Positions 1-64,000 of a stretch of 64,000 nt of DNA are shown here, piece after piece (positions within the stretch are counted from its first letter, which is position 1; each line of letters begins with the position of its first letter). Source of the DNA: Candidatus Marinacidobacterales bacterium (lineage in GTDB: Bacteria > Acidobacteriota > Vicinamibacteria > Marinacidobacterales > SMYC01); contig CBDCYI010000004.1 in NCBI GenBank assembly GCA_965224085.1, positions 1,504,001 through 1,568,000 of the forward strand. Reading direction: 5' to 3'. The notes below the pieces were generated by a model. The model was not told the DNA's origin. It saw nothing but the letters and a program-made list of their open reading frames with translations, and made no database searches. Both the position numbers and the translations under genes were made by a program.

Positions 1-4
1 GTCG

Positions 5-886
5 ATGATTTTTTACGAGCGGGATCTCCTGGATCTCGACAGCCCGGTCTCCGCTTACATTCCCGAGTTCCGCGGTGAACACAAGGACCGTGTGCTTGTG
101 AAGGATCTTCTCTCCCATTCGGGAGGGCTTCTCTGGTGGACGGACTTGTATATGAAGTTCGAAGGCCAACCGCCCGAAAAAGCTCGCCGGGGCTATATCG
201 AAGCGATTTGCGAGATGCCACTCGACTACTCTCCTCGCAGTAAGACTTCCTATTCGGATTTAGGGATTCTGCTCTTGGGAGAGATTCTGGAGCGGATATC
301 AGGGAAGCCGCTCGATGTGATGGCCCAGGAGGAAGTCTTCGATCCTCTCGGGATGGACGAGACCATGTTTCGTCCTCCAGCGTCTCTGCTCGAGCGCATC
401 GCGCCCACGGAGAAGGATGCGTGGCGCGACCGGGTCGTGCACGGCGAAGTGCACGACGAAAATGCTTTCGGTCTCGGAGGCCTAGCGCCCCATGCGGGTC
501 TTTTTTCGACGGCGTCGAGCCTCGCACCATTCCCGCAAATGTACCTGAACGGCGGTGCTTATAACGGCCGGCGCATCGTCAACGCGGAAACGATTGAGCT
601 CTTCACGACGCGCGCCGAGCTCGCTCCCGACAGCAGCAGGGCTCTCGGGTGGGATACGCCTTCGGAGCCTAGCTCTTCGGGGGCTTACTTCTCCGCCGCG
701 TCCTACGGCCATACGGGCTTCACCGGCACGTCGATGTGGATCGATCCGGAGCGCGAGCTCTTCGCCCTTCTTCTGACGAACCGCGTGCACCCAACGCGCG
801 AGAACCGGAAGCTCTATGACGTGCGTCCCAAGTTTCACGACGCGGTCATGAAAGCGATCGACGACATGGAGATCCACCCTCGATGA
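5..886 (+). CDS. Serine hydrolase, beta-lactamase/AmiE-like family (5' truncated by window edge)
   Basis: LLSHSGGL, YSDLG, GEVHDENA, PHAGLFST and YGHTGFTGT motifs of class C beta-lactamase-like hydrolases. Confidence 0.85.
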   Translation: MIFYERDLLDLDSPVSAYIPEFRGEHKDRVLVKDLLSHSGGLLWWTDLYMKFEGQPPEKARRGYIEAICEMPLDYSPRSKTSYSDLGILLLGEILERISGKPLDVMAQEEVFDPLGMDETMFRPPASLLERIAPTEKDAWRDRVVHGEVHDENAFGLGGLAPHAGLFSTASSLAPFPQMYLNGGAYNGRRIVNAETIELFTTRAELAPDSSRALGWDTPSEPSSSGAYFSAASYGHTGFTGTSMWIDPERELFALLLTNRVHPTRENRKLYDVRPKFHDAVMKAIDDMEIHPR

Positions 887-955
887 GAGAATTGATGCGG
901 CACACAATTTTGATGAAGTGTCCTGTATCAGAAGGTCGTCTCCTATCGTGCCGTG

Positions 956-1336
956 TTAGTGCTCCGTTTTGTGGCCGAACTGTCCGGAATCGAGAAGGCT
1001 CTTGAGATTGTCACGATGGGCGTCGTTAATCTTGTCGAACGCGAGCCCGTGCGGGATCTCGACCGACGTCGCGATGCCGGTGTGGCGGGACTCACTCCAG
1101 ACAATCGTTGCAACGGCTTCGAGAACCTCACCGCTAAAAAAACTCATGCGGAACTGGTAGCTGTTGCCGGGTCGCAAGACCGTATCGGTCATGATGCAGG
1201 CGCCGATCTAGGAGAGATTGCGCACGACACCGTAGGCGACGGGGACGTTGTCTTCGAGGAGGGCGACGGTGACGGAAGTGGTAGGGACGGCGCGACCCGT
1301 CCGTCTGCGCACGAAACCGCCGTCCACAGTGCTCAT
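956..1336 (-). pseudogene. Single-domain PilZ protein interrupted by an in-frame TAG (1210-1208)
   Basis: Reading from ATG 1336 gives MSTVDGGFVRRRTGRAVP...VVRNLS*IGACIMTD..., continuing in frame into ORF 956-1192; PilZ RxxxR and NxSxxG motifs present. Confidence 0.7.
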
Positions 1337-1515
1337 CTCGCTCAACGTGCCTTCCATTTGGCACCCCAGCGAAGACGGCGGCACAGCCTTCGAATCCGCT
1401 AAATTCCTGCTTTGAGACGGAACCGCAACGGGAACGGTGGTAATTTAGTGTAGAGTCTCAGGGAATGCAAGCATGGCGTTCAGTGAACGTCGCGAGAATG
1501 AAAGGAGCGAAGTAG

Positions 1516-2703
1516 ATGACAGTGAAACGGGGCGCGGCTCCCATGAGAACACTGATGGGACCTGGCCCGCTCGACATCCATCCCAACGTTTACCGAGCCC
1601 TCGCCTCCCCGGTTATCGGCCATCTCGACCCCGCTTATCTCGAAGTGCTCGACCAGATTCGGGAACGTCTGCGCATGGTGTTCCAAACGGAAAACCGCTT
1701 GACTCAAGCCTCGCCCGGGACGGGGACCTCGGGAATGGAGATGTGTGTCGCGAACCTATTGGAGCCGGGAGATCGCGTTCTCTGTTGCGTCCACGGCTAT
1801 TTCGGCGACCGCATCCGCCAGATGGTGGAGCGACAGGACGCGGACGTCACCGTTGTCGAAAGCGAGTGGGGCATGCCAGATGATCCTGCGCGCATCGAAG
1901 CGGCTCTCAAAGATGGCAGCTACAAAGTCATCACGCTCGTGCACGCGGAGACTTCCACGGGAGTGCTGCAACCGATGGACGATGTCGTCCGTCTGGCGAA
2001 GTCGTATGGCGTCAAGATCCTTCTCGATACGGTCACGTCGCTCGGCGGCGTCGATGTCAAGATCGACGAGTGGGGCATCGATGCGGCCTATAGCTGCTCG
2101 CAGAAATGCATTGGCTCGCCCCCTGGCCTGGCGCCCATCACGTTCAGCGAACGCGCCGTCGACGCCATGAAGCATCGAAGCCATCCCGTGCGCGGCTGGT
2201 ATCTCGACGCTCAGCTTCTCGACGAGTACTGGACGGGACGCAAGTACCACCACACGAGCTCGAGCACCTTGAATTACGGCCTTCTCGAAGCGCTCAACTT
2301 GATCGAAGAAGAAGGGCTTTCGAATCGAATCGCGCGACATCTTCGCAACCATCGAGCTTTCGTGGCCGGCGTCGAAGCGATGGGCCTCGAGATGTTCGTT
2401 GCGCCCGAATATCGATTGCCTTCACTCAATACCGTGCGGGTGCCCGACGGCATCGACGACGCGAAGGTCCGCCGCTACTTGCTCGAGACGTTCAATGTCG
2501 AGATTGGCGGTGGGCTCGGCGCCATCGCTGGAAAGGTGTGGCGCGTCGGGCTCATGGGCTATTCGTCTTCACCCGAGCGGATTCTTTTTTTCATGTCGTG
2601 CCTCAGCCATTCGCTGGCGGCGCAAGGACACGCGACCGATTTAAAGTCGGGACTGGCCGCTGCGATGGGCACGCTCGAAAAAGAACCCCTCGCTGTGAGC
2701 TGA
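1516..2703 (+). CDS. Alanine--glyoxylate/serine--pyruvate aminotransferase (class V PLP)
   Basis: LMGPGP, VHAETSTGV, DTVTSLGG and SCSQKC PLP-lysine motifs. Confidence 0.9.
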   Translation: MTVKRGAAPMRTLMGPGPLDIHPNVYRALASPVIGHLDPAYLEVLDQIRERLRMVFQTENRLTQASPGTGTSGMEMCVANLLEPGDRVLCCVHGYFGDRIRQMVERQDADVTVVESEWGMPDDPARIEAALKDGSYKVITLVHAETSTGVLQPMDDVVRLAKSYGVKILLDTVTSLGGVDVKIDEWGIDAAYSCSQKCIGSPPGLAPITFSERAVDAMKHRSHPVRGWYLDAQLLDEYWTGRKYHHTSSSTLNYGLLEALNLIEEEGLSNRIARHLRNHRAFVAGVEAMGLEMFVAPEYRLPSLNTVRVPDGIDDAKVRRYLLETFNVEIGGGLGAIAGKVWRVGLMGYSSSPERILFFMSCLSHSLAAQGHATDLKSGLAAAMGTLEKEPLAVS

Positions 2704-2711
2704 TATGCCGC

Positions 2712-4190
2712 TTAGCCGCCGAACAGCTCGATCCCGAAAATCCGCGCCGCGATGAGGATCGCCGTCATTCCGGTGAAGATCACGAGGCTCGCCCAGCCGA
2801 ACCACGCATCGAAAGTGCTGGGGTAGAAGTAACGGTCCTTTTTCGAGATAACGGTGAAGCAGTAATAGAGATTTAGCCCGAAGATGATAGGGGCTACGAA
2901 AAAGGCGAGCGCGGACGCGACGAGCACGAGCTGGACGGGACGGTCGACGCCGGCAACGAACGCAACGGATGCGATGAGGGAGTAGAACATCGTCAGGCGA
3001 TAGATGTTGAACTCCGAGTACCATTTGCTGCGGTGCTCGTCCGTAAGATCCTCGCGCGCGATACCGGAGAGAGCCGCCGTCTTTCGGAAGAGATTCCGGC
3101 AACAAGCGCCGACCACTCTTGGCCAGCCATCGAAGTAGTTGAACGCCGTCGAAAAGGTTGCCGCGAGAGCGCCAATGAGAAAAACGATCATCATCCACGG
3201 GCCGACGCTCTCGGTGAAGATCTGGGCAATCTGACCGATAACGGCCCGCCCCTCGACTTCGCTTGGATAGATCCACACGGCCGCGAGGGCGAGAAAGATC
3301 GTCGCGATGATGAAGGAGATGATGTGTCCGGCGCGAAAGTCCCAAAGGCCGATGCGGAACCACCGCCGGCAATATTCGAGGGCATGGGGCGAGAGCTTGG
3401 ATGTATCGACCGAAAGGTCTTCTTTGCTCGAGCTGAAGGAGTCGAACGTCGCCACGAGCCCGCGATGCTCGAGATGATCGCGGATGCGGCCCATGCCTGC
3501 CTTCTTCGCTTTGCCCCATTCCGAAGCCTGGAGTGAGACGTCGATACCCGTGGGAAGAAGTCCGAGAAAGGCTGCGAGAATGAGCCACGATCCGTCCGGC
3601 GTCTCGAAGATGAAGAAATGCGCCATCCCGGAAAGCGGGGCAGGCGAGCGCAGAAAAACGCCGACCGTTGAGAGCAGCAAGACGCCCGCGCAAATTTTCG
3701 TCACGAGCTCGACGACGCGGTAACGTCCGCTCAGGATGAGAGCCACGCTGAGGACGCCGATTGCGAGGGCAAAAGTGTAAGACGGGATGTCGACACCGAA
3801 GTAGTACAGCGAAAAGAAGTAGGCGACCGCCGCAGCCGCCGTGAGCCGTCCCGCTTGGCCAAGAGCGGCTTGCAGAATCGTCGTGATGAGCACGTACCAA
3901 ACCGGCCACTTGTGCCACGCCGTGGAATAAGCGTCGAGCATGCTGCGGCCTGTGGCGTTCGTAAAGCGAAACGCCATCTCAAAACCGTAATATTTGAAGA
4001 TATAAGCGACCGGGATTGCCCACAGAAGCGCGAACTCGAACCGGCCGCCCGCGACCGGCGCGGTAACGAGATGACTGGTACCGATGCCGGTCATCATCAA
4101 GATCAATCCGGGGCCGAACTGCCGAGCGAGACCGAGCGGGGTCATCTCGGGAAGAGGAAGAGATTCTAGAACGTCGTCGTTGTCCGTCAT
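2712..4190 (-). CDS. NRAMP-like divalent metal/APC-superfamily transporter
   Basis: FGPGL...GIGTSHLV...GGRFEFALLW N-terminal motif, many TM segments; start placed at ATG 4190. Confidence 0.7.
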   Translation of the reverse strand: MTDNDDVLESLPLPEMTPLGLARQFGPGLILMMTGIGTSHLVTAPVAGGRFEFALLWAIPVAYIFKYYGFEMAFRFTNATGRSMLDAYSTAWHKWPVWYVLITTILQAALGQAGRLTAAAAVAYFFSLYYFGVDIPSYTFALAIGVLSVALILSGRYRVVELVTKICAGVLLLSTVGVFLRSPAPLSGMAHFFIFETPDGSWLILAAFLGLLPTGIDVSLQASEWGKAKKAGMGRIRDHLEHRGLVATFDSFSSSKEDLSVDTSKLSPHALEYCRRWFRIGLWDFRAGHIISFIIATIFLALAAVWIYPSEVEGRAVIGQIAQIFTESVGPWMMIVFLIGALAATFSTAFNYFDGWPRVVGACCRNLFRKTAALSGIAREDLTDEHRSKWYSEFNIYRLTMFYSLIASVAFVAGVDRPVQLVLVASALAFFVAPIIFGLNLYYCFTVISKKDRYFYPSTFDAWFGWASLVIFTGMTAILIAARIFGIELFGG

Positions 4191-4362
4191 CGTGCGCACG
4201 GCCTTCTGGTAAATCTCACAAAGCGGGACATTTATATAGGGAATCGAACGGTGACGCAACGTGCACTGCTTTGTCCGTGAAAACGCGTTACAATAGTTGA
4301 GAGCGGGGACGCTACGTCCAACACATTGTAACGAAACAATTTAGCAGTAGAGGCAAAGATAG

Positions 4363-5433
4363 ATGACGACGGTTGGCGAAATCAAAATCACCCGAACCAA
4401 GGCCTCTCGTATAGCCGAGGTCGACTTCGACAACATTCCTTTTGGCCGCGTGTTCAGCGATCACATGCTCGTCGCCAACTACAGCGATGCCGCGTGGCAG
4501 TCGCATGAGATCGTGCCTTACGGCCCGCTGCAATTAGCACCGGCCATGCCGACGCTCCACTACGGCCAGGCCATTTTCGAAGGCATGAAAGCCTATAGAA
4601 ATGCTGCCGGGAAGCCGGTCTTGTTTCGCGCTCGCGACAATTTCGAGCGCATGAACCGCTCGGCCGAGCGTATGGTGATGCCGCCGGTCCCAGAAGGGAT
4701 CTTTCTCGACGGCATCAAAGAGCTCGTACGCCTCGACGCGGATTGGATTCCGAACCAGAAAGACAGCTCGCTTTACTTGCGCCCTCTCATGTTCGCGAGC
4801 GACGACTTTATCGGTGTGAAACCGTCCGACACTTACAAGTTCGTCATCTTTACCTGTCCGGTCGGGATGTATTACTCGGAGCCTGTCAAGCTTTGGGTCA
4901 CGCGCGAATACGTTCGGGCAGCCCGGGGCGGCGTCGGCGAAGCCAAGACGGCAGGCAACTATGCGGCAAGCTACTACGCGGCGAAACAGGCGCAAGACCG
5001 TGGTTACGACAACGTCCTCTGGCTCGATGGCCAGGAGCACCGCTACATCGAAGAATGCGGGACGATGAATATCTTCTTCGTCATCGACGGCGTCGCGGTA
5101 ACGCCCGAATTGTCGGGAACGATTCTTCGAGGCATCACCCGCGATAGTGTTGTCACGCTCTTGAAGGACATGAATGTCGAGGTCCAAGAGCGACCCGTCT
5201 CCATCGAAGAGATCACCGAAGCGCACGAAGCCGGCAAGCTCGACGAAGCGTTCGGTGTCGGCACAGCGGCGACGATCTCTCCCGTCATCGAGATTGGCAG
5301 CGAAGAAGGTGTCCTTCAGTTGAAGCCGGATGCCGAACGCAAGATCGGCCCGGAACTTTTGAAGCAGCTTACGGACATCCGTCGAGGTTTGGCCGAAGAT
5401 GTTCATGGATGGATTGAGCTCGTTTCACCGTAG
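4363..5433 (+). CDS. ilvE: Branched-chain amino acid aminotransferase
   Basis: LHYGQAIFEGMKAY, AKTAGNYA, EECGTMN, ILRGITR. Confidence 0.95.
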   Translation: MTTVGEIKITRTKASRIAEVDFDNIPFGRVFSDHMLVANYSDAAWQSHEIVPYGPLQLAPAMPTLHYGQAIFEGMKAYRNAAGKPVLFRARDNFERMNRSAERMVMPPVPEGIFLDGIKELVRLDADWIPNQKDSSLYLRPLMFASDDFIGVKPSDTYKFVIFTCPVGMYYSEPVKLWVTREYVRAARGGVGEAKTAGNYAASYYAAKQAQDRGYDNVLWLDGQEHRYIEECGTMNIFFVIDGVAVTPELSGTILRGITRDSVVTLLKDMNVEVQERPVSIEEITEAHEAGKLDEAFGVGTAATISPVIEIGSEEGVLQLKPDAERKIGPELLKQLTDIRRGLAEDVHGWIELVSP

Positions 5434-5477
5434 TTCGTGGCGCTACCCGCTACCTGCTTCCTGCTACCAAGGCGGCG

Positions 5478-6683
5478 TTGATGTTTTTTTGGGTTGCTCT
5501 CGCTTTTCTCTCCTTTCAGGGGGCTGACACTCCAGTTCTTTCCGGGGTTGATGTGCTTCGGAAGGATAGAGGGACACTTTCGGGACGCGTTGGGCTCATT
5601 ACGAACCATACCGGCGTCACTCGCGACGGGGTGTCCACCCTCCGCGTTTTGCGGGACGAGCTTGGTGTGGACGTCGTCGCGCTGTTTTCACCGGAGCACG
5701 GTTATCGCGGGGATGTGGCGGCGGGGGACGATGTCGGCTCCGGTACGTTTTCGGTGATCCCCGTTCACAGCCTCTACGGCGATACACGCGCGCCGACGCC
5801 CGAGATGCTCGACGGGATCGATACACTCGTCTTTGACGTTCAGGACATCGGTGTCCGTTTCTACACCTATATCAGCACCATGAAGCTCGCCATGGAGAAG
5901 GCTGCCGCTGCGAAGATCGGCTTCGTCGTACTCGATCGACCGAACCCGCTCGGTGGTGTTCGGGTCGAGGGTCCCGTACTGCACCCGGATTTTGCGTCCT
6001 TTGTCGGGATTGCTCCGATCCCTCTTGTACGTGGCATGACGGCGGGTGAGCTGGCAGGGCTGTTCGGTGCGTCGATGACGGGGCTCGAGCTCGAGGTTAT
6101 ACACGTGCGAGGCCTCCGGCGCTCGACGCTATGGAAGGACACCGGGCTCTCGTGGAATCCTCCGTCACCGAACATTCGCACCGACCGCGCCGCCCTGGCT
6201 TATCCGACCTTCGGATTGATCGAGGGGATCAACGTGAACGAAGGTCGCGGTATCGAAGACACGTTCGAGCGGATCGGCGCGCCTTGGATCGATGGGGAAA
6301 AGCTAGCGGCGGCGCTTTCGCAGGCGGAGCTTCCCGGTGTTCGCTTCCGCAGTACCTCGTTTACACCGCGCGCGATCACTGCCTCGCCCCGGCCTAAGTA
6401 TCGCGATGAGATCTGCTACGGGGTCGCGATAACGATCACCGATCCAACTCTCTTCGAAGCCGTGCGCACCGGACTCACGACGATTGCGACGATCAAAGCA
6501 CTTCATCCCGAAGCGTTCGAGTGGGTGCGGCGCGGCGAGCGCTACTGGATAGACTTGCTGCTCGGCGCCGATCGGCCACGGCGGGCGCTCGATGACGGGA
6601 TGGCAGTAGACGCGATCGTCGGACGGGAAGCGTCTGAGCTCGCGCGTTTCGTTGAGCATCGCCGCGCATACTTGCTCTATTGA
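5478..6683 (+). CDS. namZ: Exo-beta-N-acetylmuramidase NamZ (DUF1343), exported
   Basis: Signal peptide; GLITNHTG, LFSPEHG, DVQDIGVRFYTY, VLDRPNP, PPSPN. Confidence 0.88.
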   Translation: MMFFWVALAFLSFQGADTPVLSGVDVLRKDRGTLSGRVGLITNHTGVTRDGVSTLRVLRDELGVDVVALFSPEHGYRGDVAAGDDVGSGTFSVIPVHSLYGDTRAPTPEMLDGIDTLVFDVQDIGVRFYTYISTMKLAMEKAAAAKIGFVVLDRPNPLGGVRVEGPVLHPDFASFVGIAPIPLVRGMTAGELAGLFGASMTGLELEVIHVRGLRRSTLWKDTGLSWNPPSPNIRTDRAALAYPTFGLIEGINVNEGRGIEDTFERIGAPWIDGEKLAAALSQAELPGVRFRSTSFTPRAITASPRPKYRDEICYGVAITITDPTLFEAVRTGLTTIATIKALHPEAFEWVRRGERYWIDLLLGADRPRRALDDGMAVDAIVGREASELARFVEHRRAYLLY

Positions 6684-6705
6684 CGCTGCTGTATAATCCG
6701 CGCTG

Positions 6706-7002
6706 ATGGCACGTCCCATTTGGCGTCACTCGCATGATAGCTCGGAGGATGAGGAGTGGTCCGAGCCCGATGAGCCCGAGCTCGAGGACGACGATCTCGA
6801 CGACGATGACGAGAGTGACGAAGAAGATCAGGGTGACGAAGAAGATCAGGGTGACGAAGAAGATCAGGGCGACGAAGAAGATCAGGGCGACGAAGAAGAC
6901 GAGTCATTGGTCGAGGACGATAGTGTTTGGGGCGAGGACGACGCTTCACTCGACGAGAACGACGAGAACGACGAGGAAGATTGGGATGACGGCGCGAGCT
7001 GA
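6706..7002 (+). CDS. Small hyper-acidic low-complexity protein
   Basis: 98 aa, 55 D/E by hand count, no Lys; TATAAT 8 nt upstream of ATG; fills the gap between convergent genes. Confidence 0.6.
   Translation: MARPIWRHSHDSSEDEEWSEPDEPELEDDDLDDDDESDEEDQGDEEDQGDEEDQGDEEDQGDEEDESLVEDDSVWGEDDASLDENDENDEEDWDDGAS
6817..6900 (+). repeat. 18-bp tandem repeat GACGAAGAAGATCAGGG(T/C), 4 copies plus a partial (DEEDQG)
   Basis: Read directly from sequence. Confidence 0.95.
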
Positions 7003-7047
7003 CGCATAAACTGTAACGCGCTCAGGTCCTGAAAGATGCGATACGAG

Positions 7048-8235
7048 CTATTCCGACTCTCCATGAATCGTCGTATCGGGCCGATAGTGCTCCCAGGCGA
7101 ACCAAACCGCGAAAGTCGAGATCAAGCTTTGTAGCTTCTTGCCGAAAAAAGGTCCGGAGACGGCTGCGCCGCTTACAGGGTTCCACCGGGAGCCCGTCTG
7201 TGCGTCTTCGAGTTGTTCATCCTTCGTGAGGTGGAAGCTCAGAGCGCGGCCATCGACTTGGCGTTCGTAGACCCGCGCCGTCGAGAGGTCTTTGCTCAAA
7301 TAGACCGCAATTGGAGCCCCTTCGAACCGTTCTTCGACGAAGCGTTTGTCGGCCAGCCGCCGGAGGAGATAGGCGCGCGCTTCGACATGGCCTTCGAGCC
7401 CAACGATGAGGTCGTTGCCGCGAGCGCGGCCCGGGTCCATGTTCGCGACCTTCTCGAAGGTCTCTTTCGTGAAACGCGAGTTGTAGGGAACGGAGCGCTT
7501 CACGTAAACGGTCGTCTTCGGGTGAAGCGCTTTCCACTGAGCCCAGGTCGTCATCGTGGAAGGAAGCTTCTCGAGCGCTGCGCCTTGCATCTTCCCGCTC
7601 ACGGCTTTGCCGAAGAGCTGGCTCCAGTGCGACTGCGTCTCGTCGTCATACATGATGAGCGTGCCTTCATCGACGCCGACGACGCCAAAGTTGTGCTTCT
7701 TGCCATCGAACTCACGGGCGTACACGACGCCGCTATGGTCGATGGGTCACCAGGAGGGGGCGATGGCCTCACCGCCGAGCTCGTCGTTCACGATTTCGTT
7801 GAAAGGCCCGTTCATGTAGTTTACCGGATAGGCGCGCGGCTGGACGTTGATGACGACACCCATGACCATGTCCACGTCGCCGATCTCGACGTCGTCGGCG
7901 GAGACAATCTCGGGATTGACGTTCAAGGGGAAGCCGCCTTTTTGCAGATGCGTAAAGTTTGAGCGGTCCCTCGGCTCGGCGGGGCCAGTCGCGGAGCGTT
8001 GCTGCATCTTGCCGTACTCGTCGAAGGTGACGTAGCCGTCGCCATTGGCGTCGAAACGCGCCACGGCCCTCTCCGGGAGACTCAAATCGCCGACAGGAAC
8101 TTTGGCGTCGATGTCTTTGTCGAAGACGCCGTTGAGATGGAATCTCGCTTCCATCATCTTCTGCATCATCTCTGGATCGGGCCTTTGCGCGGCGAAAAGC
8201 AGCACCGGAACCAGCACCATGAAGAGTGTTTTCAT
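7048..8235 (-). CDS. Exported EF-hand + DUF3179 selenoprotein (UGA=Sec at 7749-7747)
   Basis: ORFs 7747-8235 and 7048-7725 are in frame across one TGA: EIVNDELGGEAIAPSW-U-PIDHSGVVYAR, aligning with DUF3179 VTYCPLC; EF-hand DANGDGYVTFDEY; signal peptide; RBS AAAGGAGGT. Confidence 0.85.
7703..7746 (-). promoter_or_regulatory. Putative bacterial SECIS hairpin directly after the UGA
   Basis: mRNA CCAUCGA...GGCGU-CGUGU-ACGCC...UCGAUGG forms lower and upper stems with a GU-containing apical loop about 20 nt from the UGA. Confidence 0.65.
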
Positions 8236-8261
8236 CGTGACCTCCTTTCGACTGGATCAAT

Positions 8262-8987
8262 CTAGCGTTGACGGTATCCTTGGTCAAACGAGGCAGCTCG
8301 GTAAACGATACGGCCGCCGAACACGGTCATCTCGACCTTGCACTCCGCAATCCGCTCGGGTGGGATTTTCAGGATGTTCTCGGACAAAACCGCGAGATCG
8401 CCGAGCTCGCCGGGCTCGAGCCGAGACGCCGCGTAGCGAGGGACGGCGTTCTCGACGTTCAGTTTCTCGCTCGAAACGCGCCGACCATCGAGATCGAGGC
8501 CGGTCACGGCTCTGTGGAGCCTGACAAGAGGGTCGATCGTGGTTTCCGGCCAGCCGCTTCCGAAGCGTACACCGCCCCGAGCGTCGCCCCGAGCCTCGAT
8601 GGTTCGCAGGGGGAGTGCTTCGGGGAGAGTGCTATCGAGCGCGCGCACGCTCGTGATGCCGAAGCGGTGGAGATAGGTCGGGGCGTCGGATGGCGTGACG
8701 CCCGTCTCCTCGAGCCAAGCAGCGCCGGCCGCGAGATCCACACGGTCGTCGTGAAAGCCTGGAAGAAGCAGTCGTCCATCGAGGTCGACGATGTGTGTGT
8801 CTTCACCGATGAGGGCCTCGACGTTGCCGATCGCAAGGATGCGTCCATCCGCTATCGCGAGCCCGTCCGCCCAAGGGGCCTCGGCATTCAGCGTATAGAT
8901 GGCGCCGCCCCAAAAGACAAGCTCGGCAGGTGACGATGGCGGGGACGAGCACGCGGTCAGAACTGCGAGTGCTAGGAATCGAATCAA
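8262..8987 (-). CDS. Miniaturised amidohydrolase_3 (YtcJ-like) lipoprotein lacking metal ligands
   Basis: Lipobox LTAC; N-terminal IVDLDGRLLLPGFHD and C-terminal LEPGELGDLAVLSENIL...MTVFGGRIVY retained; only 241 aa; HxH replaced by RVD. Confidence 0.65.
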   Translation of the reverse strand: MIRFLALAVLTACSSPPSSPAELVFWGGAIYTLNAEAPWADGLAIADGRILAIGNVEALIGEDTHIVDLDGRLLLPGFHDDRVDLAAGAAWLEETGVTPSDAPTYLHRFGITSVRALDSTLPEALPLRTIEARGDARGGVRFGSGWPETTIDPLVRLHRAVTGLDLDGRRVSSEKLNVENAVPRYAASRLEPGELGDLAVLSENILKIPPERIAECKVEMTVFGGRIVYRAASFDQGYRQR

Positions 8988-9016
8988 TTTCAGCCGAACC
9001 TCTCAGGCACTAGTTG

Positions 9017-10700
9017 GTACCCGTCCTGACAGGTGTAAGAGGTTGAGAAAAAAGGGGTAATCGCAAATTTAGGGCTAGCCTTCTGAGGGAGTGTCGTTTA
9101 GTATCGAGTCGACAAAAACGCAGATTCTAAACGACTTAACTCCAAAGGAGACCAGCCCTAAATGCGAAAAACGATCAACCCACAACCAAGCCTATGCGAG
9201 CCCTGGCTGGAGGTGGAGCACGCGCGCGAGCTCGAAGCGATCTCGTCGGTGCTCGATGCCCATCCTAAGCTGAATGAGCTGGTACTGCAAGACCTGAGGT
9301 CGGTCACCCCATCGGCAGGGAGCGATGTTGGTCGTGGGGGAATGAGCGCGGAGCAGGTTCTCCGGGCGTTGTTGGTCAAGCAGCTGAATCAGTTCACCTA
9401 TCGGGAGCTGGCGTTTCACTTGGCAGACTCTCGAAGCTATCGGACGTTTTGCCAGCTCGGCATCATAGAGCCGAGCCCGTCGAAGTCGACCCTAGCAGCA
9501 AACATCAAAGCCGTGAAGTTCGAAACGCTGGAGAAAATCAACCGAGAGTTGGTGAGTGTTGCCGAGAAGACCGCGATCGAAAAAGGAAGAAAAGTACGAG
9601 TGGACTGCACGGTAGTGGAGTCGAATATTCATTCTCCTACGGACTCCGAGCTTCTTTATGACTGCGTCCGAGTTCTCACTCGCCTCATGTGCCGAACTCG
9701 CGAACTGCTGGGTACAGTAGTGGTCTTCGGCAATCGAACGCGTCGAGCGAAGAGACGTCGACTGGGAGTTCTAAACGCGAAGGATAAGGAACAAAGGCGT
9801 CGCGTCTATCGAGATCTACTGAAGGTGTCGGAAGAAACCTATCGCTCCGCTCAACGCGTTGCAGACCAGTTGGACGAGTCCGGCTTGACCGAGCCGGTGA
9901 AGCGAGTGAGTGCGGAGAAGATCGCCGCGGATTTTAAGCACTTTCTCGTCCTCACCGAAAAAGTCATCAACCAAACTCGGCGTAGAGTGATTGATGAAGA
10001 GCGTGTGCCTGCGGAGGAAAAGGTCGTTTCGATCTTCGAAGAACACACCGACATTATTCGCAAAGACCGGCGCGAGACTCTCTACGGTCACAAGGTGTGT
10101 TTGACTGGTGGCTCGTCCTCGATGATTTTGGATTGCGTGATCTTGGATGGGAATCCGTCCGATTCAACTCTCGCGGAAACCATGATCGACCGTCAAGTCG
10201 AACTCTACGAACGGGCCCCGCGCCAGGTTGCCTACGATGGCGCGTTTTCTTCAAAGGCAAACTTGGAAGCCATCAAAGGCAAGGGAGTTGAAGATGTTGC
10301 CTTTACCAAGGCTCACTTCGCGGTGACCGATATGGTCAAGAGTTCCTGGGTCTATCAACGCCTACGGCGATTTCGCTGCGGAATCGAAGGCGTCATTTCG
10401 TTCTTGAAACGAGTCTTTGGTCTCGACCGATGCACATGGCGCTCATTGCCTTCTTTCAAATCCTACGTATGGAGTTCCATCATCACCTGCAACCTGTTGG
10501 TAATGGCAAGGCACCTATTACGATAATAATGATTGCTCTTACTGCGTTTATAGCCATGGATTGCTGACGATTCGCCTCTCGTTTCGTCCAAGATTTTCAT
10601 TCGCTTCCGAGCCTACGAGGTGCCGACTGAAAACGTATAATACCCACATCTTCGATAGGCCTCTCGTACACCACAAGTTATGGTGTTTCTGGACAGGAAC
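9017..10700 (+). mobile_element. ISNCY-family insertion sequence with 6-bp target duplication TAGTTG
   Basis: Imperfect TIRs GTACCCGTCCTGAC and (reverse complement) GTTCCTGTCCAGAA; TAGTTG at 9011-9016 and 10701-10706. Confidence 0.85.
9162..10526 (+). CDS. ISNCY-family DDE transposase
   Basis: RVDCTVVESNIHSPTDS, EKVVSIFEEHTDII, GIEGVISFLKR. Confidence 0.9.
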   Translation: MRKTINPQPSLCEPWLEVEHARELEAISSVLDAHPKLNELVLQDLRSVTPSAGSDVGRGGMSAEQVLRALLVKQLNQFTYRELAFHLADSRSYRTFCQLGIIEPSPSKSTLAANIKAVKFETLEKINRELVSVAEKTAIEKGRKVRVDCTVVESNIHSPTDSELLYDCVRVLTRLMCRTRELLGTVVVFGNRTRRAKRRRLGVLNAKDKEQRRRVYRDLLKVSEETYRSAQRVADQLDESGLTEPVKRVSAEKIAADFKHFLVLTEKVINQTRRRVIDEERVPAEEKVVSIFEEHTDIIRKDRRETLYGHKVCLTGGSSSMILDCVILDGNPSDSTLAETMIDRQVELYERAPRQVAYDGAFSSKANLEAIKGKGVEDVAFTKAHFAVTDMVKSSWVYQRLRRFRCGIEGVISFLKRVFGLDRCTWRSLPSFKSYVWSSIITCNLLVMARHLLR

Positions 10701-11485
10701 TAGTTGGTCTCCGGTTGAACGAGCTGGATCACGGCGAACGCCGCGCCCTGCGGGTCGGTGACGACCGAGAATCGACCGATATCGGGTATGTTCGAAGGAG
10801 GCACCACGACGCGCCCGCCGGTTCCGGAAGCTTTGTCGACCGCTCCGTCGCAATCTTCGACCGCGAAATAGACGAGCCAGTGCGGCGGGATGTCCCCCAT
10901 CGCGTCGCTCAACGTCAACATACCGCCGGCAAGTCGGCCAGCGTTCTTGAACGTCGTATGCGTCCCCATCGGGCTGTCGGAGTCTTCCGCGGTCCAAGCG
11001 AAAAGCTCCGTGTAGAACTTTTTCGCGGCGCCCGTATCGCGGGTGGCGAGCTCGTTCCAGCAGAACATCCCCGGCTTGTTGTCCATCGACGCCGCGCCTT
11101 CGTGCCCGCCGGTTTGAAACAGTGCGAAAACGGCGCCGGTTGGATCCCGTAACATAGCCATCCGGCCGACGTTTGGGACGTCGAAAGGTCCCATCGAGAG
11201 GGTGCCTCCGAGCTCCTTCGCGCGACGGGCGCTCGCATCCACGTCTTCGACGAGCACGTAGGACAGCCAATGCGGCGAGATCCCCTGCTGCTTTTGGTCT
11301 TCACTCAGGGTATAGAGTCCTGCGATACTCTTGTCTTCCAAAGTGAGCAGCGTGTAGGTGCTCGACGCGCCCAAATCGACGTCGTCGCTGCTAAAGCCTA
11401 GAAGATCCGTGTAGAAAGTTCGTGCGCCGGAAGCGTCACTCGTCCCGAGCTCGACCCAGCAGAAAGTCTTGGGTGGTAAAGGCAT
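10700..11485 (-). CDS. VOC/glyoxalase family protein with two domains
   Basis: Duplicated FCWxEL...FYTxL...HWLxY...GR..DPxGA; RBS GAGGAGG before ATG 11485. Confidence 0.9.
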   Translation of the reverse strand: MPLPPKTFCWVELGTSDASGARTFYTDLLGFSSDDVDLGASSTYTLLTLEDKSIAGLYTLSEDQKQQGISPHWLSYVLVEDVDASARRAKELGGTLSMGPFDVPNVGRMAMLRDPTGAVFALFQTGGHEGAASMDNKPGMFCWNELATRDTGAAKKFYTELFAWTAEDSDSPMGTHTTFKNAGRLAGGMLTLSDAMGDIPPHWLVYFAVEDCDGAVDKASGTGGRVVVPPSNIPDIGRFSVVTDPQGAAFAVIQLVQPETN

Positions 11486-11680
11486 CTGTCCTCCTCGATG
11501 GACCCCCGCCCCGAGGGAGACGAAGTCTATAATGGCGTCGCGCGTGGGTTCAAACCGTCCGATTCCACTTTCATGCTTTCTAGGGAGTGGAGAACGTACT
11601 GGTGACGAGAATGTGCTGTTGCGCAAGATCGACCGAGGCGGTGTTCAAATCATCGTGGTGGTCTGGCCGATCGCGGTCGC

Positions 11681-11812
11681 ATGACCTACATCCTCCTCCT
11701 GATCGCGGTGGTGATTTGGGGCTCGACCTTCGTCGCAACGAAGATCTGCCTGGAGCACATGGGCACGCTCCAGCTCGTAGTGAGCCGTTTCCTCATTGCT
11801 GCTCCCAGGTAG
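11681..11812 (+). pseudogene. N-terminal fragment of a DMT/EamA transporter
   Basis: MTYILLLIAVVIWGSTFVATKICLEHMGTLQLVVSRFLIA then stop (not in ORF track). Confidence 0.7.
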
Positions 11813-12144
11813 GCGGGGTCGGTGGCGCCGGTGAGCGTTTGCACCGTTCCCGCGAGCGCGGCGACATTCTCGAAGCTCTGTTGCTCGCGCTGCAGATCGT
11901 CATATTCGGTGAACGTGAGAGGCGCGCGCACCCGTGAAAGGCCCTCGTTCCTGGACCACACGAAGGCGATCGTCTCCGCAGCTTCGAAGGCGAGCGGTGT
12001 TATGAGCACCTTGCTCACGATGGAGAAAAGTGTCGTCGTCGTGCCCGTCGCGAGGGCGAGGGTGAGAACGACAACGAGCGTAAACCCTTTGCGCTTCAAT
12101 AGCATGCGCGGGCCGCATCTCAAATCGCTAAGAAAAGCATCCAT
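11806..12144 (-). pseudogene. N-terminal fragment of an ADOP/MacB-like ABC permease
   Basis: DLRCGPRMLLKRKGFTLVVVLTLALATG...LFSIV..VLITPL; about 110 aa of a normally much longer protein. Confidence 0.8.
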
Positions 12145-12189
12145 ACACGGAATACGGCCGAACGGTCCAAAATGTTACAGTAGCGACCT

Positions 12190-13032
12190 ATGAAATATCG
12201 CGATGTCGCTCAAATTGTCAGCGCTCAGGAAGCGCTCGAGGGTGCGGGCGTGCGCATTCGCCGCACTATCGGGACTCCGGTGCTCGACTATCTCGATCCG
12301 TTCCTTCTTCTCGACGAGTTCAAGTCCTCAGAGGGCGCCGACTACATCGCCGGCTTTCCCGATCATCCCCACCGCGGGTTTGAGACCGTGACCTATATGC
12401 TCGCGGGTTCGATGCGGCATGAAGACCACAAAGGCAACCGCGGCGAGCTGGGGCCGGGGAGCGTTCAGTGGATGACGGCGGGGCGCGGCATCGTGCATTC
12501 CGAGATGCCGACGCAAGAGCACGGTCTCATGTGGGGTTTTCAGCTTTGGGTGAACCTGCCCGCCGCTCACAAGATGACCGCCCCGCGCTATCAAGACATC
12601 CCTGCCGAGGCGATACCGACGGTTACGACCAAAAACGGCGCCACGTTACGCGTGGTGGCGGGCACCGTGGACGGCACCGATGGTCCCGTCGCAGGCATTG
12701 CCACTTCGCCTCTTTACGTAGACGTCGAGGTTGTGAAGGACTCCGAATGCGTTCTTCCTGTGCCCTGCGAGCACAACGGCTTCGTCTATGTCTTCGAAGG
12801 CGAAGGCGTTGTCGGGGAGAAGCTTCTTGCCTCCGGCCAACTCGGCGTCTTGTCCCGAGGCGAAAGTGAAGCGGTGCGTCTCGTGACCACGGCGCAGTCG
12901 ATGCGCCTTTTATTGCTGGCCGCCAAGCCCCTTGACGAGCCCATGGCCCGCTCCGGTCCGTTCGTCATGAACACGCGCGAAGAGATCCGCGAGGCCTTCG
13001 AAGACTACAAGCGCGGGACTTTTCTCGGCTGA
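12190..13032 (+). CDS. Pirin family protein
   Basis: DPFLLLDEF, GFPDHPHRGFETVTY, WMTAGRGIVHSE, GPFVMNT. Confidence 0.95.
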   Translation: MKYRDVAQIVSAQEALEGAGVRIRRTIGTPVLDYLDPFLLLDEFKSSEGADYIAGFPDHPHRGFETVTYMLAGSMRHEDHKGNRGELGPGSVQWMTAGRGIVHSEMPTQEHGLMWGFQLWVNLPAAHKMTAPRYQDIPAEAIPTVTTKNGATLRVVAGTVDGTDGPVAGIATSPLYVDVEVVKDSECVLPVPCEHNGFVYVFEGEGVVGEKLLASGQLGVLSRGESEAVRLVTTAQSMRLLLLAAKPLDEPMARSGPFVMNTREEIREAFEDYKRGTFLG

Positions 13033-13034
13033 GC

Positions 13035-13934
13035 ATGGTGTCCACTCGACCTCAGTGGGAAGCGCTTCCAACCGAAGCCATCCACGCCTTTAGCCGCAAC
13101 TTGGACCGGGCTTCGGAGAGCTCGATCCTCGACGCGATGGCGGAGGAAGACCATCGTGCGGTCGAAGCAGTGCGCGGCGAAGCGACGCGGATTCGGAAGG
13201 GCGCTTCCAAATTGGCATCGGCGCTCTCCGCGGGAGGGCGCGTTTTCTATGTCGGCGCGGGTACGAGTGGTCGCCTCGGTGTGCTCGAAGCCGCGGAGTG
13301 CCCGCCGACATTCGGCACCTCGCTGCGTGAGATCGACGCCGTCATGGCCGGCGGAGACGAGGCGGTCTTCCATGCGAAAGAAAGCGCTGAGGACGAGGTG
13401 TCTGGGGGTCGGAAGGCACTACGCGCGCGTCGGCTGAGCAAGAAAGACGTCGTCGTCGGGATCTCGGCTAGCAGCGTGACGCCGTTCGTCGCGGGGGCTC
13501 TCCTTTATGCGCGAGAGCGCGGCGCGGCGACGGTACTCGTCACCTGCGGGCCGCGAAGACGAGGCGTCGCCGACGTCGTGGTCGCGCCCGCGGTCGGGCC
13601 GGAGCTTCTGGCGGGCTCCACGCGGATGAAGGCGGGAACGGCGACGAAGCTCGTGCTCAATCAGATGACGCTTCTCGCCATGATTCGGCTCAACAAAGTG
13701 TACGGGCCCTACATGGTCGACGTGAAGACCACGTCGGCGAAGCTTCGCGATCGGGCGCTCCGGATGGTGATCGCTCTCGCCGGGGTCGACCAGGAGCGTG
13801 CGGAGGCGCTACTGGCAGAGGCCGGTGATCACGTAAAGACGGCAGTGGTGATGGGCCGCCTCGAGGTGTCGCGCAGCGAGGCGAGGCGTCGTCTCGAAGA
13901 AGCGTCATTCGATCTGCGTCGCGTCTTGAAGTAG
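13035..13934 (+). CDS. murQ: N-acetylmuramic acid 6-phosphate etherase
   Basis: GAGTSGRLGVL, ECPPTFG, GPELLAGSTRMKAGTATKLVLN. Confidence 0.95.
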   Translation: MVSTRPQWEALPTEAIHAFSRNLDRASESSILDAMAEEDHRAVEAVRGEATRIRKGASKLASALSAGGRVFYVGAGTSGRLGVLEAAECPPTFGTSLREIDAVMAGGDEAVFHAKESAEDEVSGGRKALRARRLSKKDVVVGISASSVTPFVAGALLYARERGAATVLVTCGPRRRGVADVVVAPAVGPELLAGSTRMKAGTATKLVLNQMTLLAMIRLNKVYGPYMVDVKTTSAKLRDRALRMVIALAGVDQERAEALLAEAGDHVKTAVVMGRLEVSRSEARRRLEEASFDLRRVLK

Positions 13935-13941
13935 AGAGAGA

Positions 13942-14859
13942 CTAGATCGAGGTGGTGGAGACTTGCTCGATGGCGAGCTGCACCGCCCCACGAGCGGGCT
14001 CCACGTCGAGGCGGTGTACGCTCACCCAAGGCGCGATCTTCTTTGCGAGTTTTTCGAAGTCCTGATGGATCACGGGGACGGCTTTCCACAGGCCGCCCGA
14101 GAGAACGAGACGAAAGTTTTCGCCGGCGAGCCCGAGACGTCCGATGACGGACTCAACCGCTCGCATGAACTCACGCACGGCGTCGTCGATGATCGTCTGC
14201 GCGGCTTCGTCTCCATGATCGGCGGCTTGCTGGACGAGAGGAGCAAGAGCAGCAATCTCCGCGCGCGCAAGCTCTTGATAGACACGGTGAACGAGAGATT
14301 CCGAGTCCGGGATCCGCAGCTGCTCGAGCACGGCCCCTTTGAGTAACGTTGGCTGTGCCCGCCCGTCATCGGCGCGGACGATGCTCTGAAGCGCGCGCAA
14401 GCCCATCCAGTAGCCACTGCCTTCGTCGCCGAGAAGAGGCCCCCAACCTCCGGCCCGTGCAGATTCGCCCTTGCGATTCACGCCGTAAACCGCGGCCCCC
14501 GTGCCCACGATGAGCACGACGCCGAAGCGCTCCTCCGCGCCCGCCACGAGAGCAATGAGCGCATCATGGGTAACGATGTTCTCTCGGGCGCGACCGAGCC
14601 GGCTCAGAATGCGGCGCATCGCGCGGTGGTCTCGCTCGCGACCGGCGCCGGCTATCCCGAGGCAGAGTGCGTCCACCTTGCCGCGATGGCCAGCGAGCAC
14701 CCGCATCGTAAGATTCTCGAGTACGAACTCGATCTCGTCTTCGTCGTAGAGTTGGAAGTTCGCACCGGAGCCCCGTCCTTTAGCTAGGATATTGCCTTTA
14801 CCGTCCGCGAGGAGACACTCGGTCTTCGTCGCCCCGCCATCGATCCCCAACACGCGCAT
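13942..14859 (-). CDS. N-acetylglucosamine/N-acetylmuramate kinase (BadF/BadG/BcrA/BcrD ATPase family)
   Basis: GIDGGATKT, IVGTGA, AGGWGPLLGDEGSGY; convergent with murQ. Confidence 0.85.
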   Translation of the reverse strand: MRVLGIDGGATKTECLLADGKGNILAKGRGSGANFQLYDEDEIEFVLENLTMRVLAGHRGKVDALCLGIAGAGRERDHRAMRRILSRLGRARENIVTHDALIALVAGAEERFGVVLIVGTGAAVYGVNRKGESARAGGWGPLLGDEGSGYWMGLRALQSIVRADDGRAQPTLLKGAVLEQLRIPDSESLVHRVYQELARAEIAALAPLVQQAADHGDEAAQTIIDDAVREFMRAVESVIGRLGLAGENFRLVLSGGLWKAVPVIHQDFEKLAKKIAPWVSVHRLDVEPARGAVQLAIEQVSTTSI

Positions 14860-14923
14860 CGTTTGGGCTCAAGATTAGAGAACAGGGACAAGTCTTGTCA
14901 AACCATGGAGATGCGCGAAAAAC

Positions 14924-14973
14924 TTGACAGGCGGGCCCTTCTTGAGGTAATTTACTTATCGGTCGGTAAGTAA
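14924..14973 (+). promoter_or_regulatory. Sigma70 promoter of leuACD with overlapping palindrome
   Basis: TTGACA (14924)-18 nt-TAATTT (14948); inverted repeat TTACTTATCG-GT-CGGTAAGTAA at 14952-14973. Confidence 0.6.
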
Positions 14974-15023
14974 TACTAACGGGCTGATTCTGAACTAGTT
15001 ATCCTCCACAGAGGAGATCGGGC

Positions 15024-16577
15024 ATGGCGGAACCACAACGAGTAACGATTTTCGATACGACGCTGCGAGACGGCGAGCAATCGCCTGGCGCGAGCATGGA
15101 TCTCGACGGCAAGCTCGTGATGGCGCGCGCGCTTTCCGAGCTCGGCGTGGACATTCTCGAGGCGGGTTTTCCGATTGCTTCGAACGGCGACTTCGAAGCT
15201 GTTCGTGAAGTGGCGCGTCGAGTCGAAGGGCCTGTCATCGCGGGTCTAGCACGTTGCCAAAGCCTCGACATCGAGCGTGCCTGGGATGCGCTAAAGGACG
15301 CACCGCGTGCGCGACTTCACGTGTTTCTCGCGACGAGTGCGATCCATCGAGAGTATAAGCTGAAGGTGGCGAAGGAAGAGATCGTGCGCCGCTCTGTCGA
15401 GAGCGTCTCGATGGCGCGCGAGCTTTGCGAAGATGTCGAGTTCTCGCCCGAGGACGCGACTCGCACCGAGCCGGACTTTCTCGCTGAGGTGGTCGAGAAA
15501 GCCATCGAAGCGGGCGCGCGCACGGTCAACATTCCCGATACGGTCGGCTACGCCATGCCGTCGGAGTTTGCGGAGCTCATCGGTTATTTGAAAAAGCACG
15601 TTAGAAACATCGATGAGGCCGTCATCAGCGTGCACTGCCACGACGATCTCGGGCTCGCCGTGGCGAACAGCCTCGCGGCGGTCGGCGCCGGAGCGCGCCA
15701 AATCGAGTGCACCATCAACGGCATCGGAGAGCGTGCGGGCAACGCGTCGCTCGAGGAAGTCGTCATGGCGATGAAGACTCGTGGTGACTACCACGGCATC
15801 GAAACCGGCATCGACACGACCCGCATCTATCCCACGAGCCAGCTTCTTTGCCAGGTGACGGGGCTCGTCGTGCAACGCAACAAAGCCATCGTGGGGCAGA
15901 ATGCGTTCGCGCACGAAGCCGGCATCCATCAGCACGGCGTGATCCAGCATCGTTCGACCTACGAGATCATGAAGCCGGAGGACATCGGTCTTGGCGGGGG
16001 CGCGCTCGTGCTCGGAAAGCATAGCGGCCGTCACGCGCTCAAAAAACGGGTCGAAGAGCTCGGTTATGAGCTCAGCGACGAGCGGCTAGGAACACTTTTC
16101 GTCGAGTTCAAGGCTCTCGCCGACACGAAAAAAGAAGTCTTCGACGAAGATCTCGAGGCCCTCATGAGCGGCGCCGAGGCCAACGTCGTCGATATTTGGG
16201 AGCTCGTCGACATGCATCTGAGCTCGGGCTCGGAGTCGGCCTCCACGGCGACGATTTGCCTGCGTGACCGGGTTGGACGCACAGTGAAAGAAGCCGCGTG
16301 CGGCGACGGCGTCGTCGAAGCCATCTTCCGTGCAATGGGCCGCGCGAGCGGCGCCGAGCTGTCTTTGACGGATTATCAGGTGCGCGGTCTAACGGGCGGT
16401 TTGGACGGACGGGGTGAGGTAAGCGTCGAGATCGAAGAGCTCGGAAACCGTCACCGGGGACGCGCCGCAGGCGGCGACATCATGCGCGCGAGCGCCGATG
16501 CCTTCCTAAAAGTGATCAACCGCGTTTTGGCCGCCCGCGAGGAGCAAAAAGAGCTCGTCGACGTTTTCGGTCAATGA
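15024..16577 (+). CDS. leuA: 2-isopropylmalate synthase
   Basis: [37 protein letters not shown], regulatory C-terminal domain. Confidence 0.96.
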
Positions 16578-17977
16578 CAGAGCTTCCTAGCGGAAAGCCG
16601 CTCACACTCTTCGAGAAGCTGTGGGAGCGGCACGTTGTCGCGCCGGAGACCGAGGATCACCCGGCGGTCGTCTATATCGACCTCCACTTGATTCACGAAG
16701 TCACTTCGCCCCAAGCCTTCGATGAGCTCAAGAGGCGGGGGCTCGCGGTGCGTCGGCCCGACCGCACCGTCGCGACGATGGACCATTCGATCCCGACGCT
16801 CTTCGATGGGGACAAACCTCTGTTCGCCGACGAAAAAACGCGCAGCCAAGTCGAGACGCTTCAAAAAAATTGCGGCGAGTTCGGGATAAATCTCTACCCG
16901 ATGGGTGATGCGCGTCAGGGCATCGTGCACGTGATCGGGCCGGAGCTCGGGCTCACCCAGCCCGGGCGAAGCATCGTTTGCGGGGATAGCCATACGAGCA
17001 CGCATGGCGCGTTCGGTGCTTGGGCGTTCGGCATCGGGACGACCGAAGTCGGACATGTTTTTGCCACGCAGTGTTTGTTGCAGCGACAGCCGCAAACTCT
17101 CGAAGTGCGTATCGACGGCGCGCTCGCGCGTGGCGTGACCGCAAAGGATCTCATTCTCGCTGTCATCCGCGAGATCGGCGTCGACGGAGGCCTCGGGCAC
17201 GTTATCGAATATACGGGCTCTTGTATCGCGTCGCTCTCGATGGGCGAGCGGATGACGATTTGCAACATGTCGATCGAGGCGGGGGCGGGCGCCGGACTCA
17301 TGGCGCCGGACGAGACGACGTTCTCCTATCTCGAGGGCCGCGAGTTCTCGCCGAAAGGGAAGGCCTGGCACGAAGCGGTCGCTGATTGGCGCACGCTCCC
17401 GAGTGACTCTGGCGCTCGGTACGACAAGACGGTGGTGATCGATGCCTCGAAAGTCGAGCCTATGGTGACCTACGGCACCAACCCGGGCATGTCGATGGCC
17501 ATCGACGCGTCGATTCCCGACGATGCCGAGGAGCAGCCGCTCGCATATATGAAGATGAAGCGGGGCGATGCACTCGTAGGGAAGCCCGTCGACGTCGTCT
17601 TCATCGGAAGTTGTACGAATGCGCGCCTCGAAGACCTACGTATGGCGGCCGGCGTGATGAAGGGGCGCAAAGTTGCGAAAGGGGTGCGCGTTCTCGTCGT
17701 GCCAGGATCGCAAGAGGTCAAACGTCTCGCGATCGCCGAAGGGCTCGATCGCGTCTTCCGTGACGCCGGTGCCGAGTGGCGCGAGCCCGGCTGCTCGATG
17801 TGCCTGTCGATGAATGGGGACGGTGTCGCGGAAGGCCAGCTCGCCGTCAGCACGAGCAATCGTAACTTCGAAGGCCGGCAGGGCAAAGGCAGCCGAACGA
17901 TTCTCGCGAGCCCGCTGACGGCCGCCGCCGCGGCCGTTTCCGGCACGATCGCGGACGCCCGAAAGCTCATGGACTAG
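16574..17977 (+). CDS. leuC: 3-isopropylmalate dehydratase large subunit
   Basis: [40 protein letters not shown]. Confidence 0.97.
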
Positions 17978-17988
17978 GACAATAGGTC

Positions 17989-18558
17989 ATGGAGCCATTC
18001 AAGACACTCGAATCGAACACCGTCGTTCTTCTTGTAGACAACGTTGATACCGACCAGATCATTCCTGCGCGGTTCCTCACGGTGACGACGCGTGGCGGAA
18101 TGGGCAAAAACCTTTTCGCCGACTGGCGTCTCAATCCGGATTTCGTGTTGAACCAGCCCACATCCGCTGGCGCTTTGATCCTCGTGACCGGAGAAAACTT
18201 CGGGTGTGGCTCCTCGCGGGAGCACGCAGCTTGGGCTTTGGTCGATTACGGATTCCGTGCCGTAGTGAGCACGTCCATCGCCGACATCTTCAAGAACAAC
18301 GCCGTTAAAAACGGGCTTCTTCCCGTCGAGGTCGACGCCGACACCCATCGAGAGCTCGTCCAAAGCCCGGGCGCCTCGGTTGTCATCGACCTCGAGAAGA
18401 AAACGCTTTCGCTTCCCGATGGCCATCCTGCCAGCTTTCCGCTCGACGGTTTCGCGCATCAGTGCCTTCTCAAAGGGATAGACCAACTCGATTTCCTGAT
18501 GCAACGAGAGGACGCCATCCAAGCTTTCGAAGATTCTTCCCCCGCTAAGCCGACTTGA
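17989..18558 (+). CDS. leuD: 3-isopropylmalate dehydratase small subunit
   Basis: [24 protein letters not shown]. Confidence 0.97.
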
Positions 18559-18660
18559 CACGGCTTGGCCCGGCCAGCTAAGGTGTGCTCCGCCGAAACG
18601 AAAAAGCGTTCTATCTCTCACGAGGTCGGGGTCGTAGTCCAACTAGCGTAGGGGTTCCGT

Positions 18661-19959
18661 TTGTCCGAGGTGTCGCAGAGCGGGCTACGCTCGCAATCTC
18701 TTAGGGAAAGTCTTCGGAACGACTATGGGCACGTACGTTCAGAAACGGAGGTTCTCGCTTCGTCGATCACGCCCGAGGAGGCGCCGATCCAGTCGATGGA
18801 GGACGTGAGCCCGACCAAATGGCATCTGGGCCACACCAGCTGGTTTTTCGAAACGTTCCTTCTTCGGCGCGACGACGCGTATCGGTCGACGCGCGAGGAG
18901 TTCAAGGTCCTCTTCAATTCCTACTACAACACCGTCGGCAAGCAGCATTCTCGACCCCGGCGCGGGATGCTCGGTCGCCCCGCGCTCGATGAGATTCTCG
19001 ATTACCGTCATGAAACGGATGCGAGCATGGGCTCGTTTCTCGACAACGCAAGCGACGCGACTCTCGAGGAATGCGCAGGCACGGTCCGTACAGGGATCCA
19101 CCACGAGCAGCAGCATCAGGAGCTCATGCTGACCGATATTCTTCACGTGCATTGGAGCAACCCGCTGAGGCCCGCTTATCGCGAGCCGGGTCCGCCGAGC
19201 TGTGCGGTCGCGAAGCCGCTCGAATGGTTCGCTTATGCCGAGGGCGTGCAGCGCATCGGCCACGACGGCGATGGCTTTGCGTTCGACAATGAAAATCCGC
19301 GCCACCGCGTTTTCGTGCACCCCTTCGAGCTCGCGTCCAGACTCGTCACCGCGGGTGAGTTCATGGAGTTCATCGGGGCGGGAGGCTATCAGCGATCCGA
19401 GTTTTGGTTGAGCGATGGCTGGACGCGGGTACAACGCGAGGCGTGGAAAGCGCCCCTTTATTGGGAGTGCGAGCAGGGGACGTGGTGGCGCATGACACTT
19501 CACGGCATGCTGCCTGTTGATCCCAACGCTCCCATCTGTCATGTGAGCTACTACGAAGCGGACGCTTATGCGCGCTTCCGAGGGGAGCGTCTTCCTAGCG
19601 AAGCCGAGTGGGAGATCGCGGCCGCGAGCGTCCCCATCGACGGCAACTGGCAAGAGAGTGAGCATCTCGTGCCGATGGACGCCGCCTCGAGCGCTCACCT
19701 ACCTCACCAGGATGCTCCGCGGCAGCTCTATGGCGACGTGTGGGAGTGGACGCGCAGTGCCTACCTTGCCTATCCGGGCTACCGCACGAGCGAAGGTGCT
19801 CTCGGCGAATATAACGGAAAATTCATGTGCAATCAGATGGTGCTTCGCGGCGGCTCCTGCGCGACCCCCGCGGGTCACATTCGACCGAGCTATCGAAATT
19901 TCTTCTACCCGAAGGACCGCTGGCAGTTCTCGGGCATTCGCCTCGCGAAGGACGTATGA
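18661..19959 (+). CDS. egtB: Ergothioneine biosynthesis sulfoxide synthase
   Basis: QSMEDVSPTKWHLGHTSWFFE, LFNSYY, HHEQQHQEL, GALGEYNGKFM, FGE-sulfatase C-terminal domain. Confidence 0.92.
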   Translation: MSEVSQSGLRSQSLRESLRNDYGHVRSETEVLASSITPEEAPIQSMEDVSPTKWHLGHTSWFFETFLLRRDDAYRSTREEFKVLFNSYYNTVGKQHSRPRRGMLGRPALDEILDYRHETDASMGSFLDNASDATLEECAGTVRTGIHHEQQHQELMLTDILHVHWSNPLRPAYREPGPPSCAVAKPLEWFAYAEGVQRIGHDGDGFAFDNENPRHRVFVHPFELASRLVTAGEFMEFIGAGGYQRSEFWLSDGWTRVQREAWKAPLYWECEQGTWWRMTLHGMLPVDPNAPICHVSYYEADAYARFRGERLPSEAEWEIAAASVPIDGNWQESEHLVPMDAASSAHLPHQDAPRQLYGDVWEWTRSAYLAYPGYRTSEGALGEYNGKFMCNQMVLRGGSCATPAGHIRPSYRNFFYPKDRWQFSGIRLAKDV

Positions 19960-20537
19960 CGCCGCGTAGACGTTGCGCATGGAGCGAGTCCGGAAACGAG
20001 CTCTACATCGCCTATCACGACGACGAATGGGGCGTGCCCGTTCATGATGATCGCAAGCATTTCGAGTTTCTCGTTCTCGAAGGCGCCCAAGCCGGACTTT
20101 CCTGGTCGACGATCCTGAACAAGCGCGAAGCCTATCGCAAGGCCTTTGCGGGGTTCGATCCCGTGAAGGTCGCTCGTTTCAGCGACAAGAAGATCGCGAA
20201 GCTGCTCGAGAATCCCGGCATCGTGCGCAACCGACTCAAAGTGCACAGTGCTGTCAGGAACGCCCGAGCCTTTCTCGCGATTCAGAAAGAGTTCGAAAGC
20301 TTCGATGCCTACGTGTGGCCTTTTGTCGGCGGCAAGCCTAAAGTGAACCGCCGACGGAGGATGAAGGACATCCCGGCGAAGTCGAAGCAGTCGGATGCGC
20401 TCAGCGCCGATCTCAAGAAGCGCGGGTTCAACTTCGTGGGAACCACCATTCTGTATGCCCACATGCAAGCCGTCGGCATGGTCAACGACCACGTAATCCG
20501 CTGCTTCCGCCACGAGCCCTGCGCGCGCCTCGCTTGA
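19956..20537 (+). CDS. tag: DNA-3-methyladenine glycosylase I
   Basis: RCAW, YHDDEWG, LEGAQAGLSW, GMVNDH; ATG overlaps the egtB stop. Confidence 0.93.
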   Translation: MTPRRRCAWSESGNELYIAYHDDEWGVPVHDDRKHFEFLVLEGAQAGLSWSTILNKREAYRKAFAGFDPVKVARFSDKKIAKLLENPGIVRNRLKVHSAVRNARAFLAIQKEFESFDAYVWPFVGGKPKVNRRRRMKDIPAKSKQSDALSADLKKRGFNFVGTTILYAHMQAVGMVNDHVIRCFRHEPCARLA

Positions 20538-20572
20538 CCTGCGAGCACGCTGGTGTTTTGGAATAGGGCGGC

Positions 20573-20866
20573 TCATCCTATGCAAGGAACTTTGCTCCGC
20601 GAAAGTGCCTCGGACAAGAGCACTGGGATGGTGAACCACAGGATGGCTCGGGAAACGACGCCCACTGCGACAACGTGCGACAAAGCGGGCTGGACAATCA
20701 AAGCGAAACGGAGGATCGCCGCGAGAAGACCGAATTGCAGGGTATAGAGAGCGAACCACGGAGCAAAGCGGCTCGACTCCGGGTCGAGATAGAAGTAGCC
20801 CGCGTTCGTCGCGACGAAGATGCCGAGCAGGAGGCTCCCCGTCAAGCGACGCCGCTGCGTGGCCAC
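20573..20866 (-). pseudogene. 5' fragment of a membrane glycosyltransferase-like (GT87-type) protein
   Basis: Three TM helices ending at ...RAILWFTIPVL, just before the expected DDxxRY motif, then unrelated sequence. Confidence 0.45.
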
Positions 20867-20872
20867 GATGGG

Positions 20873-21196
20873 CTACACGGTTGCGCTTCGTATCTTGTGC
20901 TTCAGGCGCTTGATGTTGAGCCGAGCTCGCTTGAGCTGGACGGCGTCATGTGCTTTGAGCGCGTCGGCGCGTTTTTCCTTCAAAACCGCGATTTGGGCTT
21001 TGATCTTCGCTTTGTCGAGCCCGACCACGTGGTGGTGCTCGTGGGCATCGATGCCGAGCGCGCCACACAGTAGCTTGACGAGATCCGGCTTGTGCAGGGA
21101 CTTGTAACCGTGGACTTTGTCGTGGTCCAGGCCGTCCGCGATCTCGCGCAGCTGCGCCACCGTCTTCTTGCTGAGCTCATCGAAAGTGTGTTCCAT
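20873..21196 (-). CDS. Small basic protein with a Rho-N-terminal-like (HeH) domain
   Basis: LSKKTVAQLREIA...YKSLHKPDLV; RBS GGAGG. Confidence 0.75.
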   Translation of the reverse strand: MEHTFDELSKKTVAQLREIADGLDHDKVHGYKSLHKPDLVKLLCGALGIDAHEHHHVVGLDKAKIKAQIAVLKEKRADALKAHDAVQLKRARLNIKRLKHKIRSATV

Positions 21197-21424
21197 AGAT
21201 TGTGTCCTCCAACTGTCTAAATCTAACCGATCTGTCCCCTCGAGTGCGAGAGTCTCGACTACGCGTTTTGGCGCTCAGCGGGACTCCGCACGACCCACGT
21301 CGAACGGTGGGCTGAGCTAAACGGACTCGCAGCTATAGCCTGGCGTCGCCGACCCCGACCTCGCATCGAGGGACCCCAAAGATCCCACCGCGCCTGCCTC
21401 GGCGTGCCGGGATAGAATGTCCGC

Positions 21425-23433
21425 ATGGCTTTCGCAACGAGCTTCGACGATGCTCGGCTAACGCAACTGAAGGCACCGGGATCCAGCCTTGCTGAGCGCC
21501 CGCTCCCGATGTCCGTCGAGGAGATGCGCGCGCGCGGGTGGGAGCGCGTCGATGTCGTGTTCGTGACCGGCGACGCCTATGTCGACCATCCGAGCTTCGC
21601 GATGGCCCTTCTCGGCCGGGTCCTCGAAGCGGCCGGATTTCGCATCGCGATCGTGTCGCAGCCGGATTGGCGCAACTGCGAAGACTGGCGGCGGTTCGGC
21701 GCACCGCGGCTTTTTTATGCCATCAGCGCGGGCAACATGGATTCGATGATCAATCACTACACGGCGAATCGCAAAGTGCGGATCGCAAAGTGCGGAACGA
21801 TGATGCCTATTCGCCGGGCGCCCGCATCGGAAGGCGACCCGACCGTGCGACGCTCGCTTATTGCCAGCGGGCTCGTGAGGCGGCAAAGGGCGTTCCCGTC
21901 ATTGCCGGAGGCGTCGAGGCATCTTTGAGGCGGCTGGGTCACTACGACTACTGGAGCGACAAAGTTCGCCGCTCGATCCTTCTCGATTGCAAAGCCGACC
22001 TGCTCGTCTACGGTATGGGCGAGGGCGCTATTCTCGAGATTGCGCAGCGGCTTCTGGCGGGAGAGACGGTCAAGGACCTCAGGGATATGCGAGGCGTCGC
22101 CTACGTATTGGGCGCCTCGGAATCGCCGCCGGACGATGCGCTCGAGCTGCCGGGCTTCGAAGAAATAAGAAGCGACAAGCGCGCCTTCGCCGAGGCCACG
22201 AGAATCATTCACAACGAGACCAACCCCTTCAACGCGCGTCGTTTGGTGCAGCGGCACGATCATCAATCCGTGGTCTGCAACCCGCCTCCTTTGCCGATCT
22301 CGTCGGGCGCGATGGACGCGATTTACGGCTTGCCGTACACACGCAAGCCGCATCCGAGCTACGAAGAGTCGATTCCAGCGTTCGAGATGATTCAGGACTC
22401 GGTCACCATCATGCGCGGCTGCTTCGGCGGCTGCACTTTTTGCTCCATCACCACCCATCAGGGGCGGATCATCCAGTCACGCAGCAAGAAATCGATCCTC
22501 GGCGAAGTGCGCGCCATGGCGAGCGACCCTAAATTCAAGGGGGTCGTCAGCGATGTCGGTGGGCCGACGGCGAACATGTATCGCATGCGGTGCACGCGGC
22601 CGGAGGTCGAAGCCATTTGCCGGCGCCAGTCCTGCGTGTACCCGACGATTTGCAAGCTGCTCGGCACCGACCACGAGCCACTGATTCAGATCATGAACGA
22701 GGCGCGCGAGACCCCCGGCGTGAAGAAGGTTCTCGTAGCGAGCGGTATCCGGATGGATCTGGCACGGCTGTCGCCGCGCTACATGAAGACACTCACGCGC
22801 CATCATGTCGGCGGTCATCTCAAAGTGGCGCCCGAGCATACCGACCCGGCGGTGCTCGGTCTGATGCGCAAGCCGCGCAACGACGACTTCGAGAAGTTTG
22901 CGACGGTATTCGAAAAAGAATCGAAGAAGGCTGGCAAAAAGCAATACATCGTGCCCTATTTCATTGCTAGCCATCCGGGAAGTGATCTGAACGCAATGAT
23001 CGACTTGGCCGTGTTTTTGAAGCGAAACGGCTACAAGCCGGACCAGGTGCAGGATTTCATCCCGGCGCCCTTCGACGTCGCCACCGCGATGTATTACACC
23101 GGCATCGATCCGTTCACGAAAAAGCCTGTCCACATCGCAAAACACTTGCGCGATCGCAAGCTGCAGCGAGCCTTGATGCAGTTCTTCAAGCCCGAGAACT
23201 ACTTCGAAGTTCGAAAAGCACTTCTCGAAGCCGGCCGGCGCGACCTGATCGGTCGGGGATGCGATGCGTTGATCCCGGAAAGGCCTCCTCGCGAAGCGCG
23301 GGAGCGCCGACGTCTCGATGCGGAGCGGCGGTTCGCGGGGGACTACGTGCACCGTCCACAAAGCGAGAGAAAGAGACGATCTCGCCACGAGACGCAGCCG
23401 GGTTATCGGCCTAAGAGAAAAAGCACGAGCTAG
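21425..23433 (+). pseudogene. ygiQ: YgiQ-family radical SAM protein, frameshifted by a 14-bp duplication
   Basis: [10 protein letters not shown] and [11 protein letters not shown] in one frame; DDAYSPG and RGCFGGCTFC in another; ATCGCAAAGTGCGG duplicated at 21768-21795. Confidence 0.88.
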
Positions 23434-23447
23434 TCTGAGCTATCGAA

Positions 23448-24023
23448 TCATTTCAAGCCGAGCTGCTCGCCAGCCGCTAATAGGCTGACCGCCTCGCGAA
23501 GACGCTTCTCCCTCGTTTCTACGCGCTTGGCCGAGTGGATCCAACCGACGTAGGCCCGTCGATACGACGGAGCCAGCTGTTCGAAAAACTGCCAAGCACG
23601 TGAATTGGCCTTTAGCGTCCTCGTAATGTAGGGCGGGATGATTGGCGCGGACAATTTCGGGGCATCACCGCTCCGACTTGTTGGCGGACGCTTCAACCCG
23701 GGTGGCGCCAATAGCCCGCGCGCTTCGAGGCTTTCATATCGACGCCGATTTACCGTCGACCACTTGCTGCGTGCCTTTCGCGGGGTGAACTTCCGCGCGT
23801 AGCGGGCATCATCGAGGCGCCTGATGATGCTGTCGATCCAGCCGAAACAGAGCGCCTCCTCGACGGCATCGTCATATTCGATGGACGTCACCCCCGTGTG
23901 GCGTTTGTGAAACACGAGCCAGATCTCACACAAGGAGTCGTGGTGCTTCTTCAGCCACTTCCGGAAGTCTCGACGGTTCCGCACATCAAGCGTGTCCAGC
24001 GTGTCGGGCGGCTTCGCTGGCAT
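23448..24023 (-). CDS. YdeI/OmpD-associated family protein
   Basis: EALCFGWIDS, FTPRKARSKWS, AKRVETREKR. Confidence 0.9.
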   Translation of the reverse strand: MPAKPPDTLDTLDVRNRRDFRKWLKKHHDSLCEIWLVFHKRHTGVTSIEYDDAVEEALCFGWIDSIIRRLDDARYARKFTPRKARSKWSTVNRRRYESLEARGLLAPPGLKRPPTSRSGDAPKLSAPIIPPYITRTLKANSRAWQFFEQLAPSYRRAYVGWIHSAKRVETREKRLREAVSLLAAGEQLGLK

Positions 24024-25126
24024 TAGGTTTTCCGGGCTCCACAGGTTGAGGCGCGGTTTTTTTCGAGCCGCGCGTCGACGAGGGTCACGACCTCATCGAC
24101 GGCCTCGGACTCCATTCCCTGTTGACGGGCGATGCGACGCACGAGGCAGTCGACGCGTTCGATGTGCGTGGCGCCTCCGAAAAGAGCGCGCGCCGCCGAG
24201 GACGGCTTGCCGAGGCCTTGCGCAGCTTTGGCGTATTTCTCGAACGGGACCAAGTCGGCATCGCTGGCGCCGAGGCGAACGCATAGTTGCCGGACCCAGT
24301 CATAGATCTCGGCGGACGTTTCGACGTCGTCATGGACCGCGTCTTTGATGGAGATCATCTCTTCGCGCTGGACGCACCGGTAATTGCCCGTTAACAACAT
24401 CAGCCATTTCGCGAGGGGAACGAAAACGGAGTCGTGTACTCTCAGTTTCACGGGTAGCTCGATAGCGCCGGTGCCATCAGCGGAATCGAAACGGATGGCG
24501 TTGATGTCGTCTTCTAGGTTTACGAGCATCGCGGTGTGCTCGTCGGATTCGAAGCGCGCCGTTTTGAAGTTTGTCGGAAGGCCGACTTCAAGGACGTTCT
24601 TCCCTTCGCCTTGCGGGCGGAATGCTTGAGGGTCGGGGCTCGCCAGCGTGACCACACCTGGCTCGAAGCCTTCCCAGACGCCGGGATCCGAGTAGCACTC
24701 GGTCAGTGTCTCGGTTGTGAGCCCAGGAATGCGCTCGAGATAGGGAAGCGGCGGCATGTTCATAATCGCTACCGATGGCGTACGCGCCGCCGCGAGCCGT
24801 CCCATCAGCTCGCGGACGCCTTCAGAGCCGTATTGTGGCTCCTGCATGGCCAGCACGACCAGATCAAACTTTCCGGGGTCCACGGACTCGGGAGCGGTTG
24901 CAAAGAGCGTACCCTCGAGTCCTTTGGAGGCGACCTCGACAGGTGCTTCGCGCCCACGGATGGGAAGGCGCACCACGGTGCCTTCGCGGTTGATGAGATC
25001 GGCCGTGGGTTGGGTACACACGAGCGTTGCTGAATGTCCAGCCAACAACAACTTCGTGCTGAACAAGGAGCCGTAGGAGGCCCCCAAAATGAGCACGTCA
25101 TACTTGAGATTAGGACTAGGATTCAC
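24023..25126 (-). CDS. Ketopantoate-reductase-like Rossmann protein linked to frc
   Basis: ILGASYGSL, LAMQEPQY, MNMPPL, VPFEKYA; directly downstream of frc. Confidence 0.7.
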   Translation of the reverse strand: MNPSPNLKYDVLILGASYGSLFSTKLLLAGHSATLVCTQPTADLINREGTVVRLPIRGREAPVEVASKGLEGTLFATAPESVDPGKFDLVVLAMQEPQYGSEGVRELMGRLAAARTPSVAIMNMPPLPYLERIPGLTTETLTECYSDPGVWEGFEPGVVTLASPDPQAFRPQGEGKNVLEVGLPTNFKTARFESDEHTAMLVNLEDDINAIRFDSADGTGAIELPVKLRVHDSVFVPLAKWLMLLTGNYRCVQREEMISIKDAVHDDVETSAEIYDWVRQLCVRLGASDADLVPFEKYAKAAQGLGKPSSAARALFGGATHIERVDCLVRRIARQQGMESEAVDEVVTLVDARLEKNRASTCGARKT

Positions 25127-25137
25127 GAAGACTCCTG

Positions 25138-26385
25138 TTAGATCGCGCCCTGCTCGCGGGCTGCCTGGATCTCCTCGTCGTCCAGACCGAGCACGGTCTT
25201 GAGCACTTCCTCCGTGTGCTCACCGAGAAGCGGCGAGCGCACGACGGCGGCGGGTGAATCCGAGAGCTTGATCGGGTTGCCGACGGTCAGGTACTTGCCG
25301 CGTTCTGGGTGGTCGACCTCGACGACGGTTTCGGTCGCGCGGAGCGAGGGCTCGTCGGCGATCTCCTTCATCGACAGGATCGGGCCGCAAGGCACGTTCA
25401 ACGGGGTGAGGATATTCATGACCTCGAGTTTGTCCTTAGTCATCGTCCATTTCTCGATTTCATCGAAGATTGTGTCGAGTTTGGGGAGCCTCGCCTTCGG
25501 CGTGTTCCACTCCGGATCCTCGAGCCAGTCCTCGTGGCCTATTGCTTTGGCTAGTCCGTCGAAGGCTGCCGCTTGCGTGATGACGTAAGCGTAAGCGTCT
25601 GGATCGGTCTCCCATCCCTTGCATTTGACGATCCAGCCCGGCTGGCCGCCGCCGGAGGCATTGCCGGCGCGCGGCACGGCGTCGCCAAACGTGCCGTTGG
25701 GGTATTGGGGAAATTCCGTCAGTGGTCCGTGAGCGAGACGCTGCTGGTCGCGGAGCTTCACCCGGCAAAGATTGAGCACCGCGTCCTGCATGGCGCACAC
25801 GACCCTCTGGCCTTTGCCGCTCTTCTCCCGGTGCAAGAGCGCCGCCAGAATGCCAGCGACGAGGAGTATTCCGGTACCGGAATCGCCGATCTGAGCGCCT
25901 GTCACCATCGGAAAACCATCGATCTCACCCGTCGTCGACGCCGCCCCGCCGATGCACTGCGCGATGTTCTCGTAAACCTTACAGTCTTCGTAAGGGCCAG
26001 GGCCGAATCCCTTGACCGAGGCGTAGATGATACGCGGGTTGATTTCCTGAATCTTCTCCCACGGAAAGCCCATGCGATCGATGGCGCCAGGCGCAAAATT
26101 CTCCGCCAGCACGTCACATTCTTCGATGAGCTTCGTGAAGATCTTCTTGCCCGCTTCGGTCTTCGGATTCAGGGTGACGCTCCGTTTATTGTGATTCAGC
26201 ATCGTGAAATAAAGGCTATCGACGTCGGGGACGTCACGCAGCTGGCCGCGGGTCGCATCGCCTTTACCGGGCCGCTCCACCTTGATGACATCGGCGCCGA
26301 ACCAAGCCAGAATCTGCGTGCCTGTCGGTCCGGATTGCACGTGGGTCATATCAAGGATGCGAACACCCTCGAGAGCCTTTCCCAT
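25138..26385 (-). CDS. frc: Formyl-CoA:oxalate CoA-transferase
   Basis: [48 protein letters not shown]; RBS before ATG 26385. Confidence 0.93.
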
Positions 26386-26513
26386 ATCGTCCTCTCCTTT
26401 CCTTCCACTGGTGTTGGGCAGCTGGTAAGGATAGGTAATCTCAGGGTTACCAAGCAAGCGGGGCCGCGTTTTACCCCGACGTGTCGCTGGGCTACGATGC
26501 GCACGCGTCTTCC

Positions 26514-28604
26514 ATGAAAGCTTCCGACCGGGCCGTTCTCGTCTTTGCCTCCGTCGCCATTTTGCTCGTGCTCGCACCCTTTTTTCTGCGGCTTTCTCTT
26601 ATCGAGACACGTGGCTACAACCCTGACGAGCTCGAGCATCTACACTTTTCGTGGTGCGTTTGGCGCGGCCTCGTTCCCTACGTGGACTATTTCGAGCATC
26701 ACACGCCCTGGCTTCATTTCTTTCTCGCGCAGTTCTTCGATTTCTACGACGTCGAGCGGCTTCCGGAGGATGCGCTCGGCTTCACGTTCATGGCTCGCTA
26801 CTTCATGTGGCTGGCAGCGGGGGCGACGCTCGGGCTCACGTTCCTTCTCGGACGATCCTGGCGCGACGCGCGGACCGGTCTCGTCGCGGCCTTTCTTCTT
26901 GGCAACACCGCGTTTTTTCTCGCGAAGAGCTTCGAGATCCGGCCCGCGGTCCCCGCTGCCGCGCTCCTTCTTTTGTCGGTGTGGCTGGCGCTGCTCGGCA
27001 CGCGACGCGCCGTCGCCAGTGAGCCGGGGGGACGCACACGGTTGCTCGTGTCGGGCCTGGCGCTTGGCGCCGCCGTGATGATTACCCAGAAAGTCCTTTT
27101 CGTCGGGCCGGGCTATGCGGCCGTCGTCTTTTGGCTTCTTCTCGATCGGCGCCTCGAGCTTCCGCGCGCGACACGCTTCGGCCACGTTGCGGTGATTTCT
27201 GCGGGCTTCGCGCTTCCTGTCGCCGGCACGCTCGGCTATTTCGCGCTTCACGGTGCGGCTTGGGCGTTCATCGATGCCAACTTGATCGTAAACACGCGGT
27301 GGCCCGGTCTTCCGGCGGGACCCTTTCTCGTCGAGCTCGCACGGCAGGACCCATTCTTCGTCATGTTCGTGGTTGCCGGTTTTCTCCTCGAGGCGAAGCG
27401 TGCTCTCACGCGCCAAGCCGTTCTTCGCGTGGATCCCATCGTCACCTTCGCGACGCTCTCGGTCACGGTCTCCTTGGCCGCGCATCCGGCGATGTCCCAT
27501 CACCATTTTCTTCTGATCCTTCCTCTTGCCTCGCTCTATGGCGCTCTCGGCCTCCTTCGAATCGTTGAGTCCGTCACGAACTATGTCCGCGGCAAGGCGC
27601 TCCTGGCGGCCGCGACAGTTGCTTTGGGGGCGCTCGGCTTCTACGGGCTCTCGCGCCTCGCGCCCCCCGAGCTGGTCTTGCCTCTTTTTGCGCCGTTCGT
27701 GCTCGGCGCGTTTACGTTGGCCCTCGGTGTTTGCCTTTGGCGCGGCTCGCGAGAAGCCGCTCTCACCATCATCGTCGTTCTTCTGAGCGCCTATCCGCTC
27801 ACGCGCCTTCGCAACACGTTCGATCGTGGCAACTGGGGAACGACTCAGGCGATCGAATATGTGTTGCGTAACAGCGCGCCTTGGGAGACGACGTTCGACG
27901 GTTTCACTGGGCTCGGCCTGTTCCGGCCTCAAGCTTTCTTCCACCACTTCCAGCATCCGCACGCGTTCAGGCTTCAGTCGAAGGAAGAGCACAAGGAGAT
28001 GTACGAGGCCCTTCGCAATGGGCGTGCGATGCCCAAGTTCATTTTCTGGAGCCACTATTTGCGCGATGCCGTCACTCCCGAGATCACGGCGTTTCTTCAA
28101 GAGCACTATGTCCCTACGGGGCTCGAGCCAATCCGGGTACGCCCGTTCGATAATGGCGCGGGCTGGTGGTCGGACGAGAAAACGCGCTATATCGGCTGGG
28201 TGTCGGACGAAGACGAGGCGCCGCACGTTCTCTTCGATGACGGGTGGCGCCCTCCGAGCGAAGAGTTCGGCTTGCCGATCCGCCGGACGCGAACACGCCG
28301 TTCGACGCTGACGGTGCCCATTCGCTATCCGCGCGACTTCAACGTGACGCTCCGCGCTCACGCGGATTCTGAATCCGTGCCGTTCGGGGTAGAGCTCGTG
28401 GTGAACGGACGCTCGGCCGGTCGCGTCGACGCTGTACCCCGGTGGCAGGACTACGCGTTTCCGGTCATGGTGCATCAACTGCGCCCCGGTTTCAACGAGC
28501 TCCAGCTGCGTTTTAGTGCCGAGCACGGCGATCCGTCCAAACGGTTGGAGCTAGCGGTCCACTCACTGAAGCTCACCGCGACCGCGCGCGGAGAGACACC
28601 ATGA
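26514..28604 (+). CDS. Multi-TM GT-C/ArnT-like glycosyltransferase with C-terminal beta domain
   Basis: PDELEHLH...[11 protein letters not shown] loop, EIRP, many TM helices. Confidence 0.7.
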
Positions 28605-29437
28605 GCGTCGAGCGCTCGCCCGACGCCGAGACGGCGGCAGCGTTTGCCGGTTCGTGGAATCGGCAGCGAGAGGGCTCCGTCTACACGCGCGAGCAGTTTC
28701 TGGACTGGTTCACGCCGCTCGAGCCGGAGGCCTTCTCGGGGAAGGCGGTTCTCGAGCTCGGGTTCGGCAACGGCTCGCTTCTTCACCACATGGCAGCGTG
28801 CCGACCGGCTCGGCTAACCGGCGTCGAGCTCGGAGACACGTTCGAGCGAACGAAAGCCAATCTCGGCGAGGCGCTCGCGAGCGAGCTCGATCTACACCAG
28901 GCCGATCTCACAAAGGTCGATCTCGGTTCGTTCGATTTTGTTTACTGCATCGGCGTGCTCCATCATCTGAAGGAGCCGGTAGAAGGATTTCTAGCGGTGC
29001 TTCGGCATACGGGCGCCGGAGGCCGGTTCCATTGCTGGGTTTATGCGCGCGAGGGAAATGCCGTGATCCGTTACTTCGTCGATCCGCTGCGCCGGGTGAC
29101 GTCGCGGCTCCCGTGGTGGCTGACAAAATACGGTTTCGCGCTCCCGCTCTCCGCCAAGTACTACCTTTACGCGAAGCTTCTTCGTCTTCTCGCCACGTTA
29201 CTGGGGGAACCGCTCATTCGACGTTTCCCCCTCGGAGCTTACAGCCTCTGGATCGCGAAGCGGAGCTTTTCGTTCTTCCACCACGTCGCTTTCGACCAGC
29301 TCGTGACGCCGACGACGCACTATTTCGACCGGGCGACGGTTGAGGGCTGGCTCGAGGATCCGGCTGTGGAGCCGGACTCGCGCTACATCGTCTTTCGCAA
29401 TGGGAACTCGTGGAAGTTCGGCGGAAGGAGGAGCTGA
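28601..29437 (+). CDS. Class I SAM-dependent methyltransferase
   Basis: VLELGFGNG, FDFVYCIGVLHHL. Confidence 0.88.
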   Translation: MSVERSPDAETAAAFAGSWNRQREGSVYTREQFLDWFTPLEPEAFSGKAVLELGFGNGSLLHHMAACRPARLTGVELGDTFERTKANLGEALASELDLHQADLTKVDLGSFDFVYCIGVLHHLKEPVEGFLAVLRHTGAGGRFHCWVYAREGNAVIRYFVDPLRRVTSRLPWWLTKYGFALPLSAKYYLYAKLLRLLATLLGEPLIRRFPLGAYSLWIAKRSFSFFHHVAFDQLVTPTTHYFDRATVEGWLEDPAVEPDSRYIVFRNGNSWKFGGRRS

Positions 29438-29524
29438 GCGAGCTCTTCAACGGCTGTTAGAGTTAGACAGAATCGTTTTTTTTCCGGCGGGTTGTGGCCA
29501 GTATTCTCCGGCGTTGTCCTTGTA

Positions 29525-29950
29525 TCAGCTCATGTAGCGTTCGTACCAGAGTTCGAAGACGAGAAGCGTCCAGAGCTGCTTGCGGTTGTCGTGCGTGCCC
29601 TCGGCGTGCTGCGCGAGAAGTTTTTGCACGTAGTCCGGATTCAAGAAACCTTCGCGCTTCAGTTTGGCCGGCGCGAACTGATCCTGGACGAGCTCTTTCA
29701 AGTCGGTGTTGAGCCAATAGGCGACGGGCACGTTGAAGCCCTTCTTCTTACGCGTGAGCACTTCGTCGGGAAGGATGCCTTCCATGGCTTTCTTGAGGAT
29801 GAACTTCGACGACTTCGATGTCAGGCCGTGCAATTTGAGCTCTCGAGGCACTTCGGCGACCCATTCGGTGAGGCGGTGGTTCAGAAGCGGCACACGCACC
29901 TCGAGTGAGTTGGCCATGCTGGCGCGGTCGACTTTTGTCAGGATGTCGCT
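29525..29950 (-). pseudogene. asnB: C-terminal remnant of asparagine synthase (glutamine-hydrolysing), cut by IS5
   Basis: DILTKVDRASMANSLEVRVP, RKKKGFNVP, LWTLLVFELW; begins at the IS terminal repeat. Confidence 0.85.
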
Positions 29951-31039
29951 GCCTTGGTGCACAACTCCGATAGAGGCCGAGAGCTCGCTTGGCCCCGACT
30001 CCCATCATCCGATCATCTCGCTATCAGGCATCCCGAGCGCCGTCATGGTGTTGAGAATCTTGCACCCGATCCTTGCCTCGACTCTCTGTGCCGCCAACCC
30101 TCTCGCTCGCATCGCTGAGCCCACGATAGCCTTGTAGCGATGGAACGTTGTCTCGACTTTGCTCCGTTTGCTGTAGCCCGATTCTGTGTGCCACTTTCGT
30201 TTGCCGAGCCGAGCTTGTGCTGCAATGTTGCGATTGCGCTGTCGGCTGCTCGCCGGCCCCGATGCGAGCTGGGCGCCCTTGCGCGGCGGTATCAGCACCC
30301 TCGGCGAGCGATGAGCGCTGTGATTCTCGATTGCCTCATAGACGCCGCTGGCGTCGTATGCGGTGTCAGCTCTGGCCGATGAGATGGGACTGTCGCTCTG
30401 TCTGACAAGCGATGCAACCCGCGATGAATCGCGGGCTCTTTTGCTCGTCAGCTCGCAGGCGACGACTTCGCCAGTCTGCTCGTCGACACACAGATGGAGC
30501 TTGCGATAGTCCCTGCTATTTGGTGCTCTGCGCAGCTGGCCGGCGTGGACAGCGAGACCGCTGCTGTCGATCAAGATGTGCAACGGCGTCTTCTGCTTGT
30601 CTTGGTAGAAGGGGACCTTACCCAGCTTCGCCTTGCGCCTCGAGATCGTGGTGTGATCGGGCACATCATTGTCTAGCTTCATCAGAGCGAACAACGATCG
30701 CAGCAATCCCTCGCTCTGTCTAGATGACAGATGAAACACCATGCCCAGGGTGACAGCCGTCTCGATGGCGTGGTTCGAGTACTTGCGTTGACGGCCCGGT
30801 TTCCTCCTCCTCGGCCGGGGCGCGTCCCAGTTCACAAGCTTGCCGGCGGTGAGCGAGATCCAGACGGTCAGGCTCCCACGGTTGCGTAGACCCGCCTCAT
30901 ATTCACGCCAATTCCTCACGCGATAGGCCTTCTTCACATACTTCCGCTGAGTGCGTTTGAAAATACTCATGGGGAACCTCGAATCCGTGAGTAAAGGACA
31001 ATTGTGGACCGAGATCGCGAGTTGTGCACCAAGGCAGCG
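29947..31039 (-). mobile_element. IS5-family (IS903-like) insertion sequence
   Basis: Perfect 21-bp inverted repeat CGCTGCCTTGGTGCACAACTC (29947-29967 / 31019-31039); no target duplication. Confidence 0.88.
30005..30970 (-). CDS. IS5-family transposase
   Basis: YRVRNWREYEAGLRNRGSLTVW, PDHTTISRR, IDSSGL, ADTAYD, GYSKRSKVETTFHRYK. Confidence 0.92.
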   Translation of the reverse strand: MSIFKRTQRKYVKKAYRVRNWREYEAGLRNRGSLTVWISLTAGKLVNWDAPRPRRRKPGRQRKYSNHAIETAVTLGMVFHLSSRQSEGLLRSLFALMKLDNDVPDHTTISRRKAKLGKVPFYQDKQKTPLHILIDSSGLAVHAGQLRRAPNSRDYRKLHLCVDEQTGEVVACELTSKRARDSSRVASLVRQSDSPISSARADTAYDASGVYEAIENHSAHRSPRVLIPPRKGAQLASGPASSRQRNRNIAAQARLGKRKWHTESGYSKRSKVETTFHRYKAIVGSAMRARGLAAQRVEARIGCKILNTMTALGMPDSEMIG

Positions 31040-31109
31040 GTGCGAAGGGATCCCGCCTTCCCGTCGCGTTAGGAAGAAACCATCCCTGTCACGCGGTCTA
31101 TCCGCTAAA

Positions 31110-32460
31110 TCACCGACCCAGGCGCTCGCGCGCATCGGCGGCTTCGGGAAGATCCCAATCCGCGTCGCCCCAGTGCTCGAGAAAACGCTCGAGGTTGCGA
31201 TGGCCTTCTTCCTGTTCGCCAAGATCCATCTGAAGAAGGCCCAGTTCGTAGAGGGTCGCACGTAGAGCACCGGATGATCGGCCCGCTCGAACCCGGGTTT
31301 CGAGTGCCTCGACCGCTTTGGGCTTGTCACCCGACGCCAGATAGGCTTGCACGAGACCGTTCCGGAAGGCGGCACCCGAGCTCGACCAGGTAGCCATGAA
31401 ATCGAAGTATTGGTTTTGCTCGGCGAGGCGCTCGAGGATGAGAAGAGCGCGGGCGGTATCTCTCTCGACAAGGGCCAGCTCGGCTAGAAGCGCGTCGTGA
31501 TGCATCGGGCCAGAGGGTCCGCTGGCGGTCGCTGCCATTTTAGCTTAGCGAGCCTTTCGAGATGCTGCTCGGCTTTCGCTATGTCGCCTCCGAGCCAGAG
31601 AGCGAACCAACCCGAAAAATAGTGACCGCGCGGGCTCGCGGGCTGAAGCGCCAGAGCGCGCTCCATCTCGGCCAAAGCGCCTTCGGAATCCTTCAGACTC
31701 AGGAGCGCGGCAAGCGAAATGATAGCTGTGGCAGGCGCACCGGTTCCCAAGCCCTCTCCTTCCCTGAAGACCGCCGTCGCAGCTGCCTCACGATAGTTTT
31801 CGATGGCCTTTTCGAAACAACCGCGAGTCGCGAAGAAGTGACCCGTTGCGGCCAGCCGTCCCGCCTTCAAGAAACCTTGAAGGTTACTGAGTGGAACCGT
31901 TTCGATCTCTTGTTCCAGGTCCCACCGGGATGCAACCGCCGCCCAAGTCGGCCTCCAAATCAGACCGAAGGGTGTGGCGGGATGCTCGGTGAGACGAAGC
32001 GCCTCGTCGTCGTCGACGTCGTACGCAGCAACGACCGCTCGCGCGTCCTGCAAGGCTTTCTCCACCACCTGAGTCAACGCGACCGGCAGCTCCGCCCGCA
32101 CGTCGGTCAGTGGTGGTGGTTCTGGGTGCAGAACCGCGTCTAGCACTCGGGTGGTCGTGTCTCCGGCAAAGGCGGGTTCCCCGTCGCGTTTTCAAACAGC
32201 AGGCTTCCTAGGGAGAACACATCGCTTCTTCCGTCCACCGCCTCCCCAGTGCCTGCTCCGGAGACATGTGCGCGACCGTGCCCATCACCACCCCCGCATC
32301 GGTCAACCGACCTACGGTCGACGCGTCGCTCGACTCCGATGCCGCCGCAATTTGTTTCGCCAGCCCGAAGTCGAGGATCTTGACGGCGCCCAGCTCCGAG
32401 ATCATCACGTTGGGAGGCTTGAGGTCCCGGTGAATGGACATCTGTTTCCCGAAACCTGAT
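31110..32460 (-). pseudogene. Degraded Ser/Thr kinase-TPR gene (several frameshifts and deletions)
   Basis: [31 protein letters not shown] and TPR-like pieces spread over four ORFs. Confidence 0.8.
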
Positions 32461-32488
32461 ATATTCCCCGCCAATTCGGAGGTCGCGC

Positions 32489-34459
32489 ATGGACAAGAAG
32501 CCACACGTCCCCTATGTACCCGTTTCGACCGACATGGCGGAGCTCACCTTCAAAGCCGTTTTCCTCGGCGTCATCATGGCGGTCGTGCTCGGAGCGGCCA
32601 ACGCCTACTTGGGCATGAAAGCGGGGCTAACGGTCGCGGCGACCTTCCCAGCCGCCGTTGTAGCGATGGCGGCTCTCAGGCCCTTCCGAGGCACGATTCT
32701 CGAAGAGAACATCGCGCGCACCACGGCTTCGGTGGGTGAAGCGCTCGTGGCCGGCGCCATCTTTACCATCCCCGCCTTCGTCATCGCGGGCGCGTGGGAG
32801 GATATTCGCTACTGGGAGAGCACTGCCATCATGTTGATTGGCGGGACGCTTGGTGTTTTCTTTATCATCATTTTGAGACGCACCCTCGTCGTCGAGGCCG
32901 ACCTCCCCTTTCCCGAGAGTGTCGCGGCCGCGGAGATCGTGAAGGCCGGCCAAGGCGGACAAACGGGCGCATCCCTCGTCTTTGGCGCCATGGGGCTCGC
33001 GGGCGTCTGGGAGCTGTTCAAGAACTCGAACGGCATCCAGTTCATCTCGGACAGCGCGAGCCGCTTCGTCTCGTTCGGACGCTCGACGATTCAAGTCGGA
33101 CAAGAACAGATTTCTTATACCGGTGGCTTGCATCTCGCGACACCCGCGGCATCCCCCGCGCTCATGGGTGTCGGCTTCATCGTCGGGATGCGCGTTTCCG
33201 CCATCCTCTTCGCGGGAGCGCTCTTGGGATGGCTCGTGCTGGTCCCACTAGCACTGTTTCTGAATCCGGGATGGAGCAGCCCGCTGGACTCGTCTCTCGC
33301 GGAGCAAGTCTGGCTTCGGCAGATCCGACCGCTCGCGGTCGGCACGATGATCGTCGCGGCCTTCTACACGCTCTACAATCTTCGTACGTCGCTCATCACG
33401 GGCATCCGGAACGCGGTCAAGAACATCGGCGTAACCCCCGATGATGCCGAGGCCGTCGATCGCACCGAGATCGACATCGACTTCAAGAAGACCGCTATCG
33501 GCGTCGGCATTGCCGCCATTGGAACCTTCCTCCTGTATAACTACTTCGCTCAAGCGGTCGGCGGCGCTCTGCTGCTCACCGTCGTGATGGTAATTCTCGG
33601 CTTTCTATTTGCGGCCGTCGCCGGTTATCTCGTCGGGCTCATCGGAAGCTCGAACAATCCGATCTCGGGTCTGACACTGAGCGCGCTCTTGATATCGGCG
33701 GTACTCATGGTGGCAATCGGCTTGACCGACGTCCACGGCGTCGCCGCCGTGCTCGGGGTTGCCGGCGTGGTCTGCTGCGCCGCCGGCATCGCCGGCGACA
33801 TGATGCAAGACCTCAAAGTGGGTCATCTCTTGGGAGGCTCGCCGTGGAAGATGGAGGTCGGCGAGATCATTGGCGTCCTGTTCGCCGCCTTCGTTCTCGC
33901 GTTTCCGCTGATGGCGCTTCACGAGGTCTATACGATCGGCTCCGCCGAGCTTCCGGCGCCGCAGGCCGGTCTCATGGCTTTGATGGCGAACGGCATCGTC
34001 GAGGGCGACATGGCGTGGCCTCTCGTGATCGTGGGCATGTTCCTCGCCATCATGCTGATTTTGATCGGGGCTCCGTCCCCCATGCTAATCGCCGTGGGCA
34101 TGTATCTGCCTTTCGAGTCGACTTCGGCGATCTTCGTGGGCGGTCTCATCAAAGCGCTCCTGGACTGGCGGCTGAGTCGGCAAAATGCGAGCGATGACGA
34201 GCAAGTGCGCGCCGAGAACACGGGGACGCTACTCTCCTCGGGCTTCATCGCTGGAGAATCGTTGATGGCGGTCGTGCTCGCGTTTCTCGTGCTCGGCGCC
34301 GATCGCCTTCCCGCGCTCGCATCGTTGCACCAAAGCATGACCTCGATCGGCTCGGCGAGCTATGGGCCAAGTATCCTCATCTATCCCGTCTTGCTGTACA
34401 TGCTCGTGTGGCTTCCGCTCAAGAAGATGACCGAGGGCCGGAGCACGCAGACGGGCTAG
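32489..34459 (+). CDS. Oligopeptide transporter, OPT family
   Basis: [47 protein letters not shown]. Confidence 0.93.
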
Positions 34460-34462
34460 ACG

Positions 34463-34816
34463 ATGAACCTTCTCGACCTCACGCCCGTCGCCGCGGCGGA
34501 GTCGGAGGAGCAGGGCGGCGGCATCGTCGTCATCCGTCCACGACCGGCCTATCACGGCCTCCTGACGCCTTTCGACTGGATCGTCTACTTGCTCGCGCCT
34601 CGGCGCCTACGGCTCGACGAGATCGGGAGCTTCTGTTGGCGTCAGCTCGATGGCCGGCGCACGGCGGGCGAAATTGCCGCGGCGCTTCGCGCTGAGTTCG
34701 GAGACTCCGTCGAGCCCGCCGAAGAGCGCGTCGGCCAGTTCATTCGATCTTTGCGCAGAGAGCAGCTCGTGCGCCTGCCCGAGCTCGATACGAAATACCA
34801 AGGAGGCACGCCGTGA
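34463..34816 (+). CDS. PqqD-like (RRE fold) protein
   Basis: LRLDEIGSFCWRQLDGRRTAGEI...F...ERVGQF; follows the OPT gene. Confidence 0.8.
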   Translation: MNLLDLTPVAAAESEEQGGGIVVIRPRPAYHGLLTPFDWIVYLLAPRRLRLDEIGSFCWRQLDGRRTAGEIAAALRAEFGDSVEPAEERVGQFIRSLRREQLVRLPELDTKYQGGTP

Positions 34817-35279
34817 AGAAATGGCTTCTCGGTCTAGTCCTCACCCCCGGATTGGCGCTAGCGCAAGCTGAGCTCGTCGAGCCCGACGCGAACGGGATCA
34901 TCCCCCAACCGCACATAGCGCTCACAAATACTCACGTGGTCGACGTGCGCACCGGGACGGTGCTCGAAAACGCGGTCGTGGTCGTGGTCGTGCGCGACGC
35001 ACGGATCGTTTCTGTGGGACCGGATCCCGCACCCGCGAATGCCATCGTCATGGATCTCGAAGGAAAGTATCTTCTCCCCGGTTTCATGGACGCGCATTGG
35101 GATGGGCGAACGCTCGAGAATCTACGCCGGGCGGTCGAGTCCGGCGTCACCACCATGAAGAGCGCGAGCGTCGGCAAGCTATACCGACGGACACTCAGTA
35201 CGGGCCCCGTAGCGCGACGGTGATTCCACGAGAGATTACGAATTTGGTCGAGCTCGGCATGACGCCTCTTCGAGCGCTC
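34813..35279 (+). pseudogene. Internally deleted amidohydrolase remnant
   Basis: Signal peptide, [19 protein letters not shown], then a frame jump to the C-terminal TDTQYGP...[12 protein letters not shown] segment. Confidence 0.7.
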
Positions 35280-36029
35280 GATATCGTCAACCACTTCTAC
35301 CCGGACGGCGCTTCGGCCTACAACGTCATTGCCGAGATTCCGGGAACGGACAAAGCCGACGAAGTCATCATGCTCGGCGGCCACCTCGATTCGTGGCATT
35401 CCGGGACGGGCGCGACCGACAACGCCATCGGCTGTGCCGTGATGATAGAGGCCGCACGGATTCTCAAAGCCATCGGCGTCGAACCGCGGCGTAGCATCCG
35501 CGTGGCCCTCTGGAGCGGCGAGGAGCAAGGCCTTCTCGGATCGAAGGCCTATGTCGCGGAGCATTTCGGAAACGCTGAGGAGCCTAAGGCCGAGTTCGCG
35601 AATTTCGGCGGCTATTTCAACATCGATTCGGGCACCGGGCGCGCCCGAGGGGCGACCGTGTTCGGTCCTTCGAGCGCGGCCTCGATCTTGCGCGAAGCAC
35701 TCGCTCCTTTCGCCGATCTCGGCGTTGTCGGTGCGACCACGACCACGAGCCGGCGAGTCGGTGGATCGGACCACACGTCTTTCAACGGCGCCGGGCTTCC
35801 CGGGATTGGGATGGGCCAAGACCCTATCGAATATGGATCCCACTCGTGGCACACGAATCTCGACGTTTATGAACGCGTCGTGCCGGGCGACGCGATCAAC
35901 TCGGCGACCGTGATTGCCGCCGCGCTCTACCACTTGGCGATGCGCGACGACTTGCTGCCGCGCTTCTCGAGCGAAGAGATGCCCGAGCCCCCAAAGCCGC
36001 CAGAGGAGCAACGCACGACGCAGCCATAG
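35280..36029 (+). pseudogene. C-terminal catalytic part of an M28 metallopeptidase fused to the amidohydrolase remnant
   Basis: [37 protein letters not shown]; no N-terminus of its own. Confidence 0.75.
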
Positions 36030-36058
36030 AATGCTACAAAAAAAAGAGCGCGTCGATT

Positions 36059-38950
36059 TCAACGGCCGGTAATCGGGACGAATTCGGCGAGCTCTTCGGT
36101 CCAGTTCAGCACGACGCGCAAGCGGTCGATACCGGCGCCCGGAGGGGGCCGCAGAATTAAAAAGCGATCCCCGCCAGGAAAGACATCGTAGGCGGGATTG
36201 CTGCCTGTGGTCGGTGGCGCCGGCGTGTTCAAGATGGTCCGGGAGCTGCCTACAGAAAAGCCCGACGCCGTTTGCACGGGCACGGCTAAAAGCTCTTCGC
36301 CGTGCCGGTAGTAGAGCTCGCGGCCATCGGGGCTCCACACGGGCTCGGTGCCGCCATCGATTGAGACCGCGGTCACCGGTCCAGGTGGCGGATAGGGTCG
36401 CACATAAATCTCGTTCTGTCCGGTCTCGTTCGAGACGTATGCGATGTAGCGGCCGTCGGGCGAGAAAACGGGCGAAAGCTCGTTGGCCGGACTCTCAACG
36501 AACGGTACCGGCTCGCTCCCGTTTTTGACATCGATGACCCAGAGATCTCTTTGACGGACATCTCCAATTTCGTAATACGCGAGTACGCCGTCAGTCGACC
36601 AGGAGACGGGGATGAGCGTACGCCCGGAACCGGTCAGATGCTCGGGCGGCGAGCTCCCATCCGCTGCGACGATGTACAAATCGCCCGTTCCTCCGCGGCG
36701 GCTCATGAAGGCGATACGCGTTCCATCCGGGCTCCATGTCGGGAAGCCCCCGCCTCGGATGGTGAGCTGACGGATCGAGCCAGGCCGGGTCAAGTCGAAG
36801 ATCCAGAGCTCGCGGCTGTCGCGGCCGCCGATATGCACGGCCGCGAGCCGTCCATCCGGCGAGATCCGCGGCCAACCCGGGGAGCCCATCGACACAGGCA
36901 TCACGTCGACGTTCCCTTTCGAATCGATCGCGTCGAGAACGGCGGACGGCGTCCGTTCCATGTAGACGAGCGCGCCCGCCGACGAGGTGGCAAAAGTCGA
37001 CGCTCCGAGAGGATAGGCATGGATGCCTTCGATGAGAGGCACACCCGAGCCGGTCAGGCGAAGACCGGCTGGGTCGAAAGGCGCCACTTCGATAGACCCT
37101 CCCCGAACGTAGACCAGATGCCCAGAGGGTAAATAGGACCCCTGGCTGCCAGGGCCGAGTATCGTGACCGTCCCGGATTCGCGGTCGAGAAGGGCGATCT
37201 GGTCGACAACACCCGTGGCGGACGAGGAGCGCACGGTGAACAATACGGTGCTTTCTCCTGGTAGCCAGCGAGGCCAGAGATGCTCGAGTACGTTCGGCTC
37301 GCCGCCGAGATCCGAGATGTGCGCCGGCTCGCCCCCCGCCGCGGGGACGACCAAGAGCCCTTGGGCGCCGTCCTGGGCGAACACGATCGTGCCATTTTCT
37401 CCCCAGCTCGCCCCACGTGACTGCAAACCGGCTTCAGTCACGATCTCGGCGATACCTCGGCTCACAGCTACTTTCTTCATCGCTCCTTGCGCGAAGAACC
37501 CAATCCATGCTCCGTCCGGCGAGAAAAACGGGTCGCGCGCCTCGTCGCTCCCACGTATCGCCTTCATCTCATAAGCGCCAAGCTCGCGGAGGTAGAGCAT
37601 CGCGTGATTCTCTTTTTCCGCGACGAACGCGAGCCGGGAAGCGTCGGGAGAGAGCGCGAGCGTCGATGAAGCACCCACAAACAGACGTTCCTCGGGTCCA
37701 ACGACGACCGTGCTCCTCGTGAGAGGCCCGCGCGTAACGAATCGACCCCGATCGCCAATCGCTCGAAAAAAAGCCATGCCCGCAAGGAAGGCGGCGAGAG
37801 ACGCCAGCGCGACCCAACGCCCTTTGGTTCCCCGCTCGGCGCGATCGACCGCCGTTCCCTGGCGCGCGAGCTCGGCGATCTCGATCCGCGCATCGCCAAT
37901 GTCCTGCAGCCGCTCGCGAGCGTTTTGCCGCAAACAGCGCTTCATCAATCGCAGCAACGCGCGAGGGGTGTCCGCGGGAAGCAGGCCCCAATCGACTTGG
38001 TCGCGCAAGACCGCGGCAATGGCGTCGGATGGCGTTTGACCGCCAAAAGCACGCCGGCCAGAGAGCATCTCGAAAAGAAGACAGCCGAACGCCCACACGT
38101 CGGTACGTTTGTCGACGCTCTCACCGCGCGCCTGTTCCGGGCTCATGTAACCCGGCGTTCCCAGAACGACCCCCACCCTCGTCGTGGGCGCCGACACGAG
38201 CTCGGTCCGTGTGGTGGCTTCGGCGGCGGCCTCGTCGTGCGTTTTGGCGAGTCCGAAATCGAGAACTTTGATACGGCCCTCATGTGTGATCTTGATGTTC
38301 GACGGCTTCAGGTCGCGATGGATGACCCCTTTGCGATGAGCTTCGCCGACCGCTTCCGCAATTTGCTCGGCGAACTTCAGGAGCTCGAAAAGCTCGAGCG
38401 GTCCGCGGGTGAGACGCTCGGCGAGCGTTGGGCCTTCGACAAGCTCCAAGATCAAGTACCGCTTATCGTCGACACGCAGCAGGTCGTAGATGGAAGCGAT
38501 GTTGGGGTGATTCAAGCTCGCGAGAAGCTTGGCCTCGCGCTCGAAGCGGCGGAGCGTCGAGTTGTCGTCGGCGAAGTCTCGCGACAGCACCTTGATGGCG
38601 ACCTCGCGCTCGAGGTCGGGATCTTTCGCGCGGTAGACACTTCCCATGCCCCCGCGGCCGAGCAGACCGAGGACCGCGTACGGGCCGATGTGGTCTCCTG
38701 GGACGATACTCGCGTCGTCGCCGCCCTGGAGCTCTCGCGCAACTTCTTCCCAGATGGGCCCCTTCATGGCTCCGCTCGGAAAGAGCGAATCCTCTTCGAC
38801 GCTCAGCTCGAGCAGCTTCTCCACTACATCGCGAAGCGCCGCGTCGCCATCGCAGGCTTCGGCCAGAAAGCTTGCACGCTCCTCCGGCGGCTTGTCGAGG
38901 GCCGCATCTAAAAGCGCGTCGACTCGGGAAAATCGCTTGCGATTGATCAC
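36059..38950 (-). CDS. Ser/Thr protein kinase with TM and TolB/PD40 beta-propeller
   Basis: GRGGMG, VAIK, IHRDLKPSN, DFGLAK, YMSPEQ; repeated SPDG motifs; start placed at GTG 38950. Confidence 0.92.
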   Translation of the reverse strand: MINRKRFSRVDALLDAALDKPPEERASFLAEACDGDAALRDVVEKLLELSVEEDSLFPSGAMKGPIWEEVARELQGGDDASIVPGDHIGPYAVLGLLGRGGMGSVYRAKDPDLEREVAIKVLSRDFADDNSTLRRFEREAKLLASLNHPNIASIYDLLRVDDKRYLILELVEGPTLAERLTRGPLELFELLKFAEQIAEAVGEAHRKGVIHRDLKPSNIKITHEGRIKVLDFGLAKTHDEAAAEATTRTELVSAPTTRVGVVLGTPGYMSPEQARGESVDKRTDVWAFGCLLFEMLSGRRAFGGQTPSDAIAAVLRDQVDWGLLPADTPRALLRLMKRCLRQNARERLQDIGDARIEIAELARQGTAVDRAERGTKGRWVALASLAAFLAGMAFFRAIGDRGRFVTRGPLTRSTVVVGPEERLFVGASSTLALSPDASRLAFVAEKENHAMLYLRELGAYEMKAIRGSDEARDPFFSPDGAWIGFFAQGAMKKVAVSRGIAEIVTEAGLQSRGASWGENGTIVFAQDGAQGLLVVPAAGGEPAHISDLGGEPNVLEHLWPRWLPGESTVLFTVRSSSATGVVDQIALLDRESGTVTILGPGSQGSYLPSGHLVYVRGGSIEVAPFDPAGLRLTGSGVPLIEGIHAYPLGASTFATSSAGALVYMERTPSAVLDAIDSKGNVDVMPVSMGSPGWPRISPDGRLAAVHIGGRDSRELWIFDLTRPGSIRQLTIRGGGFPTWSPDGTRIAFMSRRGGTGDLYIVAADGSSPPEHLTGSGRTLIPVSWSTDGVLAYYEIGDVRQRDLWVIDVKNGSEPVPFVESPANELSPVFSPDGRYIAYVSNETGQNEIYVRPYPPPGPVTAVSIDGGTEPVWSPDGRELYYRHGEELLAVPVQTASGFSVGSSRTILNTPAPPTTGSNPAYDVFPGGDRFLILRPPPGAGIDRLRVVLNWTEELAEFVPITGR

Positions 38951-39035
38951 AGGAACCGGTGCGAAGGATATGCGGGAGCGCCGCCAAAAGCAAGATGTCA
39001 GAATACGAGAGGCATTAATTGGGCAGATTGTCGAC

Positions 39036-40325
39036 TCATTTCGCGCACGTGCGGAAACCCGCGACCACATCCGCGCGATCGGGCAGGAAGAAATTTCGAT
39101 AGCTGTTGTTGATGAGGCGCGACCGCGTCGCCCACGCGCCGCCTTTGAGCACTTTGTGATAGCCGAACCACGGAGCCGAGTACTCTCGATAGGGATGATC
39201 GACGAGATAGCCGGGAAAAGGATAGAAGGCCGACGCGGTCCACTCCCAAACGTTCCCGATCATTTGGCGACAGCCATAGGCGCTGTCGGACGCTGGATAG
39301 GCGGCCACGTCCACGGTCCCGAGGTGGCGTGAGTCGAGATTGGCGAGCTCGGCGGAAGGCTCGGTGTCACCCCAAGGATAGCCGCCGCTCACAGCGGCGC
39401 TCGCCGCCATGTCCCACTCGGCTTCGGTCGGCAAGCGGCGGCGCGCCCAACGGCAATAAGCTTCCGCCTCGTACCAGCTCACATGGCATACCGGGGCGTG
39501 AGGCTCAAGGCGCACGTAGCGGTCGAAGTTCCTTCTCAGCCAGCCCCGCTCGTCACGCACCCAGTAATTGGGGTGCGCAGCACCCGTGCTCGAGCGGATG
39601 ACCCACCCCTCGGGGCTCCAAAACTCGCGCTCGGTATAACCACCATCGTCGACGAAGGCGGCGAACGCTTCGTTCGTGACCGGCGCGCGCGCGATGCGAA
39701 ATGCCTGAACTTCGACAGGATGACCCCACTTCTCGTTGTCGAAGAGAAACGATGCGTCTTTGGATGCGCCGAGCTGATGCCGCCCACCGGGAATCTCGAC
39801 GTCGCCGGGTAAATCGCCTTCTTCTCCTGGCGCGGCGGCGGTCGCACGCAGCCGGGGCGCCGGATATTCCAGAGTCTGGCGCGTATAGGTAAGCGCCTCA
39901 CCGTGCATGTCTTCGTGAAGGGTGCAAAGAAGCGCGAGATAAGTCTCCCGAGGGTTCGCTTCGCCGCTCCCCAAGCGTTCAGCGAAGGCCTCGAAGACAT
40001 CGTTCATATAGGCGATCGTCTTCTCCCGCGACGGGAGCGGGAGCGACCAGCGGGTGTCATGAGCGACGTGAAAGGAATCGAACAGCTCGTCGGCGCCGCG
40101 AAGCAGTTGCGGGTCGCGGCCGAGCTCGCGCAAGAAAAAGACTTCGAAGAAAAACGCGATGTGCCCTAGCTCCCAGCGCGGGGGATTCACGTTCGAAATA
40201 TGCGGGACTTCGAGCTGCTCGTCATCGAGGTCGTCTAGGAGCGCTATCGTTCGCGCGCGCGCGTCGCGTGCTTGGTCGATGAGCGTCGCGGCCGGCAAGC
40301 AGTGGTGTTTGTCGGAGAGTGCCAC
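39036..40325 (-). CDS. senA: SenA-like selenoneine synthase (DinB + FGE-sulfatase, EgtB paralogue)
   Basis: VNPPRWELGH, VAHDTRWSLPLP, HEDMHGEALTYTRQTL, PYREYSAPWFG resemble the SenA clade rather than the EgtB at 18661. Confidence 0.7.
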   Translation of the reverse strand: MALSDKHHCLPAATLIDQARDARARTIALLDDLDDEQLEVPHISNVNPPRWELGHIAFFFEVFFLRELGRDPQLLRGADELFDSFHVAHDTRWSLPLPSREKTIAYMNDVFEAFAERLGSGEANPRETYLALLCTLHEDMHGEALTYTRQTLEYPAPRLRATAAAPGEEGDLPGDVEIPGGRHQLGASKDASFLFDNEKWGHPVEVQAFRIARAPVTNEAFAAFVDDGGYTEREFWSPEGWVIRSSTGAAHPNYWVRDERGWLRRNFDRYVRLEPHAPVCHVSWYEAEAYCRWARRRLPTEAEWDMAASAAVSGGYPWGDTEPSAELANLDSRHLGTVDVAAYPASDSAYGCRQMIGNVWEWTASAFYPFPGYLVDHPYREYSAPWFGYHKVLKGGAWATRSRLINNSYRNFFLPDRADVVAGFRTCAK

Positions 40326-40542
40326 ATTGGCAATCTATCAACGATTCCGGGGACGCGCTATTCTTGGCAGTACAATATTGTGGCCAAGACAGCCTCTTAG
40401 AGTTATGACTCCTTATCAACGGCGGTGATTTTCTCGGCTGACGTGACGCTTAGGGTCTGTTAAAGATGGCTCTCCATCTTCGGCCGGATTCTCTCTGCCC
40501 CCTCTCTTGTTTCTGCGTTCAGAACGCTTCAGGTTTACTTGG

Positions 40543-41334
40543 CTAGGGTTTCTGGGCGACGTCGATCTCGCTCGCGAGCTCTCGGAGATGGTTGAGATAG
40601 GCACGGATTTTTTTCTTTTCGGATTCCGGAATGCTATCGAAAGCGAGTCCCACTCCGCGCTCTCCTTCGGTCGATTCCGAGCGGGCCCAGGCCACACGCG
40701 CTTCGGTCGACACGGTCCCTTGGTCGTGAAGCTCGAAGCGTAGCGCGCCGACGTGATCGACTTCCGGCAACGCGTCGCCTTGGAAATAGGCTCCGCCGAC
40801 ACTCAAGTTCGTGAGATAGCCCGACAAGGAGGAGGAGCCCAAGGAGATTTGTGCCTCGATGAGCGTCGGCGCGTAGCGCTCATCGGCGCGCGCATGAACA
40901 TGAGGCGCGTCTAGAGGTGGCGTCGCGTCTTTTTTGTCGACCAGCGTCGCCAACACCAGGAGGAGCTCCGCAGTCGGAATGGGGGCGGAGGCGTAGAACG
41001 GTCTCAAGTCCACGCCGGCGAGCTCGCCGGGGGGCGTCTCATGCTTCGCGAATCGGAAGGCGCCCTTTCGGAGAGAGAGTATTTCGGTCAAGCACGCCAT
41101 TGCCTGCACGCGACGAAAGGCGCGACGGCTCTGAGGCTCGATCTCTCGCGACGCCTTGGCGAGCAACAGACGCGCCGACGAGGACTCGCCACACACGATG
41201 GCGCCCTGGGCGAAGATGATGGTACCGGACGTTTCCGGGCTCTCGACAAAGAGCTCTCCTGTCTGCTTCGAGTAGGCCAACACTTGAAGCACGTCGAGAA
41301 GAGGGACGCGCTCTAACTCGCCACTGACGATCAT
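40543..41334 (-). CDS. DUF4388 + PilZ domain protein
   Basis: SGELERVPLLDVLQVL...TGEL...GAFRF; C-terminal RADERY and NLSVGG. Confidence 0.8.
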   Translation of the reverse strand: MIVSGELERVPLLDVLQVLAYSKQTGELFVESPETSGTIIFAQGAIVCGESSSARLLLAKASREIEPQSRRAFRRVQAMACLTEILSLRKGAFRFAKHETPPGELAGVDLRPFYASAPIPTAELLLVLATLVDKKDATPPLDAPHVHARADERYAPTLIEAQISLGSSSLSGYLTNLSVGGAYFQGDALPEVDHVGALRFELHDQGTVSTEARVAWARSESTEGERGVGLAFDSIPESEKKKIRAYLNHLRELASEIDVAQKP

Positions 41335-41453
41335 GGATTTTGATGGATTCGGAAGGAGCCGTCACCCATTGTCGCACGAATTCCCGGGCCTGTCTTTACG
41401 CTCGGGCTAGACGCTAGTCCCTGTGTTATGTGACGAACTACTGATACAGGGCA

Positions 41454-42917
41454 CTAGGTGCGGGCGACACCCGAAGCCCGCTCGTCGTAGGAGAGTCGGA
41501 TCTTCGCTTCCACGTGGGGGTGCCGGCCGCAAACTTCGCGCAAGTGCTCTCGGCTCAGCTCGAGGATCTCCGTGTTCTTGACCGCCGTCACCGTGGCGGT
41601 GCGCGGCTCTCCCGAGAGCGCGGCCATCTCGCCAAAGAAATCGCCGTCACGTAACGTGGCAACGGGAAGCTGCTGGCCATCTCTGTTGACGGTCGCCCGC
41701 ACTTCGCCGGTGCTGATGATGAACATCGAATCTCCGGGACCGCCTTCGGTCACGATGACCTCTCCCGCCTTCGCGACCCGCCGCATGAGCAGAAGAGCGA
41801 CATCCACGAATTCCGCCGTCGTGAGATCCGAAAATAAGGGGATATGGGTGGGCGCTTCGTGCTCGATGTCCTGCTCGCCCTTGGCCGAGATGCCGACGTC
41901 GTCGATGATCGAGTCGATCAGCGAGTCGATATCTTCACCCAGAGCATCCACCATAGACTCGACCCCGTTGGCCGCCAGCTCGGGCTCGGAATCGGCCTAA
42001 ACAACCTCCCTCTCCTCGAGAAACGGAATGTCGGGCTCGCCAGTATTCTCGAGCTCACTCGAAGCGGCCACGTCGAGCACAATCTCGGGCGAGTCCGAAG
42101 GCAGCGTCTCGAGACCGTCCAACGAGAGCTCGATTTCCACTTCGCTCGATGGCTCCTCGAACGTCAGCTCGATCACCTCGTCGTCGCTTGGATCCGGGAC
42201 GATACCAACAAGCTCCACACGCTCTTCTTCGAAGGTCGGAGGCTCGTCAAGCGACACTTCGCCCGGCGGCTCGGTCTGATCCATCAAGTCGAATCCACCC
42301 GACTCAGCGATTTCAGCAGGCGGCTCTTCGACAGGCGGCGGCTCGGGCGTTTGCGCCGAGATCTCACCCGAGGTGCCGAACTCCATCTCCATGCTCTCTT
42401 CGAGACTGAGCTCCGGATGCGTGACGGGCGGCGGGGATGAGGCTTCCGCCGCGGGCGGCGGGGACGAAGCTTCCGCCGCGGGCGGCGGGGAGGGGGCTTC
42501 CACCTGCGGGGCCTCCTCACTAGCGCGCTGGATCGGCGCGTCGGGGTGCATCAAAGCTTCCGCCAGAGACTGACGGTTGCTCGACGTCGCGGAGCGATCC
42601 CCCGTCATCGCCGCCAACTTCTCGTGAACCTCCGTCTGGCGCGGATCGATCTGAAGGATTTTCTTGTTGATGGCGATGGCGCGGATCATGAAGCCTTTGT
42701 CGGCGAGCTCGTCCGCAACGATCCGAAGCTGCTTGACGGCTTCGTTCTTCTTCCCCGCCAAAACGAGCGTGTCGGCAAAGCGCAAACGAATCTGCGTGTT
42801 TTTCTTATCCTTCCGTAAGAGCGTGATGAACCATTCCAAAGCGCCATTGTAGTCCCGTTTTTGCAGGCACGCCTGGATCTCTTTGAACGGCTCCTTTTGC
42901 TTCTTACGGAAGGCCAT
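41454..42917 (-). pseudogene. TPR + acidic linker + cNMP-binding protein interrupted by an in-frame TAG (41999-41997)
   Basis: EEREVV*ADSEPELAANGVESMVDAL joins ORF 41997-42917 to ORF 41454-41954 in frame; GDFFGEMA...PRTATV cNMP motif. Confidence 0.75.
42425..42505. repeat. 27-bp tandem repeat x3 (encodes AEASSPPPA on the minus strand)
   Basis: CGGGCGGCGGGGA..(G/A)GCTTCCGCCG units at 42425, 42452 and 42479. Confidence 0.85.
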
Positions 42918-43148
42918 CAGGCGTGTCTCAAACGATTCGGATTTCTTGGATCAACTGGGCTCGACGGACCCAGGGTTGCTTGATCTTACCACGAACCGCC
43001 TTCTTCATCGACGTAAAGCCGGAGCACGGACCCTGTGCCCGCTATCGAGGCGCTGCGCCAGCGCGATATCGAAGGGAACGTTGTTGGCCGCTTCGCTGGC
43101 TCCTGGTGCTCGCCCCGTTACGAGCGCGCCTCGCGGGCCACCCATCAC

Positions 43149-43178
43149 TTGCCGGCCTTCCAAGCCCTCTGCTACACT
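43149..43178 (+). promoter_or_regulatory. Putative sigma70 promoter for the 43250 gene
   Basis: TTGCCG-18 nt-TACACT with TGn extension. Confidence 0.5.
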
Positions 43179-43249
43179 TTTAAACGTCTTCGTTCCAACA
43201 GCATGCGACATTTTTCTCCACTGAAGCTCGATGACCATCGGTTTTTAGC

Positions 43250-44422
43250 ATGAGGTTTCCCGGCAGCAAACTACTCTCCCAAGACATCTCCACCGAAACC
43301 ACTTCTTTCGACAGCATCATTCGTCACTGCGAGAACGTCAACCTCTCCGGCTACATGGAGGTGACGTTCGGCGACGCCGAGGGGCTCCTCCTTTTCTACC
43401 TCGGCGAGCAGATCAATATTATCTATCGTCACACCAACAAGATCTTTCTCGGGGGTGAGGCGACGCTCAAGCTCCGCAACACCGCCCAGATGCGTGAGGG
43501 TAAGATCTCGATCTACGAGCTCCCCCTGGACATGGCGCACATGCTGCGAGGGCTCTCCAACCGAAAAGAGATTTTTGGACAGATCTTCGCCGCCGAGCCG
43601 CTGAAAGACTTCATCCGCTAGCGACATGACGACGGCCATACCGGATCGCTCGAAATCCTCACCAACAAAGGTACAGGGATGATCCTGCTAGTCCGGGGGC
43701 GTTTTTCCACGGCCTATTTCGAGACCGAAGGCGGCGTCACGTTCGAGAAAAAAGAAGCCCTCAACAAAATCTACGCGCTACTCGAGCGCGACGACACTTC
43801 GGCGCAAGTATTTCAATCCGATTTTTCTCCCGACATCTGGAAGACGCGCCAACAGGGCAGCAAGGGTCGTTCAAGCCGCCTTCAAGAGCTCCTCGAGCAG
43901 CGCGGGGACGGGCCCGCAGAGCCGATGGAGAGCACAAATTTTAACGAGACGAGCAAGCCGAGAGATAGCACGACTGCGCGCGTCGTCACCATGGCCGAAG
44001 TCGCTCCGCCGCCCGAGCCTCCCCCGAGCGCCGATCGAAGACCGCTCCAGGAGCAAATTCTCTCCGATATCGAGGAGCAAACGCCGTCGCTCCTCGCCAC
44101 TTTCTTCTTCGATCTCGGAAGCGAGGAAATCGATGCCGAACTCGTCACCGCCCCCGACGAGACCGCGGACCGCCTCATCATCGACAAGCTGCCAGCCTTC
44201 GTCAAATATCTCGAGAACCTCGCCGCGATGCGCGGCGACGATCACGTCGAGATTCTCTCGATGAGCACGGAGAATTTCTATCTCATCGTCAAATGCATCC
44301 CGGAGACCGAGGAAGGCATCGCCATGATCACCGACCGGAGCCAGCCGGTCACCCTCGCAAGCTCACTTCTTCTGAACAGCGCACACCGCTACGTGGCGAT
44401 GCTCGCAGGAACCGCCGTTTAG
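43250..44422 (+). pseudogene. Tandem DUF4388/DUF2226-like domains plus roadblock-like C-terminus, interrupted by an in-frame TAG (43619-43621)
   Basis: LKDFIR*RHDDGHTGSLEILTNKGTGMILLVRG; the read-through segment HTGSLEI mirrors LSGYMEV of the first repeat. Confidence 0.7.
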
Positions 44423-44463
44423 AAACGTCAGAGCACCAACCTTCGTTTCTCCTATGTTATCGT

Positions 44464-45147
44464 GTGCGAGCTTTGGGTTTATTCGTCACGCTCGAGGGGA
44501 TCGAGGGATGCGGTAAGTCGACGCAAGCCCCGCGTCTCGCCCGCCGGCTTCGTCAGGAAGGCTACGACTGCTTTCTCACGCGCGAGCCAGGCGGCACCGT
44601 CATTGGCAGCGAGATTCGCCAGGTCATCCTCAGCCCGGAGAACCATCGCATGTGCGCCGAGACCGAGCTCGGTCTTTATTTTTCCGATCGCGCGCAGCAC
44701 TTGCGTGAAGTCGTTTGGCCGGCACTCGAGGCGGGCCGTATCGTTGTGTGCGACCGCTTTACCGACTCGACCATGGCTTACCAAGGGTATGGTCGCGGTC
44801 TTTCGCTGCGACAGATCCACGCACTCGATCAGGCAATGACAGGGCAGTTCAAACCCCACGTCACCCTGCTACTGGACTTGTCCGTCCAAGAGGGGCTGGC
44901 GCGCGCCCGCGAGCGGAACCGTGAAAGCACGTCGCACAGCGATGAAGGGCGGTTCGAACAGGAAGAGATCAACTTTCATCGGCGGGTGCGCGCCGGCTAT
45001 GCGAAAATGGCCCGCAAAGAGAGTGAGCGCTACATCACCGTGCCCGCCTCGGGAAAACCCCGCGACGTGCACGAAGCCCTTTGGACCGCTCTGAAGAAGA
45101 CTCGAAAGCTCCCGCGAAAACATGTCGTTCGAAAAGCTCGTCGGTAA
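44464..45147 (+). CDS. tmk: Thymidylate kinase
   Basis: FVTLEGIEGCGKSTQ, TREPGGT, CDRFTDSTMAYQGYGR; start uncertain (44464 or 44473). Confidence 0.95.
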   Translation: MRALGLFVTLEGIEGCGKSTQAPRLARRLRQEGYDCFLTREPGGTVIGSEIRQVILSPENHRMCAETELGLYFSDRAQHLREVVWPALEAGRIVVCDRFTDSTMAYQGYGRGLSLRQIHALDQAMTGQFKPHVTLLLDLSVQEGLARARERNRESTSHSDEGRFEQEEINFHRRVRAGYAKMARKESERYITVPASGKPRDVHEALWTALKKTRKLPRKHVVRKARR

Positions 45148-46135
45148 CCGGGCACTTGTCTCGAGGATCGCGCGCATGGTTCGCTCGGGTAAAGTTCCGC
45201 CAAGCCTTCTATTCAGCGGCCCGTCCGGCGTGGGCAAGCTGCAAGCGGCGATGACGCTCGCCAAGGCGCTCAATTGCACCCGGTCCAAAACAGACGCCTG
45301 TGGCGCTTGCCCGGCCTGTCTCCGTATCGATCGGGAAGAGCACCCCGATGTTCATATCGCGCGGCCGGAAGGTGCGGGACGTCAGCTGCGCGCGGACGCC
45401 GTGCGTGAAATCGTCCGCGAGACACCGTTCCGCCCGTTCGAAGGACGCCGGCGCGTATCGATCCTGGTCGATGCCGATCGCATGAACGACGCGGCCGCCA
45501 ACAGGCTCCTCAAAACACTGGAAGAGCCGCCGCCCTGGGCCGTCCTCATCCTTGTCACTTCGAACGCAGCGTCTCTTTTGCCGACGATCCTCTCGCGCTG
45601 TCAGATCTACCGCTTTGCGCCACTCGCGATCGAAGAGCTCAGCGAGCTGCTCGTCAGCGAACACGACGTCGATCGCGAGCAGGCCACGCTGCTCGCGGCG
45701 CTTTCCGGCGGCAGCGTGACCGAAGCGCTTTCCTATAGGGACGAGCCCCTGACCGACCTCCGCCAAGAATCGCTGCGGCTTCTGTCGGTGGTCGCTCGAG
45801 GTGGGCGTGAGCAAGATCTCGTACCCTGGGCTTCCCGGCTCGCGAAAGATACGAGACTGATCCTCTTGCTGCATCTGCTCATGGGTATGGCGCGCGACGT
45901 CGCCGCGACCTCGGCAGGTGGGGTGATCGTCCATCGCGATTTGAAGGACGAGCTCGACGGGCTGTCCCAAGGGGCGCCTCTCGACGCGTGGCTCGCCGCG
46001 TATCGGCTCACCGAAAAAGCCCTCGAAGATCTCCGCGATCGCTATCTCAACAAACGCCTTACGGTGGCTCGGCTCCTCGCCGAGCTGAAGAAGCTCTCCG
46101 GTGGACAGCTCTCCCAAGCTCTAGACCACCGATAG
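45122..46135 (+). CDS. holB: DNA polymerase III delta' subunit
   Basis: GPSGVGK, CGACPAC, HPDV, AANRLLKTLEEPP, LLPTILSRC; follows tmk. Confidence 0.92.
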   Translation: MSFEKLVGNRALVSRIARMVRSGKVPPSLLFSGPSGVGKLQAAMTLAKALNCTRSKTDACGACPACLRIDREEHPDVHIARPEGAGRQLRADAVREIVRETPFRPFEGRRRVSILVDADRMNDAAANRLLKTLEEPPPWAVLILVTSNAASLLPTILSRCQIYRFAPLAIEELSELLVSEHDVDREQATLLAALSGGSVTEALSYRDEPLTDLRQESLRLLSVVARGGREQDLVPWASRLAKDTRLILLLHLLMGMARDVAATSAGGVIVHRDLKDELDGLSQGAPLDAWLAAYRLTEKALEDLRDRYLNKRLTVARLLAELKKLSGGQLSQALDHR

Positions 46136-46317
46136 CCGGGCAGCAAGTCCTGTGGTAGACTCAAAAGTAATTATCGCCAGTTTTTCAGTGCTGTTTCTCT
46201 GACGAGCCTATCCAATTGGTTCCAACGACCAATGATCGGTCGGACCAGGCGTCTAGGCGGGTGAACGCCGGCCCGTAGCGTGTCCGAAGGGTGGGGTACA
46301 AAGGAGCGAGGTATCTC

Positions 46318-46632
46318 GTGAACCGCAAGCTGATTCGGCCAAACTTGACGGACCTCAAGGAACAGATGGGCCCGAAGGGCGCAACGCGCGCTAAGCGAGT
46401 GCCTCCGGAACAGACGAACGCGGAGAGCTTCTACTACCTCAAGCAAATGAATAGCAAGACGCCGATGGTAGTGGTCTTGGTCGACGGTGAGGAAATCCAC
46501 GGCATCATCGAGTGGTACGACAAGAACTGCCTCAAGCTCAATCGCCCCGACAAGCCGAACGTCCTGCTCCCGAAGCACAACATCAAATATATCTACAAAG
46601 CCTGCGAAAAAACGGACCCGAAATCTGATTAG
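46318..46632 (+). CDS. hfq: Hfq/Sm-like RNA chaperone, acidobacterial type
   Basis: [27 protein letters not shown]...LLPKHNI Sm-fold pattern; RBS AAGGAG. Confidence 0.75.
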
Positions 46633-46681
46633 AACAAGACCGCCAGACCTCATGAGGGCGCGCGGGCCCTTTTTCTACGTC

Positions 46682-47170
46682 TCAACGCCGTTGCTTGAGG
46701 GCCGCTTCCACGTCGCGCGCCATGTCACGCTCGCGGGCGGCGGCTCTTTTGTCGTGCTGCCGCTTGCCGCGGGCGAGTGCGAGCTCGACTTTCAATCGTC
46801 CTTTTTTGAAGTACATGCGAGTAGGCACCACGGTCAGCCCCCTCTCGGTGATCTTGCCGATGAGACGCCGGAGCTCGCGTTTCTTGACTAGAAGCTTGCG
46901 TGGGCGCAGCGGTTCGTGGTTTTCATGCGTCCCGAAGCGGTAGGGGCTGATGTGCGCTTGCAGCAGATAGAGCTCCCCGTCTCGTACCGCTGCATAGCTG
47001 TCCTTCAAATTCACGGCCCCTTCGCGAGCCGCCTTGACCTCGGTCCCCACAAGGACGAGCCCTGCTTCGAGCCGGTCGAGCAGCTCGTAGGTGTGCGACG
47101 CCTTTCGATTGACGGCGACGACCTTCTCGCCCGGCTCAGACGGTCGGGAGCCAGCAGACTTTTTACCCAC
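46682..47170 (-). CDS. smpB: SsrA-binding protein
   Basis: NRKASHTY, EAGLVLVGTEVK, RKLLV, GKRQHDKR. Confidence 0.96.
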   Translation of the reverse strand: MGKKSAGSRPSEPGEKVVAVNRKASHTYELLDRLEAGLVLVGTEVKAAREGAVNLKDSYAAVRDGELYLLQAHISPYRFGTHENHEPLRPRKLLVKKRELRRLIGKITERGLTVVPTRMYFKKGRLKVELALARGKRQHDKRAAARERDMARDVEAALKQRR

Positions 47171-47402
47171 GATACAATTTGCCTTGGTGCCTTGGAAGAG
47201 ATTCGAGGCGTCCCTACTCCTCGTCCTCGTTGCGGGAGAGCCAAAACGAACGGATCGCTGACCGTAGGGAAACGCCCCAATATGGTATACTATACGTTAA
47301 CTTTTAGCCCCGTAAACCCACGGCGGACTGGACCTTACGGCCACCGAGCCGGTGCGTCGCTTTCCAGAATCGCCTCTTCAGGGGCCCCGGGAGAGTTGCG
47401 AG

Positions 47403-48623
47403 ATGACGCAGTTCCTCGCCAAGGTGGGCACGCTCGCCGGTGACATCGAAGAGCTTGCCATGAACGCGGACACCGAAAACGTCCTGCGCGACGAGCTTCG
47501 AGAAAAAGGATACCACGTCTTTTGGGTCCGGCGGAGCCTCGGCCTTGGCGGGATAAGAAATCCCTTCAGCCGGCGGCAGCGCATCTCCCACACTGAGTTC
47601 ACCCTCTTTAACCAGGAGCTGGCGGCGCTTCTCAGAGCTGGGCTTGCTTTGCTGCAATGCCTCGACATCATGCTCGAGCGGAGGAGCAACCCGTTTTTCA
47701 AGCAAGTCCTAATCGATATCCGTAACAAGGTCAAATCCGGAATGGCACTCTCGGAGGCATTCCGCTCGCATGGCGATCTCTTCCCGCGTATCTACTCGGC
47801 GTCCCTCGTCGCGGGCGAGAAGAGCGGCGGCCTCGATACCGTGCTAAAGGCTTATGTGCGCTACCTCAAGCTCAGCGAAGCCACGCGCAAGAAGGTCATC
47901 GCCGCGCTCGTCTACCCAGCCTTCCTCTTTGCGACGCTCGCGTTCGCCACGGCTTTCTTGCTCCTCTGGGTGATCCCCCGTTTCGCCGGCTTCTTCGAAG
48001 GATTCGGCGCCGAGCTCCCCATCCTCACGGTCATCCTCATGGCCGTCGCAACTACGTTGCGCGATCACATCGTGATCCTCACGACGGCGACGCTTGCGGG
48101 ATGCATCGTCTTCTTTTTGTGGTCGAAGCGCGACGGCTCCAAAAACATCATCGACCGCTTCCTGCTGAAGCTGCCATTTCTCGGTCCCATATTTCACCTC
48201 TTCGCGACTTCGCAGTTGACGCGCTCGCTCGGGACGCTGCTTTCTGGCGGCATCCCCCTCGTCCAGGCCATCGACATCTCCGCGGGCTCGATCAGCAATC
48301 GTCATATCGGCAGCGCGGTCATGCCCGTCGCCGAGCGTGTACGTGAGGGAAAAGCCTTCTCGATCAGTTTGGAGAAAACGGGCGAGTTCTCAAATCTCAC
48401 CATTGAGATGGTAAAGGTCGGTGAGAACACCGGCGATCTCGCCGAAATGCTTCAAAACGTCGCGGATTTCGCCGATGAAGAAATCGACAACCGGTTGAAC
48501 CTCATGCTCTCCATGCTCGAGCCCATTGTGCTCCTGTTCATGGGCGGCCTCGTGGCCATGATTCTTCTCGCCATCTATCTGCCGATGTTCGATTTGATCA
48601 ACGCGGCGCGGTCAGGAGTGTAG
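47403..48623 (+). CDS. T2SS/T4P inner-membrane platform protein GspF/PilC
   Basis: FNQELAALLRAGL, AGEKSGGL, VGENTGDL, LEPIVLLFMG. Confidence 0.92.
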   Translation: MTQFLAKVGTLAGDIEELAMNADTENVLRDELREKGYHVFWVRRSLGLGGIRNPFSRRQRISHTEFTLFNQELAALLRAGLALLQCLDIMLERRSNPFFKQVLIDIRNKVKSGMALSEAFRSHGDLFPRIYSASLVAGEKSGGLDTVLKAYVRYLKLSEATRKKVIAALVYPAFLFATLAFATAFLLLWVIPRFAGFFEGFGAELPILTVILMAVATTLRDHIVILTTATLAGCIVFFLWSKRDGSKNIIDRFLLKLPFLGPIFHLFATSQLTRSLGTLLSGGIPLVQAIDISAGSISNRHIGSAVMPVAERVREGKAFSISLEKTGEFSNLTIEMVKVGENTGDLAEMLQNVADFADEEIDNRLNLMLSMLEPIVLLFMGGLVAMILLAIYLPMFDLINAARSGV

Positions 48624-48632
48624 GACGGAGCC

Positions 48633-50294
48633 ATGGCGACGCCCCGCGACACGAATCAGTTCGTGCCCGAGCTCGACCCGGAAGGCACTGCGCTCACACT
48701 GGAAGAGGCGCGGAACAAAGAGAATGACGACGCGAAACGACTCGCCGAGCGTTGCCGCCTCGAGTTCATCGATCTGACGAGCTTTCAGCCCGACCAAGAG
48801 CTGTTCCAGAGCGTCCCAGTGGATCTCATGTTCCGCTACAACTTCCTTCCCTATCGGAAAGAGGACGGGAAGCTCGTTGTCGTCACGGCCGACCCGACCA
48901 ACGTGCCCGCGATGGACGAGGTCGCGTCGATCTTGAATACGCCCGTGCTCGCCGCGGTGGGCACCGATACCGCGATCCAGGAGCTTCTAAAAAAAAGCCA
49001 GAGCGCCCAGCGCGTGCTCGAGGAAGCCTCCGAGAGCTTCCACATGGAGATCATCCGCGAGGACGACGCGGGCGAAGAAACGCTCTCGATCGACCGCCTC
49101 ACGGATACGTCGAGCCCCATCATCCGGCTCGTCGACTCGGCCGTCTACAACGCATTGAACCGCCGGGCTTCCGACATCCACATCGAGACCCGCGACGAAG
49201 AGGTCGTCATCAAGTACCGCATCGACGGCGCGCTGACGCGGGCGATGAAGCCCATCCCCAAGGCCCATCACTCAGAGATCATCAGCCGCATCAAAGTCAT
49301 GGCGGAACTCGACATCGCCGAAAAGCGCGTCCCTCAGGACGGGCGTTTTCGACTCAAGATCAAGGGGCGCCGGATCGATTTTCGCGTCTCGATCATGCCG
49401 AGCATCCACGGAGAAGACGCCGTCATCCGCATTCTCGACAAAGAGTCCATAAGCGAGCGCTTTACCGAGCTAAGACTCGACATCCTGGGCATGGCAGAGG
49501 CCGAAGTCAAGCGCATTCGTCGTTTCATTCACGAGCCCTACGGGATGTTTCTCGTGACCGGGCCTACCGGTAGCGGCAAGACGACAACGCTCTACGCCGC
49601 GCTTTCCGAGATCTACAACGAAGAGGACAAGATCATCACGATTGAAGACCCCGTCGAATATCAGCTCAAAGGCGTCACCCAGATTCCCATCAACGAGAAA
49701 AAAGGCCTCACTTTTTCACGGGGGCTACGCTCCATTCTGCGTCACGATCCCGACAAGGTCATGGTGGGAGAGATCCGAGACCCGGAGACGGCGCAGATCG
49801 CCATCAACGCCGCGTTGACGGGACATCTTGTTTTCACGACGGTCCACGCGAACAACGTCATCGACGTTATCGGGCGCTTCTTGAATATGGGTGTCGAGCC
49901 TTACAACTTCGTCTCGTCGCTCAACTGCATCCTCGCGCAACGGCTCATCCGAACGATCTGCGCGTTCTGCAAGAAGCCGTACAGGGCCGATGCGACCCTT
50001 CTCGAGGACTCGGCGCTCGATCCGGCGCGCTACGGCGAGCACACGTTCTATCGCGGTGAAGGCTGCATTCAATGCTCGGGCTCGGGCTATAAAGGAAGGG
50101 AGGCTATCAGCGAGCTTCTCGGATTGAGCGACGAGATCCGCGAGATGCTCGTCGAAAGGCGGCCTGCGGTGGAGATCAAGAAAGCCGCGAAGCAATCCGG
50201 CATGGTCTTTCTCCGGGACTCGGCGGTCGAAAAGGCGCTTTCGGGGCAATCCACGCTCGAGGAGATCAACCGCGTCACTTTCGTGGCGTCTTGA
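48633..50294 (+). CDS. T2SS/T4P assembly ATPase GspE/PilB
   Basis: ASDIHIE, LDIAEKRVPQDGRF, GPTGSGKTTT, LRHDPD, GEIRD, Zn-binding CxxC pairs. Confidence 0.95.
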   Translation: MATPRDTNQFVPELDPEGTALTLEEARNKENDDAKRLAERCRLEFIDLTSFQPDQELFQSVPVDLMFRYNFLPYRKEDGKLVVVTADPTNVPAMDEVASILNTPVLAAVGTDTAIQELLKKSQSAQRVLEEASESFHMEIIREDDAGEETLSIDRLTDTSSPIIRLVDSAVYNALNRRASDIHIETRDEEVVIKYRIDGALTRAMKPIPKAHHSEIISRIKVMAELDIAEKRVPQDGRFRLKIKGRRIDFRVSIMPSIHGEDAVIRILDKESISERFTELRLDILGMAEAEVKRIRRFIHEPYGMFLVTGPTGSGKTTTLYAALSEIYNEEDKIITIEDPVEYQLKGVTQIPINEKKGLTFSRGLRSILRHDPDKVMVGEIRDPETAQIAINAALTGHLVFTTVHANNVIDVIGRFLNMGVEPYNFVSSLNCILAQRLIRTICAFCKKPYRADATLLEDSALDPARYGEHTFYRGEGCIQCSGSGYKGREAISELLGLSDEIREMLVERRPAVEIKKAAKQSGMVFLRDSAVEKALSGQSTLEEINRVTFVAS

Positions 50295-50318
50295 GGCCCA
50301 CACAGCAAGACGATAAGG

Positions 50319-51317
50319 ATGAGGATGAGAAGACGCAGCCCCTGGATGCGCTGGCTCCTCGACCCCGAGCCACCGGGGCTCGGTCTGGATTTGCGCACCG
50401 GCGAGCTTTCGTTCGCACGCTTGTCGGCGAAACGCGCGAAGCCCGAGCTGGATCTGTGTGTTACCTCGCCTTTGCCGACGAACTGTCTCGCGTTCAGCAT
50501 GCTCGAGCCCAACATCCTCGACCCGAAAGCGCTCGGCCAGTCGATCGAGAACATCATGTTCGGCGTGGGCGCGAATGGAGCCAAGCGGCTTGCGCTAACG
50601 CTCCCCGACTATGTCGCACGCATCTCGGTCGTCGAGCTCGCCGAAGCTCCCCGTTCGACGTCGGAGGTGATCGACATGCTCAAATTTCGACTCAAGAAGT
50701 CTCTCGGCTTCGATACCGAAAAAGCGCGGCTCGCGTTCACGCGGCTTCCCGGCATAACACCCGCCTACCTCACCGGTGTCATGCACGAATCGGTCGTCGG
50801 GCAATACGAGGACTTTCTCACTGAGCTCGGTTTCGAGGTTGGGCTCGTGATCCCGGCGAGCATGAGCCTGCTCCAGGTCCTCGCTCCCGTTGCCAGCAGC
50901 AAATTGGCGCCCGGGGCGGATTATTTCTTCGTCAATGTCGAGCGGGAATATTTCACGGTCAGTCTGGTAAGAGATCGAGAGGTTCCGGTTCTGACACGAA
51001 CGTTGGGGCTGCGCTCGCAGGGCGATGACGGCCCGCCCGTCATCTACAGTGAAGACGATCTCGTGCGGGAGATCATCCCGACCGCCATTTATTACAGGGA
51101 GAAGCTCAAAGGTTCTTCTCTCGAGCGGATTTATTACCGCTCGCTCAGGCCGGATCTGATCCACCTACGCGAGCTCCTGGAGGAACAATTCGAAGCGCCG
51201 ACCGAGCCGCTCAATCTGAGAAGTGCTGTGGGCGTCGCGGAGAATCTGAAGATGGACGCGGCCCTCGCCGATTCCGTGGGCGCCGCGGCCGGGGCGGCGC
51301 TCGGTAGCGCTGCCTGA
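50319..51317 (+). CDS. PilM-like protein
   Basis: GLDL start, actin-like pattern, position between ATPase and PilN. Confidence 0.7.
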   Translation: MRMRRRSPWMRWLLDPEPPGLGLDLRTGELSFARLSAKRAKPELDLCVTSPLPTNCLAFSMLEPNILDPKALGQSIENIMFGVGANGAKRLALTLPDYVARISVVELAEAPRSTSEVIDMLKFRLKKSLGFDTEKARLAFTRLPGITPAYLTGVMHESVVGQYEDFLTELGFEVGLVIPASMSLLQVLAPVASSKLAPGADYFFVNVEREYFTVSLVRDREVPVLTRTLGLRSQGDDGPPVIYSEDDLVREIIPTAIYYREKLKGSSLERIYYRSLRPDLIHLRELLEEQFEAPTEPLNLRSAVGVAENLKMDAALADSVGAAAGAALGSAA

Positions 51318-51330
51318 GACCTGACGGACG

Positions 51331-52041
51331 ATGTCTAACCGTTTCAATTTCGCGCGCCGCCCTTTCGTCAATGAAAGGCTTCCGCGATTGGTTTCCATCG
51401 CGGCGGCGACACTCGTCATCGGCCTCACGCTCGTCCACGTTTTCTTCCTCGCCCGCTACCTCGTCCGTGAGCAAGAGGAGCTCGACGTGCAGGTCGCCGA
51501 GCTACGGGACGAGCGCACCGCCACCGAATCACGCATCGCGAGCGCCGCGGCAAGCGTCGCTCAGGGTCGAACTGCGCTCGGCAACGAGAGAACGGTGTTT
51601 CTCGCGCGCATCTACCGGCTCAAGAGCTTCTCCTGGACAGGCCTTTTCAACGAGCTCGAGGCGATCACGCCGAGAGCCGTGCGCATTACTTCGATCGCGC
51701 CGCTCGAAGTCGACGGCGAGATTTCGGTGACGCTCACGCTCGTAGGGCGCACGCTCCAAAACGTGCTCGAGATGGTAAGCGCGCTCGAGGGGAGCTCGTT
51801 CTTTGCGACCGTGTTTCCTCTGGACGAAGTCGATTTGGCCGATCAGGGTGCCGGCACAAACAGCGGCATCGCGGCCACGCTACGGCTTCGTTATGTGGAT
51901 TACGAGCTCACGCCAGTCGAGCCGGAGCCTGAGGCGAAACGTGAGACCGATGAAGACACGACGTCCGGTGACGCGGATTCGGCCGAAGCCGACATCCCTC
52001 AAGCGCCCGAGCCCGGACCGAATGCGGAGCGCAACCCATGA
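51331..52041 (+). CDS. PilN-like protein
   Basis: NFARRPF, TM helix, coiled coil, SWTGLFNELE...VRITSI. Confidence 0.8.
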   Translation: MSNRFNFARRPFVNERLPRLVSIAAATLVIGLTLVHVFFLARYLVREQEELDVQVAELRDERTATESRIASAAASVAQGRTALGNERTVFLARIYRLKSFSWTGLFNELEAITPRAVRITSIAPLEVDGEISVTLTLVGRTLQNVLEMVSALEGSSFFATVFPLDEVDLADQGAGTNSGIAATLRLRYVDYELTPVEPEPEAKRETDEDTTSGDADSAEADIPQAPEPGPNAERNP

Positions 52042-52631
52042 ACGCGTTTCGCGCTTTTCTGGAGAATCTGAAGAAGAGACAAAAGGCGTTCGTCCGCCTC
52101 TTGATTCTACTCGTCGTGAACGGTGTGCTCTTCGCAGCCGTGACCTATCGGCTCGCCAACAAGCAGGAGCTCCTCGCCGACGAACAAGAACGGCTGAGAT
52201 TCGAGCTCGAAGAGAAACAGACTGAGCTCGAAGCGCTGTCTTTGGAAGAAGCCCGGGCGACGGCCAACACGAACGCCGTCACCGATTTCTGGGCCGATGT
52301 CGTCAAAACGCGCGTTCCGGGACTCACGGAAGCTTTGGAGGAGATCGACCGCCTCACCAAGGAATCGAATGTCATCAAAGGCCGCACCGCCTATGATCGC
52401 GACTTGATGGATGTCGGCCTCGAGCAGATCAAAGCCACCATGCCGGTCGAGGGCACCTATTTCGACCTCGTGCGCTTCATCAACCGGCTCGAGCGCTCAG
52501 AGCGCTTCTTCCTCGTGGAGGAAGTGCGACTCGCGCAACGGGAGACTCAGGGGACGACGATCCGGCTCGATTGCAGCATTTCCTTCTACCTCAAGGCGGG
52601 GACGACAACCGCCGAGGAGGCTGGACCGTGA
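52038..52631 (+). CDS. PilO/GspM-like protein
   Basis: TM, coiled coil, GTYFDLVRFINRLE. Confidence 0.8.
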   Translation: MNAFRAFLENLKKRQKAFVRLLILLVVNGVLFAAVTYRLANKQELLADEQERLRFELEEKQTELEALSLEEARATANTNAVTDFWADVVKTRVPGLTEALEEIDRLTKESNVIKGRTAYDRDLMDVGLEQIKATMPVEGTYFDLVRFINRLERSERFFLVEEVRLAQRETQGTTIRLDCSISFYLKAGTTTAEEAGP

Positions 52632-53107
52632 CGCGTCACCATCGAGCCCACGCGAGCGGGTTCACTTATATCGAGCTCATTATCGCGACCATGATTCTCG
52701 TCATCCTCGCTGCAGCCATCATCCCCGTGGCGACGGTGAACTCCAAACGCGCCAAAGAGATGGAGCTTCGGCGCTCGTTGCGGATGATGCGCACCGCCAT
52801 CGACGAGTATAAGCGGGCGGTGGATCTCGGGATGATCGGCGGCGTCGATGTTCAGCTAGGGAGCGAAGGCTATCCCGAGGAGCTCGAGGTGCTCGTCGAA
52901 GGGGTCGCGCAAGTAGGGACACCCGGCAAGAAGCTCAAATTCCTGCGCCGCATTCCCGCCGATCCGATGACGAACGACACCGATTGGGGCCTCCGTTCCT
53001 ATCAGGACGAACACGATTCGCGATTTTGGGGCGGTCAAAACGTTTTCGACATTTATTCGAAGAGCGCGGGCGTCGCCCTGGATGGGACGAGCTATCGTGA
53101 TTGGTAG
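52628..53107 (+). CDS. Pseudopilin (GspG-like)
   Basis: Prepilin motif G|FTYIE; KFLRRIPADPMT. Confidence 0.9.
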   Translation: MTRHHRAHASGFTYIELIIATMILVILAAAIIPVATVNSKRAKEMELRRSLRMMRTAIDEYKRAVDLGMIGGVDVQLGSEGYPEELEVLVEGVAQVGTPGKKLKFLRRIPADPMTNDTDWGLRSYQDEHDSRFWGGQNVFDIYSKSAGVALDGTSYRDW

Positions 53108-53513
53108 ATTCGAGCGCGGGCCGTCGTCCAACAAGAGGGGTGGGTTTACGTTCATCGAGATGGTCATCGTCGTCGTGATGTTGTCCATCTTGATGGCGAT
53201 CGCAGTACCGGTTTACATGGCGCAGATACGGAGCACGCGCGAAAGCGTCCTCAAGAACAACCTCGCCACCATGCGCGAGCGGCTCGACCAATACCGCGCC
53301 GATCGCAACAAATATCCGTCGAGTCTTCAGGAGCTCGTCGAAGGTGGTTACCTACGCGACCTTCCCGAGGACCCGATGACAGGCGGGAACGAGTGGGAAG
53401 AGATCTATAACGACTACGATCCCAACGAGCCCGATGCGGAGCCCGGCATCTTCGACGTCCACAGCCGCTCCGCCGAGACTGGATCGGACGGAAGGCCTTA
53501 TAGCGAATGGTAG
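53097..53513 (+). CDS. Pseudopilin (GspG-like)
   Basis: Prepilin motif G|FTFIE; YPSSLQELV, DPMT. Confidence 0.9.
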   Translation: MIGRFERGPSSNKRGGFTFIEMVIVVVMLSILMAIAVPVYMAQIRSTRESVLKNNLATMRERLDQYRADRNKYPSSLQELVEGGYLRDLPEDPMTGGNEWEEIYNDYDPNEPDAEPGIFDVHSRSAETGSDGRPYSEW

Positions 53514-54064
53514 GGAGGCACGCAATACTCTACGGAGCCTTAGCTGTGTTTGCGCTGGCGCTCGCCTGTGGCTGCGCTTCCGAGCCGTCGGCGAGCTCGG
53601 AGCCGTCCGAGCGGCGCGCGCCACGACGTGGAGGCCGCACGGTGCAGCCCATCGACTCCGAGCTCGACTTGCAGGCCATGCTCTCGACCGTACCCGAGTA
53701 CGAAGGACAGGGGCGCAATCTCTTCATCTACGGACCCGAGCCGCCGACGCGGAGCGCCGCTCCGCCACCCCCGCCGACAAGGACGTCGCCAACGCGGCCG
53801 CCAGCGCCAACGACCGCGCCGCGTCAAGCGCCTCGTCCCAGCACCCGCTCGGACGTGAGATATGCGGGCTTCGTCGAGAAGACCACCCCCGCGGGCGGCA
53901 AGGCCAAGTATGCGATTTTTCTCGACGGCAACGAGATTCTCGCGGGCGCCGAAGGCGAGACCGTTGCCAACCGATTCACTGTGATCGAGATCGGCCTCGA
54001 ATCGGTGACCGTTTCCGCGGGAGGATCGAGCGCTACCCAGCGCATTCCGCTTCAGGCCAACTGA
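53507..54064 (+). CDS. Pro-rich lipoprotein, PilP/GspC-like position
   Basis: Lipobox-like LAC, GRNLF, Pro-rich linker, beta C-terminal domain. Confidence 0.65.
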   Translation: MVGRHAILYGALAVFALALACGCASEPSASSEPSERRAPRRGGRTVQPIDSELDLQAMLSTVPEYEGQGRNLFIYGPEPPTRSAAPPPPPTRTSPTRPPAPTTAPRQAPRPSTRSDVRYAGFVEKTTPAGGKAKYAIFLDGNEILAGAEGETVANRFTVIEIGLESVTVSAGGSSATQRIPLQAN

Positions 54065-54070
54065 GGAAAT

Positions 54071-56383
54071 ATGAGACGAACCCCACAGCATGCACGGCTC
54101 CTTCTGTCGATCATGGCGGTCGCGCTCGGCGTTTTTGCCTGTACCCCCGGTGGCGGCGCTTTTCGAAAAGGCCGCGACGCCGGCCAGAAAGGCGAATGGG
54201 ACGCGGCCGTCGTGTTCTACACGCGCGCCGTCAACGAGGACCCGAGCAACATCGAATATCGCTTGGGACTCGAGCGCGCTCTCATCGAGGCCTCCGCTTA
54301 TCACGTGCAGCAAGGCCAAAAACGCCTCGCCGCTGAAGAGCTGGAAGCAGCGATCGTGGAGCTCGATCTCGCCATGAGACTCGACCCGACGAACCGTTAC
54401 GCCGCCAGCATTCTCGAGGAGACTCGAGAGCGCCTTGCCGAGCGCAAAGCCGCCCAGGAAGACGCGGTGGATTTCGAGGAACGTAGGCGCCGTGCGCGCG
54501 AGCTCTTCGGCCAGCGCCCGATTCTCGAGCCGTCTTCGACCGCTCCGATCCAATTGAAGTTCGCCGAAGATACGAGCCTTCAAAAGATTTTCAAGGTCCT
54601 CTCGAAACTCTCGGGCATCAATGTCCTGTTCGATGAGTCGTTCCGCGACAAGCGAGTGACGGTGGACCTCGTGGACGTCTCTTTCGAAGAGACGCTCGAC
54701 AAGCTCGTTTTGATCAACCGGCTCTTCTACAAAGTCGTTGACTCATCGACGATCATCATCATCCCCGACAACGCGCAAAAGCATCGCCAGTATGACGACC
54801 TCGTCCTTCGAACGTTCTTCATCGTGAACGCGGAAGTGAACACGATCGCGAACATGCTCCGTACCATAGCCGGGATCCAACGCGTGCAGCCCAACCCCGA
54901 GCTGAAATCGATCACGGTAAGGGCCACGTTGGATCAAGTGGCCGTGGCCGACCGCATCGTCGAGCTGAACGACAAGACCAAGTCCGAGGTCCTGCTCGAC
55001 ATCGAGATCCTCGAGGTCAACCGCAACAAGATACTCGATTACGGGTTGCAGCTCGCGGAGCACGAGATCGGCCTTGGCTTCCTTCCGGCGGGAAGCGGCA
55101 CGAGCGCCGACGCGGATGCGGGCACCGCGGCGACGGGTATCCGGCTCAACCGCCTCACCTCGGTGGACTCCTCCGACTTTATTCTCGCTTTCCCAACAGC
55201 GGCATCCTTCCGCTTGTTCAAGAGCCGAGCCGAGGCCCGGCTTTTATCCGCGCCGAAGCTGCGCGCGAGTGAGGGCCAGCCCGCGGAGCTTAGGCTCGGC
55301 TCCGAAGTGCCCATCCCCGTGACTTCGTTCGTCTCGCAGTTCGGAACGCCTGGCGGCGTTCCCACAACACCGGTAACGTCGTTCCAATACCGCAATATCG
55401 GCATCAATATTGCGATCACGCCAAAAGTCTTCGTCGACGGCGAGATCGAGCTCCAGCTAAGCCTCGAGACGAGCACACAGCTCGATACGCGCGTCATCGG
55501 CGGTATCGAGCTTCCCGTTTTCGGCACGCGAAACGTGAACAACGTCGTGCATCTCCGGGACGGGGAAACGAACCTCATCGGCGGACTCATCCAGCAGGAG
55601 GATCGCCAGGCCATCTCGGGCATTCCCGGCCTGACGGATGTGCCGCTTCTCAGCAAACTGTTCGGCAACAACAGCGTGGAATCTGTGAGCGTAGATGTTG
55701 TCTTTTCCGTGACGCCGCACATCGTGCGAGCACCGCGCGTCACCGAGCGCGACCTCGCGCCCCTTGCGATGGGAACGGAGCAGCAGATCAAAGTACCCGG
55801 AGCCCGACCTTACATTTTCGACGCCGCACGCGATACAGAGCCGCCTCCTCCCGAAGAGGAGATCGGCGTCCCCGAGGAGGTCGTCGAGCAACCTGCAGAC
55901 GTCGCGCCTGCGCCGGAGCCGAGCACGGAGGACGCTGTCGCCCCTAACGACGTGACTACCGACGAGCGCGCCGGGCCCATCTCGATTCTCTTCAGCCCGT
56001 CCTCGGCGACGATCACCGTCGGCGAACAGGTCGACGTCGTCATTCTGGCCGGTGGCGCGCTAGGGTTGTCAGCCGGAGAGCTCACGATCACCTACGACGC
56101 CGCCGCGTTTCGTCTCTTCGATGTCGAGCCGGGCGCCTTCTTGACCATCGACGGCAAGCCCGTCGATTTCACACCGACCTTCAACCCCGGCCAAGTGCAT
56201 ATCGCCTTCGCGCGACAGGACGACACGACCGGGCTCCGCGGCTCGGGTCACTTAGTCCGATTGAGCTTCGAAGCGCTCACGCGCGGCCAGGCAGGCGTCA
56301 TCAGCGCGCGCGGCTCCCTTGTCGATCCGGATGGAACCACCATCCCGGCAAGTTTTTCTTCGCTACGCATCGAGGTCCCGTAA
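54071..56383 (+). CDS. Secretin (GspD-like) with N-terminal lipoprotein/TPR and C-terminal cohesin-like domain
   Basis: FAC lipobox, TPR, LLSAPKLRA, GETNLIGGLI, IPGLTDVPLL, then Ig-like G..SG.LVRLSF. Confidence 0.9.
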   Translation: MRRTPQHARLLLSIMAVALGVFACTPGGGAFRKGRDAGQKGEWDAAVVFYTRAVNEDPSNIEYRLGLERALIEASAYHVQQGQKRLAAEELEAAIVELDLAMRLDPTNRYAASILEETRERLAERKAAQEDAVDFEERRRRARELFGQRPILEPSSTAPIQLKFAEDTSLQKIFKVLSKLSGINVLFDESFRDKRVTVDLVDVSFEETLDKLVLINRLFYKVVDSSTIIIIPDNAQKHRQYDDLVLRTFFIVNAEVNTIANMLRTIAGIQRVQPNPELKSITVRATLDQVAVADRIVELNDKTKSEVLLDIEILEVNRNKILDYGLQLAEHEIGLGFLPAGSGTSADADAGTAATGIRLNRLTSVDSSDFILAFPTAASFRLFKSRAEARLLSAPKLRASEGQPAELRLGSEVPIPVTSFVSQFGTPGGVPTTPVTSFQYRNIGINIAITPKVFVDGEIELQLSLETSTQLDTRVIGGIELPVFGTRNVNNVVHLRDGETNLIGGLIQQEDRQAISGIPGLTDVPLLSKLFGNNSVESVSVDVVFSVTPHIVRAPRVTERDLAPLAMGTEQQIKVPGARPYIFDAARDTEPPPPEEEIGVPEEVVEQPADVAPAPEPSTEDAVAPNDVTTDERAGPISILFSPSSATITVGEQVDVVILAGGALGLSAGELTITYDAAAFRLFDVEPGAFLTIDGKPVDFTPTFNPGQVHIAFARQDDTTGLRGSGHLVRLSFEALTRGQAGVISARGSLVDPDGTTIPASFSSLRIEVP

Positions 56384-57630
56384 TGTTTCGAATACGACTC
56401 CGAATCCCCGTTGTACTGATCGCGGCGGCCCTCACGCTCGTTCAATGCAAGGCCGTGCCGCTCACGGCGCCCGGCGGGGCGAGCTTCACCATCACCGCCA
56501 ACCCGACATCGATCCCGGCGGTTGGCGGGACCTCCACGATCACTATCGTGATGTTCAAGGCCGCCGAAGATGGCGGTGGCACCGTGGCCGACGGTACGCA
56601 AATCTTTCTGACGACGAATCTCGGCGTCATCGAAGAACGCGTCGCGACCACGATCGGTATCGCGCGCGCCACGCTCCAAAGCAACGGCCGGGCGGGCACG
56701 GCGACGATCACCGCGGTCTCGGGAAATGTCACAGCGGAACCCGTCACGGTGGAGGTCGGCGCCGGCATCAATATCGTGATCACCGCCAATCCACCCACGG
56801 TGAGTCCGCCCGGCTTCACGACCGAGATCATCGCCACCGTTTTCGACAGCGACAACAGTCGCGTGGCAAACGTACCCATCATCTTCACCACTTCTGCAGG
56901 CGCTTTAGCGTCGCAGGGCGCAAGCCTCAGGACCAACGCGACCTGTCAGGCTTTCGATCGGTTGACGCTTCTGAACGAAGCCACCGCCTCGGTAACGGCT
57001 TTTTCGGGAGCGGTGGCTTCGAGTCCCGTCACCGTGGGCCGGGGCACCGTACCCGGGCCGCTCGTCACGTCGATCGCTCCGACGTCCGGTCTGCCAGGAC
57101 AGACACTCGAAGTAACCATCGATGGGCTCAACTTCCAGCCGGGAGCCGTCGTGAGCTTCGGTGAAGGGATCTCGGTGAACTCGGTAGAGTTCGTCAACTC
57201 GAACCAGCTCGTTGGGGAAATCACGATCGATTCAGACATCCAAAACACTTCCGCGTCCCGTACGGTGACGGTGACGAACCCAGACGGAACCAGCGGGAGC
57301 TTGCCGAGCGCGTTTCGTATCAACACGCCGAATCCGTCGCCCCTGATTACGAGCCTCAGCCCCACGCAAACGGCCGTGCGGGGAGCGCCCGGTGAGACGG
57401 TGTTCATCAATGGCCTCAACTTCCAGTCGGGAGCCCAAGTCACCTTCACCTCTGGCTCTGGATCCGTGAACGTCACCTTCACACAATTCAACAGCGCGTC
57501 TCAGATGGAAGTGGACATCATCGTGGATCCTGTAGCGAGCGGCGGCCCACCGGTAGGAACCATTTTTTCGGTACGCGTCATCAATCCCGACGGCCTTCAG
57601 AGCAATGCCGCGAACTTCACTACAAACTGA
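56383..57630 (+). CDS. Ig-like (Big/IPT-TIG) repeat surface lipoprotein
   Basis: LVQC lipobox; ITANP repeats; two IPT-type units (ITSxxP...GLNFQ.GA...V.NPDG). Confidence 0.8.
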   Translation: MFRIRLRIPVVLIAAALTLVQCKAVPLTAPGGASFTITANPTSIPAVGGTSTITIVMFKAAEDGGGTVADGTQIFLTTNLGVIEERVATTIGIARATLQSNGRAGTATITAVSGNVTAEPVTVEVGAGINIVITANPPTVSPPGFTTEIIATVFDSDNSRVANVPIIFTTSAGALASQGASLRTNATCQAFDRLTLLNEATASVTAFSGAVASSPVTVGRGTVPGPLVTSIAPTSGLPGQTLEVTIDGLNFQPGAVVSFGEGISVNSVEFVNSNQLVGEITIDSDIQNTSASRTVTVTNPDGTSGSLPSAFRINTPNPSPLITSLSPTQTAVRGAPGETVFINGLNFQSGAQVTFTSGSGSVNVTFTQFNSASQMEVDIIVDPVASGGPPVGTIFSVRVINPDGLQSNAANFTTN

Positions 57631-57631
57631 C

Positions 57632-58159
57632 ATGCGAGGCAAAGTGCCATTCTCGATCAACGCGCTCGTGAGCTTCTTCATCCTCCTCGGGGTCGTAGGC
57701 TGTAACGAGTTCCAGGAGCCTCTGCCCACCGCTCCGTTGCCGCCGCCGCCACTCGGTTTCAGCCAGTATCGAATCGTGGGGCATTGGGAGGCCGTTACCG
57801 AGCAAGGGCGCCGTATCGCATTCGACGTCACGTCAGACGGGCACGTCGTGAACGGGCGGCTCAACTTCCATCACGAGTGCAACGTCGGCCGCTGGCGCGC
57901 TACGGTCGACGGATTCACTGCGGAGATCGTCGACGACGCCTTCTTGACGTCCTTCGACTGGCGGAGAAGCGGCAACGGTTCTATTCTCGCCGGGCTCACG
58001 CTCTCCGGGACGTACACCGTCTCGGGAAAGTTCGATTCCGATGATCGGATGCGAGGCGGCCTCATCGACGCCGTCACCGACGTTCGCGAACGCGACCAGC
58101 CGACGGGTGTGGTCTGCCAGACCATCCACGTTCCGTTCGACGGAGAAAAGGATCCGTGA
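57632..58159 (+). CDS. Hypothetical lipoprotein
   Basis: VVGC lipobox, beta-rich, coupled within the operon. Confidence 0.65.
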   Translation: MRGKVPFSINALVSFFILLGVVGCNEFQEPLPTAPLPPPPLGFSQYRIVGHWEAVTEQGRRIAFDVTSDGHVVNGRLNFHHECNVGRWRATVDGFTAEIVDDAFLTSFDWRRSGNGSILAGLTLSGTYTVSGKFDSDDRMRGGLIDAVTDVRERDQPTGVVCQTIHVPFDGEKDP

Positions 58160-58794
58160 GAGCAGGCCTGCTACTTCTCGTCTTCTTCACCGGTCTCGTT
58201 TCGTCCGCGCGTGCGGACATCGCGGTCATGTCGGGCGGGAAAATCCTCTACATCGAACGGTTCGAGCGAGCCGATGAGGAGATTACCCTCTTTCTCGAAG
58301 GTGGTGGCGAAGTGACGATTCCTGCCGAGCTCGTCACGAACGTCGTGCCCAACGAGATCGTCGAGGATACGAGCCAAGCGCCGCAGGAGATACGCTTGCT
58401 GCCCCATCTCAGGGACCTGATCGAGCCGGCCGCCGCGAAGTACGCGCTCGATCCGAATCTCGTGGCGGCAGTCATCTGGGCCGAGTCGAGCGGGGACCCG
58501 AAAGCCATCTCGACGAAAGGTGCTTCAGGGCTCATGCAGCTCATGCCCGCTACCGCGCACGATATGGAGGTCTCGGACGTGCTCGACCCGAGCCAGAACG
58601 TCGATGGCGGCTCTCGCTATTTGCGGGCGATGCTCGACCGGCACGACGGGGATCTTTCTCTCGCGCTCGCGGCCTATAATGCGGGCCCGGAGGCCGTGCG
58701 AAAATATGGCGGCATCCCACCTTTTAGAGAGACGCAGAATTACGTCGGTAAAGTCATGCGCGCCTACGAGCGCGCCCGGGAGACGGACGAGTGA
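58156..58794 (+). CDS. Lytic transglycosylase (SLT domain)
   Basis: AESS, GASGLMQLMP, AAYNAG, PPFRETQNYV. Confidence 0.92.
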   Translation: MRAGLLLLVFFTGLVSSARADIAVMSGGKILYIERFERADEEITLFLEGGGEVTIPAELVTNVVPNEIVEDTSQAPQEIRLLPHLRDLIEPAAAKYALDPNLVAAVIWAESSGDPKAISTKGASGLMQLMPATAHDMEVSDVLDPSQNVDGGSRYLRAMLDRHDGDLSLALAAYNAGPEAVRKYGGIPPFRETQNYVGKVMRAYERARETDE

Positions 58795-59831
58795 ATCGCC
58801 ACGGTGAACGCGAACGAGGTTACGTTCTCTTCGGCATCGCGATCGGGCTCGTGATTCTCGGTATCGCGATGACGGCGGCGGTGCCGCTGTGGCAGAAGGT
58901 CTTGCAGCGCGAGCGTGAGCAGGAGCTCATCTTTCGCGGCTATCAGTACATGCAGGCCATCGAGCTTTATCAGCGAAAATATCCAGGTGCGTACCCCGCT
59001 GACACGGAGGTACTCTTCAAAGAAAAATTCTTGCGCAAGCTTTACACGGATCCGTTCTCGGAAGACGGCGGTGGCGCGTTCCGCATTCTCCAGCAAATGT
59101 CGCCCGAGCTCCAGCGAGGAGCGCTCGACCAGCAACGCGCGGCGGGCGAAGCGGCGGGCATTACGAGCTTGAACCGCAGCCAGGCGCGCATGCGCACCCC
59201 GGGAGGCCAGTCCTTGTCAGGCTCGGGCCAGAAGCCGGCTGGGGGTTTTCAATCGACTTTGGGACGTGGGGCCTCGGATGCGAGCATGGGCGGCATCGTC
59301 GGTGTCGCGAGCGCGAGCGACGAAGAGACGTTTTACAAAGTTCCGGGAAAAGAGAAGTACAAAGATTGGTTGTTCGTCTACGGCGCCCAGCAAGCCGGCA
59401 TAGGACAGGTGGGGCAAGTTGGACTCGGCCAAATCGAGCAGGCCCAGCAGGCCCGACCGGCCCGACGGGCCCGACAGACCGTTCAGGCCGGACAGGCCGG
59501 ACAGGCCCGACAGCGCACACAACCGAGCCCGTTCGGACAGCAGCCGGGAGGTGGAGGACAACAACGGCTTCCTGGCCAAAGCCAACGGAACGTGAGTCCT
59601 TTTCAAGGTCTGCCGCCTCCGCCGGGTTTCACGATCTTTCGTTTCGGCGCGTCACCCTCAGCAGGCGTGCCAGGTCAGGCGGTGCCAGGCCAACCGGGAA
59701 CGGGCTTGCCGGGTCAGCCCGGCTTGGGCGCTCCGGGAGCGAACGCTCCCGGACAAAGCGGCTTTGAAAAGCCCAGCGCGCGCCAGCCCAACTTGGGCCA
59801 ACCCGGCTCCCAACCCCGTCAGCAACGGTAG
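58791..59831 (+). CDS. Minor pseudopilin with long Gln/Gly/Pro-rich tail
   Basis: RG|YVLFG hydrophobic helix, REREQELIFRG, FLRKLYTDP, GGIVGVAS. Confidence 0.78.
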   Translation: MNRHGERERGYVLFGIAIGLVILGIAMTAAVPLWQKVLQREREQELIFRGYQYMQAIELYQRKYPGAYPADTEVLFKEKFLRKLYTDPFSEDGGGAFRILQQMSPELQRGALDQQRAAGEAAGITSLNRSQARMRTPGGQSLSGSGQKPAGGFQSTLGRGASDASMGGIVGVASASDEETFYKVPGKEKYKDWLFVYGAQQAGIGQVGQVGLGQIEQAQQARPARRARQTVQAGQAGQARQRTQPSPFGQQPGGGGQQRLPGQSQRNVSPFQGLPPPPGFTIFRFGASPSAGVPGQAVPGQPGTGLPGQPGLGAPGANAPGQSGFEKPSARQPNLGQPGSQPRQQR

Positions 59832-59849
59832 CGGAAACGCCCTGAAGCG

Positions 59850-60938
59850 ATGCGTATCGGCATCGACGCCCACCATCTGAACGGCAAACCTCAAGGGAGC
59901 CGCACGTATCTCATCGAGCTCATCCGAGCACTCGCGCCGATCGTCGACGCCCAAGACGAGCTCGACGTCTACAGCTTTGAGCCGATAGCGTCCGAAAGGC
60001 TCTTGGACGTGCGCGGCCCGAAACATCATCGCGTGTTCCCGAAGAGCGCGCGGGTGAGGCTGCCCTTCATCGTCCCGGCCCTCGAGCTCGTCCACGGCCT
60101 CAACCTCCTTCACTCGCAATACGTCTCCCCTCCTGTTTCCTTCGTCCCCGAAATCGTGACCATTCACGACGTGCTCTTCGAGACGCATCGGGAGCTGTTC
60201 GAAGGGGCGTTTTCGGAACGCTCGGTGCGCCTCATACGTCGCTCGGCCACGCGCGCTGCGGCCGTGCTCACGGTTTCGGAATATTCCAAGCAGGCCATCC
60301 TCGAGGCCTACGAGCTTCCGGAAGAGCGGGTTTGGGTGACCCCGAACGCGGTCGATCACGGTCGTTTCTACCCATTCGAGCCGCCGTTGGATTTACGCGC
60401 TCATTACGGGCTCGAAAGGCCGTTCGTTTTAGCCGTCGGACGGCTCGAGCCGCGCAAGAATCTGGAGAAGCTCGTGCGAGCTTTCTCCGCCCTACCCCGC
60501 GAGGTCACCTTGGCCATCGTCGGTATGTCCGATTTCCGCTTCGAAGCAATCCTCGACGCGACGAAAACCCTCCCGGACGGAACGGTGAAGCTTCTCGGCG
60601 CCGTTCCCGACGCACACCTCCCGGCGCTCTACAACCTCGCGGAAGCGCTCGCTTATCCGTCCTTGGCCGAGGGGTTCGGCCTGCCCGTCCTCGAGTCGAT
60701 GGCTTGCGGAACCCCGCTTTTGACGTCCGATCGAGGCGCGCTCTCCGAAGTGGCCGGCGATGCCGCCCTCTATATCGACCCGGAAGATGTCGATTCCATC
60801 GCGGACGGCCTCTCCCAGATCCTTACCGACAGCGAGCTGCGCGGGAAACTGAGCGCGGCCGGGCTCGCTCGTTCCAAGCGCTTCACTTGGGCGGAAACGG
60901 CGCAAAAAACGCTAGCCGCCTACCGGAGCGTCCTTTGA
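59850..60938 (+). CDS. Glycosyltransferase family 4
   Basis: VTIHD, GRLEPRKN, EGFGLPVLESMACG. Confidence 0.93.
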   Translation: MRIGIDAHHLNGKPQGSRTYLIELIRALAPIVDAQDELDVYSFEPIASERLLDVRGPKHHRVFPKSARVRLPFIVPALELVHGLNLLHSQYVSPPVSFVPEIVTIHDVLFETHRELFEGAFSERSVRLIRRSATRAAAVLTVSEYSKQAILEAYELPEERVWVTPNAVDHGRFYPFEPPLDLRAHYGLERPFVLAVGRLEPRKNLEKLVRAFSALPREVTLAIVGMSDFRFEAILDATKTLPDGTVKLLGAVPDAHLPALYNLAEALAYPSLAEGFGLPVLESMACGTPLLTSDRGALSEVAGDAALYIDPEDVDSIADGLSQILTDSELRGKLSAAGLARSKRFTWAETAQKTLAAYRSVL

Positions 60939-60964
60939 CAGCGTTCTGTCCGGGGTGCTAGGTT
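60935..60964 (+). promoter_or_regulatory. Putative sigma70 promoter now separated from its gene by IS200
   Basis: TTGACA-18 nt-TAGGTT with TGn extension. Confidence 0.5.
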
Positions 60965-60979
60965 AGAATTGAGCGGGTG

Positions 60980-61556
60980 CGCTCCATCGCCTAAAGGCGA
61001 TGGGTTCGCGGGCGACTAAAGTCGCCTAAAGGCGCACGGCGGAGGATTACTCGCTTACCCTGAACGACTCGTCGTCTTCCGGCAGCTCTCCTTGCAGCTC
61101 GATGTACTTGGCCACAACCTCATCGGTCACGTTTCCGCTCGTCGCTACAAAATAGCCGCGCGCCCACAGGTGCCGACCCCAAAACTTCTTGCGGATCGCT
61201 CGAAAATCACGCATCAGCTTGTGCGATGTCTTCCCCTTGATCGCCTGCATTACTCGGCTCGGCGACAGCCGTGGCGGCACGCTCAGCAACAGATGAACGT
61301 GCTCTGGCCGTACATGGCCCTTCAGTATTTCTATGTGGTGCGTCGCACAGATCTCTCTTATCAACTCCCGCAGGCGAAGTGCTACATCTCCTCTCAATAC
61401 CGGCTTGCGGTACTTCGGGATGAATACGAAATGGTAGTTTAATTGATACGTCGTGTGCGATGATTTCCGATATCCTTTCATCCGGGGATCGTACCGCAAG
61501 CCTCCTAAAGGCTTCGCCTGAAGGCGAGGGGTTTCAACCATCCCCGAGTGAGACAC
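60980..61556 (-). mobile_element. IS200/IS605-family element (TnpA only); ends approximate
   Basis: Subterminal hairpins CCATCGCC-TAAA-GGCGATGG, GGCGAC-TAAA-GTCGCC and CTTCGCC-TGAA-GGCGAGG. Confidence 0.8.
61047..61481 (-). CDS. tnpA: IS200 Y1 (HUH) transposase
   Basis: YHFVFIPKYRK, EHVHLL, LWARGYF, YIELQ. Confidence 0.94.
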   Translation of the reverse strand: MKGYRKSSHTTYQLNYHFVFIPKYRKPVLRGDVALRLRELIREICATHHIEILKGHVRPEHVHLLLSVPPRLSPSRVMQAIKGKTSHKLMRDFRAIRKKFWGRHLWARGYFVATSGNVTDEVVAKYIELQGELPEDDESFRVSE

Positions 61557-61572
61557 TAATGAGGAGAAACCC

Positions 61573-62272
61573 ATGATTCAGAGACGCTTTCCTCTCCTTT
61601 TGTCATCGTTTTTCGTGCTCGCTTCGCTACCTTTGGGAGCCCAGCCTGTGGCTGTGACCTTCGATGCGGGGCTTGTGAGCATCAGCTGCCAGAACGCGCC
61701 TCTTTCTGCCGTTTTCGACGTGCTCGAAGAGGTCACGGGCATGGAGCTCATCCTGGAAGACGCCGTCAAATCGACAAAGCTGAACGCCGATCTCACCGAC
61801 GTCCCGCTCGCGATGGCGGTGCAGCGGCTATTGGAAGGCAACGGCGTGAACTACGCCGTGATGATGGATCCGCGGGACTGGGGTCGCGTCGACAAGGTCT
61901 TCGTCGGCGCCGGGGGCGGCGCTCCCGCACGGCGGCCGGCACCGGCCCCAAGACGGGCGCCCCAGCCACGACCGCAGCCGGTCGAGGACGACGATTACGA
62001 CGACGAGACGGACGACTTCGAAGACGACGACATGGATGAAATGGATGAAATGAACGACGAAGAGATGGAGGACGACCCGAACGCGTTCCCGCCGCCGGGT
62101 AGCACTCCCGTGCCGAGCTATCTGGCGCCAACCCACCGCCGCCCGCGACTTTCCCGTTCTTAGATGCGCTCGGCAAAATACGCCCCATCCCCGTCCCGCC
62201 GAACCAGCAACAAATGCCCCATCCCCGTCCCGGCAAAGCAGCAGAAACAGCAACAAAACTAGCTCGCCGGCC
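61573..62272 (+). CDS. Exported STN/secretin-N0-like protein with acidic tail; 3' end appears frameshifted
   Basis: Signal peptide, VSISCQNAPLSAVF...DVPLAMAVQRLL; ORF stops at 62163, an alternate frame continues PPPATFPFLDALG...PIPVP; 17-bp duplication at 62182 and 62216. Confidence 0.6.
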
Positions 62273-62316
62273 AACCGCCATAGCGAGGACGCCCGCGAGG
62301 CTGCTATCCTGCAGCC

Positions 62317-64000
62317 GTGGCGAATCCGGCGGACAAATCGATCGACGCTTACCGGGCAAAGCGTGACTTCGATCGGACCCCCGAGCCCGCTCCAGAAGGG
62401 CGCACCGACACGGGCTTCGCGTCGTTCGTCGTCCACCGGCACGAGGCTCGCAGGCTTCATTACGACCTTCGCTTGGAGATGGAAGGGGTCCTCAAATCCT
62501 GGGCTATACCTCGCGGCTTCTCCTACGATCCTACGGTAAAAAAACTCGCCGTCCGCACGGAGGATCACCCGCTCGCCTATACAGATTTTCACGGCGTCAT
62601 CCCGAAAGGCGAGTATGGCGGCGGCACGATGACGATCTGGGACCGCGGCCGCTACGAGCTCTTGAAAGCCGACGACGGACCCGAAGCCGTCGAAGCAGGC
62701 AAAGTCGAGATAAAGCTGCGGGGCGGGAAGCTGCGCGGCGAATGGCACCTCGTTAAAACGAGGTCGGAAAAACAAGAATGGATCCTCTTCAAAGCACGGG
62801 ACCGCTACTCACGCGACGACGCCGAGAAGCAACCTTTCTTCGATCTCGCGCGCGCGAGCGAGGCACCAGTGCCCGAGCGCGTCGCGCCCATGACGGCGGG
62901 AGAGCCATCCAAGCGCTTTTCCGATCCGGCGTGGCTCTACGAAGTCGAGTTCGCGGGAGAACGAGCGGCGCTTCGCATCGCGAGCGAGAAGACGACGATC
63001 GTCGGTGCGAATGGCGACCTGCTCGGAGACGTCCTCGAGGACGTAGGGCGCTTGCGCTGTGAGCACGCATATGTCGACGGCGTACTCGTCGCGACCGACA
63101 AGAACCAACGACCGTCTCGCGCCGAGCTCGATCGCCGTTTCCGCGGAGAGTCCGACGCGACCGTCGTCTTCTACGCGTTCGATATCCTTCACTACGAGGA
63201 GTGGGATATACGCGCGTTGCCGCTTCTCGAGCGAAAGCAAATATTGCGCGCCGTCTTACCCAAGCTCCAGCACGTTCTGTTCGTCGACCACGTCGCGGCG
63301 CGCGGTGAGGAATTTTGCAGCCTCACCGAGGCCGCCGGGCTTCCCGCCGTCATCGCCAAAAAAGCGGCCGGCTCTTACGCATCAGGACCGTGCGGAGATT
63401 GGCGCCGCATAAAAACGATGGACGCGATTGGGGCTAGCGACAAAGATCTCGTCGAGGCCATGAGCACTCGCAAGCCGAGCACGCGCAAGATCAAGTTCAC
63501 GAACCTCGACAAGATCTTCTGGCCGGAAGAGGGCTATACCAAAGGCGATCTGATCCGCTATTACGAGCATGTCGCCGAGACGCTACTTCCCTATCTTCAC
63601 GAACGTCCCTGCCACATGTTGCGCTATCCGGACGGCATCCACGGCAAGGCCTTTTACCAAAAGGACGCTCCCGACCACGTCCCCGACTGGGTCGAGACCG
63701 AGAGCATCTCCTCGGACAGCAAGGGCGAGGCCATCCGCTACATCGTTTGCAATGACCGGAACACTCTCGTGCTCATGGCCAACCTCGCGAGCATCGACAT
63801 TCATCCATGGTTCTCGCGCCGAAAATCGCAGGACGCGCCAGACTGGGCGGTCTTCGACCTCGACCCCGACGGGTCACCCTTTCCCGATGTCGTGAAGATT
63901 GCACGGACTGTGGGAAAGGTCTTGCGAGGTATCGGGCTCCGGCCCTATTTGAAAACCTCGGGCGCAACCGGCCTTCACGTCTACGTTCCGGTAAAGCCGA
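62317..64000 (+). CDS. ligD: LigD-like NHEJ protein: phosphoesterase, degenerate ligase and polymerase domains (runs off window)
   Basis: YRAKRDFDRTPEP, HYDLRLE, KSWAIP, TEDHP; FTNLDKIFWP, RYPDG, FYQKD, FDLDP, KTSG; open to the window end so absent from the ORF track. Confidence 0.9.
   Translation, partial: MANPADKSIDAYRAKRDFDRTPEPAPEGRTDTGFASFVVHRHEARRLHYDLRLEMEGVLKSWAIPRGFSYDPTVKKLAVRTEDHPLAYTDFHGVIPKGEYGGGTMTIWDRGRYELLKADDGPEAVEAGKVEIKLRGGKLRGEWHLVKTRSEKQEWILFKARDRYSRDDAEKQPFFDLARASEAPVPERVAPMTAGEPSKRFSDPAWLYEVEFAGERAALRIASEKTTIVGANGDLLGDVLEDVGRLRCEHAYVDGVLVATDKNQRPSRAELDRRFRGESDATVVFYAFDILHYEEWDIRALPLLERKQILRAVLPKLQHVLFVDHVAARGEEFCSLTEAAGLPAVIAKKAAGSYASGPCGDWRRIKTMDAIGASDKDLVEAMSTRKPSTRKIKFTNLDKIFWPEEGYTKGDLIRYYEHVAETLLPYLHERPCHMLRYPDGIHGKAFYQKDAPDHVPDWVETESISSDSKGEAIRYIVCNDRNTLVLMANLASIDIHPWFSRRKSQDAPDWAVFDLDPDGSPFPDVVKIARTVGKVLRGIGLRPYLKTSGATGLHVYVPVKP

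Follow-up and report, generated by a model that had tools for sequence, protein, structure and literature searches.

In the window, that is, the whole 64-kb stretch of DNA that was analysed, two open reading frames of the minus strand (7747..8235 and 7048..7725) lie in one and the same frame and are joined by a single TGA at 7747-7749. The upstream ORF (7747..8235) codes for 162 aa and has the C-terminus ...GGEAIAPSW, directly followed by the TGA, beyond which the frame goes on with PIDHSGVV... (PIDHSGVVYAREF...) up to a TAG at 7048-7050 of the same strand. When the TGA is read as U, the result is a 395-residue protein in which U is residue 163. The features of the locus are as follows:

8259..8287, minus strand: sigma-70-like promoter match TTGACC-17-TAGATT (consensus match only; one found vs. 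0.4 expected)
8241..8248, minus strand: Shine-Dalgarno-like sequence AAAGGAGG, read from the sequence, 5 nt upstream of the ATG
8188..8235, minus strand: signal-peptide-like N-terminus, residues 1-16, MKTLFMVLVPVLLFAA (recognised by eye in the sequence; helix at residues 2-15 in both models)
7993..8175, minus strand: predicted EF-hand pair module, residues 21-81, with a degenerate first loop (~39-50) and a canonical second loop (62-73)
8017..8052, minus strand: canonical 12-residue EF-hand loop DANGDGYVTFDE, residues 62-73, whose D62 and E73 do not vary among 54 aligned relatives
7072..7938, minus strand: DUF3179 domain (PF11376), residues 100-388, a single Pfam match covering profile positions 2-292 of 292
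7747..7749, minus strand: proposed Sec codon, residue 163, an in-frame TGA in the context UGG-UGA-C, with Cys at this column in homologues
7703..7745, minus strand: SECIS-like two-stem hairpin (50-nt fold of -18.7 kcal/mol; lower stem unconserved in the related locus L003)
7714..7733, minus strand: conserved upper stem-loop with 4 bp, a 1-nt 3' bulge, 3 bp and the loop CGUGU
7048..8235, minus strand: putative full CDS of the DUF3179 selenoprotein, 395 residues plus TAG, with TGA163 taken as Sec and the Pfam DUF3179 match extending across the TGA

The first-pass annotation had read the two frames as one DUF3179 gene crossed by a single UGA, and both the junction and the family are borne out by Pfam, the DUF3179 match (E 8.5e-54; 183.4 bits vs. 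a cut-off of 27) being uninterrupted across the TGA. As for NCBIfam, no model matched the read-through protein. The junction of the two ORFs goes far beyond chance, because the identical stop column is found in more than 100 database clusters. Judged from the sequences, the two adjoining frames are one gene, coding for a DUF3179 protein that is predicted to be exported.

The N and C halves of the domain match each other in hhalign with a probability of 100% (E 2.7e-40), and DUF3179 is therefore a tandem duplication with a unit of about 125 residues. The two repeats, both rich in beta structure, extend over residues ~117-246 and 270-393, and the Sec/Cys motif is present in the first one only. 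The full-length AlphaFold2 model has a mean pLDDT of 86.7 and exceeds 95 over residues 100-390. No solved structure related by sequence was found at E-values up to 1. When the model was submitted to Foldseek, the sole compact matches were Rieske-type ferredoxins and Rieske subunits, with E-values from 6.5e-3 to 7e-2 (none at or below 1e-3), a probability of ~1.0 and a target-normalised TM of 0.5-0.67 over 89-113 columns. Concerning the sequence itself, no Pfam Rieske match was obtained at E-values up to 0.1 and no CxH box is visible. The Rieske-like fold suggested by the model is taken here as a lead, not as a result.

A scan of genome contigs provided four related loci. The first three are L001, from an Acidobacteria MAG (89% protein identity), L002 (64%) and L003, from a Phycisphaeraceae MAG (35%), and each of them has a TGA at the column of residue 163. 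The fourth, L004, is a frame-broken or degraded remnant in which the region of this column is missing. Hence, all four loci that possess the region (the window, L001, L002 and L003) carry the TGA, at 35-89% identity. At the protein level, 90 of the 120 listed homologues (126 with E ≤ 0.001) are C-terminal pieces of ~222-252 aa, with 28-97% identity, which begin at query residue 165, 170 or 171, i.e. at the first usable start codon past the TGA; the others comprise 24 homologues spanning the column and six other partial matches. When residues 1-162 were used as the query against short proteins, the mirror image was obtained, since 101 of 106 entries (including the ORF of the window) end exactly in ...[ST]W, the other five being cut or divergent. 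In these counts, the TGA codon itself is visible in the four loci only, the database fragments being protein entries in which the stop codon cannot be seen.

The first-pass annotation had called for an alignment of this column, predicting Cys or UGA in DUF3179 homologues. A first alignment was made of the protein and 24 full-length homologues. Among the listed homologues spanning the column, Cys is present in 23 of 24 and Ser in one. In a larger alignment (A3), containing the query and 127 single-domain homologues of roughly full length, with fragments and long fusions left out, Cys occupies column 163 in 121 of the 128 sequences and Ser in seven. Thus, as inferred from the alignments, U163 stands where the family CxxC motif has its first Cys. 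This motif is the most abundant in A3 (89 of 128), followed by CxxA (15) and CxxD (6, including the query with C for U), with 18 other forms. The window protein, L001 and L002 read U-P-I-D-H-S-G, and L003 reads U-H-L-C-H-N-G. The replacement of the resolving Cys by Asp had also been proposed. The U-x-x-D motif is indeed there, but the loss of the second Cys is not peculiar to the Sec form, because the closest Cys homologues already lack it, with the sequences W-C-S-[IV]-D-Y-S-G (47-53% identity) and W-C-P-I-A-H-S-G (44-48%).

Downstream of the UGA, a two-stem hairpin begins 1 nt past the TGA, its outer stem CCAUCGA...UCGAUGG enclosing an inner stem-loop. The upper stem starts 13 nt and the loop 20 nt after the UGA. 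Among the four loci with an intact column, the upper stem is paired in 28 of 28 cells and displays two compensatory pairs in the four sequences (G:C to A:U, and G:U / G:C / A:U), while its bulged base varies between C, U and A. At the apex, the window, L001 and L003 have the loop CGUGU, and L002 has GUC. The lower stem, with 82% of its cells paired, is not maintained in L003. The constraints of bacterial SECIS elements (bSECIS), as given in the legend of Fig. 2 of PMC13188914, are a loop of 3-9 nt, G in its first two positions, an upper stem of 4-16 bp with a spacing of 16-37 nt, and an MFE of -7.5 kcal/mol or lower. The hairpin agrees with all four, having a loop of 5 nt, GU at loop positions 2-3, a bulged upper stem of 7 bp with a spacing of 20 nt, and an MFE of -18.7 kcal/mol.

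The same constraints, as implemented here, were also passed by 281 of 1500 random in-frame sites in window genes (~19%), which makes the hairpin weak evidence, and by 86 of 374 sites within the DUF3179 gene. In dinucleotide shuffling, the z-score was 0.07 for the 81-nt fold, -2.16 for the 50-nt fold (5 of 200 shuffles being as good) and -0.7 to -1.8 for the upper hairpin alone. Synonymous recodings (1000 per test) folded as well in 24-26% of the cases for the window and in 10-27% across the four loci, with z-scores of -0.6 to -1.3. On these shuffle and recoding controls, the stability of the hairpin was rejected as an independent support. The covariation score of the four sequences was matched by 68 of 500 shuffles. 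A suppression of synonymous changes over the hairpin was not seen in L001 (1 of 17 codons vs. 13% gene-wide) nor in L002 (6 of 14 codons vs. 52% gene-wide). Rfam gave nothing at the gathering score over the whole window, and chance-level matches only (E ≥ 1.1) around the site. The SECIS hairpin with a GU loop put forward in the first-pass annotation does follow right after the UGA and fits the bSECIS model, but its statistical support is weak; the structure is compatible with a SECIS element and does not amount to a proof.

Several readings of the in-frame TGA other than Sec insertion have to be considered. In the window, TGA is an ordinary stop, terminating 15 of the 33 Pfam-supported ORFs; a general reassignment of UGA was rejected on this ground, and recoding must therefore be specific to the site. 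The dN/dS values relative to L001 are ~0.07 upstream of the TGA and 0.33 downstream, and those relative to L002 are 0.11 and 0.17, respectively; by this measure, both halves of the gene are under purifying selection. A pseudogene, or a TGA created by a sequencing error, has next to no likelihood: the degraded or frame-broken state of L004 speaks for decay in a related locus, whereas the same TGA is present in three independent intact loci, database entries end at this stop column in 101 of 106 N-terminal cases and begin shortly past it in 90 of 120 listed C-terminal ones, and the dN/dS values of both halves are far below 1. The conserved stop taken together with this selection excludes decay and error and makes site-specific recoding the natural reading, so that the pseudogene explanation is, as far as conservation data go, effectively refuted.

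Another reading has UGA163 mostly acting as a terminator, with no Sec and with a 162-residue EF-hand protein as the product, perhaps accompanied by a separate 225-residue C-terminal protein. Gene callers do take a GTG located 21 nt past the TGA as a start, and the weak evidence for the hairpin would suit termination as well. Against these points, no ribosome-binding site is evident upstream of the GTG, the stop coincides with the conserved family Cys and interrupts the first DUF3179 repeat midway through strand E156-163 of the confident model, and the split at this same codon is retained down to 35% identity; termination is accordingly considered very improbable. A similarly slight chance is given to read-through by a near-cognate tRNA (Trp, Cys or Arg), or to a loss of Sec decoding, either of which would leave an ordinary residue at the site. 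A C following UGA can favour read-through, and it is present in all four loci. However, a leaky design is unlikely to have been kept across more than 100 clusters, and it is implausible because a one-base change to TGC or TGT would give Cys, as in the sister clades; moreover, the DUF3179 family has documented Sec members. As a whole, it is highly probable that the gene is a real selenoprotein gene and that UGA163 codes for Sec. UGA163 would then most likely be recoded by SelB and tRNA-Sec, under the direction of the stem-loop beginning 13 nt downstream.

Within the 64-kb window, none of selA, selB, selD and the tRNA-Sec gene was found, nor was a tRNA of any kind, and the window ORFs scanned (sets of 53, 8 and 33) gave no SelA-, SelB- or SelD-type match in Pfam or NCBIfam. 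An ORF at 39036-40325 on the minus strand matches the NCBIfam model of SenA, the selenoneine synthase, with 502.8 bits vs. a cut-off of 420. The chemistry of SenA requires selenophosphate, and this SenA-like ORF is regarded as an indirect sign of selenium use. A script found 72 TGA-joined frame pairs in the window, and no domain crossing the TGA was seen in the 25 pairs sent to Pfam, which were chosen as touching plausible genes. As for the neighbourhood, the window and L001 have a common gene order, with a truncated Amidohydro_3-like protein, DUF3179, an acidic ORF, NamZ and an aminotransferase IV. None of these neighbours of DUF3179 is shared by L002, with metH upstream, or by L003, with a DAO fragment upstream, and the gene context gives no clue to the function. 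The window also holds a fragment of an ADOP-family permease and, its nearest locus (L001) coming from an Acidobacteria MAG, looks Acidobacteria-like.

At the N-terminus of the protein, Lys2 and a hydrophobic stretch of 13 residues are recognised by eye, followed by the site ...FAA-Q, in which the Phe at -3 is unfavourable. Clearer sites, ASA-S or SAA-Q, are seen in relatives, and some of the Cys homologues have a lipobox-like L-L-A-C. The signal peptide had been viewed as an addition of the selenoprotein. The signal-like N-terminus is supported, but it is not an addition: because the Cys homologues also have signal- or lipoprotein-like N-termini, the predicted export is a trait of the family.

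The EF-hand that had likewise been proposed is supported. In the modelled helix-loop-helix pair, DANGDGYVTFDE matches the canonical loop pattern D-x-[DNS]-x-[DNS]-G-x-[ILV]-x-x-x-[DE], with the invariant D62 and E73 given above. The Pfam EF-hand models stay below their cut-offs (EF-hand_1, 20.7 vs. 25.4 bits; EF-hand_5, 17.2 vs. 25.9; EF-hand_6, 14.9 vs. 25), and some relatives have a precomputed PF00036 or PF13202 annotation. AlphaFold2, run on an alignment of N-terminal fragments (A4), gave residues 21-81 a pLDDT of 88-96 and modelled two helix-loop-helix units whose loops are connected by a beta bridge (46-47/68-69), a hallmark of EF-hand pairs. With this model, the top Foldseek matches were calmodulin and troponin C lobes, although weak (E ≥ 0.055). 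Of the 106 short relatives, 53 contain the strict loop pattern, whereas in the other half the signal peptide leads straight into DUF3179; the EF-hand module therefore marks a sub-clade of the Sec clade.

Concerning the function, the domain fusions of the family were surveyed in 20 DUF3179 proteins of at least 448 aa, from 150 listed. Five of the 20 (P0130, P0227, P0231, P0261 and P0266) have an N-terminal AhpC-TSA/Redoxin domain, of the TlpA/ResA-like thioredoxin fold. Four have VWA and four fn3 (one protein having both), one has TPR repeats, one an ArsP_1 permease and one a weak B3_4 match, whereas five display DUF3179 alone. The recurrent thioredoxin fusion suggests, as the best hint available from the sequences, a Cys/Sec redox chemistry outside the cytoplasm. 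Sec would replace the first Cys of CxxC and, the second Cys being absent from the clade (U-P-I-D-H), would therefore be the only nucleophile of the motif. Most likely, the protein would serve in redox reactions outside the cytoplasm by means of its selenol, and a TlpA-like thioredoxin of the periplasm would recycle it or exchange with it. Ca2+ would be bound by the EF-hand pair, either to stabilise the protein or to regulate it. Such an extracytoplasmic redox function is plausible, and more generally the probable single catalytic Cys/Sec, the duplication, the weak Rieske-like signal and the TlpA-like fusions, which suggest it, provide a handle on the function of DUF3179.

The main rival to the redox role accepts Sec but has the residue bind a metal or metalloid (such as Cu, Hg, Zn or As) as a ligand instead of acting as a redox nucleophile; DUF3179 would then be an extracytoplasmic metal handler, and the TlpA-like partner would merely keep the ligand reduced. 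CxxC is also a classic metal site, D166 and H167 adjoin U163, Rieske-type metal-cluster proteins come out best among the compact fold matches, and one of the 20 long relatives is fused to the ArsP_1 permease. On the other hand, the residues at +3 (D/A/V/S) and +4 (H/Y/L) vary across the clade, the matches to Rieske proteins have poor E-values (6.5e-3 or higher) and no metal genes adjoin the gene in any of the four loci; the ligand role is thus considered rather unlikely. Beyond the plain redox role, the Sec clade might form a distinct class, namely a Ca2+-dependent extracytoplasmic one-selenol oxidoreductase built on two cluster-less Rieske-like repeats, with U-x-x-D derived from a Rieske-type Cys box, an EF-hand pair coupling external Ca2+ to the reactivity of the selenol and a TlpA-like thioredoxin as the electron donor. 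This proposal is a speculative one, with a small chance of being correct; if true, it would describe a calcium-regulated secreted bacterial selenoenzyme, for which we know of no precedent.

The significance of the locus lies mainly in annotation. That standard annotation would split the gene, as had been anticipated, is seen in its relatives, which are stored as separate N- and C-terminal database entries: at least 101 N-terminal and at least 90 C-terminal clusters exist as separate truncated proteins. With this split storage, the number of selenoproteins counted in Acidobacteria, and in allied lineages of soil and sediment, is probably an underestimate.

When set beside known systems, the hairpin shares with the bacterial SECIS consensus outlined in PMC13188914 and with the E. 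coli fdhF element a stem-loop inside the CDS past the UGA, a small loop with G-U and a bulged upper stem; for fdhF, this likeness is one of structure. The modelled EF-hand pair resembles those of calmodulin and troponin C in its 12-residue canonical loop, its two helix-loop-helix units and its inter-loop bridge, and differs from them in having just 11 residues between the loops and a degenerate first loop (Ala at position 6; positions 1 and 5 variable). As for the TlpA/ResA-like fusions, they contain the same DUF3179 domain and are distant members of the family, whereas the window protein itself lacks a thioredoxin-like domain, and the adjoining genes encode none either. Closer to it are the Cys sister clades, either W-C-S-[IV]-D-Y-S-G (e.g. 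P0017, P0019, P0026, P0027 and P0123) or W-C-P-I-A-H-S-G (e.g. P0041-P0071), which, at 45-53% identity over the complete domain, also have a single Cys without a second one and signal- or lipoprotein-like N-termini, but which possess Cys in place of Sec and no EF-hand module.

Finally, the existence of Sec-containing DUF3179 members, on which the first-pass annotation had relied, is supported by the tables of two reviews (PMC9312934 and PMC13188914), where the DUF3179 domain-containing protein is entered as a selenoprotein family (motif UxxC/T), the credit going to Zhang & Gladyshev 2007, on the Olavius symbiont metagenome; in one further paper, a DUF3179 protein is merely named in a table. 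For Acidobacteria, Table 2 of PMC1794560, a 2006 survey, gives three selenoprotein families and four selenoproteins. The published DUF3179 selenoproteins and the window protein belong to the same Pfam family and have Sec at the same column, where L003 displays the published form, U-H-L-C. The window, L001 and L002 depart from it by reading U-P-I-D, with neither C nor T at +3, a UxxD form that is absent from the DUF3179 rows of the tables of PMC9312934 and PMC13188914, although their supplements may list it. The clade of the window further differs by the EF-hand pair in 53 of its 106 N-terminal fragments, and its lineage is Acidobacteria-like. Since DUF3179 already figures among the listed selenoprotein families, the protein adds a member to a system of known kind, and its own contributions to the family, the UxxD site and the EF-hand pair, represent modest extensions.

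The surroundings of the probable DUF3179 selenoprotein gene, compared at two genes with L001, a syntenic locus from an Acidobacteria MAG, comprise the following features of the window:

6706-7002 (+), extremely acidic 98-aa ORF (counterpart in L001 at 4191-4496, -)
8262-8987 (-), lipoprotein-like protein of 241 aa, directly upstream of the selenoprotein gene (counterpart in L001 at 2205-2936, +)
9162-10526 (+), ISNCY family transposase (437.8 bits)
11686-12144 (-), 152-aa ORF, ADOP family duplicated permease fragment (first 110 of 803 model positions only)
18661-19959 (+), second DinB_2 and FGE-sulfatase protein, EgtB-like (EgtB model)
30005-31471 (-), DDE_Tnp_1 type transposase
39036-40325 (-), DinB_2 and FGE-sulfatase protein, SenA-like (NCBIfam equivalog model)
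47352-57630 (+), T2SS F-type and E-type (MshEN) proteins, secretin and TIG-domain protein
61047-61574 (-), IS200-like Y1 transposase

The acidic ORF is convergent with the selenoprotein gene and without family match. An 18-nt repeat coding for GDEEDQ occurs in it 4.7 times (6815-6899), and its N-terminal residues are conserved in the L001 counterpart (18 of 24 identical). On the other side of the selenoprotein gene, the lipoprotein-like protein matches Amidohydro_3 over the final 41 model positions only (432-472 of 472); its N-terminus is one that we take to resemble that of an amidohydrolase, and its HxH box is HDDR. This product seems to be an amidohydrolase shell lacking the catalytic barrel. 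Since the L001 counterpart has the same form (243 aa), the neighbouring IS is not the cause of it.

As for incomplete genes, the frame of the DDE_Tnp_1 transposase continues past a TGA into 29528-30004, which encodes the last third of an asparagine synthase, an arrangement suggesting that the asparagine synthase gene was hit by an IS insertion. The 152-aa ADOP permease ORF is a gene fragment, and as a marker it points to an Acidobacteria-like source of the DNA.

Concerning the other DUF3179 relatives, L004, a locus on an Acidobacteria MAG contig, matches only residues 199-395 of the read-through protein (70%; 3001-3399 and upstream) and is broken across several frames; it is either a decayed copy or the product of poor assembly. 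Among the 20 long DUF3179 proteins (at least 448 aa) scanned for further domains, P0122 (1587 aa) combines five DUF3179 stretches with fn3 repeats in a single chain, and P0130 (1004 aa) two such stretches with a Redoxin domain, which suggests cell-surface arrays of the domain.

The SenA-like protein scores 502.8 bits against the NCBIfam equivalog for selenoneine synthase SenA (cut-off 420), a match hinting that the genome has a further trait, besides the selenoprotein, that uses selenium. Neither a senB-like nor a senC-like gene adjoins this ORF; the genes next to it encode a Ser/Thr kinase that carries PD40 repeats and a DUF4388-PilZ protein. The EgtB-like protein reaches 563.9 bits (cut-off 360) with the EgtB model of ergothioneine biosynthesis; with each of these two proteins passing the cut-off of its own model, EgtB and SenA paralogues are both present in the window.

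In the 47352-57630 cluster, the secretin carries a cohesin domain at its C-terminus and is followed by the TIG-domain protein; the cluster appears to encode a type IV pilus or a system akin to type II secretion.
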